Shown: positions 1 through 47,402, counted from the stretch's first letter. The stretch: DNA of 47,402 nucleotides from Candidatus Micrarchaeota archaeon (GCA_029557835.1 JAKQHW010000060.1:1-47402), one strand, 5' to 3'. A program made the numbers and translations. Notes: a model not told the origin generated them from the sequence alone.

Positions 1-480
1 GAAGAAATCCTCCCTGAAAAGGAAATCCTGGAACCTTATTGCAAGGTCGAGCAGGTTGCCTCTCACCCCGTCTTCAAATCCGCTTCTTTTAAGCTGCTCT
101 TCCGGAACAGCGGAGACCGTTGAGACGAGTTCGAGGATTGCTTTCTTCTCCCCGTTGCTGGTTTCCCCGAGTATGCAAAATGAAATTCTAACCGCAAGCT
201 CTATGAACGGCCTCAGTTCTCCTTTCCCGGCGAGCTCCGCGATTTCATTTATTGCCTCCGTGCGCTCCTTCGCGTCCCCCCGGGCTATGGAATCCCTGAA
301 CTCGGAGAGGAGCTGGCGCCTCTCCTTTTCAAGCTCAACCACCCTCTGCACATCTCCGAACATGCAGGGCTGCTTCCTGAGGGCAAAATAAAACGCGCCA
401 ACTTCCTTTGCCGGCCGGTTTGCAGGGCTTGCGCCCACGTTTTCTGTCGCGGGATGTTTTATGAGCCTTAGGTGTGACAT
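1..480 (-). CDS. hypothetical protein, first 160 codons (gene runs off the window start)
   Basis: Absent from the ORF track because it has no stop in the window. I read the minus strand by hand from ATG 480-478 (MSHLRLIKHPATENVG...) and found no stop through position 1. An AT-rich TATA-like stretch lies just upstream (481-514). This call replaces the antisense track ORF 56-391. Confidence 0.5.
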   Translation of the reverse strand, partial: MSHLRLIKHPATENVGASPANRPAKEVGAFYFALRKQPCMFGDVQRVVELEKERRQLLSEFRDSIARGDAKERTEAINEIAELAGKGELRPFIELAVRISFCILGETSNGEKKAILELVSTVSAVPEEQLKRSGFEDGVRGNLLDLAIRFQDFLFREDFF

Positions 481-531
481 GTGTACATTAATGTATATAA
501 GTGCTTTTTAAACGATGAGGTGGGCGGAAAA

Positions 532-906
532 TCAGATGAACTTGAGCCCCACAACACCGTCGTAGGCGGAGCGGTCCTTGGTGCAGAGGTACGCCTCGTT
601 CTCTATGCAGATTGCGGAATTGATGAGCTCCCTCATCCCTATCTCCACCTTCTGCGCGAAGAGCGATTCGTGGACCTTGTGCGCCCTCATCGCCGCCTTC
701 TTGTCGAACGGAAGCAGGGTGAGGTTGTCAAGTATCCTAAGCACCTTCCCCTTCTTTTTTACCGTGGAGATCAATTCGAAGAAGGTGAGCGGGGTTATGG
801 AGAGCTCCTCGCTGTCCACATAATGCTTTATCTTGGCGACAGTGGGCTTGTGCCCCTTCAGGAAATCCAGCAGTATGTCCGAGTCAAGGCATATTTTCGT
901 AGGCAC
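532..906 (-). CDS. vapC: PIN-domain toxin, VapC-like
   Basis: 124 aa. The N-terminal ICLDSDILLDFL acidic motif and overall PIN layout are present. It overlaps the upstream small antitoxin gene by 23 nt. Confidence 0.8.
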   Translation of the reverse strand: MPTKICLDSDILLDFLKGHKPTVAKIKHYVDSEELSITPLTFFELISTVKKKGKVLRILDNLTLLPFDKKAAMRAHKVHESLFAQKVEIGMRELINSAICIENEAYLCTKDRSAYDGVVGLKFI

Positions 907-1120
907 GCTTCCACCCCTTTTTCGCGAACAGGGACGCCCCCTTGTGCACGTCCCCGTCCCCTATCACCCCGGCAAAATCCAGGAGCCCCTTCTTCCTAAC
1001 GTTGTTTTCCCTGAGCAGGTATTCTATGGCCTCGCTGAAACTCATCCCGTTCTTTGTCTTCAGCTCACTGAGGTGGTTGTATACGTCATCGCGGATGGTT
1101 ATCACGCGGACCATGTGCAT
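884..1120 (-). CDS. vapB: antitoxin, VapB-like (ribbon-helix-helix type)
   Basis: 78 aa with an N-terminal VITIRDDVYNHLSELK...SFSEAIEYLL pattern. It sits immediately upstream of, and overlaps, the PIN gene. Confidence 0.65.
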   Translation of the reverse strand: MHMVRVITIRDDVYNHLSELKTKNGMSFSEAIEYLLRENNVRKKGLLDFAGVIGDGDVHKGASLFAKKGWKRAYENMP

Positions 1121-1220
1121 GTATACACTAAATACATTTATATGTTTATCTTCGGTGCGGCAAACTGGGAGTGGAAAATGGTATAAGCATGTGTACCAAA
1201 AACCTCCGTCTGAGAATAAA

Positions 1221-1232
1221 AACTATATAAAG
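1221..1232 (+). promoter_or_regulatory. TATA-box-like element upstream of first ftsZ
   Basis: aactatataaag lies about 27-40 nt upstream of the candidate starts (GTG 1259, ATG 1268). Confidence 0.3.
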
Positions 1233-1258
1233 ATTCCGAGCCACAAAAAAAGTACAAG

Positions 1259-2347
1259 GTGGAAAATATGGACGACCTTATAAAATCTGTCGTAGGGGAT
1301 AGCACGCCCAAGTCTTCGGAATCCGATGACATGAGCTCGGAGACGATCAAAATCGTAACCGTGGGCGCGGGCGGTGCCGGGAACAACACCATCAACAGGC
1401 TGATAAAGTCTGGGGTGAAGGGGACCGACCTGGTGGCTGTGAACACCGACAAGCAGCACCTCAACCAGATACACGAGAGGGCGAGGAAGGTGCTTATCGG
1501 GAGGAGCATAACCAAGGGGCTCGGCGCGGGCGGCTACCCTGACGTGGGCGCAAAGGCGGCCGAGGTCGACAAGGCCCTCCTTGAGAAGGAGCTCGAGGGC
1601 GCGCACCTGGTCTTCATATGCGCGGGCATGGGCGGAGGCACGGGCGGCGGTTCCGCACCCATCATCTCCCAGATCGCGAAGGAGCAGGGCGCGATAACCG
1701 TGGCGATGGTCACCTACCCGTTCGCGCTTGAGAGGGCGAGGAGGAAGAAGGCCGATGAGAGCATCGCAAAGCTCAGGCAGTACTGCGACTCTGTGATTAT
1801 CCTTGACAACAACAGGCTGGTCCAGCTGGTCCCGAACCTGCCCATGACCGAGGCTTTCGCGGTGGCGGACGAGATCCTCGCGAGGGCGATCTCGGGCCTC
1901 GTCTGGACGATCACCCAGCCGTCCCTCATCAACATCGACTTCGCGGACGTGAGGTCCATCATGCAGGGAGGCGGCGTAGGCTTCATCGCGGTCGGCGAGG
2001 GCAAGGGGACGGACAAGGTCACCGCGGCCGCGGAGGCGGTCGTGAAGAACAGGCTCCTTGATGTCGACTTCGAGGGCGCAAAGGGCGCGCTCATCCACAT
2101 CTCTGGAGGCTCCGACCTCTCACTCGGCGACGCGATAAAGGCCGGGGAGATAATCACCGAGAAGATGGACCCGGAGGCCAACGTGAAGTGGGGCGCCAGG
2201 ATCATGCAGAACTACGATGGGAAGCTCGAGATAGTGGCCATCGTGACCGGCGTGAAGGGCGCGTCCATACTCGGCGCGGAGATGAACCAGGAGAGCAGGG
2301 ATTCCGGATTCCCGACGTTCGGCGGGGACCTGGACATGCTCGGCTGA
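1259..2347 (+). CDS. ftsZ: cell division protein FtsZ (paralog A)
   Basis: IVTVGAGGAGNNTINR, NTDKQHL and the tubulin signature GMGGGTGGGSAP (variant of GGGTGTG) are present. Full-length FtsZ architecture. The start may be ATG 1268 rather than GTG 1259. Confidence 0.95.
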   Translation: MENMDDLIKSVVGDSTPKSSESDDMSSETIKIVTVGAGGAGNNTINRLIKSGVKGTDLVAVNTDKQHLNQIHERARKVLIGRSITKGLGAGGYPDVGAKAAEVDKALLEKELEGAHLVFICAGMGGGTGGGSAPIISQIAKEQGAITVAMVTYPFALERARRKKADESIAKLRQYCDSVIILDNNRLVQLVPNLPMTEAFAVADEILARAISGLVWTITQPSLINIDFADVRSIMQGGGVGFIAVGEGKGTDKVTAAAEAVVKNRLLDVDFEGAKGALIHISGGSDLSLGDAIKAGEIITEKMDPEANVKWGARIMQNYDGKLEIVAIVTGVKGASILGAEMNQESRDSGFPTFGGDLDMLG

Positions 2348-2360
2348 AGGTTTCGGCAAC

Positions 2361-2402
2361 GGGGAACCTTCGGGTTCCCCCTCTTTTCATTTTATGTTTT
2401 TT
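2361..2402 (+). terminator. hairpin plus T-tract between the two ftsZ genes
   Basis: Perfect 8-bp stem ggggaacc/ggttcccc (2361-2368 / 2373-2380) with a ttcg loop, followed by the T-rich run ctcttttcattttatgtttttt. Confidence 0.5.
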
Positions 2403-2456
2403 CCTGATTTTGCAATTCATTAAAAATCTAATTGTGCAACTAATAGCGGTGCTTTT

Positions 2457-3551
2457 ATGCTCGGTATCGTCAACGACGTCGTCTCTGAAGGCAAGGCCGC
2501 TGTTTCTGTTCCACAGAAGGAATTCGACCCCTCGGGGGTGAGGATTGCGGTCATAGGGACCGGAGGCGCGGGGTGCAACTCCGTCTCGAGGATAACCAAG
2601 CAGGGGATAAAGAGCGCAAGGACGATAGCGGTGAACACCGACGCGAAGCACCTCAGGATAACCGAGGCGCACAAGAAGCACGTGCTTGGGTACAACATAA
2701 CCAAGGGGCTCGGGGCAGGCGGAGAACCGTCCGTCGCGAGGAAGGCGGCGGAGGCGGACCTCGACAAGCTCCGCGAGCTCGTTGGCGAGAACGAGATAGT
2801 GTTCATACTCGCAGGCATGGGAGGGGGGACCGGAACCGGCTCCGCTCCGATACTCGCACGCGTGGCGAAGGAGCAGGGGGCGATAGTTGTCGGAGTGGTC
2901 ACTTTCCCGTTCAGCATAGAGAGGGTCCGCGTGAAGAAGGCCCGCGAGGGGCTAAACGACTTCATGAAGGAGGCGGACACTGTGATAGTGATAGACAACA
3001 ACCGGCTGCTTGGGTATGCGCCGAACCTTCCCCTCAACAAGGCGCTCGAGCTTGCGGATGAGGTCGCGGCCCGCGCGGTCCGCGGAATCGCCGACACTAT
3101 CGTTTTCCCGTCCCTCATGAACGTGGATTATGCGGACGTTAAGAGCGTGATGAAGGGAGGGGGGCTGGCGATGATTTCCATAGGCGAGGGGAACGGCTCG
3201 GACTTCGTCAAGAACGCCGTTTCCAACACCCTGCAGCATCCTTTGCTTGATGTGGATTATGAGGGCGCGAAGGGGGCGCTCATCCACATAGAGGCGGGCC
3301 AGAGGCTCACCCTCGGGGAGGCGGTGGAGATAGGTGAGGGGGTCTCTTCCGGCTTTGACGACGGGGCGAACGTGAAGATGGGGGCCAGGATTTCGGATGC
3401 ATTCATGGGAGGGGTGCGGGTGACCGCGATAGTGACCGGGGTCAAGTCCCCGAACCTGTTCGGCCAGGCATCCAATCCGTCCCAGGCGCAGGGCATGGTC
3501 GCGACGGCCTCCAGCACGCTTCAAGAAGGGCTGATTGACGAGTTCATGTGA
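2457..3551 (+). CDS. ftsZ: cell division protein FtsZ (paralog B)
   Basis: IAVIGTGGAGCNSVSR, NTDAKHL and the canonical GMGGGTGTGSAP signature are present. A TATA-like ttaaaaat lies about 30 nt upstream. Confidence 0.95.
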   Translation: MLGIVNDVVSEGKAAVSVPQKEFDPSGVRIAVIGTGGAGCNSVSRITKQGIKSARTIAVNTDAKHLRITEAHKKHVLGYNITKGLGAGGEPSVARKAAEADLDKLRELVGENEIVFILAGMGGGTGTGSAPILARVAKEQGAIVVGVVTFPFSIERVRVKKAREGLNDFMKEADTVIVIDNNRLLGYAPNLPLNKALELADEVAARAVRGIADTIVFPSLMNVDYADVKSVMKGGGLAMISIGEGNGSDFVKNAVSNTLQHPLLDVDYEGAKGALIHIEAGQRLTLGEAVEIGEGVSSGFDDGANVKMGARISDAFMGGVRVTAIVTGVKSPNLFGQASNPSQAQGMVATASSTLQEGLIDEFM

Positions 3552-3604
3552 GCGCTCTCCTGCTTTTATAACCTTTTTCCTATAAATCACTTCGGGGTAT
3601 TTTA

Positions 3605-6550
3605 ATGATAGAATTCAGCCCGTTATACCTATTGCTATTGTTGTTCATGGGATTTTTCATCCCCGGGATAATTTTCTCGCTCGGCCTCCTTAAACGGAAG
3701 GAGCTTCCCCTGTTTGACAAGGCCGGGATAGGGCTGGGCATCGGGATGGTGGTCCCCGCGCTCATCGCCTTCCTCCTCTCCTTTTTTGGGGTGCTTTTCT
3801 CCTACCCCATCGCGCTCGCCTCCATAGGGATATTCTATGCCATTGCGATTGCCCTTTTCGTAAAGGAGAAGGCATGGGAGCAGTTTTCCTTCCCTGCCGA
3901 CCCGAAATTGGTGGTTTCATCGGTTGCGCTCGCGCTCCTGATTTTGCTCACCTTCTGGATAAGGATACAGACGCACAGTCCGGTTTTCATGGAATTGGAC
4001 CCCTATTTCTACATGTTCGTGACACATTACATAATAACCGAGGGGGAGGTGCCCCTGACCGACCAGACCGCATGGTATCCGCTTGAAACCTCGCACAGGT
4101 CGGTCCCGCTCAAGGCATACCCAGAGGCCATCGGCTATTCCTTGTATACCTATGGGGGGGAATATAACCGGTATTTGCTTTCCGACCTCGCGGGAAGCTT
4201 CCCGCCCGTGCTTGCGGCTTTGGCGGTGTTCTTCTTCGCGCTCTTCATCTCTTCGGAATATAAAAGGGAATTCGGCATAATCGCCGCCGCTGTTTTTTCC
4301 TTCATTCCCATGTTCCTCATGAAAACGCTCGCGGGCGAGAGCGAAATCCAGCCGTATGCGTTCTTTGCGCTGGCGTTCTTTTTCGCGATGTACGCGCTTG
4401 CGGTTAAAAGGAAGGATTTCACCTTTGCGGGGCTTGCGGCGCTCGCCTTCCTTGCATGCATGGCGGGGTCGAGCTCATATGTGGTAATATTCGCGGCCCT
4501 GATAATATTCATCCCCCTGCAGGCGGTGATGCTCTTCTTCCAGAAGGAGCCCGTGCTTGAGTTCGTGAAATTGAATGCAGTGGTCGCGGCAGGGGCCGTG
4601 TTCGCATCAATCCTCACCAGCTCCTATTCCGCCGGCGAACTCTCCTTCTCAGGCCTTTTGGGGAGCACAATGCTGGGATTGTATGGGGTTCTTGCGTTCG
4701 CGCTTGCCCTCTCCATGGTAAGGGAAAAGGTGAAGGACCTGGAGGCCGCCACCTATGCCCTCGGCGGGCTTGTCCTCGTGGGGATTGTGGTGATGGCATT
4801 TACCCCGATCGGGGGGGCGATCACCTCCCTCGCTGGCGGGACCTTGGGCATTGCGACGTTCACCCTCCCTCTGCACAAAACCATCGCGGAGCAGGGCGTC
4901 GCCGGGTCGGAGTTCCAGGGAACCCTCGGGTTTTCCGGGATGGTTTTCTCCGGGATTCCCGCGCTGCTTTTCGCAATCCCCTCCGCCGTGATGAATTTCG
5001 TTATGGGGACGATTGTGGCCTTCCTGAACGGGCTTTTCGGGGCCGGGATAACCTACACCGAGAAGGACAACAGCATGCTCCTGCTCATCTATTTCATGGC
5101 CATCCTTGCGCTTTCGCATTCTTTGTACAGGAAGCTGAAGTTCAACGACCTTCGGCTGCCCCTGCTCTTCATCGCGATAATATTCCCCATTTCCGTGGTG
5201 GGGATGCTCAAGACCAAATACACCATCTACCTCGGCTTCGCGACCGCGATCGCGTTCGGGGTGGTGCTGGGGGAGATTTTCGATTTCGCCATTCTCCGCG
5301 CAAAGAACCTGAAGGAGGAGGCGGAGAGGAAGAAATGGGCGCAGTATGCGTTCATGGGGCTGGTCATATTCGGCTCCCTCTTCGCGTATTCCCAGGCGGC
5401 GATGCCGCCGTCCATAGGGAAGGCGCTGCTCTCCAATTCGATGCAGGAGAGGTTCGCGGAAAACCCGCTTGGCGCACAGGCGAAGCTGCGCGCGGTTTGC
5501 GCGATGTACGACCCCATGGGCGTGAGCAGCGACCCGGTCTGCCTCGCGGCCAGGGACCCTGTGGGCTTCGCCAACCTTGGCACCAACTACCAATACCACC
5601 AGACCGTCTGCGCCTATTCCATAATCTCAAACCCATCCGCACCCACCGAAGACGAGAGGATAGCGGTGCAGTACAGGTGCATGATGAGGCTTGACTACTA
5701 TTGGATAGAGCTGATGGAGTGGATGGAGAACGAAAGCCCCCGGGATGCGCGCTTCACCTCCTGGTGGGACTACGGCCACTGGACCAACTTTTTCGGGGAC
5801 AGGAACACCGTCCTGAGGAACGAGCACGCCTCCCACGACATGATAGTGGAGGTGGCGCACGGCTTCCTCTACGGGACGCCCGACGAGCTCCGCACCTTCA
5901 TGCTCGCCCACGATTCCAAATACGTCTTCTTCGACCAGGAGATACTGGGCGCGATAAAGCCGGACGGCTTCATGAGCTTCGGCGGAAAATACGGGGCGCT
6001 CAACTACCTCTCCTGCTCGCGCAACAACCAGACCGGGGTGGGGCAGAACCCCGGCGAGTCCCTCTGCGAGGCCGAGCACCTGTGGGAGAGCGTCTACGTC
6101 CCCGTAGGGCTGCAGGCGCAGGAGTGCGCGATAACCTCCGCGAAGAAGGGCTCGGTCGGGTACACCGTCCGCTCGGTCGGGGCCCAGAGGAGCTTCGTGC
6201 CCACCTACTGCGTGGGCGAGGTGGCCCTTGCGGACGGGACGAAGGCCCTGGGGACCTATTACCTTGACGAATCAAAGAAATCCCCGAACGGGGACCTCAA
6301 ATTGAACAAGGCCCGCCTGAACCTGGATTACGAGGATTCCGCCCAGGGCTTCCGGCTCTACACCGCGCTCTACGACCGCTCCAGGATATGGGTGGAGAAC
6401 GGCGTGCTGGTGGACGGGTGGGAGGACAGGAAGGGCAAGTTCTACGACTCCAACCTGTACAACGGGTTCGTGCTCGGGTCGCTTCCAGGGTTTGATCTGG
6501 TCTACCAGACCTCCGGCGGGGAAATAAAGGTGTTCAGGATAAGGGAATGA
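3605..6550 (+). CDS. aglB: archaeal oligosaccharyltransferase, AglB/STT3 family
   Basis: 981 aa. The N-terminal half has many hydrophobic transmembrane segments. It is followed by the catalytic WWDYGHW (WWDYG) motif and a soluble C-terminal domain. Confidence 0.85.
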   Translation: MIEFSPLYLLLLLFMGFFIPGIIFSLGLLKRKELPLFDKAGIGLGIGMVVPALIAFLLSFFGVLFSYPIALASIGIFYAIAIALFVKEKAWEQFSFPADPKLVVSSVALALLILLTFWIRIQTHSPVFMELDPYFYMFVTHYIITEGEVPLTDQTAWYPLETSHRSVPLKAYPEAIGYSLYTYGGEYNRYLLSDLAGSFPPVLAALAVFFFALFISSEYKREFGIIAAAVFSFIPMFLMKTLAGESEIQPYAFFALAFFFAMYALAVKRKDFTFAGLAALAFLACMAGSSSYVVIFAALIIFIPLQAVMLFFQKEPVLEFVKLNAVVAAGAVFASILTSSYSAGELSFSGLLGSTMLGLYGVLAFALALSMVREKVKDLEAATYALGGLVLVGIVVMAFTPIGGAITSLAGGTLGIATFTLPLHKTIAEQGVAGSEFQGTLGFSGMVFSGIPALLFAIPSAVMNFVMGTIVAFLNGLFGAGITYTEKDNSMLLLIYFMAILALSHSLYRKLKFNDLRLPLLFIAIIFPISVVGMLKTKYTIYLGFATAIAFGVVLGEIFDFAILRAKNLKEEAERKKWAQYAFMGLVIFGSLFAYSQAAMPPSIGKALLSNSMQERFAENPLGAQAKLRAVCAMYDPMGVSSDPVCLAARDPVGFANLGTNYQYHQTVCAYSIISNPSAPTEDERIAVQYRCMMRLDYYWIELMEWMENESPRDARFTSWWDYGHWTNFFGDRNTVLRNEHASHDMIVEVAHGFLYGTPDELRTFMLAHDSKYVFFDQEILGAIKPDGFMSFGGKYGALNYLSCSRNNQTGVGQNPGESLCEAEHLWESVYVPVGLQAQECAITSAKKGSVGYTVRSVGAQRSFVPTYCVGEVALADGTKALGTYYLDESKKSPNGDLKLNKARLNLDYEDSAQGFRLYTALYDRSRIWVENGVLVDGWEDRKGKFYDSNLYNGFVLGSLPGFDLVYQTSGGEIKVFRIRE

Positions 6551-6557
6551 AAATGGT

Positions 6558-6577
6558 GGGCATCCTTTTGGATGCCC
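6558..6577. terminator. hairpin in convergent intergenic gap (possible bidirectional terminator)
   Basis: gggcatcc tttt ggatgccc forms a perfect 8-bp stem and is followed by tttggttttt. It lies between the aglB stop (6550) and the stop of the minus-strand giant gene (6590). Confidence 0.4.
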
Positions 6578-6589
6578 TTTGGTTTTTAG

Positions 6590-9500
6590 TCATCTCCACT
6601 CTGGATAAACTGTGCGGGCCCGCCTTCCTCTACCCACGCGCCTGCCCTTCAGGTCTTCACCATGCTCGGAATTCCATGTGCGGTTTCCCCTTGCCGCCCC
6701 GTACAAATCATCTCTTTCATCCGGATTCGCATTCCAGTACTCTCTCTGGAGGTTCTCCGGAAGGTTCACAAACTGGGAAGCCCGCTCAGATGGTGAGAGC
6801 CCCTGGAAATGCTCCCTGAGCCACGCCTCCGTCCTCATGCCCCAAAACTCGGTTCCGGAAGCATATTCGGCTATGCTTCCGGTGCCCGTTGCCGGAAGAA
6901 CCGTTCCCCTAGGCCTGTGGGGCAACAGCTTCAGCACAAATCTAAGGCCATACTCCGGAGAAACCGTTGCCAGGAGTTCCTGGCTCCCGGAGTATATCCT
7001 GCCGAATTGCTCCATGAAATGGGCCGAGAGTTGCCCTGCTTCCGCAGTTGGATTGTCACGCATGAACAATGCGATGTCCGCAAGCAGGCCCATGCGCTCT
7101 GCACTAAATGAAACCCTCCTGCCTGCCGCAGGAAATGCCTCAGCAAGCTCAGCCGTAACAGTGCGAATCGCAGGATAAGATTCTGAAAGGCTCTCCATAA
7201 GGCGGTTCTCTATGTCGACTTCGCCCGGCCTTCTTCCGGGGGCAGAAGCCGCCAGGCGTATCGTTCCAAGGAGATATACAAGCGCCTGCTTTTCCGCATT
7301 CCTGTCCGTGAAATAGTTCTCTACCGCATCCAGGATATTGGAGTAGCGGCTGAACTGGTCCCTCAGGAATTCCCTCTCCAGCTGGTCCCCGGTCATTGAC
7401 GGGCTTGTTGAGAGCTTCTTCAGCACGGAAACGTATGCGTTTACCCTGTCCTGGCCCTCCAGGGCCGCGTCTATCAGATTGGAAACGCCGCGGTAGTTCT
7501 GCAGGTACGCCCTCGCGAACGCAACGGCCACCTGCGTGGAATCGGCGGCCTGGATTCCGGCTGCAATGCCCCACATCTGCAGATACCTTTCGGCGCTGGC
7601 TGATTGCGCCCTGCCCGCGCCCACGGCCGCATCTATCACCTGCGCGACCGGCCCGGCCGCGCTTATGAATGCAGGGTTGCGCCTCATTTTCTCGAATATT
7701 TCCGCCTCGTTTGAGAGGGAGCCCCTCCTGCCCACGCGCGTGGAATCAAACAGTTCTCTGTATACGTCCAGCCTCTGCGCCTGCGGAAGGAACCTGTTCC
7801 CTATGAAGAGCGTCCTTGGATTATCGGAGCCGGTCACGAATTTGAAGAATGCTTCGTAGAAGGCGAGTTCGGCCTGGTTTCCAGCCTTGCCCTCCATCGC
7901 GGCAGATGCCATGGACATGAACTCAGCGGCATCCTGCGCCCTTGCCGCATCAAAGCGGCTTACCCTCTGTGCATTCGCCTCGAGGCCATAATCTGTCCTG
8001 GTTTCGAAACCGAATGCCCGAGTGAGGAATTGGGAGATGCGGCCTCCGAGAAGCGGGTCCGCGTCGTTTATGCTCGTGTATGCATCCGAAACCGAAACAA
8101 GCCTCTGCTGCGTATCGCGCTGCGCCTCGTTTAAGGCTGGGGTTGCTTCGGTCCGCACAGCCGGCCGAGGGGGGGCGGTGACTCCAGCACTCGGGGCGCT
8201 TGCACCACTGGAACCGAAAAGGGAGTTGTAAGCAAGCGTGAACGGGCCGCGCTCTGTTGCGCCAAGCCATGATGCCACCTGCCAGCCGACAAGGCCATAG
8301 ACGGCGAGGCCCGCTGCGCCACCGACCCTCTCCCCGATTGCCCTTCTGGGGCCAAAGGTGGTTCTGAGCCCCCTAGCCAGTGGCCTGTATGTGAGCGCGG
8401 CAAAAACGGAACCTCCCGCATTGATAACTCTCGCAAGTGTTGACGACTCCCCTCTCCAGGCTTCGCTCACCATGCGCCAAGGGGCGATGAACGCCTCGTC
8501 AAATGCCGCTGTGAACGAGCCGCGGATTATATTCACCTTGGGAAGCCCGTCCTCTAAAACCATCCTTACGCTGTTTGGATCCGCAAATTGCGGGCTCCGG
8601 ATTATGGAATTGAGTCTGTTCATGTCCATCAGTCGCTCTCTGCTCCCCCTTGCAAGCATTGATTCCATGGCGTCTTGGGCAACGCCTGCTTCTGCAAGCA
8701 ATGCATTCATGTTCAATGCCCCGCGGGCTTCGGGAGGGACACTTCTTATTTTGTCAAATAGGCCCTGAACCGCCTGGCGTGCATCCTGGGCTGCAGCTCT
8801 TGCAGCCCGTTCGTATGGAATTTCGCCTGGTGCTCCGGATACCCCCGCCATCCTCCTCTCATAAACGTAATTATAGAGGTTCTGCGCAACTCTTTCCACC
8901 ATTCTGGTCTCGGCAGAAGTGATGGCTGCAAGGAACCTGGATGCCGCGCCGCCTATTCCCACGCTACCGAGCCCTGCCTGGATGTACCTGTCCACGTCCT
9001 CCAGCGTGGCGGCTTCCCTTCCGTTCTGCCTCGAGGTCATCTGGCCCGCGACAAGAACGCCTTCATAGAAGGCGAGTACCTGTTCGGGGGTTGGATTCGG
9101 GGTGGAGGTGAAGAATGTATACGCCCTGTCAAGGTATGTGAGGGCAAGCACGTCCTCAAGCGTCAGCCTGTAGTTCTCGAACTCCGAGAAGTCCGCTCCT
9201 GCCTCACGTTGGGATGCTATGAATGAGTTGATTTCATCCTCCGTTATCTCGCCCTGCGGCTGCTGGACAGGGGTGGGAACGACCTCCTCTGCGCCCCTTC
9301 TCCTGAAAAGGCTTCCCACAATGGGAATTGATTCAAGCCAGGGGCGCGACCCTGGAGCCATGGTGGTTTCCGCAGGGGCCGCGGTTGCCTGCGCGAACAA
9401 TGATTCCAGGTTCTGCTGCACAACGCCCCCGAACGCCTCGTTTATCCTGACCGCCTGGTTTGCGCTGAACTGCTCCCCGAAGTTCTGCGCCATCATGAGT

Positions 9501-9988
9501 ATCGCCTGGTCCCTGAGCGCAAGCTTCTGCTCTTCCGTGAGGGAGGAGTATCTGTCTGACCATGCCCTCTGGTCCCTTACGCCCCCGAGCATCACCTCCC
9601 TTCTGTACGGCTGCCCGGTCCCGTCTAGCGCGGCCATGAGGTCGTTTGCCCTCTGGAGAAGCAAGTTCTGGTTTCCGCTCCTTACCACAGCAGAAACGCT
9701 GGGGTCTGAGGAGAGCCTTGACAAATCTTCCGCTGCCGCCCTTATGCCTTGTGGAGCCTGAGCCTGGACCATGGTTTCACCATTACTATTCCTGTTTCCT
9801 GAGTTTATAAATGTTGCTTCGTTAGGGCGGGAGAATGAGGTTGCTGGGATGGAGGCCGCAAGTATGGCGGCGACCGCCTTTGCCGCGCGTGTGTCCGGCA
9901 GCCTGGTCCTGGGGCCCTCAGGGACCATCCGGCGTGCGGGCTCGCTGTTTGGTTTTTCGGCTTCCTTTGGCATGGGCATCACGTCCAC
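6590..9988 (-). CDS. giant hypothetical protein (1132 aa), Ala-rich, internal Gly-rich hydrophobic segment
   Basis: Uninterrupted 3.4-kb ORF in a 60 percent GC background. I recognise no catalytic motif. A hydrophobic Gly/Ala stretch is present (GGAAGLAVYGLVGWQVASWLGA). Confidence 0.75.
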   Translation of the reverse strand: MDVMPMPKEAEKPNSEPARRMVPEGPRTRLPDTRAAKAVAAILAASIPATSFSRPNEATFINSGNRNSNGETMVQAQAPQGIRAAAEDLSRLSSDPSVSAVVRSGNQNLLLQRANDLMAALDGTGQPYRREVMLGGVRDQRAWSDRYSSLTEEQKLALRDQAILMMAQNFGEQFSANQAVRINEAFGGVVQQNLESLFAQATAAPAETTMAPGSRPWLESIPIVGSLFRRRGAEEVVPTPVQQPQGEITEDEINSFIASQREAGADFSEFENYRLTLEDVLALTYLDRAYTFFTSTPNPTPEQVLAFYEGVLVAGQMTSRQNGREAATLEDVDRYIQAGLGSVGIGGAASRFLAAITSAETRMVERVAQNLYNYVYERRMAGVSGAPGEIPYERAARAAAQDARQAVQGLFDKIRSVPPEARGALNMNALLAEAGVAQDAMESMLARGSRERLMDMNRLNSIIRSPQFADPNSVRMVLEDGLPKVNIIRGSFTAAFDEAFIAPWRMVSEAWRGESSTLARVINAGGSVFAALTYRPLARGLRTTFGPRRAIGERVGGAAGLAVYGLVGWQVASWLGATERGPFTLAYNSLFGSSGASAPSAGVTAPPRPAVRTEATPALNEAQRDTQQRLVSVSDAYTSINDADPLLGGRISQFLTRAFGFETRTDYGLEANAQRVSRFDAARAQDAAEFMSMASAAMEGKAGNQAELAFYEAFFKFVTGSDNPRTLFIGNRFLPQAQRLDVYRELFDSTRVGRRGSLSNEAEIFEKMRRNPAFISAAGPVAQVIDAAVGAGRAQSASAERYLQMWGIAAGIQAADSTQVAVAFARAYLQNYRGVSNLIDAALEGQDRVNAYVSVLKKLSTSPSMTGDQLEREFLRDQFSRYSNILDAVENYFTDRNAEKQALVYLLGTIRLAASAPGRRPGEVDIENRLMESLSESYPAIRTVTAELAEAFPAAGRRVSFSAERMGLLADIALFMRDNPTAEAGQLSAHFMEQFGRIYSGSQELLATVSPEYGLRFVLKLLPHRPRGTVLPATGTGSIAEYASGTEFWGMRTEAWLREHFQGLSPSERASQFVNLPENLQREYWNANPDERDDLYGAARGNRTWNSEHGEDLKGRRVGRGRRARTVYPEWR

Positions 9989-10041
9989 TAAATTGTTCGA
10001 ATGTGTACATGATTTTTAACGAATAACAATTTAAAAATGTG

Positions 10042-13000
10042 CTACTCCCTGAAAAACCTGCTGGTTTCGGGATAATAAATTTGCACCGGGTACTGGGAAT
10101 AGGTAGACATGATTATTTGCGCGAAATCCGCAATTGGGACCGCATCCCCGGATGCGAATGCTGTGTTGCCGAAGGCTTCGGCAAGCACTTCTCCGCGGTA
10201 ATTGGAGAAGAAACGCGCCGGATGGGCGCGGTATTCCGGGTCCTGTTGTGGCGTATAAAAAAGGTTGAGCATCATTTTCCCGGCCCATTCATCCGGCTTC
10301 TCCAGCACGGCTGCCTGATGTAGCAGGGCCAGCGCAATCCTTGCGAACTCCCTGCTGGAAACTGCCTCGTCCGTGGCATCGACCATGTACCTGGCGCGGA
10401 GGTATGCGTCTGAGATGGGGTCTGGGACATATGCAGTATAATCGGAACGGAACGATGATATGAGGGAATCCAGCTGCCCCTTTGCCGCATCCAAACCGTT
10501 TACGGTGAGAAGATAGTTGGACAATATGAAGAAATCGCCCATCCTCAGGCCATCCCAGGAGATTTCCGGATGGCTGGACATGAAGAGGGTTATGTTGTGG
10601 AGAAGGCCTCCCAACTGTTCCAGGTATTCCCCCGGGTCGGAAATTTCTCTCTGGGAGAGCGCCAGGGAGGCGGCATAGGCCAGGTTGAACCTCTTCTGCT
10701 GGTCCGGGATTAGCGAGCGCAGTCTTTCCGAGAAGGCGGAGTACGCGTCCCCTCCTTCGATGCGCCCGTGAGCGAGGAAAGCGGAATTAACAAGAAGCTC
10801 CATCCTCCGCTCATCCTGCCCTCCAAGGAAGCCCTGGAATTGGTCCTGCAGAAGCGTGTTGACAAACCACTCGTTCGCAGGGTCGGAGGCGAGCACGTCA
10901 AGCATATATCCGTAATTCTGCTGGGCCGCATTTAGTTCGCGGTAATAGGGGATATCATCCCTGGTGCGCATGTATGCGATGCCCCCGACGGCAAGGCCAC
11001 CCAATCCATAAGTTACGAGTTTCCGGCGTGCACGGGAGGCCTCCCTGAAAAGGTCGCGCAGGCTGCGTATTTCCTGGCGGGTGAGGGCCGTTCCCCCCTC
11101 CATCAATGCGGAGCTGGCCCATATGCCGTTTATCTCCTCAGAAAGTTCCCTTGCGAACCGGTCAAACCTCGCCTGGCTCACCCCGGAGGGGCGGTAGGCG
11201 CCAAAGGATGCCGCAACCTCTTCTGCGGACAACCTGGCATCCCCAAGCGCAATCGTGTAAAGCCTCCTGAGGAGCTCTCTTTCTTCCAGATTCATGCCAA
11301 GCTCTTTAGCCATCACGATTGCCCGTTCCCCTGCGCCCGCGGATGCGGCAAAGGCCATTCGCGATGGATTGGAAACTGGGATTTGGAGGGCCTCCGCTGC
11401 GGTCGCATCGAACGGGAGGTTTGCAGGCGGCCTCGGGCCCCTTATTGCGCCCCACGCCGCCCTTCCGCCTGCGATTGCAGCCTCGAAAACTAAGTTGGCC
11501 GCAGGGAACGTGTATGCGTGCTGCGCGTACATCTCGTTCCACCTGCTCCTGAGCGCGTCGAAACCTCCCCCCTCCAACGCGGCCGCGAATTCGTCTGGGC
11601 TGATTATCGGGTCGAGTACGGAGAAGCCTATGTAAAAAGTGCTCAAGCCACGCGCAGAGTAGGGGAACGCCACCCATTCCGCCATCTTTGGCAGCTGCAG
11701 GGTCTGCAGCCCGAACGGGCTTCCCAATCTCACAGTCGTATCTGCAATGGGCTGGGAAAGCCGGATTTGCTGGATTCCGTTTATTCCCCTGATGAACATG
11801 TATGCGCCGGCGCCGTAGACAACCGTGTCCGCTATCGCGCTCAGGATGTCCCCCCTCTGCACGTCCCTGTAAACGCTTAGCCCGGCGCCGACCGTCCCTG
11901 CCCCGAATGCGGATGTGGAGAAGAGGCGGGAAACCATTCCGGTACCCCCTGCCCAGGCCATTCCGCCGCACATCAGGAACTGGGTGCCAAGCCGGATGTC
12001 CTGCTCGGCCCTCTGCCCCGCTATCCCCTCGCCTCCAAAATGGTATATTCCATCCGCAAGGACTATTGATGCGGGGATTGTCGTGAGGGCCGCGGCAGTT
12101 GCGAAACCGCCCCTTGCGAACGCGGATGCGGTCGCGCGGACCCCGGCGCCTCCAAGCCCCACCGCCCCGCCTATCCCGGCAGTCGCTATTGTGGAGAGCA
12201 CGAGGAATTCCGTCCCCCTCTCGTTAAGGAAATGCTTCGAGAACGCATATGCCTTGTCCCAGAAGCCGCCTTCCCTGAAGCGCGTCTGCAGGTCTATGTT
12301 CTCCTGGATTTCAGATGCCTTTTCAAGCATGGAATTGAATGAAGAACTGAACGAGGAGAGATATCGCCTTGAGAAATCGAACATGGTGTCGAAATCTGCG
12401 GTTTGCGGGAAGCCGGCCGCACGCATCCCCCGGGGGCCAGAGAAGAACGCCCTCTTCTCCTCGGCACCGAAATACTGGGTGAGCGCGGGGGTATTGTGCA
12501 CGATCACATCTTCGACCATCTCGGCATATGCGAGCAGCTGCCCGCCCATCTCCCGCAGCTCCCTCTGGTAGCGCTCCATGGTCCCTGGAACGAGGAATTG
12601 GAGCACGTCGCTCCTGTCGCGCCTTCTCGCTTCCGCCCTCACCTCTTCATCTGTGAGGAATCCGGCGTCAGGTTGTATCTCCCTGCGGAATTCCACATAT
12701 TCCCTGTATTCCGCCTCCATCTGGAGGAATTTCGCCTTCGCCACGAAAAGCTGGAGCTGGCCGGAAACGTTGCGGAACTCCCTGAAGAGGGCAATGTCTG
12801 GTTCCGTCATCCCCCCTATCTCGATAGGGAGGCCGGAGGCGGGATGGAACGTGGAGCCGGGCGGGACCCCGAGCAGATATGCCGCCATTTCGTAGCTTAT
12901 ATCCCTTATCCGGCCCAGTATGGAATTGTACGAGCCCATCAGGCTGTGGAAAAGCTGCCTTTCCACTTCCGAGAAAGCGATGTCCTGGGACCATGCCCCG

Positions 13001-13899
13001 GATGGGTTCTCCACCATGTCCAGTGCGCGGCGCAGGCCCGAGCCCCGGGGCGCAGGGTCGAACGATTCGAAAGCATAAGCTATCCGGTGGAGCGCATTGG
13101 AATATTCCCTTTCCGCGGATTCCGCGAGCTGCGCTGTGGAATAAAGGAGCTGGGCCGCATCCGCATTCCCGTGCACAATTGAAGAAAGGGCTGAGAATGC
13201 CGCCGAATGTACCCGTTCGTAATGAGAGGAAAGCTCGTGTATTGTGTCCCCCACCAGCCCGGAATAAAGCATGTCGGAAACATTGAGCGCGTACATCTTT
13301 TTGCCCAGTTCGAATAGCTTGGAATAGACGAAAAGCGCCTGCATCATGGTGTTGGCATCCCTGCTTCCCGCCTCAAGAAGCATGGTGGAGAGCTGTACCC
13401 TCTCCTCTTCCGAGAAGGGGACGAACCAGTTGTTTACCAGCGTCACCATCGAGGGGTCGTTTGAATCGCGGATTATCGAATAGTGGGGAACGTGCCCAGG
13501 CCCTTGTGGCGCAAGCGATTCTATGAATTGGGTTAGGGTTTCGTTCTTGTATGCGTCGTCCGGAGGCACAAAAACCGCCATGAACTGGAGCCTGCCGGAA
13601 GTGAACATGTCTACATATTCCTCATCTATCCTCTCAGCTCGCGTTTCCCCTTCAGGGATAGACGCAAGGGTCGTTATGAATGCGTTGAAAAGCCCCTCAT
13701 CGGCGCTTATCCCCGCCGGGACTGTCCCGGGCATGAGCGCATACCTGTGCACCTCAAGCGCATTGCGGAGCGCCTGCTCTGCATCCGCGGGTATAGGGCT
13801 CCTGGCATCGACAACCCGGGGCTGCCCCTGTTCGAGCGAAACAGGGATGGTTTCCGGAACGGCGTTGTCTTCCCGCCTTGCCGTGCGCTGCGACTGCAT
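10042..13899 (-). CDS. giant hypothetical protein (1285 aa), central Gly-rich multi-helix hydrophobic region
   Basis: Uninterrupted 3.9-kb ORF with no recognisable motif. The central region LVLSTIATAGIGGAVGLGGAG...FLMCGGMAWAGGTGMV...VVYGAGAYMFIRG looks membrane-inserting. Confidence 0.75.
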   Translation of the reverse strand: MQSQRTARREDNAVPETIPVSLEQGQPRVVDARSPIPADAEQALRNALEVHRYALMPGTVPAGISADEGLFNAFITTLASIPEGETRAERIDEEYVDMFTSGRLQFMAVFVPPDDAYKNETLTQFIESLAPQGPGHVPHYSIIRDSNDPSMVTLVNNWFVPFSEEERVQLSTMLLEAGSRDANTMMQALFVYSKLFELGKKMYALNVSDMLYSGLVGDTIHELSSHYERVHSAAFSALSSIVHGNADAAQLLYSTAQLAESAEREYSNALHRIAYAFESFDPAPRGSGLRRALDMVENPSGAWSQDIAFSEVERQLFHSLMGSYNSILGRIRDISYEMAAYLLGVPPGSTFHPASGLPIEIGGMTEPDIALFREFRNVSGQLQLFVAKAKFLQMEAEYREYVEFRREIQPDAGFLTDEEVRAEARRRDRSDVLQFLVPGTMERYQRELREMGGQLLAYAEMVEDVIVHNTPALTQYFGAEEKRAFFSGPRGMRAAGFPQTADFDTMFDFSRRYLSSFSSSFNSMLEKASEIQENIDLQTRFREGGFWDKAYAFSKHFLNERGTEFLVLSTIATAGIGGAVGLGGAGVRATASAFARGGFATAAALTTIPASIVLADGIYHFGGEGIAGQRAEQDIRLGTQFLMCGGMAWAGGTGMVSRLFSTSAFGAGTVGAGLSVYRDVQRGDILSAIADTVVYGAGAYMFIRGINGIQQIRLSQPIADTTVRLGSPFGLQTLQLPKMAEWVAFPYSARGLSTFYIGFSVLDPIISPDEFAAALEGGGFDALRSRWNEMYAQHAYTFPAANLVFEAAIAGGRAAWGAIRGPRPPANLPFDATAAEALQIPVSNPSRMAFAASAGAGERAIVMAKELGMNLEERELLRRLYTIALGDARLSAEEVAASFGAYRPSGVSQARFDRFARELSEEINGIWASSALMEGGTALTRQEIRSLRDLFREASRARRKLVTYGLGGLAVGGIAYMRTRDDIPYYRELNAAQQNYGYMLDVLASDPANEWFVNTLLQDQFQGFLGGQDERRMELLVNSAFLAHGRIEGGDAYSAFSERLRSLIPDQQKRFNLAYAASLALSQREISDPGEYLEQLGGLLHNITLFMSSHPEISWDGLRMGDFFILSNYLLTVNGLDAAKGQLDSLISSFRSDYTAYVPDPISDAYLRARYMVDATDEAVSSREFARIALALLHQAAVLEKPDEWAGKMMLNLFYTPQQDPEYRAHPARFFSNYRGEVLAEAFGNTAFASGDAVPIADFAQIIMSTYSQYPVQIYYPETSRFFRE

Positions 13900-14019
13900 C
13901 GATGCACCACTATAACTTGCGTTTTTTACATTTATAAACCTATATGGGTTTTGCGCCGGATTCCCCCATGATTAAAAACCGTTTGTATATTAACAACCAT
14001 TAGCCATCAGGTGTTCCGC

Positions 14020-15114
14020 ATGGGAAAGATAAAGGTTGGGATAATAGGGGTCGGGAACTGCTTTTCGGGATTGGCGCAGGGGATTGAATACTACAAGAGG
14101 AACCCGAAGAGGGAAGTGACCGGGATAATGCACGAGAGGATAGGCGGCTATTCAATCCACGACATAGAGTTTGTGTGCGGCTTTGATGTCGCGGAAAACA
14201 AGGTGGGCAAGCCGCTCGCTGAGGCGATTTATGCCTCGCCGAACGAGGTGCGCTGGGTGGACTCGGTCTCAAACTGCCCGGGAAATGTCCTGGAATCCCC
14301 TGTGCTGGACGGGATAGGGATATATATGCAGAACAGGATTGTGCCCGTGAAATCCACAAAAACCGGGGAACAGCTGAAGAAGGAGGCGGTTGCGGAGATA
14401 AAAAGGAGCGGGGCGCGCATACTCCTGAACTACCTGCCCGTGGGTTCGCAGAAGGCGACGGAGTTCTGGGCGGATGTTGCGCTGGAGGCCGGATGCGCGT
14501 TCGTGAACAACATGCCTGTGTTCATAGCGAGCGACAAGGGATGGGCGAGGAAATTCGCTGAGAGGAAACTGCCGGTGGTGGGCGACGACATAAAGTCCCA
14601 GCTCGGCTCCACGATTGTGCACAGGGTGATGGCCAAATTATGCGTGGACCGCGGGGTGGAGATAGACAAAACGTACCAGATAAACGTGGGCGGGAACACG
14701 GACTTCATCACGATGCTGGAACGCGACAGGCTGGAGAGCAAGAAAATCTCTAAGACGGAGGCCGTGCAGAGCCAATTGAAAAAAAGGCTGCCGGACGACA
14801 GGATTTACGTGGGGCCCTCGGACTTCATCCCGTTCCTGGGGAACACGAAACTGGCGTTCATAAGGCTGGAGGGGAAGATGTTCGCGGACGTGCCTTACAA
14901 TCTGGAGATGAGGCTGGAGGTGGACGACAAGGCCAACAGCGGCGGGACGACAATTGAAGCGATAAGGTGCTGCCAGCTCGCGCTGGACCGCGGGCTGGGG
15001 GGAGAGATAAACTCCGCAAGCGCGTACCTTATGAAGCACCCGCCGGTCCAATATGGGGATTCGGAGGCCAGGGATGCCATTAATGCGTTCATAGAGGGGA
15101 AAAGGAAGGATTAG
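14020..15114 (+). CDS. myo-inositol-1-phosphate synthase (Ino1 type)
   Basis: VGIIGVGNCFSGLAQGIEYY, GDDIKSQLGSTIVHRV and NVGGNTDFITMLERDRLESKKISKT closely match the bacterial/archaeal Ino1 family. The track ORF starts at GTG 14011; I prefer ATG 14020. Confidence 0.9.
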   Translation: MGKIKVGIIGVGNCFSGLAQGIEYYKRNPKREVTGIMHERIGGYSIHDIEFVCGFDVAENKVGKPLAEAIYASPNEVRWVDSVSNCPGNVLESPVLDGIGIYMQNRIVPVKSTKTGEQLKKEAVAEIKRSGARILLNYLPVGSQKATEFWADVALEAGCAFVNNMPVFIASDKGWARKFAERKLPVVGDDIKSQLGSTIVHRVMAKLCVDRGVEIDKTYQINVGGNTDFITMLERDRLESKKISKTEAVQSQLKKRLPDDRIYVGPSDFIPFLGNTKLAFIRLEGKMFADVPYNLEMRLEVDDKANSGGTTIEAIRCCQLALDRGLGGEINSASAYLMKHPPVQYGDSEARDAINAFIEGKRKD

Positions 15115-15711
15115 ATGCTGAAATCGGGCGGGATGGCCGGGGGGGTCTCATCCTCCCTGGGAAAATATTTGGGATGGGTCCCGCTCAGCCCAAACCAGAT
15201 TACCGTGCTCGCAGTCCTGTGCGCAATCGCAGGGTTCGGGCTTTTCTATTTGGGTGAATATTGGCTCGGGCTTGCGGCCTTTGCGCTCGCTTTCCTTTTG
15301 GATGCGGTGGACGGCGCGGTCGCGCGTGCGCGCGGGGAAACAAGCAAAATGGGGGGATTTTTGGACGGGGTCTCCGACAGGCTGGTGGAGTTCTTTTTGC
15401 TCATCTCCTTGTTGTTCGTGCCTTTGGGGATGCCGTACGCGCCTGATGCGTTCTGGATAATCCTTGTATTGTTCTTCGGGACTTGCATGGCCGCGTTCGT
15501 GAAGGCGTACGCGGCATACCAGGGGGCGCTCACCAGGGAAGAGGCGGATAAAATGCCGGGAATATTGGAAAGGGGGGAAAGGGGGGCGTTCCTGATGCTC
15601 TTCGTTTTCCTTGTGCTCTATGGATTCGCATACGCATGGGTTTTGTTTGCGGCAATCGCCCTGCTCTCAATCCTTACCTTCCTGCAGAGGCTTCGGTTCG
15701 TGGTCAAATAG
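15115..15711 (+). CDS. CDP-alcohol phosphatidyltransferase, probable archaetidylinositol-phosphate synthase
   Basis: The DAVDGAVARARGETSKMGGFLDGVSDRLVE segment fits the D-G-x2-A-R-x8-G-x3-D-x3-D signature. The protein is multi-TM and abuts the inositol-phosphate synthase gene. Confidence 0.8.
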   Translation: MLKSGGMAGGVSSSLGKYLGWVPLSPNQITVLAVLCAIAGFGLFYLGEYWLGLAAFALAFLLDAVDGAVARARGETSKMGGFLDGVSDRLVEFFLLISLLFVPLGMPYAPDAFWIILVLFFGTCMAAFVKAYAAYQGALTREEADKMPGILERGERGAFLMLFVFLVLYGFAYAWVLFAAIALLSILTFLQRLRFVVK

Positions 15712-16329
15712 CTTCCTCTGCTTGACGGTTTCAAGGGTTTTCCATTTCTCCCTTATGTAAGGGCGGAGGAGCGCAAGCGAGCGCTTGTCCTTGAGCGCCG
15801 CGCGCGTCTTGGGGTCCCCCGGGTATCCGCTCCCGAAATCCATGGTGGAGGACTTTATCTCCTCTATCCTCCTGTCCCTTTCCACCTTGGCGCAGATTGA
15901 GGCGGCGGCCACTATAGGGTGCTTCTCGTCCGCCTTGTGCTCGGCCTCGAACCGCTTCACGCCGAACTTCTCCATCCTTTTCCTGAAGGTCCAGGCGTAC
16001 CTGTCCGGCATGTCTATCATCACGTCGCATTCCCCGGCTTTTTTTATCAGGTCGGCCATCGCCTTCGCCTCGATGTCGTTCAGGGACATCCTCCCCATCA
16101 GGGAATTGAGGTCGGACGCGGAAAGCTCGGTGAGCCGGAACGTGCAGAACTTCTTCAGCTCGGAAAGGATTTCCGCGCGCTGGGAGGGGGTGAGCTGCTT
16201 GGAGTCCCTGGAAGCGAACTTCTTCAGGAGCCGGGAGTCCTCCCTTTTGCACATCGCACAGCAGATCATGAGGGGGCCGAGGACCGGGCCGCGCCCCGCC
16301 TCATCAATGCCCGCTATCATCCCTCCCAT
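15667..16329 (-). CDS. rnhB: ribonuclease HII
   Basis: IAGIDEAGRGPVLGPL N-terminal motif and typical length. The 3' end overlaps the convergent gene by 45 nt. Confidence 0.9.
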   Translation of the reverse strand: MGGMIAGIDEAGRGPVLGPLMICCAMCKREDSRLLKKFASRDSKQLTPSQRAEILSELKKFCTFRLTELSASDLNSLMGRMSLNDIEAKAMADLIKKAGECDVMIDMPDRYAWTFRKRMEKFGVKRFEAEHKADEKHPIVAAASICAKVERDRRIEEIKSSTMDFGSGYPGDPKTRAALKDKRSLALLRPYIREKWKTLETVKQRKLFDHEPKPLQEGKD

Positions 16330-16423
16330 GGGTTAGGATTGCCTCCGAAGGTTTATAGAATTTGGCGTTGCCCCGGCTGGGGGATGGAAAACAACCAAAA
16401 GCAGGAAGATGGAGACAAAATGC

Positions 16424-16690
16424 TCAGGATTGGCCGCCGCCCAGCGTCCTCTTCTCGACGATTATGAAGTCGCCGACCGCAAGGACGGAGTCGTACGGGC
16501 AGAGTATGAAGCCCTCCTCGTCCTTCATGGACTCCAGGTTCGCCTTGTCCGGGTTCGGGTCCACGACAAGCTCCTCGACCTTGCCGGTTATCTCGTTGAT
16601 GTTCATGTCAACAAGCTTCCCAAACTCCTCGCCCTCGTTGGTGATCACTTTTTTTCCCGTGAGCTGCCTTGCCAGGCTGTATTTTGCCAT
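16424..16690 (-). CDS. PRC-barrel domain protein
   Basis: 88 aa. GKKVITNEGEEFGKLVDMNINEITGKVEELVV is typical of small archaeal PRC-barrel proteins. Confidence 0.75.
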   Translation of the reverse strand: MAKYSLARQLTGKKVITNEGEEFGKLVDMNINEITGKVEELVVDPNPDKANLESMKDEEGFILCPYDSVLAVGDFIIVEKRTLGGGQS

Positions 16691-16751
16691 TTGAACACCT
16701 GCTTGCTTGTTTATAGTTTAAACATTTAAAAAACTACGCATGCGCGCCGCA

Positions 16752-17948
16752 TCAGGGATTGAGCCATTCTATCTCGAAATACTCGTACCTGCTCCCCGGG
16801 AGGGAGATGCGGCGCACAAGGTAGTATGTGACAGATGTTTCGCGGTCCGAGATTGCGACCACGAGCTCGAGCCCCCTTTCCGCGCATTCGGAGAGCGCCT
16901 GTGCGAGCTCGACGCCCCCCAGGTACTCGTCCTCGGTGAGCGCGAGGGAGAGGAAGGACGGCTCCCCGTCGCGGGGGCTCTCGGGCGCCTGGCCCCTGCG
17001 ATGGTAGAGGGCGAAGTCGCACACCCTCCCCGGCCTCGCGCCTTTCCCCGGCACCGCGAGTATGAACGTCTTCTTCACGGAATGCGCCAGGCGGATCGCG
17101 CGGGCCCATTCGGAGATGAGGAGCTTGCTCCTGCGCGGGAAGACATGGAGCACGTGCCTCGAATGCGTCCATTCCGCGCCCTTTGCCGGGGAGGCGCCGG
17201 GGAAATAGACGCGGAAATGCGAGCCGAACTTGAAGCCGGTCTTGACCACGAACCCTTTCTCCCTCCAGTCGGAATAGACTTCGTACATCTCCCTGAAGTA
17301 GCGGATGCGCCCCTCCGCATGGGAGAGGATTTTGGATGCGGGCGTGCCGCAGGAGAGTATGCCCTTGCCCATCAGGAAGAGCGTCTCGAAGGCGTCAAGC
17401 TTGGATATCGTCCCCTTGTGTGCGGCCTTGTATGTCCCGTATTGCCCGAACCACCCCTGTTCGTACAGCTTTTTCCCCTCGGGGGAGTCCACCGTGGTCA
17501 GCATATCCTCCGGGAAAAAGCAGCCCTCGGCCTCCGCCTGGGGAAGGTTCGGGCGCTGGGAAGGGTATTCCGCCCGGGCGCCCCTTGAGTATGTGCCGAG
17601 TATGGATTTGGAATCGGACAGGAAAAGCCCCCTGTCCCTCCAGTCCTTGAAAACAAGGTAGCGGGCGAGCAGCTTCGGCCTGCGGAGCCTGGAGGCGAGC
17701 CGGTTGAAGGTTACGGGCCTGCCCTTGGAATCCTTGCAGGATGCGCCCCTGCTGTCCATCAGGTACAGGGCCTCCTCGGGGGAGAGGAACACCTTCCCCT
17801 GCCTGTGGGTGCCGAACTGGCCCCTTGCCAGGAGGCCCACCGTTTCAGCGCCCCCTGCATAAACCTCCTTTCCGTTGAATGCGAGTTCCACGCGGACTAT
17901 TCCACCGGGGAGGTATAAAATGCTTGCTGCGGATGTGTGCGCATGCAT
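16752..17948 (-). CDS. endA: tRNA-splicing endonuclease, multi-unit (three-unit-like) form
   Basis: The catalytic unit GFKFGSHFRVYFPG...HSRHVLHVFP...AHSVKKTFILAV carries the Tyr/His/Lys triad. A degenerate unit precedes it (YLVFKDWRDRGLFLS). An extra C-terminal unit follows (ELVVAISDRETSVTYYLVRRISL). I trimmed the start to ATG 17948, because the track ORF extends to 18212 across the divergent gene. Confidence 0.85.
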   Translation of the reverse strand: MHAHTSAASILYLPGGIVRVELAFNGKEVYAGGAETVGLLARGQFGTHRQGKVFLSPEEALYLMDSRGASCKDSKGRPVTFNRLASRLRRPKLLARYLVFKDWRDRGLFLSDSKSILGTYSRGARAEYPSQRPNLPQAEAEGCFFPEDMLTTVDSPEGKKLYEQGWFGQYGTYKAAHKGTISKLDAFETLFLMGKGILSCGTPASKILSHAEGRIRYFREMYEVYSDWREKGFVVKTGFKFGSHFRVYFPGASPAKGAEWTHSRHVLHVFPRRSKLLISEWARAIRLAHSVKKTFILAVPGKGARPGRVCDFALYHRRGQAPESPRDGEPSFLSLALTEDEYLGGVELAQALSECAERGLELVVAISDRETSVTYYLVRRISLPGSRYEYFEIEWLNP

Positions 17949-18338
17949 AGCGAGAAGGCGCCGGACGTGCAGGTGATGCTCGACGACGTGCTGGCGCGCA
18001 CCGGGCTGGGGCACGTGGTGTCCCCGCGCATAATCTGCATGAGGAGCCGCGGGGCGAAGGCGAGGGCGTATGCGAGGATATGGAGCCTCCCCGCGATATG
18101 GAGGGAGGCGCTGGAAATCAACCCGTTCTATGTGATTGAGGTTTTGGGCGAGAACTACGACCCGCTGCCCGAGGAAAAGAAGAGGAAGGTGCTCATCCAC
18201 GAGCTGCTGCACATACCTAAAAAATTCTCAGGCGGGCTTGTGCCGCACACCCACCCCGGGGGAAGGATAGACGCGAAGGCTGTGGAGAAGGTATACCGGG
18301 AATATCTGCAGAACAGGTCAAAGGAACCGTATGAGTAG
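17937..18338 (+). CDS. putative zinc metallopeptidase (HExxH)
   Basis: 133 aa with VLIHELLHIP (HExxH) in a small SprT/DUF45-like layout. The start is GTG 17937 or ATG 17943. Confidence 0.6.
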   Translation: MRMHSEKAPDVQVMLDDVLARTGLGHVVSPRIICMRSRGAKARAYARIWSLPAIWREALEINPFYVIEVLGENYDPLPEEKKRKVLIHELLHIPKKFSGGLVPHTHPGGRIDAKAVEKVYREYLQNRSKEPYE

Positions 18339-18659
18339 CCCGAGGGGGCTTGCGGTTGCGGGCGTGGGCTCGGCGCGCCTCCCCCCTTCCGGAAGCGGCT
18401 GGGGAGGCTTTAATTCCTCGACCACAACCTTCCCCCCGACTCCGGAAAGCAGTTCACTCACCGCGTCCCGGTATGTGGATTTCCCGGTGGATGCGAGGGC
18501 CAGTTCCAGCGCCGGCTCAATCCCCCTGAAATGCAGCTTTATCCAGGTGCGCCTGTGGTTTATGCCGTAGCCGTGGAGCCCGCTGCGGGTGAGCAGGGTG
18601 GCCCCGTGGAGCATGGAAAGCCGCCTCTCCGCCATGTGCGCCGGATGGAAGGAACCCAT
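18318..18659 (-). CDS. hypothetical protein
   Basis: 113-aa ORF co-oriented with its neighbours. No motif recognised and the C-terminus is Pro-rich. Its coding status is uncertain. Confidence 0.35.
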   Translation of the reverse strand: MGSFHPAHMAERRLSMLHGATLLTRSGLHGYGINHRRTWIKLHFRGIEPALELALASTGKSTYRDAVSELLSGVGGKVVVEELKPPQPLPEGGRRAEPTPATASPLGLLIRFL

Positions 18660-18695
18660 GCAAAAGGATTGTTGCGGAGATGTTTTAACGCTATT

Positions 18696-19151
18696 CTAAT
18701 CGAAATTTACGCGCATCGCCTTCACGAACTCTATTTTCTCCCCAACGAATGCGTAAATCAATTCCTTGCGCATCTTTCCGGCGATTTTCAGGTCTGCGCG
18801 GATATCCGGGATGCCGGATTTGCGCAGGGCGCGGATCAGGTAGAGGGTGCGGTCTTCCCCGACCCTTATCCCTTTCTTGTAGACGCGCAGGAAATTTGCG
18901 TCCCCAGAGGCGCGCACGATGAAGCCTGCGCTGCGCAGGTGCTTCAGGACCAGGTATTTCTCCGGGGCCAGGGGGTCGGACTTTTCCGCGAGGGAGAGGA
19001 ATTCCTCCGCGCTGCCCTCTATTTCCCCCTTTTCCGCGAAATATGCGGCCTCGAGGTGGGAAAGGAATGCCTTTCCGCCTTCCTCAGCCGCGCCGAGGAG
19101 GATGAGGCGCCGGGCCTTCCCCGGCTCGCTAATAAGCAGGCCTTCCTTCAC
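18696..19151 (-). CDS. EndA-like (tRNA-splicing endonuclease fold) protein lacking the catalytic His
   Basis: FLSHLEAAYFAEKGEIE resembles the EndA N-domain. YLVLKHLRSAGFIVRASGDANFLRVYKKG and AGKMRKELIYAFV resemble the EndA catalytic-domain motifs. The His position instead reads DRTLYLIR. Confidence 0.5.
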   Translation of the reverse strand: MKEGLLISEPGKARRLILLGAAEEGGKAFLSHLEAAYFAEKGEIEGSAEEFLSLAEKSDPLAPEKYLVLKHLRSAGFIVRASGDANFLRVYKKGIRVGEDRTLYLIRALRKSGIPDIRADLKIAGKMRKELIYAFVGEKIEFVKAMRVNFD

Positions 19152-19608
19152 TGGTACCGCCCCGGTGTATCCTGGACTGGATGTATGAGAGCGCCTCCTC
19201 CAGATCCTTGGAAGGTATGTCGCCCATGCTTATCTCCATGCCCGAGCTCGCGAGGGTGTCCACCCTTATCTTCCCGACCATGAAAATCCTGTCGAATATG
19301 TTCCTCTCCACGTGCACGTTGTCCACCTTGCTGAAGGGTATGAAGCGCGTCTTCACGTTTATTATCCCGGTGCGGGAGGTGACGCCCTCCCCGGTGACTT
19401 CCAGGGTCTGGAGCCTGGAGCGCACGAACGCGGCGATTGCGGCGAGGAGCATGAGCCCCCATATCACGTAATATCCATAGGTGGGGATGGGGGCCGGGAG
19501 CGTGAAAAATCTGTTTATCTCCATCCATGCGTACGAGCCTAGGATTGCGAGCAGGAGCGCCTTCGCGTACATTATCCTTCCGGTGGTGGGTATCTTCCCG
19601 GGCATCAT
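19129..19608 (-). CDS. membrane protein with bacterial-type PH (YdbS/YdbT-like) domain
   Basis: Two N-terminal TM helices are followed by GIINVKTRFIPFSKVDNVHVERNIFDRIFMVGKIRVDT. Confidence 0.7.
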   Translation of the reverse strand: MMPGKIPTTGRIMYAKALLLAILGSYAWMEINRFFTLPAPIPTYGYYVIWGLMLLAAIAAFVRSRLQTLEVTGEGVTSRTGIINVKTRFIPFSKVDNVHVERNIFDRIFMVGKIRVDTLASSGMEISMGDIPSKDLEEALSYIQSRIHRGGTSEGRPAY

Positions 19609-19613
19609 GGGTA

Positions 19614-20042
19614 ATGGTTATTAAAACAAAGGATAAAAGGGCTTGCGGTGCGCGCGTGATTGCATATACGGACGGATGCTGCCTCGGGAACCCCGGCCCA
19701 ATGGGCGCGGGCGTTGTGCTCCTGGAAGACGGGAAGGTGCTGGCGGAGATAAGCAGGCACCTTGGGAAGGGGACCAACAACATAGCGGAGTATTCCGCGG
19801 TGCTGATTGCGGTCGAGGCGGCGAAGGGGCTGGGCGCGAAGGGGCTCACCGTGAGGAGCGACTCGAAATTGCTGGTGAGCCAGTTGAGGGGCGAGTTCAG
19901 GGTGAAGGCGCCGCACCTGCGGGAACTTATGGGGAAAATATGGAAGGCGGGCGATGGGATGGCCCTGCATTTCGAATGGGTGCCCCGGGAGAAGAACGAA
20001 AGGGCGGATGAATTGTCCAAGGAAGGCGCCGGCAGGAGGTGA
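19614..20042 (+). CDS. rnhA: ribonuclease HI
   Basis: YTDGCCLGNPGP, NNIAEYSAV, VRSDSKLL and ERADELSKEG supply the DEDD residues. I trimmed the start to ATG 19614, in frame with the track ORF at 19527. Confidence 0.85.
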   Translation: MVIKTKDKRACGARVIAYTDGCCLGNPGPMGAGVVLLEDGKVLAEISRHLGKGTNNIAEYSAVLIAVEAAKGLGAKGLTVRSDSKLLVSQLRGEFRVKAPHLRELMGKIWKAGDGMALHFEWVPREKNERADELSKEGAGRR

Positions 20043-20048
20043 CCCTCC

Positions 20049-21266
20049 CTAACGGAGCAGGGAAACCGCCTGCCTGAAATTGTTCGCCGCAAGCCGGAGA
20101 TTGCCAGCCTGCATGCACACAAACCCTTCCCTTATCGCCTCGATTATCGGCTGGAGATAGGGTTCGGAGGATTCCTCCAGCTCGTCCGCGATAAGGCCGG
20201 GGTCGTTCACGATGTACGGGCGGGTGGCGCGCTTGAGCATGCAGAGGAAATCCTTCTTGTTAAGCCTGGACGCCTGCCTGTAAATCCCGCGGAGGGACCT
20301 CTTTTCCGCGCCCTCCCCCATCCCCTCGCCGAGGCTCTTTATGCATTCTTTTGCGTATGCGCGCCAGTCCCCTCGCTCCAGGTCGACCAAATCCCTTATG
20401 ACTGCGAGCGGCCTTGCGAACGAGTTTCCGGAGAGCACCCTCCTGGCCTCCTCCCCCGCCTCCGGGCCCGTGAGCCAGTCCGCATGGTTTGCGAGCACTT
20501 TCTGCACGTGCCTGTCGCGCCTGATGCGCATGGAGCATTCCCTGAAATATTCGTATGAGATTATGCGCTCCCTCTGCCTGTCCCTCCAGCTCTCCCTGTT
20601 CCTTACGGCGGTGAGCGTGGCGCAGGCGTTGGAGATGAGGCGGGGGCGGTTGGAGGCCTCGGTTTCCGCCCTTTCGAGGAGTGCGTTCGCCTGGACGAGC
20701 TTCCTGTTCGCGAGGTCGCGGTATGCCGATGCGGCCGCGCCCATGGTGTATGACATCCATTCAAGCTCGTCCCGGGCTGCCCTTACCGACTCGGGGTCCG
20801 CCTCCTTGCTTATGAGGAAGGTGAGGCGCGAGTTTATCGACTCGAGCGTCCGTATGTTGCGGTCTATGACTTCCAATTCTTTTTTGTAGGTGGCCGGGAT
20901 GTGGGTGGAGAACACCCTCACCGCGCCGAATATGTCGTATGAGCCGACCTGTTGCTTCCTCGGGACCTTCTCGCCCTCCTGGAAATCCCTGCTTTCGCGG
21001 TTGAAGCTTATGCGGACGTCCTTCGGGTCCCTTCCGTCTATCTTGAATTTGTCTAGGACAAGGGTGCGGACGGGCTTGCCTTCCCTGTTCCTTCCGGTGA
21101 TTATTTCCCCGGGCCCGCATTTCCCGAAAAGCCTGCTCCGGGTTATCGGGAAGGCTGTCTTGCGGAACTGCCTCCTCCTGTCTTCCCGGGCCGAGCGCAT
21201 TTCCTGCTCCAACCGGGCCGGGCCCTGCGCGTTGCCCGCGCATGAGAATGAAAGCTGCCTGTCCAT
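20049..21266 (-). CDS. hypothetical protein (406 aa), divergent partner of a DNA methyltransferase
   Basis: The track ORF (to 21698) overlaps the methyltransferase gene. I trimmed it to ATG 21266 (MDRQLSFSCAG...), which lies about 27 nt from a tttaaaaa element. No motif recognised. Confidence 0.6.
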   Translation of the reverse strand: MDRQLSFSCAGNAQGPARLEQEMRSAREDRRRQFRKTAFPITRSRLFGKCGPGEIITGRNREGKPVRTLVLDKFKIDGRDPKDVRISFNRESRDFQEGEKVPRKQQVGSYDIFGAVRVFSTHIPATYKKELEVIDRNIRTLESINSRLTFLISKEADPESVRAARDELEWMSYTMGAAASAYRDLANRKLVQANALLERAETEASNRPRLISNACATLTAVRNRESWRDRQRERIISYEYFRECSMRIRRDRHVQKVLANHADWLTGPEAGEEARRVLSGNSFARPLAVIRDLVDLERGDWRAYAKECIKSLGEGMGEGAEKRSLRGIYRQASRLNKKDFLCMLKRATRPYIVNDPGLIADELEESSEPYLQPIIEAIREGFVCMQAGNLRLAANNFRQAVSLLR

Positions 21267-21308
21267 GATGTTTATTTGTGTGAAAATGTTTAAAAACGGA
21301 AAAGAGGA

Positions 21309-22448
21309 ATGGTGAACATGGAAATAGGGGACTGTTTCACTTTCGAGCCCGCGAAGGGCATTCCCGTGCACAACTGGTTCTACTACAAGGAGGCTTATTC
21401 CCCGCAACTGGTGGGATGGGCGCTGGAAGAGCTGGGGGTTGTGGGTGCGGAAACGGGAAACCAGGGACGGAAAGCTGTTTTCGACCCGTTCTGCGGGATA
21501 GGCACCACCATGCTCTATGCGAAGGAGCACGGGCTGCTCGGGATTGGGATTGATGTTTCGCCCCTTGCGCTGTTTGTCTCCAAAACCAAGTGCGCGGATT
21601 ATTCCGAAAAGGACGCGCAGGAGGCGGAAAAGGAACTGAAGGGTATTTTTTCGGAAAGGAGAGAGGCGGGCTGGGGATGGGAATTCGAGTTGTTCCATCC
21701 TTCACGGTTTTTCGGGAAGAGGAACTACAACGACATCTGCTTTTTGCGGGAGAGGGTTGAGGGGATCGGGAATGAGAAGGTGGGCGGATTGTTCCTGCTT
21801 GCGCTCCTCTCCATCCTGCCGCAGTGCGGATTCTTCATCAAGGACGGGGGCGTCCTGCGGGAGCAGAAGGGCAAGAGCGCCATGCCTGTGAAGGATGCTT
21901 TCAGGCGGAAGGTGAAGAGGATGCTCGCGGATTTGCGGGAAAGGAGGGCGGGCGGTGCGGAGCCGGAATTAAAGTTGGAAGATGCGCGGGAGTTTTCTGA
22001 TACGGAGGCGGATGCGTTCGTCACTTCCCCGCCCTACCTGAACAACATAGACTATTCCAAGGTATACGGGCTGGAATTGAGCCTGCTCACGATGCGGAAG
22101 GAGAGCACGAAGGAGATGAGGGATAGGGAGGTGCGTGGCTTCATCACTGGCGAATCTTTCGGTGGCGCGCCGCCCGAGGCCGCGGAATATTCTGGCATCC
22201 CAATTGCGGGGACCTATTTCGCGGACATGGAGCGGGTGCTGCGGAATTTGAAAAGGATTGCGCCTAAAGGGTGCATGGTCGTGGGGAACGCGGTGCTGGG
22301 CGGGAGGCACATCCCGGTTGATGAGATGCTTATTTCCATTGGGGAGCGGATTGGGTTTGAGGGAAGAATTGCGGCTGCCAAGGAGCGGGTTGCGGACGTG
22401 AGGCCCCAAAAACTGAGGGCGAGGGAGAGCGCAATCATATTCAGATGA
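21309..22448 (+). CDS. DNA methyltransferase (N6-adenine or N4-cytosine), SPPY type
   Basis: Motif I is FDPFCGIGTT and motif IV is FVTSPPYLNNIDY. GC content is host-like. ATG 21318 is an alternative start. Confidence 0.85.
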   Translation: MVNMEIGDCFTFEPAKGIPVHNWFYYKEAYSPQLVGWALEELGVVGAETGNQGRKAVFDPFCGIGTTMLYAKEHGLLGIGIDVSPLALFVSKTKCADYSEKDAQEAEKELKGIFSERREAGWGWEFELFHPSRFFGKRNYNDICFLRERVEGIGNEKVGGLFLLALLSILPQCGFFIKDGGVLREQKGKSAMPVKDAFRRKVKRMLADLRERRAGGAEPELKLEDAREFSDTEADAFVTSPPYLNNIDYSKVYGLELSLLTMRKESTKEMRDREVRGFITGESFGGAPPEAAEYSGIPIAGTYFADMERVLRNLKRIAPKGCMVVGNAVLGGRHIPVDEMLISIGERIGFEGRIAAAKERVADVRPQKLRARESAIIFR

Positions 22449-24063
22449 TTTCATTGAGTATGAGCTTCTTCGTCTCATCGCTCACCGAAGGGTTCCTGCA
22501 CAGGTCGCTCGCCATCCTCCTGGAGATGGCAGAGCCGTTCCTGGAGATGAAGATTTCGTCCGGGCAAGGCACAAGCAGGGATATTTTCCTTCCGTTCGGC
22601 CTACTCCCCTCGTATATATCCGCGTTGTAAGGCCCGCCCATCGCCGCGAATGCGACATCCGCGACGGTTGCTCCGGAGGATGCCTCTATGGGGCGGCGGT
22701 CCTTCCTTCCGGGCATGTAAACCGAATAGGTCCTGCAGCCGTTTCCGCCGTTGGTTTTATGCGGTGGCACCTCTATTGTGCCCCTCACGTCCCTTGCGGC
22801 GGCGCTAACCGGCCTCAGCATCTCGTTCATAGCGTTTACAAGGTTCATCTTATCCATGTCCTCGTGGCCCTTGTAGCCGAGCCGGCCGGACCTGCCGCAG
22901 CAGGAATCCAGGTAGCTTTCGGCGTCCATAAGCTGGATTTCGCAGGGGACCAGGACGCCGAGGAACGGCATGTATCCCGTTATGTGTATTGCGGTGTATC
23001 CGCTGGCTTTTGGATGGTTGACATAATCGTTCAGGTCGTTGGTGTGGAACCTGAATCCCTTGTCCTTCAGGACCCTTTCGTAAAGGAGCTGGCCTATCCC
23101 GAAAACCGTGCCCGGGTCGCATGGAAGAACCACCCGGGTGGCTATCATGTCCATTATATCGTCAAATTCCTTGCCACGGTCCTCCATCTTGAGGACTATG
23201 GATGCCGCGGACTTTACCCGCGGGTTATGGAAAACCGCCTGGCTTATTATGCCTTGGAACCCCTGGAGGGGCATGCCTTCGCGGCAGCCTATCGAGAACG
23301 CCTCGGTGACCATCTCGTTCAGGGAAGGCGCCGCATTAGAATAGATCTGGATGATTGGCTGCATCCTCAGCTTCATCTCCGCAAGCTTGTCCTGGAGCTC
23401 CGGGTCCCAGTTGAGGCTGCTTTCCCTCAGCATGTATGCGGCGCCCATCCAGCCGAACATCTCGGCCATGGGGAAGAACACTTTCCTCATCTTTGTGGAA
23501 AGCATCCTCTTGGTCGCTGGGGCGAGCTCCTCCCTGAACGGGGAGCCCTCGGCCCAATCCGCCTCATCAAGGCAGTAGTCCGCAATCTTCACTATCAGCG
23601 CGGGCAGGCTTGCGCCTCCGCCCAGGATCAGCTCCGCGTAATTGGGCAGGCGGGCGTATGGGTTGTAATCATACGCATTGGAGGAGAGGCTTGCGTACTG
23701 GTTGAAGCACTTCTCAAGCTGCGAGAGGAACTCCTCCGGGGTTACGCCGAGTTCCTGCCTGAAGTCCGGGGCACGGGCGATTTTCTTTTCCAGCAGGCCC
23801 ATTACCCGCTTCCGTTCATCAACGTCCCTTCCGCCTCCGCGCAGGTGGTGGATGTATGCGAGGGATACGGTGAGCGAGAATGCAAGGTTTAGCTCCGGCT
23901 CCGGCTTTACCCTCCTGGCTATCATTTCGAAGTATTTTGAGGAGATGTCGCTGACCTTCCGGCCGTGCGGCTCCCTCCTGCGCAGCGAGCGCCCGAGCGA
24001 ATCGCTGATTATGCCGCAGGAGCGCGGGTATGGGTTCGGATTTCCCACACATGTGTTGCTCAT
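22441..24063 (-). CDS. RelA/SpoT-homolog-like protein (degenerate HD region, synthetase-like domain, TGS-like domain)
   Basis: RVKSAASIVLKMEDRGKEFDDIMDMIATRVVL, HPKASGYTAIHITG and PCEIQLMD match RelA_SpoT synthetase motifs. LIVKIADYC...FFPMAEMFGW resembles the end of the HD domain. VYMPGRKDRRPIEASSGATVADVAFAAMG resembles TGS. Confidence 0.75.
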   Translation of the reverse strand: MSNTCVGNPNPYPRSCGIISDSLGRSLRRREPHGRKVSDISSKYFEMIARRVKPEPELNLAFSLTVSLAYIHHLRGGGRDVDERKRVMGLLEKKIARAPDFRQELGVTPEEFLSQLEKCFNQYASLSSNAYDYNPYARLPNYAELILGGGASLPALIVKIADYCLDEADWAEGSPFREELAPATKRMLSTKMRKVFFPMAEMFGWMGAAYMLRESSLNWDPELQDKLAEMKLRMQPIIQIYSNAAPSLNEMVTEAFSIGCREGMPLQGFQGIISQAVFHNPRVKSAASIVLKMEDRGKEFDDIMDMIATRVVLPCDPGTVFGIGQLLYERVLKDKGFRFHTNDLNDYVNHPKASGYTAIHITGYMPFLGVLVPCEIQLMDAESYLDSCCGRSGRLGYKGHEDMDKMNLVNAMNEMLRPVSAAARDVRGTIEVPPHKTNGGNGCRTYSVYMPGRKDRRPIEASSGATVADVAFAAMGGPYNADIYEGSRPNGRKISLLVPCPDEIFISRNGSAISRRMASDLCRNPSVSDETKKLILNEII

Positions 24064-24086
24064 AGTTAATTAATGTGTAAAGAATA

Positions 24087-24095
24087 TTTATATAA
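24087..24095. promoter_or_regulatory. shared TATA-like element for divergent genes
   Basis: tttatataa is centred at 24091, exactly 28 nt from both start codons (24063 minus strand, 24119 plus strand). Confidence 0.3.
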
Positions 24096-24118
24096 GTATT
24101 GGAGGGGCAGTATTTAGG

Positions 24119-25021
24119 GTGAAAACATACATTACAGGCGCCTCGGGGAGATTGGGGAGGCGCGTGCTGAAGCTGGTGGATGCGGTTCCGCTCGTCCGGG
24201 GGAGGAAGGGGCTTCCCGGGGAGGTTGTGACAGATTTCTCCGCAGGGAGCCTTCGGGAGGTCTTGGCGGATGCGGGCTGCATAATCCACCTTGCGGGCTC
24301 AATGCGGTTCTGGGATGCGAAGGGGATGAGGGAGGCGAACGTTGAGCTCACCAGAAGGATTGTTGAGAATTCCCCGGAAAAATGCAGAATTGTGCTTGCG
24401 AGTTCAATATCCGTGTATGGGAAAAAATTGAGGGAAATTCCTGCGGACGAGGCGACGCGCACCAACCCTGATTCCGCGTATGCGAAAAGCAAGATGGATG
24501 CGGAGGACATTGTGAGGGGCAGGGGGGGAAGGCATGCCATTCTTCGCCTGGGGACCATCTACGGGCCGGAGTTTGAGGACTATTCCAATATCCTGAGGAT
24601 GCTGGAGAAAGGGAAGATGCCCATAATCGGGAGCGGAAGGAACAGGGTCCCCTTTGTGCATGTGGAGGATGCGGCGAAGGCTGTTGCCGCCGCGGTGGAA
24701 ATGGGGCAGGGGGTGTATGTGGTCTGCGGGGAAAGCAGGCCGCAGGAGGAAATCTATTCAATTGCATGCAGGGAGCTGGGGGTGCGGCCCCCAAAAAAGC
24801 GCATCTCCCAGAGAATGGCGGGCCTTGTGGGGTGGATGCAGGAGATGTTGGCCCGGATGGGGGTGGGGCCGAAGCTCACGCGGGAGCACATCGGGATTCT
24901 GGGGATGGACCGCGCTTTCAAATGGGAAAGGGCGGAGAGGGATTTGGGCTTCTCCCCGCGCGGGGTTGAGGAAGGGATAAACGAGGTTGTGAAGGAATAC
25001 AAAAAAGGGAAGACGGGCTAG
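24119..25021 (+). CDS. NAD-dependent epimerase/dehydratase family protein
   Basis: N-terminal TGASGRLG Rossmann motif and a YAKSK catalytic pair. GTG start. Confidence 0.85.
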   Translation: MKTYITGASGRLGRRVLKLVDAVPLVRGRKGLPGEVVTDFSAGSLREVLADAGCIIHLAGSMRFWDAKGMREANVELTRRIVENSPEKCRIVLASSISVYGKKLREIPADEATRTNPDSAYAKSKMDAEDIVRGRGGRHAILRLGTIYGPEFEDYSNILRMLEKGKMPIIGSGRNRVPFVHVEDAAKAVAAAVEMGQGVYVVCGESRPQEEIYSIACRELGVRPPKKRISQRMAGLVGWMQEMLARMGVGPKLTREHIGILGMDRAFKWERAERDLGFSPRGVEEGINEVVKEYKKGKTG

Positions 25022-25587
25022 AAATCTGCTTTTACGCTCTTCTTTTCCTCCTCGGAAGCCATGAAGTATTCCCTGTCCTTCAGGCCCATCATCCTTGCGA
25101 AGATTGTGTCGGGTATGGAATGTATCCTCGTGTTGAAGAGGCGGACCGACTCGTTGTAGAACTCCCTCCTGTCCGCTATCTGGTTCTCTATCGCGGAAAG
25201 CTGGTGCTGGAGCTGCATGAAGTTCTCGGAGGCGCGGAGCTTGGGGTAGTTCTCGGCGACCGCGAAAAGGGATTTGAGCGCGGAGGATATGTGGTCGCTG
25301 GCCTTCGCCTTTTCCGCGGGGCCGTGTGCGGAGAGCATCTCCGCGCGCATCCTTGTCACTTCCGCGAGTACGCCCTTCTCGTGCTTCATGTAGCCCTTCA
25401 CCGTTTCCACGAGGTTGGGTACGAGGTCGGTCCTCTGCTTGAGCAGGACGTCTATGTTCGCCCAGGCGCGGTCCATGTTGTTCTTTAGAAGGATGAGCCC
25501 GTTGTAGATTGAGAAAATGTAGAATACAAACAGCGCCCCAATCAAAAGGGCGAGAAAGCCGAGGCAGATTATTGTTTCAACCACCAT
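25018..25587 (-). CDS. LemA family protein
   Basis: An N-terminal TM helix is followed by YNGLILLKNNMDRAWANIDVLLKQRTDLVPNLVETVKGYMKHE. I trimmed the start to ATG 25587. Confidence 0.85.
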   Translation of the reverse strand: MVVETIICLGFLALLIGALFVFYIFSIYNGLILLKNNMDRAWANIDVLLKQRTDLVPNLVETVKGYMKHEKGVLAEVTRMRAEMLSAHGPAEKAKASDHISSALKSLFAVAENYPKLRASENFMQLQHQLSAIENQIADRREFYNESVRLFNTRIHSIPDTIFARMMGLKDREYFMASEEEKKSVKADF

Positions 25588-26371
25588 TGAGGTCCCCGAA
25601 TAGCATTGCAAGCAGCATAAATAAACCTATCGCGGTGAGGCCCAGGCCTATCGCAAGCATCCCAATCGTGGACCATTTCAGCTTTTCCAGGGCCTTTTTC
25701 TCATGGGAGTCGCTTATGTACATGGGGATGCTCCCCGGTTTCCTCACCAAGAGGTTTTCGTGGGCGACGGGGCTGGATGCGCCCTCGAGCGGGACTGCGT
25801 TGCCGAACACGTACAGCGGGTCCCCTTCTGCTATGAAATATTCCGTTATCCTGAACTTGTGCCCTCCGTACATCTTGAACCTGTTCCCTATCTCAGGGTC
25901 GCGCTCGAAAAGGTCCAGCACCTTCCTGTCCAGCTGCTGCTGGGGGAGCAGGCCGAAGAAGCCCCTGTCGGATATGTGGCCCGTGAACTGGTAGTCCGGG
26001 GGTATGTCTATCTCAGCGCCCTTCGGGTCTATGAGCATCTTCCCGGTCTCGTCCTCCAGGTAGAATTGGTGCGAGGAGGATTTCCGGAAGATGGTCTTCC
26101 ACCCTCCGTTCTTCCCGGATTTGTAATATTCCCCGTGCAGCCTCCAGAAGGGGCATTTTGCAAGCGATACCGGGCTCTTCATGTCCTCCTTGCACATCGC
26201 CTTTCCGAAGAGCTCAACAAGCCCGGCTGCCGCGGAGCGGACTTTCGAGGTCGGGGTGTTCCCCATCTTCTGCATGAGGAGGAACCGCTGGGTTCCTCCG
26301 TAAACGAGGAAAAGCCCGAAGATGAGGCAGAAGGCGCCTATGCAGCAGCATTGCGGGATCGGGACTGCCAT
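25577..26371 (-). CDS. membrane protein, GIDE-like (common LemA partner)
   Basis: TM helices at both ends and a central beta-rich domain. It sits immediately upstream of, and overlaps, lemA. I trimmed the start to ATG 26371. Confidence 0.55.
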   Translation of the reverse strand: MAVPIPQCCCIGAFCLIFGLFLVYGGTQRFLLMQKMGNTPTSKVRSAAAGLVELFGKAMCKEDMKSPVSLAKCPFWRLHGEYYKSGKNGGWKTIFRKSSSHQFYLEDETGKMLIDPKGAEIDIPPDYQFTGHISDRGFFGLLPQQQLDRKVLDLFERDPEIGNRFKMYGGHKFRITEYFIAEGDPLYVFGNAVPLEGASSPVAHENLLVRKPGSIPMYISDSHEKKALEKLKWSTIGMLAIGLGLTAIGLFMLLAMLFGDLNGG

Positions 26372-26420
26372 GGGTTTGGGTATGCATGCAAAGTAAATAA
26401 AGGTTGCTAATGGAACTATT

Positions 26421-27194
26421 ATGGGGAATTTGATGGAAAGGAAGACAGAACAATACATACTTGACGGGCTGGAGCGCAAGGGCGCCCTGCTCTTCTCATT
26501 GGTGGACCCGCTGGACTATTCCTCCCTTGATGATGCGGCCAAGACCGCGAAGAACATGGGGGAAGGCGGGGCGGACGTGGTGCTCATAGGCGGGAGCATA
26601 GGTGTGCAGGGGGAGCTGCTGGACACGGTCACGAAAAGGGTGAAGGAGAATGTGAACGTGCCGGTGGTGCTCTTTCCCGGAAATATCGGGACCGTGACGA
26701 AATATGCGGACGCGGTCTATTTCATGAGCCTCCTGAATTCCAGGAACGCGTATTGGATATCCAGGGCGCAGATGCTCGCAGCGGAGATGGTGAGGCACTT
26801 CGGGGTGGAGCCACTGCCCGTGGGATACGTGGTGGTGGAGCCGGGGGGAACTGTAGGGTATGTGGGGGATGTGCAGGCCGTGCCCAGGGCGAAGCCGAAA
26901 ATAGCCGCGGCATATGCGCTTGCGGCGCAGTATATGGGGTTCAGGTTCCTTCTTACGGACGCGGGGAGCGCTCCCGCGGAGGGGCACATTCCGCTTGAGA
27001 TGGTGAAGGCAGTTTCTTCCGTGATTGAGATTCCGTACATAGTGGGCGGGGGGATAAGGACCCCTGCGGAAGCCAAGAACGTGGTGAAGGCGGGCGCGGA
27101 CATAGTGCAGGTAGGGACCGCTTTCGAGAGGAAGGGCGGGGTTGAGGCGGCCAAGGAGTTTGTGAAGGCGGTGCGGGAAGGGGCTAAGAGGTAA
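26421..27194 (+). CDS. geranylgeranylglyceryl phosphate synthase (PcrB/GGGPS family)
   Basis: LFSLVDP, GGADVVLIGGS, LLTDAGS and YIVGGGIRTPEAK-like motifs are present. Confidence 0.85.
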   Translation: MGNLMERKTEQYILDGLERKGALLFSLVDPLDYSSLDDAAKTAKNMGEGGADVVLIGGSIGVQGELLDTVTKRVKENVNVPVVLFPGNIGTVTKYADAVYFMSLLNSRNAYWISRAQMLAAEMVRHFGVEPLPVGYVVVEPGGTVGYVGDVQAVPRAKPKIAAAYALAAQYMGFRFLLTDAGSAPAEGHIPLEMVKAVSSVIEIPYIVGGGIRTPAEAKNVVKAGADIVQVGTAFERKGGVEAAKEFVKAVREGAKR

Positions 27195-27197
27195 AGA

Positions 27198-27842
27198 ATG
27201 GCTAAAAAAAGCATAGGAAAATTCCTGGTGAAGGCGGGCGCATTGAAGTTCGGGGAATTCACCTTGAAAAGCGGGAGGAAGAGCCCCTATTTCGTTAATA
27301 CGGGGATAATTTGCGAAGGGAAGGAATTCCTGGAACTGTGCGAATTCATCGCCGGAAAAATAGAGGGGATGGGCGGATGCGACGTGGTCTACGGGCCGGC
27401 GTACAAGGGAATTCCGCTGGCCGTGGGCGTGGCGATTGCGCTTTCCAAAAAAGGGAAGAGGGTTTACTGGCTGTTCAACAGAAAAGAGGAGAAGGCGCAC
27501 GGGGACAGGGGCGTGTTCGTGGGGCATTTGCCCGCTCCGGGCGAGAGGGTTGTGCTTGTTGACGACGTGTTCACCACCGGGGGGACGAAATACGAGAATG
27601 TGGATTTGCTGAAAGGGATTGGGGTGAAGCTGAAGGCCGTGGTCGTGGCGGTGGACCGGGAAGAGGAAGGGGATACATCTGGCTCGGCCGTTAGGGAATT
27701 CTCCGGGAAGACCGGGGTGCCTGTGGAATCGGTTGCGACTATTTCCGAAATATTCGAGGAATTGCGCGGGAAGGACGTAAGCGAAGAGGTTTATGCGCGT
27801 TTCTTGAAGTACAGGGATGAGTATGGCGCTAAGGAAGATTGA
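27198..27842 (+). CDS. pyrE: orotate phosphoribosyltransferase
   Basis: KFGEFTLKSGRKSPYFVN and the PRPP loop VVLVDDVFTTGGT are present. Confidence 0.9.
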   Translation: MAKKSIGKFLVKAGALKFGEFTLKSGRKSPYFVNTGIICEGKEFLELCEFIAGKIEGMGGCDVVYGPAYKGIPLAVGVAIALSKKGKRVYWLFNRKEEKAHGDRGVFVGHLPAPGERVVLVDDVFTTGGTKYENVDLLKGIGVKLKAVVVAVDREEEGDTSGSAVREFSGKTGVPVESVATISEIFEELRGKDVSEEVYARFLKYRDEYGAKED

Positions 27843-28593
27843 GAAGTTCGCCGTGGAAAGCGGGAGCATACTCTGCTTCGGGATGGACCCGAAGGAGGGG
27901 ATGGATGTGGTCGGGCATTATTCCTCCATCGCGGACACTTTGCTTGAGGAGCATCTTATTTCCGCGATAAAGCCGAACTATGCGTACTTTGCGGCGCTTG
28001 GGTTCGACGGGCTGCATGCGCTCAAGCAAATAATCGACAGGTACAGGGAGAAGACCTTCGTTATACTGGACGCGAAGCGCGGGGACATAGGGAAAAGCAG
28101 CGAGGCGTACGCGCGCGAGGCGTATGGGTTCTGGGGGGCGGACGCGGTCACGGTCGCGCCTTACATGGGGGAGGATTCGATTGCGCCTTTCATAAAAGAG
28201 GGGAAAATAGCATATGTGCTGGGGAGGACCAGCAATCCCGGGGCCAGGGATTTCGAGGAGCTGAAATGCGGGAAGCGGAGGGTTTACGAGGAGGTCTGCG
28301 CGAAGGCCGCGAAGATGGGCGCGGGGCTTGTCGTGGGCGCGACCAGCAGGGATGCGCTGGGGAAAATCGTGAAGCTGGTGGGTAAGGACGTTCCGCTGCT
28401 CATTCCGGGGATAGGGGCGCAGGGCGGGGACTTCGAAGTGCTGAAGGTGCTGAAGGGAAATCCTTTCATACACAGGGTGAACTCCTCCTCCTCCATTGCG
28501 TTCGCATATGGGAAGAAAGGGGGGAGCCCGGAGCAGGCGGCAAGGAAGGAAGCGGAAAGGCTGAATGCGGAAATAGGAAGGAGAATTTTCTAG
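27817..28593 (+). CDS. pyrF: orotidine 5'-phosphate decarboxylase
   Basis: ILDAKRGDIGKSS and PGIGAQGG motifs. It overlaps the pyrE 3' end. Confidence 0.85.
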   Translation: MSMALRKIEKFAVESGSILCFGMDPKEGMDVVGHYSSIADTLLEEHLISAIKPNYAYFAALGFDGLHALKQIIDRYREKTFVILDAKRGDIGKSSEAYAREAYGFWGADAVTVAPYMGEDSIAPFIKEGKIAYVLGRTSNPGARDFEELKCGKRRVYEEVCAKAAKMGAGLVVGATSRDALGKIVKLVGKDVPLLIPGIGAQGGDFEVLKVLKGNPFIHRVNSSSSIAFAYGKKGGSPEQAARKEAERLNAEIGRRIF

Positions 28594-29366
28594 TTTTTGG
28601 TCTTTGCGAGGTAATAGTAGAGGGAGGACGCAGAGAGCCCGAGCACCACGGAAAGGAGCCCGAAGAAGAGCATGGGCGGGAGGAAGAATTCCCCTGCCGT
28701 TTCAGAGACCGGGCCCTGGCTCGCGGCCACAAGGTCCTTCTCGAGGAGCGTGGAGGCGCCGTCTTTTGCCATGCCCACCAGGAACGGCGGGAGCAGGAAA
28801 AGGGAGATTGCGCAGATAAGGAAAATTATGAATGAGAATATTGCGGCCGAGGAGGCGGCCGAGAACGCGAGGCGGAGCAGGTCCCTTGAGCCGAAATAAA
28901 GGAATGTGAACGATAGGAACGCGCATATTATGGATGCGGCGAGGAGGGGGAGGAGGCGGGACTGGAGCCGGGCTATCTCGAGCCCGTAATTGACCATTAT
29001 GTCCTCGGACTTTATGGAGATAAGCTCCCGCGCGAGGCGGAGCTGGAGCTCCTGGGTGCTGGTGACGTACCTGTTCTCTATGAGGGAGCATACGTACACG
29101 TCGCTTATTCCCCCGAATTCCATGGAGGCGCCATGGTGCGCCCTGCCAGTGCAATAGGAGGCGGTGTTGTCGTAGGTGAGGGTGCTCAGCTGGGGCTCGT
29201 GCGCAAGCAGGATCGGGACCATCCTCGGCGCATACTGGTTGTATGCCTTCTCGATGATGGACTGCTTGGCCCCGGGAAGCATGAAAATGAGCATGGCGGA
29301 GAAAATGCAGAGGAATGCCATTCCCTGCAGAGCGAATCCCAGCCAGCGTAGCATCAACCTGCGCAT
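28590..29366 (-). CDS. hypothetical multi-pass membrane protein
   Basis: 258 aa with several hydrophobic helices. No motif recognised. Confidence 0.55.
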   Translation of the reverse strand: MRRLMLRWLGFALQGMAFLCIFSAMLIFMLPGAKQSIIEKAYNQYAPRMVPILLAHEPQLSTLTYDNTASYCTGRAHHGASMEFGGISDVYVCSLIENRYVTSTQELQLRLARELISIKSEDIMVNYGLEIARLQSRLLPLLAASIICAFLSFTFLYFGSRDLLRLAFSAASSAAIFSFIIFLICAISLFLLPPFLVGMAKDGASTLLEKDLVAASQGPVSETAGEFFLPPMLFFGLLSVVLGLSASSLYYYLAKTKN

Positions 29367-29404
29367 GTGGAGGGTTTTTATTGGTGGGGATTTTAATTCT
29401 TGGC

Positions 29405-30145
29405 ATGATGGGAAAGGATGTTTCCGTCCGCATTCCTGCGGCAGGCTCCAGGAAGGGGGAGAACGGGAGGGTGCTCATCGTGGCCGGCAGCAGGAAATAC
29501 CACGGTGCTGCGGTCTTCTGCATCCTTGGGGCGAGGAGGTTCGCGGACCTGGTCTATTTCATGCCCGGGGAGAGGGATGGGAAGCTGCTTTTTTCGGTTG
29601 CGGGGGTCCCCGAGGCAATTGTGGTGGATGGGTATCCAGATGCGGACTGCGTGCTTGCGGGCCCGGGGCTGGGGGACGCTCCGCTCAGGCTTGGCGGGCT
29701 TAAGCGGAAATACAAAAAGATCGTTTTGGACGGGGATGCGCTCTCAAAGGTGCGGAAGGGAGGGCTGGAAGGGTGCGTGATAACCCCGCATGAGGGCGAG
29801 TTCAGGAGGCTGTTCGGAATCGATGGGAGCCCGGAGCATGTCAGGGCGATGGCGGAGAAATGGAAGTGCGTGATATTGAAGAAAGGGAAGGAGGACGTGG
29901 TATCAGACGGAAAAAGGATTGAGGTTGTGAAGGGGGGCAACGCCGGGCTCACAAAAGGAGGCACGGGGGACGTGCTTGCCGGGCTGCTCTGCGCCCTCTT
30001 TGCGAAAAATGGCGCGATGGATGCTGCGGTCGCCGCGGCGCGGGCGGGCAAGAGGGCTGGCGAGCTGCTTTTCAGGGAAAGGGGATATGCGTACTGCGCC
30101 TCGGACGTCGCGGAAAGGCTGCCCGAAGCGATGGGATGGAGATGA
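29405..30145 (+). CDS. ADP-dependent NAD(P)H-hydrate dehydratase (YjeF C-terminal type)
   Basis: GRVLIVAGSRKYHGAA, ITPHEGEF and GGNAGLTKGGTGDVLAG motifs. I trimmed the start to ATG 29405. Confidence 0.85.
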   Translation: MMGKDVSVRIPAAGSRKGENGRVLIVAGSRKYHGAAVFCILGARRFADLVYFMPGERDGKLLFSVAGVPEAIVVDGYPDADCVLAGPGLGDAPLRLGGLKRKYKKIVLDGDALSKVRKGGLEGCVITPHEGEFRRLFGIDGSPEHVRAMAEKWKCVILKKGKEDVVSDGKRIEVVKGGNAGLTKGGTGDVLAGLLCALFAKNGAMDAAVAAARAGKRAGELLFRERGYAYCASDVAERLPEAMGWR

Positions 30146-30148
30146 GGG

Positions 30149-31474
30149 TCAGCCCACCTTTATCGATTTTATGCGGATGTGCGGGCCACCGTCGCTCACG
30201 TTCATGGTCTGGCCGTTCTTGCCGCAGAAGCCTGGCTTGAGGCGGAGGTCGTTGCCGACCGCGTCGACCTCCCTGAGCGTCCCTATTATCGTGCCGGTTA
30301 TTGAAAGGTCGCGGACCCTTTCCCCGATGGCCCCCTTCGAAATGAGGAATGCCTCCTCGGCCCGGAACATGTACTGGCCGGTTATCGTGTCAACGCTTCC
30401 CCCGTTCATCCCTTTTACGTAGATTCCATCGCCCACTTCCATGAGCTCTTCAATGGAATGGTCCTTGGGGGAGATGTAGGTGTTGCTCATGCGTACGATT
30501 GGAGGGACCGAGAAATCCTCCGCGCGGGCATGGCCGTTCGGCTCGTCCCCCAGCGATTCCGCGCTCTCCGAGGAATGCATGAAGCAGTTGAGCTTCCCTT
30601 CCTTTATGAGATGGGCGGCCTTCCCGGGCATCCCCTCGTCATCGAATAGGTAGGAGCCGAATTCGCCTTCGAGTCCGGGGTTGTCCCATATGTCCACCAG
30701 TTCGGAGCCCAATTGCATGCCCTTCTTGCCTGCGAGTATGGATGTCCCCTCAAGGATTGCGTCCCCCTCGCACGCATGCCCCACCGCCTCGTGGGCGAAA
30801 ACCCCGGCCATCTCGTTGTCAAGAACCGCCGTGAAGGTGCCGTGTGGGGGAGGGGACGCGGAGAGGGCGCCCAGGCATTTCCTCTTCGCCTCCCCAGCGG
30901 AAAAGATGAGGGCGCCCATGTCCCAGCCCTTCCTTGAGCCCCAGCTGTGGTGCCCGTCCTGCCTTGCGTTGCCATCCTTCCCGATGCAGATGAAGCGGGA
31001 ATAGAGCCTGAGGTAGCTTTCAGATATCATCGCCCCCGCGGAATTGGCATATGCGCGTAAAGTGGATATCTCGGAGAGGCGCACCTGCCTGTTGGAGATC
31101 TTTTCCCCCTCCATCCCGGAATGGAGCTCCCTTGCGGTGGAGAGCAGGGACTCTGCGTCCGGGGCAGGGTGCTCTTTGCCGTTCCCCGGGTGTGCGGGCT
31201 CCCCTTCCCTCCGGGGGTATTTGGAGTTACCGGGTGAGGCCATGGCCAGGCGCTCTGCCCTTGAAAGCAGGGATTCGAAATCTGCAGGCGCGCCTGCGGC
31301 GAAGCCCCAGGAGCCGCCGATGAACGCCCGCACCGACAGCCCCTCGGATGCGCCCTCCTTGCTCTCCTGCTCCCCGTCCTTTATCCCGACGGTGAGAGAG
31401 CTGGTGCTGACGAAGCGGGCGTCGCAGAAGAGTTGTTTCCGCTGGAGCGCGGAGGAGATGCGTTCCAGGTCCAT
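30149..31474 (-). CDS. TldD/PmbA family metalloprotease
   Basis: 441 aa with HEAVGHACEGD and a typical TldD C-terminal region. Confidence 0.85.
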   Translation of the reverse strand: MDLERISSALQRKQLFCDARFVSTSSLTVGIKDGEQESKEGASEGLSVRAFIGGSWGFAAGAPADFESLLSRAERLAMASPGNSKYPRREGEPAHPGNGKEHPAPDAESLLSTARELHSGMEGEKISNRQVRLSEISTLRAYANSAGAMISESYLRLYSRFICIGKDGNARQDGHHSWGSRKGWDMGALIFSAGEAKRKCLGALSASPPPHGTFTAVLDNEMAGVFAHEAVGHACEGDAILEGTSILAGKKGMQLGSELVDIWDNPGLEGEFGSYLFDDEGMPGKAAHLIKEGKLNCFMHSSESAESLGDEPNGHARAEDFSVPPIVRMSNTYISPKDHSIEELMEVGDGIYVKGMNGGSVDTITGQYMFRAEEAFLISKGAIGERVRDLSITGTIIGTLREVDAVGNDLRLKPGFCGKNGQTMNVSDGGPHIRIKSIKVG

Positions 31475-31480
31475 TCCGGC

Positions 31481-31786
31481 TCACTCCTTCGGCCCGAGCA
31501 CGGACCTGTACGCGTCGTACTGTTCCTTGCTCGCGATTATGCAGAAAAGGATGTTCTCCTGGTCCATCGCGCGCATGATGATGTGCTTCGGGCCGGCAGT
31601 TATTATCAGCTCGGTGGCCTCGTCCTTCACCTCCTTCATCAGCGCATCTCCGATGTTGAAGCTTGCGGAGGCCATGCTGTCCACCCCGTCCGGGATGTTG
31701 AAGTTCGAGCCCTGAACCGAGCCGTCCTTGCGTATCACCGAAGCCATTATGCCCGCGGCCTTGAGCTTCTCGAGTATGTCGAACAT
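31481..31786 (-). CDS. Roadblock/LC7 domain protein
   Basis: 101 aa with the typical alpha-beta-alpha pattern (GIMASVIRKDGSV...ELIITAGPKHIIMRAM). Confidence 0.65.
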   Translation of the reverse strand: MFDILEKLKAAGIMASVIRKDGSVQGSNFNIPDGVDSMASASFNIGDALMKEVKDEATELIITAGPKHIIMRAMDQENILFCIIASKEQYDAYRSVLGPKE

Positions 31787-32500
31787 TCAGTCCACCTCAA
31801 CTCCCAGGGGCCCGACCCTTATCGGGACCTCTATCGGGAACTCCGGGCTCGCCACGGATTTCGAGCCCTCGGATATTTTTATCCTGAACTCCTGGTCGGC
31901 GGAATGCCTTATCTGTGTGAGGAACTTGTCGTCGTGCATCCCCTCGTCGACCATGAGGAAGGTGGTTGCGTTGGCGTTCTTGAGCCTCCCGTCCACCAGG
32001 GAAAGGAACTTGAGGAGGGAATCCGGCTGGGAATGGACGGAGAGGGTGGAGAAGGAGTGGAAGACCACGCGGATGCGCTTCCCCTTCATCTGCTCGACCG
32101 CCTCGTTTATGGAAAGGGAGAGCTCGTTGAGGGCGCCCGGGCCGCTTATCTGGACGATATTGGGCACGTGGGGGTTGGGGGCGGAGATTGTCGCGGAATA
32201 GCAGTCCAGGTATTTCACGAGGTCGGAGCGTATGCTTATGCCCATCTCGGATGCGAGCTTCTCAAGCTCCTCCGGGGTCCGGTCGGTGGTTATGTAGAGC
32301 ACCTTCTCCCCGGCCTGTATGCCCGCGGAGACGAAATGGAACGCGAAGGCGAGCTTCTCGTTCCCGCCCGGGCCTATGAACGCGACGAGGGCGGGGTTCT
32401 TGTACCCCCCCTCGAGCATCATGTCGAATTGGGAGATGCCGGTGCTCGCCCGGTTGAGCCTGAGGATCGGGAGGTTCTTGTTTACGCCTAGTTCGTCCAT
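31787..32500 (-). CDS. KaiC/RecA-superfamily ATPase-like protein with degenerate Walker A
   Basis: STGISQFDMMLEGGY and a Walker B-like FLMVDEG are present. The Walker A position reads GPGGNEKL instead of GxxGxGK[ST]. Confidence 0.7.
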   Translation of the reverse strand: MDELGVNKNLPILRLNRASTGISQFDMMLEGGYKNPALVAFIGPGGNEKLAFAFHFVSAGIQAGEKVLYITTDRTPEELEKLASEMGISIRSDLVKYLDCYSATISAPNPHVPNIVQISGPGALNELSLSINEAVEQMKGKRIRVVFHSFSTLSVHSQPDSLLKFLSLVDGRLKNANATTFLMVDEGMHDDKFLTQIRHSADQEFRIKISEGSKSVASPEFPIEVPIRVGPLGVEVD

Positions 32501-32551
32501 GGTGCTGTTTCATTCGGAAAATTTAAAATTGGTGCTAATGTAAATGGTTGC

Positions 32552-33193
32552 ATGGCGGACATGTCCCTTGGGATTGCGGAGTTTCTTGGAAGCGCATATT
32601 CGCAGCTGCAGGCGCAGGTCGGGGTGACCAACGCGAACGTTGCCGTGATGGCCCTCTCCATCGCGGTTTATGCGGCGGTGATCGGGCTTTTTTACAAGAC
32701 CCTGTCCAGGCGGAACATAATAGATATAGACTGGTCGCGGGTGGGGACCGGCTTCGTCTCACAGGTTGTCGAGAGGGTTAAGTTCGCCCTGGAATACATA
32801 ATAGTGTTCCCTCTTGCGACATTTGTATGGTTCATACTGCTCTCCATAGCGCTCTTCTTCATGTCGCAGACAGGGGCCATCGCGGACATGATGTTCATCG
32901 CGATATCACTGGTCGCGGCGACTCGGGTTTGCGCATATTACGACGAGGAGATAGCCGGGGACATAGCAAAGCTGATACCCCTTGCGATATTGGGTGCGTT
33001 CATAGCCGGCTCCACCATGTTCTCCGCGGAGATAATAGAGGACAGGATTGCGGAGATACTGATGCTCCTTGAAAGCGCGCTCCCGTACCTATGGATGCTC
33101 ATGGTGCTGGAGGTCGTGCTCAGGCTGCTGTTCCTGGTGAAAAGGGCGATCTGGCCCGAGAAAAAGGCGCATAAGGCCAAGCCGGCCGCATGA
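32552..33193 (+). CDS. hypothetical membrane protein
   Basis: 213 aa with about five hydrophobic helices. Confidence 0.55.
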   Translation: MADMSLGIAEFLGSAYSQLQAQVGVTNANVAVMALSIAVYAAVIGLFYKTLSRRNIIDIDWSRVGTGFVSQVVERVKFALEYIIVFPLATFVWFILLSIALFFMSQTGAIADMMFIAISLVAATRVCAYYDEEIAGDIAKLIPLAILGAFIAGSTMFSAEIIEDRIAEILMLLESALPYLWMLMVLEVVLRLLFLVKRAIWPEKKAHKAKPAA

Positions 33194-33264
33194 GTTTTCT
33201 GGCTGGACATGGCTAAGCCGGGCAGAGAGCCAGCGCTTATAAATATATAAGCAAATACTAATAT

Positions 33265-33513
33265 GTGAAGATGGGGATATTGAAGGCGCTGGCGGACGAA
33301 ACGCGGCTCCGCATCCTGGAAAGGGTTGCAATGGAGGAGATTTGCGCATGCGAGCTTCCCGGGATTGTGAGGAAGACCCAGCCCGCGGTCTCGCAGCACC
33401 TTTCTGTTTTGCTGGGTGCTGGGCTGGTGCGCATGAGGAAGGACGGGAAGATGAGGATTTACTCGGTTTCGGAGAAGGGAAGGGCAATACTGGGGGATTT
33501 GAAGAAGTGGTGA
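33265..33513 (+). CDS. ArsR/SmtB family transcriptional regulator
   Basis: LADETRLRILE...CACEL...QPAVSQHLSVLLGAGLV is a winged-HTH pattern. A TATA-like cttataaatatataag lies upstream. Confidence 0.85.
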   Translation: MKMGILKALADETRLRILERVAMEEICACELPGIVRKTQPAVSQHLSVLLGAGLVRMRKDGKMRIYSVSEKGRAILGDLKKW

Positions 33514-33517
33514 CTGG

Positions 33518-34729
33518 ATGGCCGGCATCTATGATGGAATAAAAACATTTTTTGGGGTTCCGTTCAACCTTTATCTCGCCATATTTCTCGTGCTGTTGGG
33601 GGCAGCGGCACTGTTGTGGGTGGACGGAGCCCAGGCGGAGCGTGAGGGCGGGGAATTGGCTGTGAACTATTTTTACCTCCCCACCTGCCCGCATTGCGCG
33701 GAGCAAAGGCCAATCCTCGTCGAGCTTGCGGTTGAGATGGAAAACGTATCAATTGCCTTCCATGACGCTTCGACCCCGGAGGGGAGCATGCTGTTCTATG
33801 AGCTTGCGTCCGAGGCAGGGATGGACATCTCCCGCCTAGGGGTGCCGACTACCTTTGTGGGCAGGAGGGCCCTGGTGGGGTTCCACTCGAAGGAAGAGAT
33901 AGCCAGGGAAATAGGGCATTGCATGGAAAACTGCAGGGGGGAGAACGGCGCGGGTGCGGGGGGCAGGCAGGAGCTTGCGACCGGTGCCAGGGAATTCGAC
34001 CTCCCGTTCCTTGGAAGGACCGACCTTACGGCAGTGTCGCTTCCGGCCCTTGCCATAATCCTGGGCATCGTGGACGGGTTCAACCCGTGCGCGATGTGGG
34101 TCCTGGTGTACCTTATCGCCTTGCTGATGAACGTGAATGACCGGCGCAAGTTCTGGATAATCATAGGGAGCTTCGTGCTTGCATCCGGGGTCCTGTATTT
34201 CCTTTTCATGACCGCATGGCTGAACGCATTCCTCCTACTGGGGTACATCCGGGCAGTGACGGTCGCGATAGGGGTTGTTGCGCTCGGCGGCGGGGTGCTC
34301 AGCCTAAAGGAATACTTCACAACAAAGGGGGAGCTCACGTGCAAGGTCGGGGACCTGGAGGCGCACAGGAAAACCGAGGGAAGGATACAGGAGATAATCT
34401 CTTCACCGCTTTCTCCCGCACTGATAATATCCATAATCGCGCTGGCGTTTGTCGTGAATTCGGTGGAGTTCGCATGTTCCTCCGCAATACCCGCGGTTTT
34501 CACCCAGGTGCTTGCAATCAGCGGCATAGGCGTGCTTGAGCAGTATGCGTACATATCCCTCTATGTGCTTTTCTTCATGCTTGACGACCTGGCCATATTC
34601 GGGCTGGCAGGATTTGCGGTCGCTGGGGGGATGGGGAGCAGATATGCCAAATACTGCAAGGCGATTGGAGGGGCGATAATGGTTGCGCTCGGCATGATGA
34701 TGCTGTTTGCGCCAAGCTTGCTGAGGTGA
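33518..34729 (+). CDS. thioredoxin-like (CPHC) domain fused to DsbD/CcdA-like membrane domain
   Basis: YLPTCPHCAEQ CxxC motif, followed by TM helices with GFNPCAMWVL and EFACSSAIP. Confidence 0.7.
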   Translation: MAGIYDGIKTFFGVPFNLYLAIFLVLLGAAALLWVDGAQAEREGGELAVNYFYLPTCPHCAEQRPILVELAVEMENVSIAFHDASTPEGSMLFYELASEAGMDISRLGVPTTFVGRRALVGFHSKEEIAREIGHCMENCRGENGAGAGGRQELATGAREFDLPFLGRTDLTAVSLPALAIILGIVDGFNPCAMWVLVYLIALLMNVNDRRKFWIIIGSFVLASGVLYFLFMTAWLNAFLLLGYIRAVTVAIGVVALGGGVLSLKEYFTTKGELTCKVGDLEAHRKTEGRIQEIISSPLSPALIISIIALAFVVNSVEFACSSAIPAVFTQVLAISGIGVLEQYAYISLYVLFFMLDDLAIFGLAGFAVAGGMGSRYAKYCKAIGGAIMVALGMMMLFAPSLLR

Positions 34730-34734
34730 ATTGC

Positions 34735-34965
34735 ATGAAAATAGAGATACTTGGGATGGGATGCCCTAACTGCAAAAGGCTGGAGGAGAATGCGCGTAAG
34801 GCTGTTTCCGAGCTGGGGATTGATGCGGAGATGGTGAAGGTTGCGGAAATAGAGAAAATAATGGGATATGATGTGATGTCCGCCCCTGCCCTGGTTGTGG
34901 ACGGGAAGGTCGTGTGCTCCGGAAGGGTTCCGGACGTGAAGGAGATAAAGGGATGGTTGGCCTGA
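34735..34965 (+). CDS. small thioredoxin-family protein (redox-active disulfide protein 2 type)
   Basis: MKIEILGMGCPNCKRL...PALVVDGKVV. I prefer the ATG 34735 start. Confidence 0.8.
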   Translation: MKIEILGMGCPNCKRLEENARKAVSELGIDAEMVKVAEIEKIMGYDVMSAPALVVDGKVVCSGRVPDVKEIKGWLA

Positions 34966-35472
34966 ATGGCTGGGAATAAAATTGCATTGGTTTCGTTATC
35001 CGTTGCCCTGCTTTTGCTTTTGGGCTGTGCCGCGGGCGGTGCCCCTGATGGCGGAGCTGCGACGGAAGGCGGGGGAAACGCAGGTGCGGGCAATGCAACC
35101 GGAAACGGGACAGGGGGCATGGCCAATACGGTCCAGAAGGTGGAGGTAATCCATTTCCACGGGACGCACCAGTGCTATTCCTGCATAACCGTGGGGGACT
35201 ACGCGGGGGAGACCGTGAACAGGTATTTTGCGAGGGAGATGGCGGAGGGGAAGGTGACTTTTGCGCACGTGAACGCCGAACTTCCCGAGAATTGGGAACT
35301 GGCCGAGAAATACGGGGTGGCCAGCGCGTCGCTCTGGATCGGGGTTTATGATGATGCTGGGTTCCACAAGGAACAAAACACGAAGGTATGGTACAAAATA
35401 TCGAACCGGGAAGAGTATATGTCCTACCTGAAGGGAATAATAGAGAAAAGGCTAGACGGTGATTTCAGTTGA
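34966..35472 (+). CDS. lipoprotein-type secreted CxxC protein (thioredoxin-like; possibly ArsF-family)
   Basis: A signal/lipobox LLLLLGCAAG is followed by a Gly/Ala/Asn linker and then FHGTHQCYSC. Confidence 0.6.
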   Translation: MAGNKIALVSLSVALLLLLGCAAGGAPDGGAATEGGGNAGAGNATGNGTGGMANTVQKVEVIHFHGTHQCYSCITVGDYAGETVNRYFAREMAEGKVTFAHVNAELPENWELAEKYGVASASLWIGVYDDAGFHKEQNTKVWYKISNREEYMSYLKGIIEKRLDGDFS

Positions 35473-36194
35473 ATGAATTATTCTCCTTCATGGAGGCGAT
35501 GGGCACAAGCGAAATCGCCCTTGTTGCTGCCTTTTTCATAGGGCTGATGATGGCGCTCAGCCCCTGCCCCCTCGCCACCAACATAACCGCGATAGCATAC
35601 ATCTCAAAAAACATGAAGGGCGGGAAAGGGACTGTCCTCCTGGTGGGCGCCGCATATACGCTGGGGAGGATGCTCGCATACGTTGCAATCGCCTCCTTTG
35701 TCGTGTTTGTCGGGCTCAACGTCCAGCTCGTATCCTTGGCCCTGCAGGCGTACGGGGATAAAATCCTGGGCCCGTTCCTCATTATTGCGGGAGTGCTGCT
35801 CCTGGGCATATTCAGGATAACCCTTCCGGGCGGGGGAAAGATGCTGGAAACCGCGAGGGGGAGGCTGGCGCACTCCGGGCTGCTGGGAAGCTTTTTGCTG
35901 GGGGTGGTCTTCGCACTCGCCTTCTGCCCTTTCAGCGCGGTGCTTTTCTTCGGGATGCTCATTCCCCTGGCGGTGGCCGCGGGGGACGGGCTGCTCATCC
36001 CTGCCGCATTTTCAATCGCAACCGGGCTTCCGGTAATCCTGTTTTCGTTCATCCTTGCATATGGCATCTCCAGGCTGGGCGAGATGATGAACGTGGCAAG
36101 TTCGATTGAGAAATACATGCGGATTGCAGTTTCTTTCGTTTTCATAATCGTGGGAGTTTGCTACACGCTGGGCATGACGCTGAACTGGATTTGA
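35469..36194 (+). CDS. DsbD_2/CcdA-like membrane protein (possibly ArsG-family permease)
   Basis: ALSPCPLATNI and FALAFCPFSAV motifs in a six-helix protein. ATG 35490 is an alternative start. Confidence 0.7.
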   Translation: MNELFSFMEAMGTSEIALVAAFFIGLMMALSPCPLATNITAIAYISKNMKGGKGTVLLVGAAYTLGRMLAYVAIASFVVFVGLNVQLVSLALQAYGDKILGPFLIIAGVLLLGIFRITLPGGGKMLETARGRLAHSGLLGSFLLGVVFALAFCPFSAVLFFGMLIPLAVAAGDGLLIPAAFSIATGLPVILFSFILAYGISRLGEMMNVASSIEKYMRIAVSFVFIIVGVCYTLGMTLNWI

Positions 36195-36205
36195 ATGGTG
36201 GCATT

Positions 36206-37139
36206 ATGGGGGTGCTGGAAGATTTCTCGGGATGGGTCGTTTTTGAGAAGCTCGGTTTCGAGGCGGGCGGCGCAGCCGGGGAGGCGCTCAATTTCTTCAT
36301 CTACGACACGATAAAGGTCTTCATCCTGCTCTCGGCGATGGTTTTCCTGGTTTCCCTCATAAGGGCGTCCCTTAGCCCGCATAGGATAAGGCAGATGCTG
36401 GGCGGGGGGAGGGAAGGGGCAGGGAACCTGATGGCCGCGCTCCTGGGCGTCCCAACCCCGTTCTGCTCATGCTCCGCAGTCCCCCTGTTCATAGGGTTTG
36501 TGAAGGCGGGGGTGCCGCTGGGGATAACGTTCTCGTTCCTCATCTCCTCCCCCATGGTGGATGGGGTGGCGATCGCGATGCTTCTGGCCCTGTTCGGATG
36601 GGAGGTGACGCTCATCTATGTCTCGGTGGGCGTGGCTGTCGCGACCGTTGCGGGAATCATCATAGGGAGGATGGGGCTGGAAGGGGGCCCAGGCGGGGAA
36701 CGGGGAGGAAGAAAAAACGGGCTGGAAGGAAAAAATCGCTTTCGCGAAGGCGGAGACTGCGGCGATAGTGACGAGGGTCGGGCCGTATGTGCTCGTGGGG
36801 GTTGGGGTGGGGGCTTTCATCCACGGGTTCGTTCCCGCAGATTTCCTTGCGGGCATCGCAGGGAAGGAAAATCCGCTTGCGGTGCCGGTTGCGGTGCTGG
36901 TGGGGATTCCGCTGTATTCCAATGCCGCCGGAACCATCCCCATAGTTCAGGCGCTCATGGCGAAAGGCATGGCCATGGGGACCGCTCTCGCCCTCATGAT
37001 GAGCATAACCGCGCTTTCGCTGCCGGAGATGGTCATATTGAGGAGGGTGCTCAAGCCGAAGCTGATAGCGGTGTTTGCTGGCATACTTGCCGTTTCATTC
37101 GTGCTGGTTGGGCTGCTGTTCAACGCAATAATCGGGTAG
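36206..37139 (+). pseudogene. ArsP-type (PF03773-like) permease interrupted by a +1 frameshift
   Basis: The N-terminal half (TPFCSCSAVPLFIGF) is in frame 2 up to about 36685. The C-terminal half (EEKKTGWKEKIAFAK...PYVLVGVGVGAFIHGFVP...LFNAIIG, stop 37139) is in frame 0. The switch falls within G-runs at 36683-36700. Confidence 0.7.
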
Positions 37140-37161
37140 ATGGGAGGGGGAGGCCGGGATT

Positions 37162-37270
37162 AACCGGAAACCCGCAACGGGAAACTCTAGATGGGCCCAT
37201 GGAGATTTTTCAAACTGTTTCCGGTCCTCAGTTTCCGGTTTCCCGAAGTAAAAAAGGCGGGTTTCCCGTT
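37162..37270. repeat. att-like module, copy 1 (degenerate)
   Basis: aaccggaaac at 37162-37171. A degenerate tRNA-3'-end-like core tgggcccatggagattt follows at 37192-37208. Inverted motif copies are gtttccgg (37217-37224), gtttccggtt (37231-37240) and gtttcccgtt (37261-37270). The module is homologous to 46141-46278. Confidence 0.45.
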
Positions 37271-38140
37271 ATGGGTATCGAGTTTCCAGATTGTAGCAAA
37301 GCACAATCCCTTTCCGCAAGGCAGATTTCCAGGGAGCTTACAAAGGATTGGCCGCGGCTTAAGGAACAGCTAACCTTCCTTGCGCGGCATCTGACCAAAT
37401 GGAACCTTGTGAAAGCTATTGGAATCCTTTCAGAGGCGCGGAAAAGCCGCTTTTTGCGCAGGAAAACCCCCAAGTACGGCTCTATGAACAAGGGCTTTAC
37501 GGAAGAGGAATTGGAGCGGTTTTTCAGCGCCATAGACAACCCGAAGGCGCACCTGCTCTTTTCCTTCCAGGCGATTCTTGGGCTGCGCATAGGGGAGGCC
37601 ATAAGGGTGAATGTAAAGGACCTTAACCTGCGCAGCCGCGAGCTGCGCATCTTCACGGAGAAGAGCGGCAAGACGGACTATCTCCTGCTTCCGGAGAAAC
37701 TGTTCGACGCCGTCTTGAGCTACATCGGCTCCTTCGAAAAGGACATCGCGAAGGCGCAGGGCCATCTCTTCTTCTCCCTAGAGGAAGGGCTGAAGACCGA
37801 CAAGACCAAGCCGCACATCACCTCCCAGACCGCAAGGAAATTCTTCATGAAATACGTGAAGAAGGCCAAGCTGGACGAGGTTTATGGGTACAGCGTTGGG
37901 GAAAGCCCGAAGACGCTGTATAGGTTGAGCACCCATAGCTTGCGGCACTATGCAATTACGAACTTCTGCAGGAAGAATGGGGGAAACGTGATGCTGGCCT
38001 CCAAGTTTGCCAGGCACACCAACCTCCAAACCACGATGATATACGTGCACACGGCCAAGAATGAGCTTTACGAGAGCATAGAAAGGGCGAACAACGATGA
38101 GCTTTTGGAGAAGGTGAGGAAGATGCAGGAGGGGATTTGA
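37199..38140 (+). CDS. tyrosine recombinase/integrase (copy 1)
   Basis: GLRIGEA, STHSLRHYAIT and HTNLQTTMIYVH supply the R...HxxR...H...Y catalytic set. The start is ATG 37199 or 37271. The track fuses it to an upstream out-of-frame region as a 660-aa ORF. Confidence 0.9.
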   Translation: MEIFQTVSGPQFPVSRSKKGGFPVMGIEFPDCSKAQSLSARQISRELTKDWPRLKEQLTFLARHLTKWNLVKAIGILSEARKSRFLRRKTPKYGSMNKGFTEEELERFFSAIDNPKAHLLFSFQAILGLRIGEAIRVNVKDLNLRSRELRIFTEKSGKTDYLLLPEKLFDAVLSYIGSFEKDIAKAQGHLFFSLEEGLKTDKTKPHITSQTARKFFMKYVKKAKLDEVYGYSVGESPKTLYRLSTHSLRHYAITNFCRKNGGNVMLASKFARHTNLQTTMIYVHTAKNELYESIERANNDELLEKVRKMQEGI

Positions 38141-38190
38141 AGATTCTGACATAAGGTAACTATTTAAGAAGGTTGATAAGAAATAGTGCC

Positions 38191-39432
38191 ATGTCAAAGC
38201 CGTGGTTAAATTCCTTTTTAGAGAAGGCTAGTCCTGTCAAAGAAAGAGTACAACTAGAAAAGATTTTGGCGGATGAATTGATCAAAAATGTCTATAATTT
38301 TGATCTCAGCAGCTATGGCGAAAAGCAAGAAGTAGAAAGAAGAAAACTGCTAGCAAGCGCATTTGATTTACTTATAGCGGCCGAGTATTATCGCGGGGTT
38401 TCTCATTCTGGTTGGATTTACTGTCCTGACAAAACGCCATATTTATTCTACCCATATACAAACTGTTGCCCCAGATGCGTTTTGAAAAATGTATTTGTCT
38501 TCCACGAATCAAACAAATTAGAATCAGGTAGTATCGGCTCTTCGACATCTAGGCTATTATGCATTTTTCTAAAATCAATATTTGAGTATAAGAAAAAAGA
38601 GATTGAAGTACTAAAAAGTGTAGAACCAGTTGATGTCATTATTAGGGATAAGAAGAATAAATATGTTTTTTTGGCTGAAATAAAGGCTTCTCCTTTAGTT
38701 ACTCCGCCCCTATGCGCAACTTCTCAGCGCCTCACCGAAGAAACTGCAGGCACATCCGTAGAACGCGGCCATTCAAGTTCGGATAATTCTCATTTATATG
38801 GATCAGAGATTCATTTAATGATACCAGCCAAGAAAAACGATAAATGGGTAACAAAATACTTCAATATCGGAATTAGAGCTAATTTAAAGGATGAGGACTG
38901 GGCTTATCGCGGAATGCTTGAATTACTAAAAAATGACAAGAACTTTTTTGGTGAATTTTACTCATTCTGGAAAGAAGCATTTTCATACTGTTACCCAAAA
39001 AAACAGCAAGATATTTTTTGGCTAACAAATGCGTGTGGCGCCCCTTACCCAATACCTAGTGATTGGCCTGGCAGACGGAGAGGTGGCGGCTTTGAAACCA
39101 TATCAGATTCAAAAACTAGCGTAGGTTTAGACAGAACAGATGATATCAAGAAAGGCATATACCAAGTCTTGAAGATTGGGTCTGAAGCCAAGCCAATAAC
39201 TTCAGATTGGGCGCTTAAAGTAGGCCTAATATCAAATATACATCCAGTTCGACACTTTTCTGAATATCTCGCTTCACTAAAGGACATTGTTTGGACCAGC
39301 TACCCGAAACCAGTTCGCAAAGCTGGTGATCTGCCTTCAGAAAAAGACATATACAATTTGTTTGATGGAATAATTTCGCTGACCGATACAATAGTACGGG
39401 ATGATTGGGTTAAACAAACATTTAAGTTCTGA
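38191..39432 (+). CDS. PD-(D/E)xK nuclease-like protein, candidate restriction endonuclease
   Basis: EPVDVIIRDKKNKYVFLAEIKASP gives a D-x14-E-I-K signature. A Cys cluster YCPDK...CCPRC lies upstream. The gene ends 8 nt before the methyltransferase gene. I prefer ATG 38191 (track start TTG 38173). Confidence 0.6.
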   Translation: MSKPWLNSFLEKASPVKERVQLEKILADELIKNVYNFDLSSYGEKQEVERRKLLASAFDLLIAAEYYRGVSHSGWIYCPDKTPYLFYPYTNCCPRCVLKNVFVFHESNKLESGSIGSSTSRLLCIFLKSIFEYKKKEIEVLKSVEPVDVIIRDKKNKYVFLAEIKASPLVTPPLCATSQRLTEETAGTSVERGHSSSDNSHLYGSEIHLMIPAKKNDKWVTKYFNIGIRANLKDEDWAYRGMLELLKNDKNFFGEFYSFWKEAFSYCYPKKQQDIFWLTNACGAPYPIPSDWPGRRRGGGFETISDSKTSVGLDRTDDIKKGIYQVLKIGSEAKPITSDWALKVGLISNIHPVRHFSEYLASLKDIVWTSYPKPVRKAGDLPSEKDIYNLFDGIISLTDTIVRDDWVKQTFKF

Positions 39433-39440
39433 GGCGACGT

Positions 39441-41234
39441 ATGCAATTAAATCATGAAGAACTAGCGTTTCTAAAAATCAGAGCCAACGTAGCATTAGAT
39501 GGAGATATCCAACTCGCAGAAAATGAGGTAATTAGCTTATTCGATGCCGTCAAAAGAGTACAAATTGTTTCTGAGCTTCCAAAAGAATGGATGTGGGCGT
39601 CTAAGTATTTCACTGGAGCCAAAAGAAAGAATTCACTCATGGGTTTTTTATGCTCAAAAAAGAAATACTCTATTCTTGATACTGTAAGAAAACTAAGTTT
39701 TATTGAAGAAGTTTGGTTCGATAAATGCTCGGCTGATACTATAAGCTCACAAAATTATGATTGGCTTACTACTATAACGAATTGCAAGGGTGGACAACTA
39801 GAATGTGCGATACCTTTAATGGCAGCAGCGGAATTACTTTCTAAGACAAAAAAAATTGATACCGAACAGCTAAATGAAACCAATTTAGTAAATCTATTGA
39901 TTACGAATGAAGAAAATGGAGATATCCATGATAGTCTTATTGACAGCAAATCTAAATTAACTCCATCTTCAATTCCGCATGTACACCGTTTGCACAAATA
40001 TAAAGCAAAATTCTTTCCACGGATGATTCGTTCTTTGCTAAATACAGTTTCAAACGATGCACCTCGGATGGACGGAAATCACATAATGATACTAGATCCG
40101 TTTGTGGGTAGTGGCACTACGCTAGTGGAAGCTGCATTACTGGGATGTCCTAGCACCGGTATAGATATAGACCCCTTATCCTGTTTGATTTCAGAATCTA
40201 AGATATATCTCCTAAATAGTGATTTTCGTGATATTAGATCAGCATGTCATAGCATCATTGACTTACATAAAGAAATTAATCCTAATAGAGAAAATGGTAC
40301 TCCTTACAAATTTCCTAAAGTGATAAGCAAAAAATTTGATAAATGGGGAACAATAGAAGAAAAAGAAGCATATGAAAATGAGATTGATACGTGGAGAGCA
40401 ACAATATCCACTATCAAGGAAAAAAGGATTAGAGATCTATTCTTTGTGTGCCTAAGTGATAGTCTAACCAGAAAGTTTAATATCAGAATGATGGGTACTG
40501 GCGTAGGCAGATTTGCATTGGAGATATCATCAAAGGGCATAACCAGTATGATGTATCAAAATATTGAGCATTTGATGAGATCGAGTTTTACATGCAACCA
40601 GTTAAGAATCGCTTACTCTCTTCGCCTCCCATCTGCAGAAGTAAAACAAGGAGACGCAAGAAAAATGGATGTAAAAGACGAATCGAAGAGCATAATTTTG
40701 ACTTCGCCACCTTATTTGCCTGCATCTTCCGGAAGAGAAAATTACTTAACTGGGAAATCTATTTCAATCACTGCGTTGGGCCTACTTGATGAAAAAGAAT
40801 TACTACAATATGATGAGAATAGTTTAGGGTCTATGAAAGCAAATTCTTCAGCCAATAAAGATGGTATCCCGGAAGCCGTATACGATTTATTTGAATGGTT
40901 AAAGAAGGATGAATCTAGGGCACTTAAAGCCGAACCAATATTGGCATATTACCAAGACATCAAAGCGGCATTAGAAGAAACTTATCGCGTTTTGATGCCA
41001 GGCGGCCTGGCAATTTATGTAATCGGGAAAGAAAGTGTTTTTTATCAGTTTTCTACTAGAAAAGTGCTACGCCGTGTGATGTGCGACCAAATATTCATAG
41101 AACTTGCAAAAAACGCAGGCTTTGAAGTTGTTAAACAAATTGATATAGAGCTCGATAAAAGGAATCGAAACGCTAGACCTCGCTCTAAAGACTCGTACTT
41201 CGAATCAGCTATAATTATAAAAAAACCTAGATAA
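39441..41234 (+). CDS. DNA methyltransferase (N6-adenine or N4-cytosine), SPPY type, with long N-terminal extension
   Basis: Motif I is ILDPFVGSGTT and motif IV is ILTSPPYLPASSGRENY. It has the same architecture as the host-GC methyltransferase at 21309-22448. Confidence 0.85.
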   Translation: MQLNHEELAFLKIRANVALDGDIQLAENEVISLFDAVKRVQIVSELPKEWMWASKYFTGAKRKNSLMGFLCSKKKYSILDTVRKLSFIEEVWFDKCSADTISSQNYDWLTTITNCKGGQLECAIPLMAAAELLSKTKKIDTEQLNETNLVNLLITNEENGDIHDSLIDSKSKLTPSSIPHVHRLHKYKAKFFPRMIRSLLNTVSNDAPRMDGNHIMILDPFVGSGTTLVEAALLGCPSTGIDIDPLSCLISESKIYLLNSDFRDIRSACHSIIDLHKEINPNRENGTPYKFPKVISKKFDKWGTIEEKEAYENEIDTWRATISTIKEKRIRDLFFVCLSDSLTRKFNIRMMGTGVGRFALEISSKGITSMMYQNIEHLMRSSFTCNQLRIAYSLRLPSAEVKQGDARKMDVKDESKSIILTSPPYLPASSGRENYLTGKSISITALGLLDEKELLQYDENSLGSMKANSSANKDGIPEAVYDLFEWLKKDESRALKAEPILAYYQDIKAALEETYRVLMPGGLAIYVIGKESVFYQFSTRKVLRRVMCDQIFIELAKNAGFEVVKQIDIELDKRNRNARPRSKDSYFESAIIIKKPR

Positions 41235-41259
41235 CCGAACAAATAGATGTGATAAATCA

Positions 41260-42717
41260 TTACTCATTAAGTAAATTTGATAAATCACCGGCGATTGAAC
41301 GTTTTCTTGAAGAACGCTCAGTAGCTTGCAAAAGTTGTAACATTTCATTTTCCTTAATCATATAAAACGAGTTTCGTATTTGGGGAACCTTCTTATCTTG
41401 TAAAAATTTGCTATTGAAAATCTGACCAAAGGACCATTCTAAAGAAGAACTCTCGTATCTAAGGTCTTTATTTCTAATCATATCCAAGTATCTTTCCAAT
41501 AGTATGGCCAATGAGCTAATTGGGATGAATACTACACATTCTCCATCCATAAGTTTGTCTTCAAAACGTTTACAAAAATCTTCGAGTTTGCTTTGATCTG
41601 CAAAATTCAAGCCTACAAAAGCCAAAGTAACTTTTACATTATTACCAATGTTCCTGGCACTAACTAGGTAATTTTCATATTTCTCTGATATCGCTTTTTT
41701 CAAATCGGTTTCGGTTTCAAACTTTGAATCAACCAAAACTAAAAATTCTTTTTGATTAGATGCATTCCTAACATAAAAAGCCGTATCCGGCACTGCTTCT
41801 CCAGAAGAATGATGGCCCCCCTCTTCAAGGTTCAATAGAAAAATATGGTCAAAGGCTACCTTCGTCAAATTCTCAAAATCAACCCAATTTTCCTTACCGT
41901 TCCGCTTCATCCATCTTGCCAGATTTAATGCATTTAGGATATAACGAGGATTAGTACTCGCATTGCTGACCATCACCTTTATTTTTTCGTCTTTTAAGGT
42001 ATCAAAAAATAATTTTTCTTCTTCTAAAATTTTCAAAGTAAATGAAACGTCACCATCAAGTTCCTTTATGTTTTTTCCATCAATTTTTGAATATGACGAA
42101 ACTAATCTAACTGCTGTAGTAAGGTATTGCATTTTCTCAAGAAATTCGTGCATCTCTTCGTTTTCAGAATCGATAAAAAGGATATTCATTTTTCTGCCTA
42201 TAGATTTTTTTAAAAAATCTATTAACAATTTATCATCATCGCTGAAAATAAAGAAAAAAGATGCATCAAAACCATCTAGAGAACCATCCATAACTGCGAA
42301 ATTTGAATTTGCATCCCAAAGTTTGGTGCTTTCCAAGCGTCTGTTAGGGAGAATTACTTTTATGAACCGCATTAATACCTTCTGAAAATCAATAGATAGT
42401 TCGGTCAAATCTAAAATATTGATTTCATTACTATGCGTTTTGCAAGTAACTGTCACGATATCCCCAGAACGACTGGATTTTACCTCGTTATTGCAATCAT
42501 CTTCCAAGCAGTGCGTTGGTTTTACTAATTTCTCGTGCAAGTAACCGTTATCTACTAGATATTTCAGCCGATTCGGAGCGATTAGATTCGTTGCCTCGCG
42601 ATATCTTCTAGCATATCTAAACTCTTTAAGAAGTATTTGAATTTCTGCTACATCAATAGGCATTTGTTTCACCAGAGAATAACCTGACTGCGGATTTTTC
42701 ACAATCTTCCATGTCAC
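41260..42717 (-). CDS. uncharacterised protein with wHTH-like N-terminus, Cys/His cluster and C-terminal PD-DxK nuclease-like motif
   Basis: LKYLVDNGYLHEKL, then HCLEDDCNN...VTCKTH, then VPDTAFYV-x-LVLVDSKFE (PD-x18-D-S-K). The start is 42717 or ATG 42663, and either overlaps the upstream gene. Confidence 0.55.
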   Translation of the reverse strand: MTWKIVKNPQSGYSLVKQMPIDVAEIQILLKEFRYARRYREATNLIAPNRLKYLVDNGYLHEKLVKPTHCLEDDCNNEVKSSRSGDIVTVTCKTHSNEINILDLTELSIDFQKVLMRFIKVILPNRRLESTKLWDANSNFAVMDGSLDGFDASFFFIFSDDDKLLIDFLKKSIGRKMNILFIDSENEEMHEFLEKMQYLTTAVRLVSSYSKIDGKNIKELDGDVSFTLKILEEEKLFFDTLKDEKIKVMVSNASTNPRYILNALNLARWMKRNGKENWVDFENLTKVAFDHIFLLNLEEGGHHSSGEAVPDTAFYVRNASNQKEFLVLVDSKFETETDLKKAISEKYENYLVSARNIGNNVKVTLAFVGLNFADQSKLEDFCKRFEDKLMDGECVVFIPISSLAILLERYLDMIRNKDLRYESSSLEWSFGQIFNSKFLQDKKVPQIRNSFYMIKENEMLQLLQATERSSRKRSIAGDLSNLLNE

Positions 42718-43849
42718 TGATACAATGGGCCGTTTTTCCTATCCGGACTGTTTTCCCATTAAGCGAAACAATGAATGTCCTCTCAGAAGTTTTGGACAAT
42801 AGATCATGCGCACCCTTCAAAAAACCGGGCGCAGTTTTCTCAGCCTGATCAAAGTCTTCAACATCCACGGAGACATCGTGATAGCCGCTGCTGTCCCTAA
42901 TCGTAAAACCTCTATATTCTATCTTGTCTAGTGCCCCTACTATTCTTTCCTTTTCTTCTTGTTTTATTTTCAATTTATCAAGAGTCTTCTTTGCTTCTGC
43001 AATTGAGGATTTAACAATACTCTGCCCTATGGTCTCTAGTTTGCCCGTCTTGCCCATCGCTTCTTTGAGTTCCTTAGTTATTCTTTTCTGTAGTTTTTCG
43101 CTATTATATTCAACTCTCCATCCTGTTTCAAATAACAAATTAAGTATGCCATCAGATAACTCTCGATCCGGTATGCTGCTAACATATTTCAGTTCTTCAC
43201 CCTCACCGACTATTTCAAAGTCTGAAAATCTCAACGGATATGCGACTGTCCAGACCACTGAAAAATTTTGATTAGAACGGATATCTCGGTTATTAGCCCT
43301 GAAGTTAAATTGAGGAATCTTTCTAGAGCCATATTCCGAATAAATGCGTAGCTTCAGGTTATTTTTTTCCAAAACAACCGGTTCAATCCATAGTTTAGAG
43401 ATATGGCCAACGTTCCATTGCTGCGTAAAATTCTGCAATGTACGTTCGATGTTATCTAGGTTCTTTCTTTTGCCGACCAGAGTTGTCCCTGACAGAACAG
43501 TAGTACTTTTTACCTGAGCTTGCTCAAGTATTTTATTTGCATGCTCCTCAGTATGTGTAGTTATAAGAAAAATTAGGATATCGTCCTTAGTCCGGATACT
43601 ATCAATATTATCAAATTTATCGCGAAAGAGGGTAACAAGCGCTTTTTTTACTTTATTTACGCTGATGCGTGACCCAACAATCTTTTTCCAAACGATGAGT
43701 ACGCTCTCTAGTTTCGTTTGATCCAGACTCAATAAAGAATCAACAAGTACTCTGCCTTTTGGTTGCTGCCCAGTAATAACTGTGAATAAGATCTTCCTAT
43801 TACTTGCACGGATTCTTCTCAGCAAACCCTCTTTTTCTTCGTACTGCAT
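42653..43849 (-). CDS. hypothetical protein (398 aa), no recognisable motif
   Basis: A long ORF in AT-rich DNA, where random ORFs are short. It is co-oriented with and overlaps the downstream nuclease-like gene. Confidence 0.6.
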   Translation of the reverse strand: MQYEEKEGLLRRIRASNRKILFTVITGQQPKGRVLVDSLLSLDQTKLESVLIVWKKIVGSRISVNKVKKALVTLFRDKFDNIDSIRTKDDILIFLITTHTEEHANKILEQAQVKSTTVLSGTTLVGKRKNLDNIERTLQNFTQQWNVGHISKLWIEPVVLEKNNLKLRIYSEYGSRKIPQFNFRANNRDIRSNQNFSVVWTVAYPLRFSDFEIVGEGEELKYVSSIPDRELSDGILNLLFETGWRVEYNSEKLQKRITKELKEAMGKTGKLETIGQSIVKSSIAEAKKTLDKLKIKQEEKERIVGALDKIEYRGFTIRDSSGYHDVSVDVEDFDQAEKTAPGFLKGAHDLLSKTSERTFIVSLNGKTVRIGKTAHCISDMEDCEKSAVRLFSGETNAY

Positions 43850-43898
43850 AGAGCCATTTCCGTTCTTTATTTTAAATATTTAACTTTTCTCGCAAAAT

Positions 43899-44285
43899 TC
43901 ATTTTCCGCGTATTCCCTTGAGGAAATTGTCTGTTATCACTCTATTCCGTGCTATTTCGGACCTCTGCTTCCTCACATTTTCCCGACTGGTCTTTATGTT
44001 CTCAAGATCCAACTGTCCGCTTATTTTACGAACTTCCCTGGCCGTACGCTCTCTTTCCCTCTCCAGTTTGAGCTTTTCGGCCTCGACTCTAGTATCTGCG
44101 TTATACTTCCTTATCCAAGTATTAATCCCAAAAGTGATCAGCCCACATATGAAAGCAAGGGCAGAAGCGGGCAGCAAAAAAGACATTTGAGGTTGGGAAA
44201 TGGCTCCGAGCAGGGCAATTGCTGAGACGATCATACAACCTGCCGGAACATTCTGAATTGTGAGTATCTTTTCGAGATTATTCAC
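43899..44285 (-). CDS. small membrane protein with charged coiled-coil tail
   Basis: Two hydrophobic helices (CMIVSAIALLGAI, FLLPASALAFICGLITFGI) are followed by the Arg/Glu-rich EAEKLKLERERERTAREVRK. GTG start; ATG 44234 is an alternative. Confidence 0.5.
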   Translation of the reverse strand: MNNLEKILTIQNVPAGCMIVSAIALLGAISQPQMSFLLPASALAFICGLITFGINTWIRKYNADTRVEAEKLKLERERERTAREVRKISGQLDLENIKTSRENVRKQRSEIARNRVITDNFLKGIRGK

Positions 44286-44441
44286 TTCCTAGCACCTATC
44301 CTAATTGGTATTACGGGTTATTTGTTTATTTTACTTCGCTCTGCATGGCAACTGTCCTCCAAACCTGAATAGTGGCATCACCGGAAGGGAGGTCTCCCCG
44401 GCTTTATAAGGAAAGTGCGAGCATTCTGCGTGGGGATTGTG

Positions 44442-44735
44442 ATGAAAGCAGATGAAGAAACAGTGGCTAAGGTCTGGGAAAAAGGAAAGCGGGTTCCGGG
44501 AATAGATCCGGCTAAATGGAGAAAAGACGATTGCAATGCTTGGATTCTGCGCAGTGCATACGGGGACCGCAACTCTGATTACGGATGGGAAATAGACCAT
44601 ATAAACGCTGGGGGAAATGATGACCTGTCCAATAAGCGACCTCTGCAGTGGAAGAACAATGTTGACAAAAGCGATGGCCGCCTCAAATGCAACGTTACGT
44701 CTCAAGGTTCGAGCAATGTAGGGACGGGGCAGTAG
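44442..44735 (+). CDS. small HNH endonuclease
   Basis: GWEIDHINAGGNDDLSNKRPLQWKNNVDKSD is an HNH core. TATA-like ggctttataagg lies about 35 nt upstream. I prefer ATG 44442. Confidence 0.75.
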   Translation: MKADEETVAKVWEKGKRVPGIDPAKWRKDDCNAWILRSAYGDRNSDYGWEIDHINAGGNDDLSNKRPLQWKNNVDKSDGRLKCNVTSQGSSNVGTGQ

Positions 44736-44742
44736 TGATTTC

Positions 44743-44952
44743 TTGACAAACTATATCGTATTGGAAGTCGGAAAATCGGTCAGAACTGAGTTTTTGATGA
44801 AAAGCGGGGAGTTCGGGGAAACCGAAGACGCGGTCGTTATCGGCAGGGTGGAAGCGGGTTCAAAAGAAGAAGCAATTGACCTTGCCATATCCCTCCCTTA
44901 CTGCAAAAACAGGGAATTTGACAACCTTGTCGCGTATGAAATTAGTGGTTAG
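44743..44952 (+). CDS. hypothetical small protein
   Basis: 69-codon ORF with a TTG start directly after the HNH gene. No motif recognised. Confidence 0.3.
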   Translation: MTNYIVLEVGKSVRTEFLMKSGEFGETEDAVVIGRVEAGSKEEAIDLAISLPYCKNREFDNLVAYEISG

Positions 44953-45449
44953 CGCGAGTTGCGGACTACCTAGAAATTATTCAGATGGTTTTGAGACAGT
45001 TTTGAGATAGTTTTCTGAATAGCCATTGAGAAACAGGACATGGTCGCTCGTTCTCGCCTTTCGGCGTGCTCGTTTTATTTCTTTGCCCTTCGCTCAGGCT
45101 GAAAAGCACTTAAAGTTCCAGCCCTGCGGGTTCGCTCAGGAGAGCGAAAACTTTAATGTGCATTTCGCCTTCGCTCCGGGCACGCTACTGCTAAAGAGAA
45201 TAATAACTCGCACCGAACGAGCGACCTCTGCTTCTGCGACGTGGGGAAGTTTTGCTCGCTTCACTCCTTCCAGCCCTTAGAACGTGAAATGGCGGGCTTC
45301 GGAGTGAAGCTCGCTCTAAAACTTCCCCGAAAGGAGAAGCCGGGGAAGGGAAGTGGTGAAAAACATGGAAGAAAATGGGAAAACTGAGGTCGATGAAAGG
45401 AAGTGGGCGCTCTACGAGCAGAGCCGCGAAGTCGGAAAATGGTGATGCC

Positions 45450-45812
45450 ATGCAGAATTTCAAGAATTTGAAGGTTTATGAGGAGGCCTTCCGTCTGTCA
45501 AAGGACATTTTCGAGTTCATGGAAGACAAGCAGATGAGCCGGAGGGCGAAGGAGCAGCTCCTTGCCTCCGCGTCTTCCATCTGCGCGAACCTGGCTGAAA
45601 TGGGCGCTATAGACTCCAGGAAGGCACAAAATCAAAAGTTAGTCACTTGTATCGGAGAGGCCAATGAGACCGAGTATTGGCTGGATTTGTGCAATTCCCT
45701 GAAGATTATCCCGCAGAGGGAGCATCTCAATTTCATGTCTTGCCTAGTGCGCATCCGTTCAATGCTCTGCAAGCTGAAAAAATCGATTGAAAGGGGTGAT
45801 GACGATGATTAG
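45450..45812 (+). CDS. four-helix-bundle protein (S23 ribosomal / 23S rRNA intervening-sequence protein / Avd-like family)
   Basis: FKNLKVYEEAFRL...EQLLASASSICANLAEM...GEANETEYWLDL...IRSMLCKL matches the family pattern. I trimmed the start to ATG 45450. Confidence 0.8.
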   Translation: MQNFKNLKVYEEAFRLSKDIFEFMEDKQMSRRAKEQLLASASSICANLAEMGAIDSRKAQNQKLVTCIGEANETEYWLDLCNSLKIIPQREHLNFMSCLVRIRSMLCKLKKSIERGDDDD

Positions 45813-46029
45813 GTAGGAAATTTGAAATGGAAAGGAAGGAGGCTGAAATAAGCCCCAAAACGAGGAACCGGAACGATATAACAGGAAACCGGCTCTCGCC
45901 GCGGCTTTTTCGGCCGTTACCTGACGCGTCTCGTGAAACAGACGTGCCTAGCGGAGCATGTGTTCGGAAACATGCTCCCTAAAAGCATAAAAACATCAAG
46001 AAAAAATATCAAGAAATGAGGTGAAAAAC

Positions 46030-46197
46030 ATGACGGATTTCAAAAACCACAGGGCCCAAAACCCAAGATATTTGAAACCCCCTAAAAATGGGCTAAAAAA
46101 GGAAGAAGGAAAACCTAATTGTACAGACGTAAATACTGGCAACCGGAAACCCGAAACCGGAAGCAAAATTAATGAGAGTGGGCCCGCGGAGATTTGA
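46030..46197 (+). CDS. 55-codon basic ORF reading into the att-like core (possible integrase N-terminal fragment)
   Basis: Hand-translated as MTDFKNHRAQNPRYLKPPKNGLKKEEGKPNCTDVNTGNRKPETGSKINESGPAEI. A strong Shine-Dalgarno-like gaggtga lies 6 nt upstream. It is too short for the supplied track. Confidence 0.35.
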   Translation: MTDFKNHRAQNPRYLKPPKNGLKKEEGKPNCTDVNTGNRKPETGSKINESGPAEI

Positions 46198-46278
46198 ACT
46201 CCGGACCAGACGCCTGCGTATCAATCATTCCACGAAGTGAGGACGCTGGGTTTCCCGTTCCGGGTTTTCAGTTTCCGG
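46141..46278. repeat. att-like module, copy 2 (well preserved)
   Basis: aaccggaaac (46141-46150) and aaaccggaag (46154-46163). The tRNA-3'-half-like core is at 46179-46213. Inverted copies are gttccgggtt (46257-46266) and gtttccgg (46271-46278). Confidence 0.5.
46179..46213 (-). other. tRNA 3'-half-like fragment (T-arm plus acceptor 3' strand); not an intact tRNA
   Basis: The reverse complement reads GCGTC TGGTC CGGAG TTCAAAT CTCCG CGGGCCC A. This gives a perfect 5-bp T-stem, a 7-nt TTCAAAT loop, a 7-nt acceptor strand and a discriminator A. No matching 5' acceptor strand, D-arm or anticodon loop lies to the right. Confidence 0.55.
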
Positions 46279-47129
46279 CATGTGGTGAAGCACACTCACT
46301 TCCGGCAAGGCAGATCTCAAGGGAATTGACCAAAAATTGGCCTCAAATCAAGGAGCAAATTTCTTTCCTTGGGCAGCACCTCACCAAATGGAATTTAGTA
46401 AAGACGATTGGAATACTCTCCGAGGCGCGCAAGAGCCGCTTTTTGCGCAGGAAGACGCCCAAGTACGGCTCAATGAACAAGGGCTTTACGGAAGAGGAAT
46501 TAGAAGCCTTTTTCAGCGTTATAGATGAGCCGAAGGCGCACTTGCTTTTTTCTTTTCAGGCAATTCTGGGGCTTCGCATAGGGGAAGCCATAAGGGTTAA
46601 TGTGAGTGACATTAACCTGCGCAGCCGCGAGCTGCGCATCTTTACGGAGAAAAGCCATAAGACCGATTACCTACTTATGCCTGAGAAGCTCTTTGACAGC
46701 GTCCTTCGCTATATCGGTTCTTATGAGACGGACATCGCCAGGGCGGATGGCTTCCTTTTTTTCTCATTCAGCCACGGAAGGAGGACCGAAACAACGGAGC
46801 CGCACATCACCACCGAAACCGCAAGGAAGATGTTCGTGCAATACGTCAGGAAAGCCAAGCTGGACATGGCGTATGGGTACAGCGTTGGGAAAAACCCCAA
46901 AACCCTGTATCGGCTGAGCACGCACAGCCTGCGGCACCACGCGATTACCAATTTCTGCAGGAAGAATGGGGGAAACGTGGTCCTTGCCTCCAAGTTTGCG
47001 CGGCATACCGACCTGCAAACCACGATGGTTTACGTGCATACTGCGAAGAACGAGCTTTACGAGAGCATAGAAAGGGCGAACAATGATGAACTTCTGGAGA
47101 AGGTGAGGAAGATGCAGGAGGGGATTTAA
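46194..47129 (+). CDS. tyrosine recombinase/integrase (copy 2)
   Basis: Paralog of 37199-38140, with most aligned residues identical by eye and the same GLRIGEA / HSLRHHAIT / MVYVH motifs. There is no ATG near the 5' end, and the track start is a TTG inside the tRNA-like core. Confidence 0.85.
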   Translation: MNSGPDACVSIIPRSEDAGFPVPGFQFPACGEAHSLPARQISRELTKNWPQIKEQISFLGQHLTKWNLVKTIGILSEARKSRFLRRKTPKYGSMNKGFTEEELEAFFSVIDEPKAHLLFSFQAILGLRIGEAIRVNVSDINLRSRELRIFTEKSHKTDYLLMPEKLFDSVLRYIGSYETDIARADGFLFFSFSHGRRTETTEPHITTETARKMFVQYVRKAKLDMAYGYSVGKNPKTLYRLSTHSLRHHAITNFCRKNGGNVVLASKFARHTDLQTTMVYVHTAKNELYESIERANNDELLEKVRKMQEGI

Positions 47130-47167
47130 AATAAAATGAGCAAGTAAACTATGGTGGTGTCACTCAT

Positions 47168-47402
47168 ATGGAAAACATCAATGTTTCAGACTGGCTAAAT
47201 GCTGCAGAGATTGATGCAAAAGCAGCTAGAGTTTTATTAAGAGAAGGACTTTACTCAACCGCAGTTTTTCATACTCAGCAGGCATACGAAAAAACATACA
47301 AGGCTTACTGGGCCTTCATTAAACATGACCCAGACTTGCTGAAAAAGTTTGGGCATCTCACTATTGACAAGAAGAAATTTGACGACATACATAAAGATTC
47401 GA
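47168..47402 (+). CDS. HEPN domain protein (5' part; runs off window end)
   Basis: Hand-translated from ATG 47168: MENINVSDWLNAAEIDAKAARVLLREGLYSTAVFHTQQAYEKTYKAYW... is a typical HEPN N-terminal helix pair. The surrounding DNA is AT-rich. Confidence 0.65.
   Translation, partial: MENINVSDWLNAAEIDAKAARVLLREGLYSTAVFHTQQAYEKTYKAYWAFIKHDPDLLKKFGHLTIDKKKFDDIHKDS

Follow-up and report, generated by a model that had tools for sequence, protein, structure and literature searches.

Here, we describe a pair of overlapping genes, A and B, in an AT-rich island of a Candidatus Micrarchaeota genome, which together form a discrete mobile cassette of ~3.2 kb that has been transferred between unrelated defence islands. 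On balance, we judge it somewhat probable that the pair is a self-contained, horizontally mobile two-gene module of archaeal immunity or exclusion directed against foreign DNA, and genomic context points to an antiviral or anti-plasmid role as a credible candidate function. Archaeal immunity beyond CRISPR and restriction-modification (R-M) is poorly charted, and the pair, which appears to have been previously unannotated, offers a compact candidate, as its genes are always found together, co-evolve, and move as a unit between defence islands. The predicted effector domain of gene B shares its structural type with the cleavage domain that genome-editing nucleases take from FokI, and close relatives of the cassette reside on plasmids of cultivated haloarchaea, which makes the genetic system of Haloferax volcanii applicable.

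The window, i.e. the whole stretch of 47,402 nt that was analysed, had been proposed in a sequence-only reading to hold a cluster of three co-oriented minus-strand genes, and all three were recovered by ORF scan (43899-44285, 42653-43849 and 41260-42717). Stop codons are expected at ~7% per codon at 36% GC, as computed from base composition, and the 398- and 467-codon frames that stay open at this GC content are therefore not due to chance but represent real genes. The same DNA is also present, in identical form, in two other metagenomes from independent assemblies. The features of the pair and its upstream region are:

42653-43849, minus strand: gene A, 398 aa, uncharacterised family; ORF homologous to the protein encoded upstream of gene B homologs
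41260-42663, minus strand: gene B, predicted DNA endonuclease, 467 aa from the ATG at 42663 (AF2 model, Foldseek, family alignment)
42653-42663, minus strand: 11-nt overlap of the gene A stop and the gene B start, with GGTGA 6 nt before the ATG
43850-43898, minus strand: AT-rich 49-nt spacer upstream of gene A, with TATA-like TTAAATATTTAAAA ~25 nt before the ATG (centre)
43899-44285, minus strand: membrane protein, 128 aa, GTG start (hydropathy)

An alternative GTG start at 42717 would extend gene B to 485 aa, and the overlap with gene A had accordingly been put at either 11 or 65 nt. The ATG at 42663 is the better choice because GGTGA lies 6 nt upstream of it, it is the start taken by gene callers (P0001, 467 aa), and the alignment with homologs begins at this point, so that the 11-nt overlap is preferred to the 65-nt version. 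Overlaps of this kind are a regular feature of the pair, with the gene A stop and gene B start overlapping by 1-23 nt in 17 of the 17 loci tabulated and separated by a gap of a few nt at two further loci, and translational coupling between the two genes is probable from this arrangement. The 49-nt spacer may provide gene A with a promoter of its own, possibly giving rise to a leaderless or short-leader mRNA.

The question of whether homologs of the two proteins co-occur, raised together with the original proposal, could be answered clearly: a gene A homolog lies directly upstream of the gene B homolog in every locus for which upstream DNA is available (~30 examined). The gene A copy is truncated and gene B intact at one of the loci (L029, on a 481-kb contig). 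Pairwise identities within the A family and within the B family are tightly correlated (r = 0.96; Mantel 0/5000), so the two families co-evolve. Moreover, two loci (L016 and L020) share 94% DNA identity across 3,248 bp alone, with unrelated flanks, and the shared stretch consists of the pair, the ~50 nt that precede it and the ~430 nt that follow. The same pattern of a shared cassette between unrelated flanks was observed for a further two loci (L005 and L019). The possibility that the pair is followed by a third, small conserved gene was considered and ruled out, as the corresponding matches were at the DNA level, between closely related elements alone.

The third gene of the proposed cluster encodes a 128-aa protein in which hydropathy analysis showed two hydrophobic segments (~7-31 and ~32-58) followed by a charged tail or helix, as originally read from the sequence. 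It also lies, as had been noted, 49 nt upstream of gene A on the same strand, across the spacer with the TATA-like element. A Kiwa- or Zorya-like system of three genes, with this protein as the membrane-anchored sensor or effector, draws on these two points, strand and proximity, but is very improbable: none of the 13 other loci checked has a small TM protein preceding the pair, the GC content of the gene (0.45) differs from that of the A/B pair (0.39 and 0.34), the TATA-like element intervenes, and the homology shared between cassettes of different elements begins just ~50 nt upstream of gene A. The three-gene reading with a membrane component is thus essentially refuted, and the 128-aa gene adjoins the cassette locally without being one of its conserved components. 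It had no PADLOC match, and its sub-threshold matches were to EMC3/TMCO1 (E 0.0016) and the holin phrog_20 (E 0.0017).

Gene A had been described as an ORFan without any placeable motif. The second half of this description holds, in that no match was found in Pfam, NCBIfam, PHROGs, PADLOC or PDB sequences; the first does not, since gene A aligns with the proteins encoded upstream of gene B homologs over 357 columns (hhalign prob 99%, E 8.4e-18). A word-indexed protein search had returned self matches alone for both A and B, and the gene A alignment retrieved two; the ORFan appearance of both proteins was due to the word-index prefilter, and exhaustive HMMER and tblastn searches found both families. 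Members of the gene A family are 398-454 aa long, share the invariant residues F141, N146 (F..WN), E172 (EYG), F181 and R184 (F.FR), and show no nuclease motif in the alignment, and 13 gene A homologs gave 0 matches to PADLOC-DB v2.0.0; the family likewise produced no significant match in Pfam or among PDB sequences. The idea that gene A is a degenerate paralog of gene B was tried and ruled out (hhalign prob 0.3%).

Gene B is a predicted nuclease with a FokI/BspD6I-like PD-(D/E)xK domain. An AF2 model from the single sequence was unusable (pLDDT 36), and the model used here was built with a 31-sequence alignment (pLDDT 86.5, pTM 0.75). It comprises, from the N-terminus, a winged helix (~1-46), a zinc ribbon (49-91), an alpha/beta domain (93-190), a helical region (196-274), the FokI/BspD6I-like PD-(D/E)xK domain (~294-400) and C-terminal helices. 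Three features noted in the sequence-only reading could thereby be matched to structure. The winged-helix-like segment is the helix-helix-helix-strand N-terminus, which folds as a winged helix in the model; the Cys/His cluster supplies the ligands of the zinc ribbon; and the PD...DSK signature is conserved across the family and falls in a PD-(D/E)xK core. The codons concerned are:

42433-42510, minus strand: zinc-ribbon ligand codons C52, C57, C74 and H77 of gene B (family alignment and model)
41722-41874, minus strand: catalytic-motif codons E264...P292-D293...D312-S-K314 of gene B (family alignment and model)

The CxxC...C..H pattern is found in most gene B family members, C52 is conserved in >=90% of the 31, and zinc-finger Pfam models (CPxCG_zf, Zn_Ribbon_TF) are matched by a few. 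The same 31 sequences all carry E264 and K314, and >=90% of them keep D293 and D312. These residues lie on a helix and on strand 2/strand 3 of the predicted alpha-beta-beta-beta-alpha-beta core, so that both the catalytic motif and the core fold of PD-(D/E)xK enzymes are present. The recommended structure prediction and Foldseek search of this protein returned a nuclease fold, with the nickase Nt.BspD6I as the top match in the PDB (E 1.3e-4, prob 1.00, ~318 columns; the similarity to full-length Nt.BspD6I is modest, TM ~0.3) and a match to 2p14, the small subunit of R.BspD6I (prob 1.00, TM 0.54 on target). Among BFVD viral structures, nothing was found at E <= 1e-3. At the sequence level, gene B and its 31 relatives had no significant Pfam or PDB-sequence match, gene B itself had none in NCBIfam or PHROGs, and no sequence model of a FokI-type domain matched it. 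A BrxA match in 1 of the 31 family members (E 0.025, below cut-off) was dismissed.

Next to gene B, the restriction-modification-like pair described as convergent with the cluster turned out to be a complete type II R-M system:

38191-39432, plus strand: type II restriction endonuclease (PADLOC REase_II PDLC03440, E 3.4e-117, full length)
39441-41234, plus strand: type II N6/N4 DNA methyltransferase (Pfam N6_N4_Mtase, E 1.5e-11; PADLOC MTase_II, E 4.9e-30)

The methyltransferase gene is convergent with gene B, their stop codons being 25 nt apart, and together with the restriction-enzyme-like fold of gene B this could suggest that the methyltransferase has gene B as its cognate or as an additional endonuclease and that the entire block amounts to a single ordinary R-M system, an outcome of the kind named in advance as refuting the proposal of a novel system. 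It is extremely improbable: the methyltransferase is directly preceded by its own full-length endonuclease, so that gene B is not its missing partner, and gene B homologs have no consistent methylase neighbour, their invariant partner being the gene A homolog. Methylases do occur in some flanks of A/B loci, where they are part of other systems.

The original impression that the genes match no named defence system was borne out, as the three window proteins gave 0 matches to PADLOC-DB v2.0.0, which covers R-M, BREX, DISARM, Zorya, Kiwa, Shedu, Gabija, Hachiman, Lamassu, PDC/HEC and others, and the suggested check against PADLOC and Pfam likewise placed neither A nor B. The 31 gene B homologs had no PADLOC-DB v2.0.0 match except a stray JetB (E 0.0017). 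No paper was found that mentions the accessions under which the haloarchaeal homologs stand in RefSeq, and a keyword literature search found no description of such a pair; as the comparison by sequence covered PADLOC-DB v2.0.0, a recent name for the pair in DefenseFinder or in post-2023 catalogues is conceivable.

The closest structural parallel is with the type IIS enzymes FokI, N.BstNBI and R.BspD6I (large subunit Nt.BspD6I, 2ewf and 5liq; small subunit 2p14), with which gene B shares the cleavage-domain fold, the E...PD...(D/E)xK catalytic constellation, and a general layout in which a helical linker joins an N-terminal region for DNA binding to the nuclease at the C-terminus. Unlike these enzymes, gene B lacks similarity at the sequence level and a co-conserved methyltransferase, the place of which as invariant neighbour is taken by gene A, and whereas FokI has a triple wHTH N-terminus, gene B has a single winged helix, a zinc ribbon and an alpha/beta domain. 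Nor does gene A resemble the FokI-type catalytic small subunit of a heterodimeric type IIS enzyme: the small subunit of R.BspD6I is 186 aa and catalytic, whereas gene A is 400-450 aa and without a nuclease motif. With the type IV systems (McrBC, GmrSD, Mrr), the pair shares a nuclease without a cognate methylase, the cassette moving as two genes only, and a location in 'immigration-control'-type islands beside R-M systems; indeed, GmrSD, McrBC and Mrr are actual neighbours of the cassette in L016, L020 and L011, respectively. It differs from them in lacking a GTPase/AAA+ motor and DUF262/HNH and in matching none of them by sequence or profile, and a type IV reading is weakened because no modified-base reader (SRA, EVE, YTH, DUF262-type) was detected in A or B, although the alpha/beta domain of B and the whole of A match no assigned domain. 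Finally, two-gene sensor/effector defence systems with PD-(D/E)xK effectors (Card1/Can2-type ancillary nucleases, long-B pAgo-associated bAgaN, Hachiman HamA, Shedu SduA) likewise combine a restriction-fold nuclease with a second protein, and bAgaN has been reported to resemble R.BspD6I structurally (PMC10620215), but A belongs neither to the Argonautes nor to the helicases or CARF/SAVED proteins, and no PADLOC model of these systems matched A or B.

The cassette is found in many archaea. Exhaustive HMMER searches placed the gene B family in 36 clusters at 50% identity (450-530 aa), 22 of them at E <= 1e-10, and tblastn found it on 8 haloarchaeal plasmids, in 7 haloarchaeal genomes (queried with the haloarchaeal subset of the 31-sequence gene B alignment) and on 10 metagenome contigs. 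Haloarchaeal genera or plasmids that carry the cassette number at least 13, with Haloferax gibbonsii pHG3 (WP_156224483.1 and WP_156224485.1) among them, and other archaeal lineages have it as well. No relatives were found in virus collections (four IMG/VR scans; INPHARED tblastn), and the cassette does not appear to be virus-borne.

Absence of a conserved neighbourhood had been set as a point against the proposal; such a neighbourhood does exist and consists overwhelmingly of defence genes. Of the 15 loci whose flanks were annotated or scanned over at least 5 kb, ~13 have recognised defence genes within 10 kb, a raw count and not an enrichment. These genes include type II R-M (the window), type I R-M and Mrr (L011 and L018), a DUF1156 methylase with an SNF2/DEAD helicase (L004, L014, L017 and L029), a methylase and helicase (L005), and, across the examined loci, AddAB-like nuclease-helicase, BREX BrxB/BrxC, GmrSD and Schlafen/AlbA_2, McrBC, RE_NgoFVII and VapBC, PLD with a helicase and DUF6361, SIR2_2, and MazF and HsdR_N. 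Two plasmid contexts (L023 and L024) run counter to this, with integrase, conjugation and primase genes and no recognisable defence genes. The recurrence of DUF1156 methyltransferase and SNF2/DEAD helicase genes within a few kb in at least 3 independent loci (L004/L017, L014, L029), with a methylase and helicase also near the pair in L005, would fit a pair that is not autonomous but an accessory of a larger DISARM- or BREX-like system. We regard this as quite unlikely, as such genes are absent from the window and from L011, L016, L018, L020, L022-L025 and L028, their orientation and distance to the pair vary, and near-identical cassettes sit in unrelated flanks.

For an autonomous immune module, the structure and motifs suggest that gene B would bind DNA through its N-terminal winged helix and zinc ribbon, and would cut it with its C-terminal FokI/BspD6I-type domain by means of E264, D293, D312 and K314. 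The overlapping stop and start codons would allow A and B to be made in fixed proportion, and the two proteins may form a complex. A, which has no detectable domain, might, as a matter of speculation, be a regulatory or sensing subunit that holds the nuclease off host DNA and licenses it on invading DNA, in response to modified viral DNA or an infection cue. As no methyltransferase travels with the cassette, self-protection would come either from modification dependence, as in type IV systems, or from gating by A. It is possible, and we put it forward tentatively, that A and B constitute an unrecognised, so far archaea-only, autonomous immune system in which detection of an infection or of invading DNA by A licenses B, without any methyltransferase, NTPase or second messenger. 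If true, this would be a new system with a new partner or sensor family, built on a minimal 'sensor plus restriction-fold effector' design that is absent from named systems; if the cassette is modification-dependent, it would represent a new kind of type IV enzyme.

The same gene order could also serve addiction, with B as a nuclease toxin and A as its neutraliser, such that the pair would persist because loss of the plasmid or island kills the cell, and not through blocking viruses. Most occurrences of the pair are on plasmids and integrated elements, the overlap of the nuclease gene with the gene before it recalls many type II toxin-antitoxin (TA) operons, and TA genes are frequent neighbours (VapBC, MazF, CcdA). 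This is nevertheless unlikely, given that A and B are far larger than typical TA partners, that the elaborate DNA-binding N-terminus of B, with its winged helix, zinc ribbon and alpha/beta domain, is unexpected in a simple toxin, and that in L029, where a truncated A stands beside an intact B, the cell would die if it needed A as an antitoxin, unless B is silenced. A module can serve both addiction and defence, as in R-M systems.

The AT-rich, integrase-bounded island of the sequence-only reading is evident both in a drop of GC from ~0.58 in the chromosome to 0.35-0.38 between ~38.1 and ~44.3 kb and in two bracketing tyrosine recombinase genes:

37199-38140, plus strand: tyrosine recombinase int1, a 313-aa Phage_integrase gene called on the identical contig
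46194-47129, plus strand: tyrosine recombinase int2 (Pfam Phage_integrase, E 9.5e-18)

The first is the left end of an integrated element bearing the R-M system and the A/B cassette, and the second is the start of another, tandem element. A location of this kind is compatible with a role in the element's own DNA processing, where B would be a site-specific nickase or endonuclease and A an accessory in replication, transfer or integration: the best structural match of gene B is a site-specific nickase, primase and VirB4 genes adjoin the pair in L024, and integrases are found in the window and in L023. Such a role is decidedly improbable, however, since the cassette is a rare accessory of plasmids and islands that moves between unrelated backbones, occurs also in chromosomal islands without replication or transfer genes, and is carried in the window by an element that already has its own integrase; known relaxases and Rep nickases have HUH or other folds, not FokI-type domains. 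The host is archaeal, as indicated by a tRNA-intron endonuclease gene at 16752-18212, and no evidence for a DPANN affiliation was found. The restriction endonuclease gene (38191-39432) lies in the same low-GC block as the A/B cassette, and the int1 and int2 regions share ~82% DNA identity, in an alignment that ends exactly at the stop codon.

The conserved unit at this locus is a pair of adjoining genes, gene A and gene B, the second of which encodes a predicted nuclease. The sequence-only reading had joined a membrane-protein gene to them in a three-gene candidate defence system, and its three minus-strand reading frames were confirmed where it had placed them:

43899-44285, minus strand: membrane gene, 128-aa protein
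42653-43849, minus strand: gene A, 398-aa protein
41260-42663, minus strand: gene B, 467 aa from an ATG (485 aa from a GTG at 42717)

In every compared locus with upstream DNA, a same-strand gene for a 400-450-aa protein directly precedes the gene B homolog, a count that takes in plasmids (L003-L005, L022-L025), genomes (L014-L019) and metagenome contigs (L006-L012, L020, L026-L039). Gene A, earlier taken for an ORFan, is homologous to these upstream partners (hhalign probability 99%, E 8.4e-18, 357 columns), and a truncated gene A was seen at one locus only (L029). Gene B begins within the last 1-23 nt of gene A at all 17 tabulated loci, and in L026 and L027 the two genes lie a few nt apart with no overlap. 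Pairwise identities in the two families are tightly correlated (r = 0.96, Mantel 0/5000). Between Halorubrum laminariae (L016) and a TARA scaffold (L020), 94% DNA identity is confined to 3,248 bp: genes A and B, preceded by about 50 nt and followed by about 430 nt. The flanks on either side are unrelated, which makes the pair the unit of inheritance and transfer. Genes A and B are an obligate, co-evolving, translationally overlapped pair, mobile as a cassette.

The membrane gene lies outside this cassette, as judged from three observations: a comparable small transmembrane protein ahead of the pair was found in none of 13 other loci; its GC content (0.45) is that of the integrase-element backbone and differs from that of the low-GC cargo (0.34-0.39); and the 49-nt spacer separating it from gene A holds an AT-rich TATA-like element. 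A system of three genes, to which the shared strand and close spacing had pointed, is accordingly very improbable. Downstream of the pair, a conserved third gene was also not found.

None of the three proteins gave a significant match in Pfam, NCBIfam, PHROGs, PADLOC or PDB sequences, and against 5.8 billion proteins a word-indexed search gave self matches only. The latter outcome is a sensitivity artefact, since tblastn and exhaustive HMMER searches recovered relatives: gene B homologs on haloarchaeal plasmids at 20-25% identity (tblastn against PLSDB), and, among 1.84 billion representatives, a gene B family with members 450-530 aa long in 36 clusters, of which 22 reach E <= 1e-10 (HMMER). 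All loci with a named organism belong to Halobacteria; the remainder, the window included, derive from low-GC metagenomic lineages or other archaea. Searches of IMG/VR and of INPHARED phage genomes did not find the cassette. That the combination fits no named defence system was borne out as far as the 5,027 PADLOC models go, with 0 matches to the A/B pair. No description of the pair was found in the literature, which was searched by keyword and accession; supplements and newer model sets lie beyond these sequence comparisons.

No domain was detected in gene A, nor any similarity to gene B; across its family, alignment shows the motifs F..WN, E-x-G and F-x-F-R to be invariant and a charged helical segment to be variable. 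For gene B, an AlphaFold2 model built from a 31-sequence alignment was confident (pLDDT 86.5, pTM 0.75) and is divided as follows:

Residues about 1-46: winged helix
Residues 49-91: four-stranded zinc ribbon (C52, C57, C74, H77)
Residues 93-190: alpha/beta domain
Residues 196-274: helical domain
Residues 294-400: alpha-beta-beta-beta-alpha-beta core, then C-terminal helices

The top Foldseek match in the PDB was the type IIS nickase Nt.BspD6I, in nine chains (E 1.3e-4 to 7e-4, probability 1.00, about 318 columns), and the model also matched the catalytic small subunit of R.BspD6I (probability 1.00, TM 0.54 on target), so that the C-terminal core is, by predicted structure, a FokI-type cleavage domain. 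The PD...DSK signature picked out earlier proved to be the catalytic motif of the family: no member departs from E264 or K314, and at least 90% keep D293 and D312. The modelled protein has the fold of a restriction endonuclease, its catalytic residues are intact, and its N-terminal modules are of DNA-binding type.

Such a fold beside a methyltransferase might suggest that gene B is its cognate restriction enzyme. The plus-strand pair convergent with the cassette is, on its sequence, a complete type II restriction-modification (R-M) system:

38191-39432, plus strand: type II restriction endonuclease, end-to-end match to the PADLOC model (E 3e-117)
39441-41234, plus strand: N6/N4 methyltransferase

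The methyltransferase already has its endonuclease, which removes the cognate-enzyme scenario and leaves it hardly credible.

Defence genes recur within 10 kb of the cassette across loci:

Window: type II R-M
L011, L018: type I R-M and Mrr
L004/L017, L014, L029: DUF1156 methylase plus SNF2/DEAD helicase
Also among the neighbours: AddAB-like nuclease-helicases
L015: BREX BrxB/BrxC
L016: GmrSD and Schlafen/AlbA_2
L020: McrBC, RE_NgoFVII, VapBC
L003: PLD plus helicase plus DUF6361
L028: SIR2_2
L025: MazF and HsdR_N
L022: DUF499 and AAA ATPases

The cassette resides in defence islands. Its recurrence beside DUF1156/helicase systems could make it their accessory, which is improbable, with the other loci listed pairing it with different systems. 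Two plasmid loci carry integrase, conjugation or primase genes only; together with the likeness to Nt.BspD6I, these might point to an element-borne DNA-processing nickase, a slimmer prospect still when set beside the islands. An addiction module, with which the obligate, mobile pairing is compatible, is unlikely but deserves more weight than either.

We favour, with modest confidence, an autonomous immune or exclusion module. Gene B would cleave or nick DNA, and the product of gene A would bind that of gene B and control or target it. With no methylase moving along with the pair, self-protection would need either modification-dependence, as in type IV-like systems, or gating by gene A in a sensor-effector arrangement. 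The predicted effector may work as type IIS cleavage domains do; however, the pair lacks the co-conserved methylase that defines type IIS R-M systems, the product of gene A is not a catalytic subunit, and no sequence model of these systems was matched, so that the pair does not class as one. It is a candidate nuclease-effector defence system with a new partner family, not categorically new, but well delimited and testable in archaea, in a field already rich in candidates.

Several further observations concern the cassette elsewhere. A 15-kb island (L004 85-15245, L017 3178-18340) of DUF1156 methylase, helicase, cassette and AddAB-like genes occurs on both a Halobacterium noricense plasmid (L004) and a Haloplanus sp. 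C73 scaffold (L017) at 98.3% identity, which indicates recent transfer between genera. In Haloarcula rubra (L018 5394-8628) and a Natrinema salinisoli plasmid (L023 4396-7627), a second conserved pair of overlapping genes, for products of about 410 aa and 669 aa (the larger with hydrophobic segments) and without Pfam or PADLOC match, precedes the cassette, the whole being common to both at 92% DNA identity. Gene B is broken into two frames in metagenome contigs L034 (3121-4666) and L039 (295-1355), possibly as pseudogenes or through sequencing errors; these splits and the truncated partner at L029 together suggest that the cassette decays in some hosts.

In the window, the proposed AT-rich, integrase-bounded island was recovered as a block of 35-38% GC (about 38.1-44.3 kb) in a chromosome of about 58% GC, with two tyrosine recombinase genes and associated features:

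37199-38140: int1; the low-GC block begins directly after
46194-47129: int2, 9 kb beyond int1
37162-37183 (plus), 46141-46162 (plus), 46252-46273 (minus): 22-nt repeat AACCGGAAACCCGCAACGGGAA, 3 copies versus 0 expected
44415-44735, plus strand: 106-aa gene divergent from the membrane gene, weak HNH-endonuclease PHROG match (E 0.0067)
44743-44952, plus strand: 69-aa gene, likewise divergent, its product without any match in the libraries searched
45375-45812, plus strand: 145-aa 23S_rRNA_IVP family protein (PF05635, E 1.4e-18), on the integrase element
47168-47402, plus strand: first frame past int2, MENINVSDWLNAAEIDAKAARVLLREG..., running off the window end

The int1 and int2 regions (37162-38140 and 46141-47129) are about 82% identical in DNA sequence, the similarity setting in at the repeat (37162, 46141) and ending exactly at the stop codon. 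They head two tandem integrase cassettes with unrelated cargo, an arrangement that looks as if related elements had integrated in tandem at a single site, or as if defence cargo had been arrayed in the manner of an integron. The product of 47168-47402 weakly resembles PDB 1wol (E 0.006) and 1o3u (E 0.16), both HEPN-domain proteins, and the second element seems also to carry defence or toxin-antitoxin cargo. No reverse transcriptase was seen near the 23S_rRNA_IVP gene, a member of the four-helix-bundle family to which DGR Avd proteins also belong.

Two further metagenomes (JGI 3300010356, ENA ERZ27257442) yielded assemblies of the same DNA, with zero differences in the three genes. All 10 differences from ENA contig L002 (4,763 bp) fall within 45270-45403 (134 nt), just upstream of the 23S_rRNA_IVP gene, and may come from local hypervariability or from a contig end that is chimeric. 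At 36679 the window lacks 23 nt present in the otherwise identical JGI contig L001; this frameshifts an ArsP_1 permease gene (about 36183-37139) and creates an artificial 660-aa frame (36158-38140) reading into int1, which would reflect a strain variant, a pseudogene or an assembly error. In the high-GC chromosome, three long frames of 981, 1132 and 1285 aa (3605-6550, plus; 6590-9988, minus; 10042-13899, minus) have no Pfam match at E <= 1e-5 and may be genes, for surface proteins for instance, or artefacts of antisense reading in GC-rich DNA. The chromosome is archaeal, with a tRNA-intron endonuclease gene at 16752-18212 and no sign of DPANN affiliation, and also carries a 540-aa frame with a RelA_SpoT nucleotidyltransferase domain (22441-24063, minus; E 5e-11).
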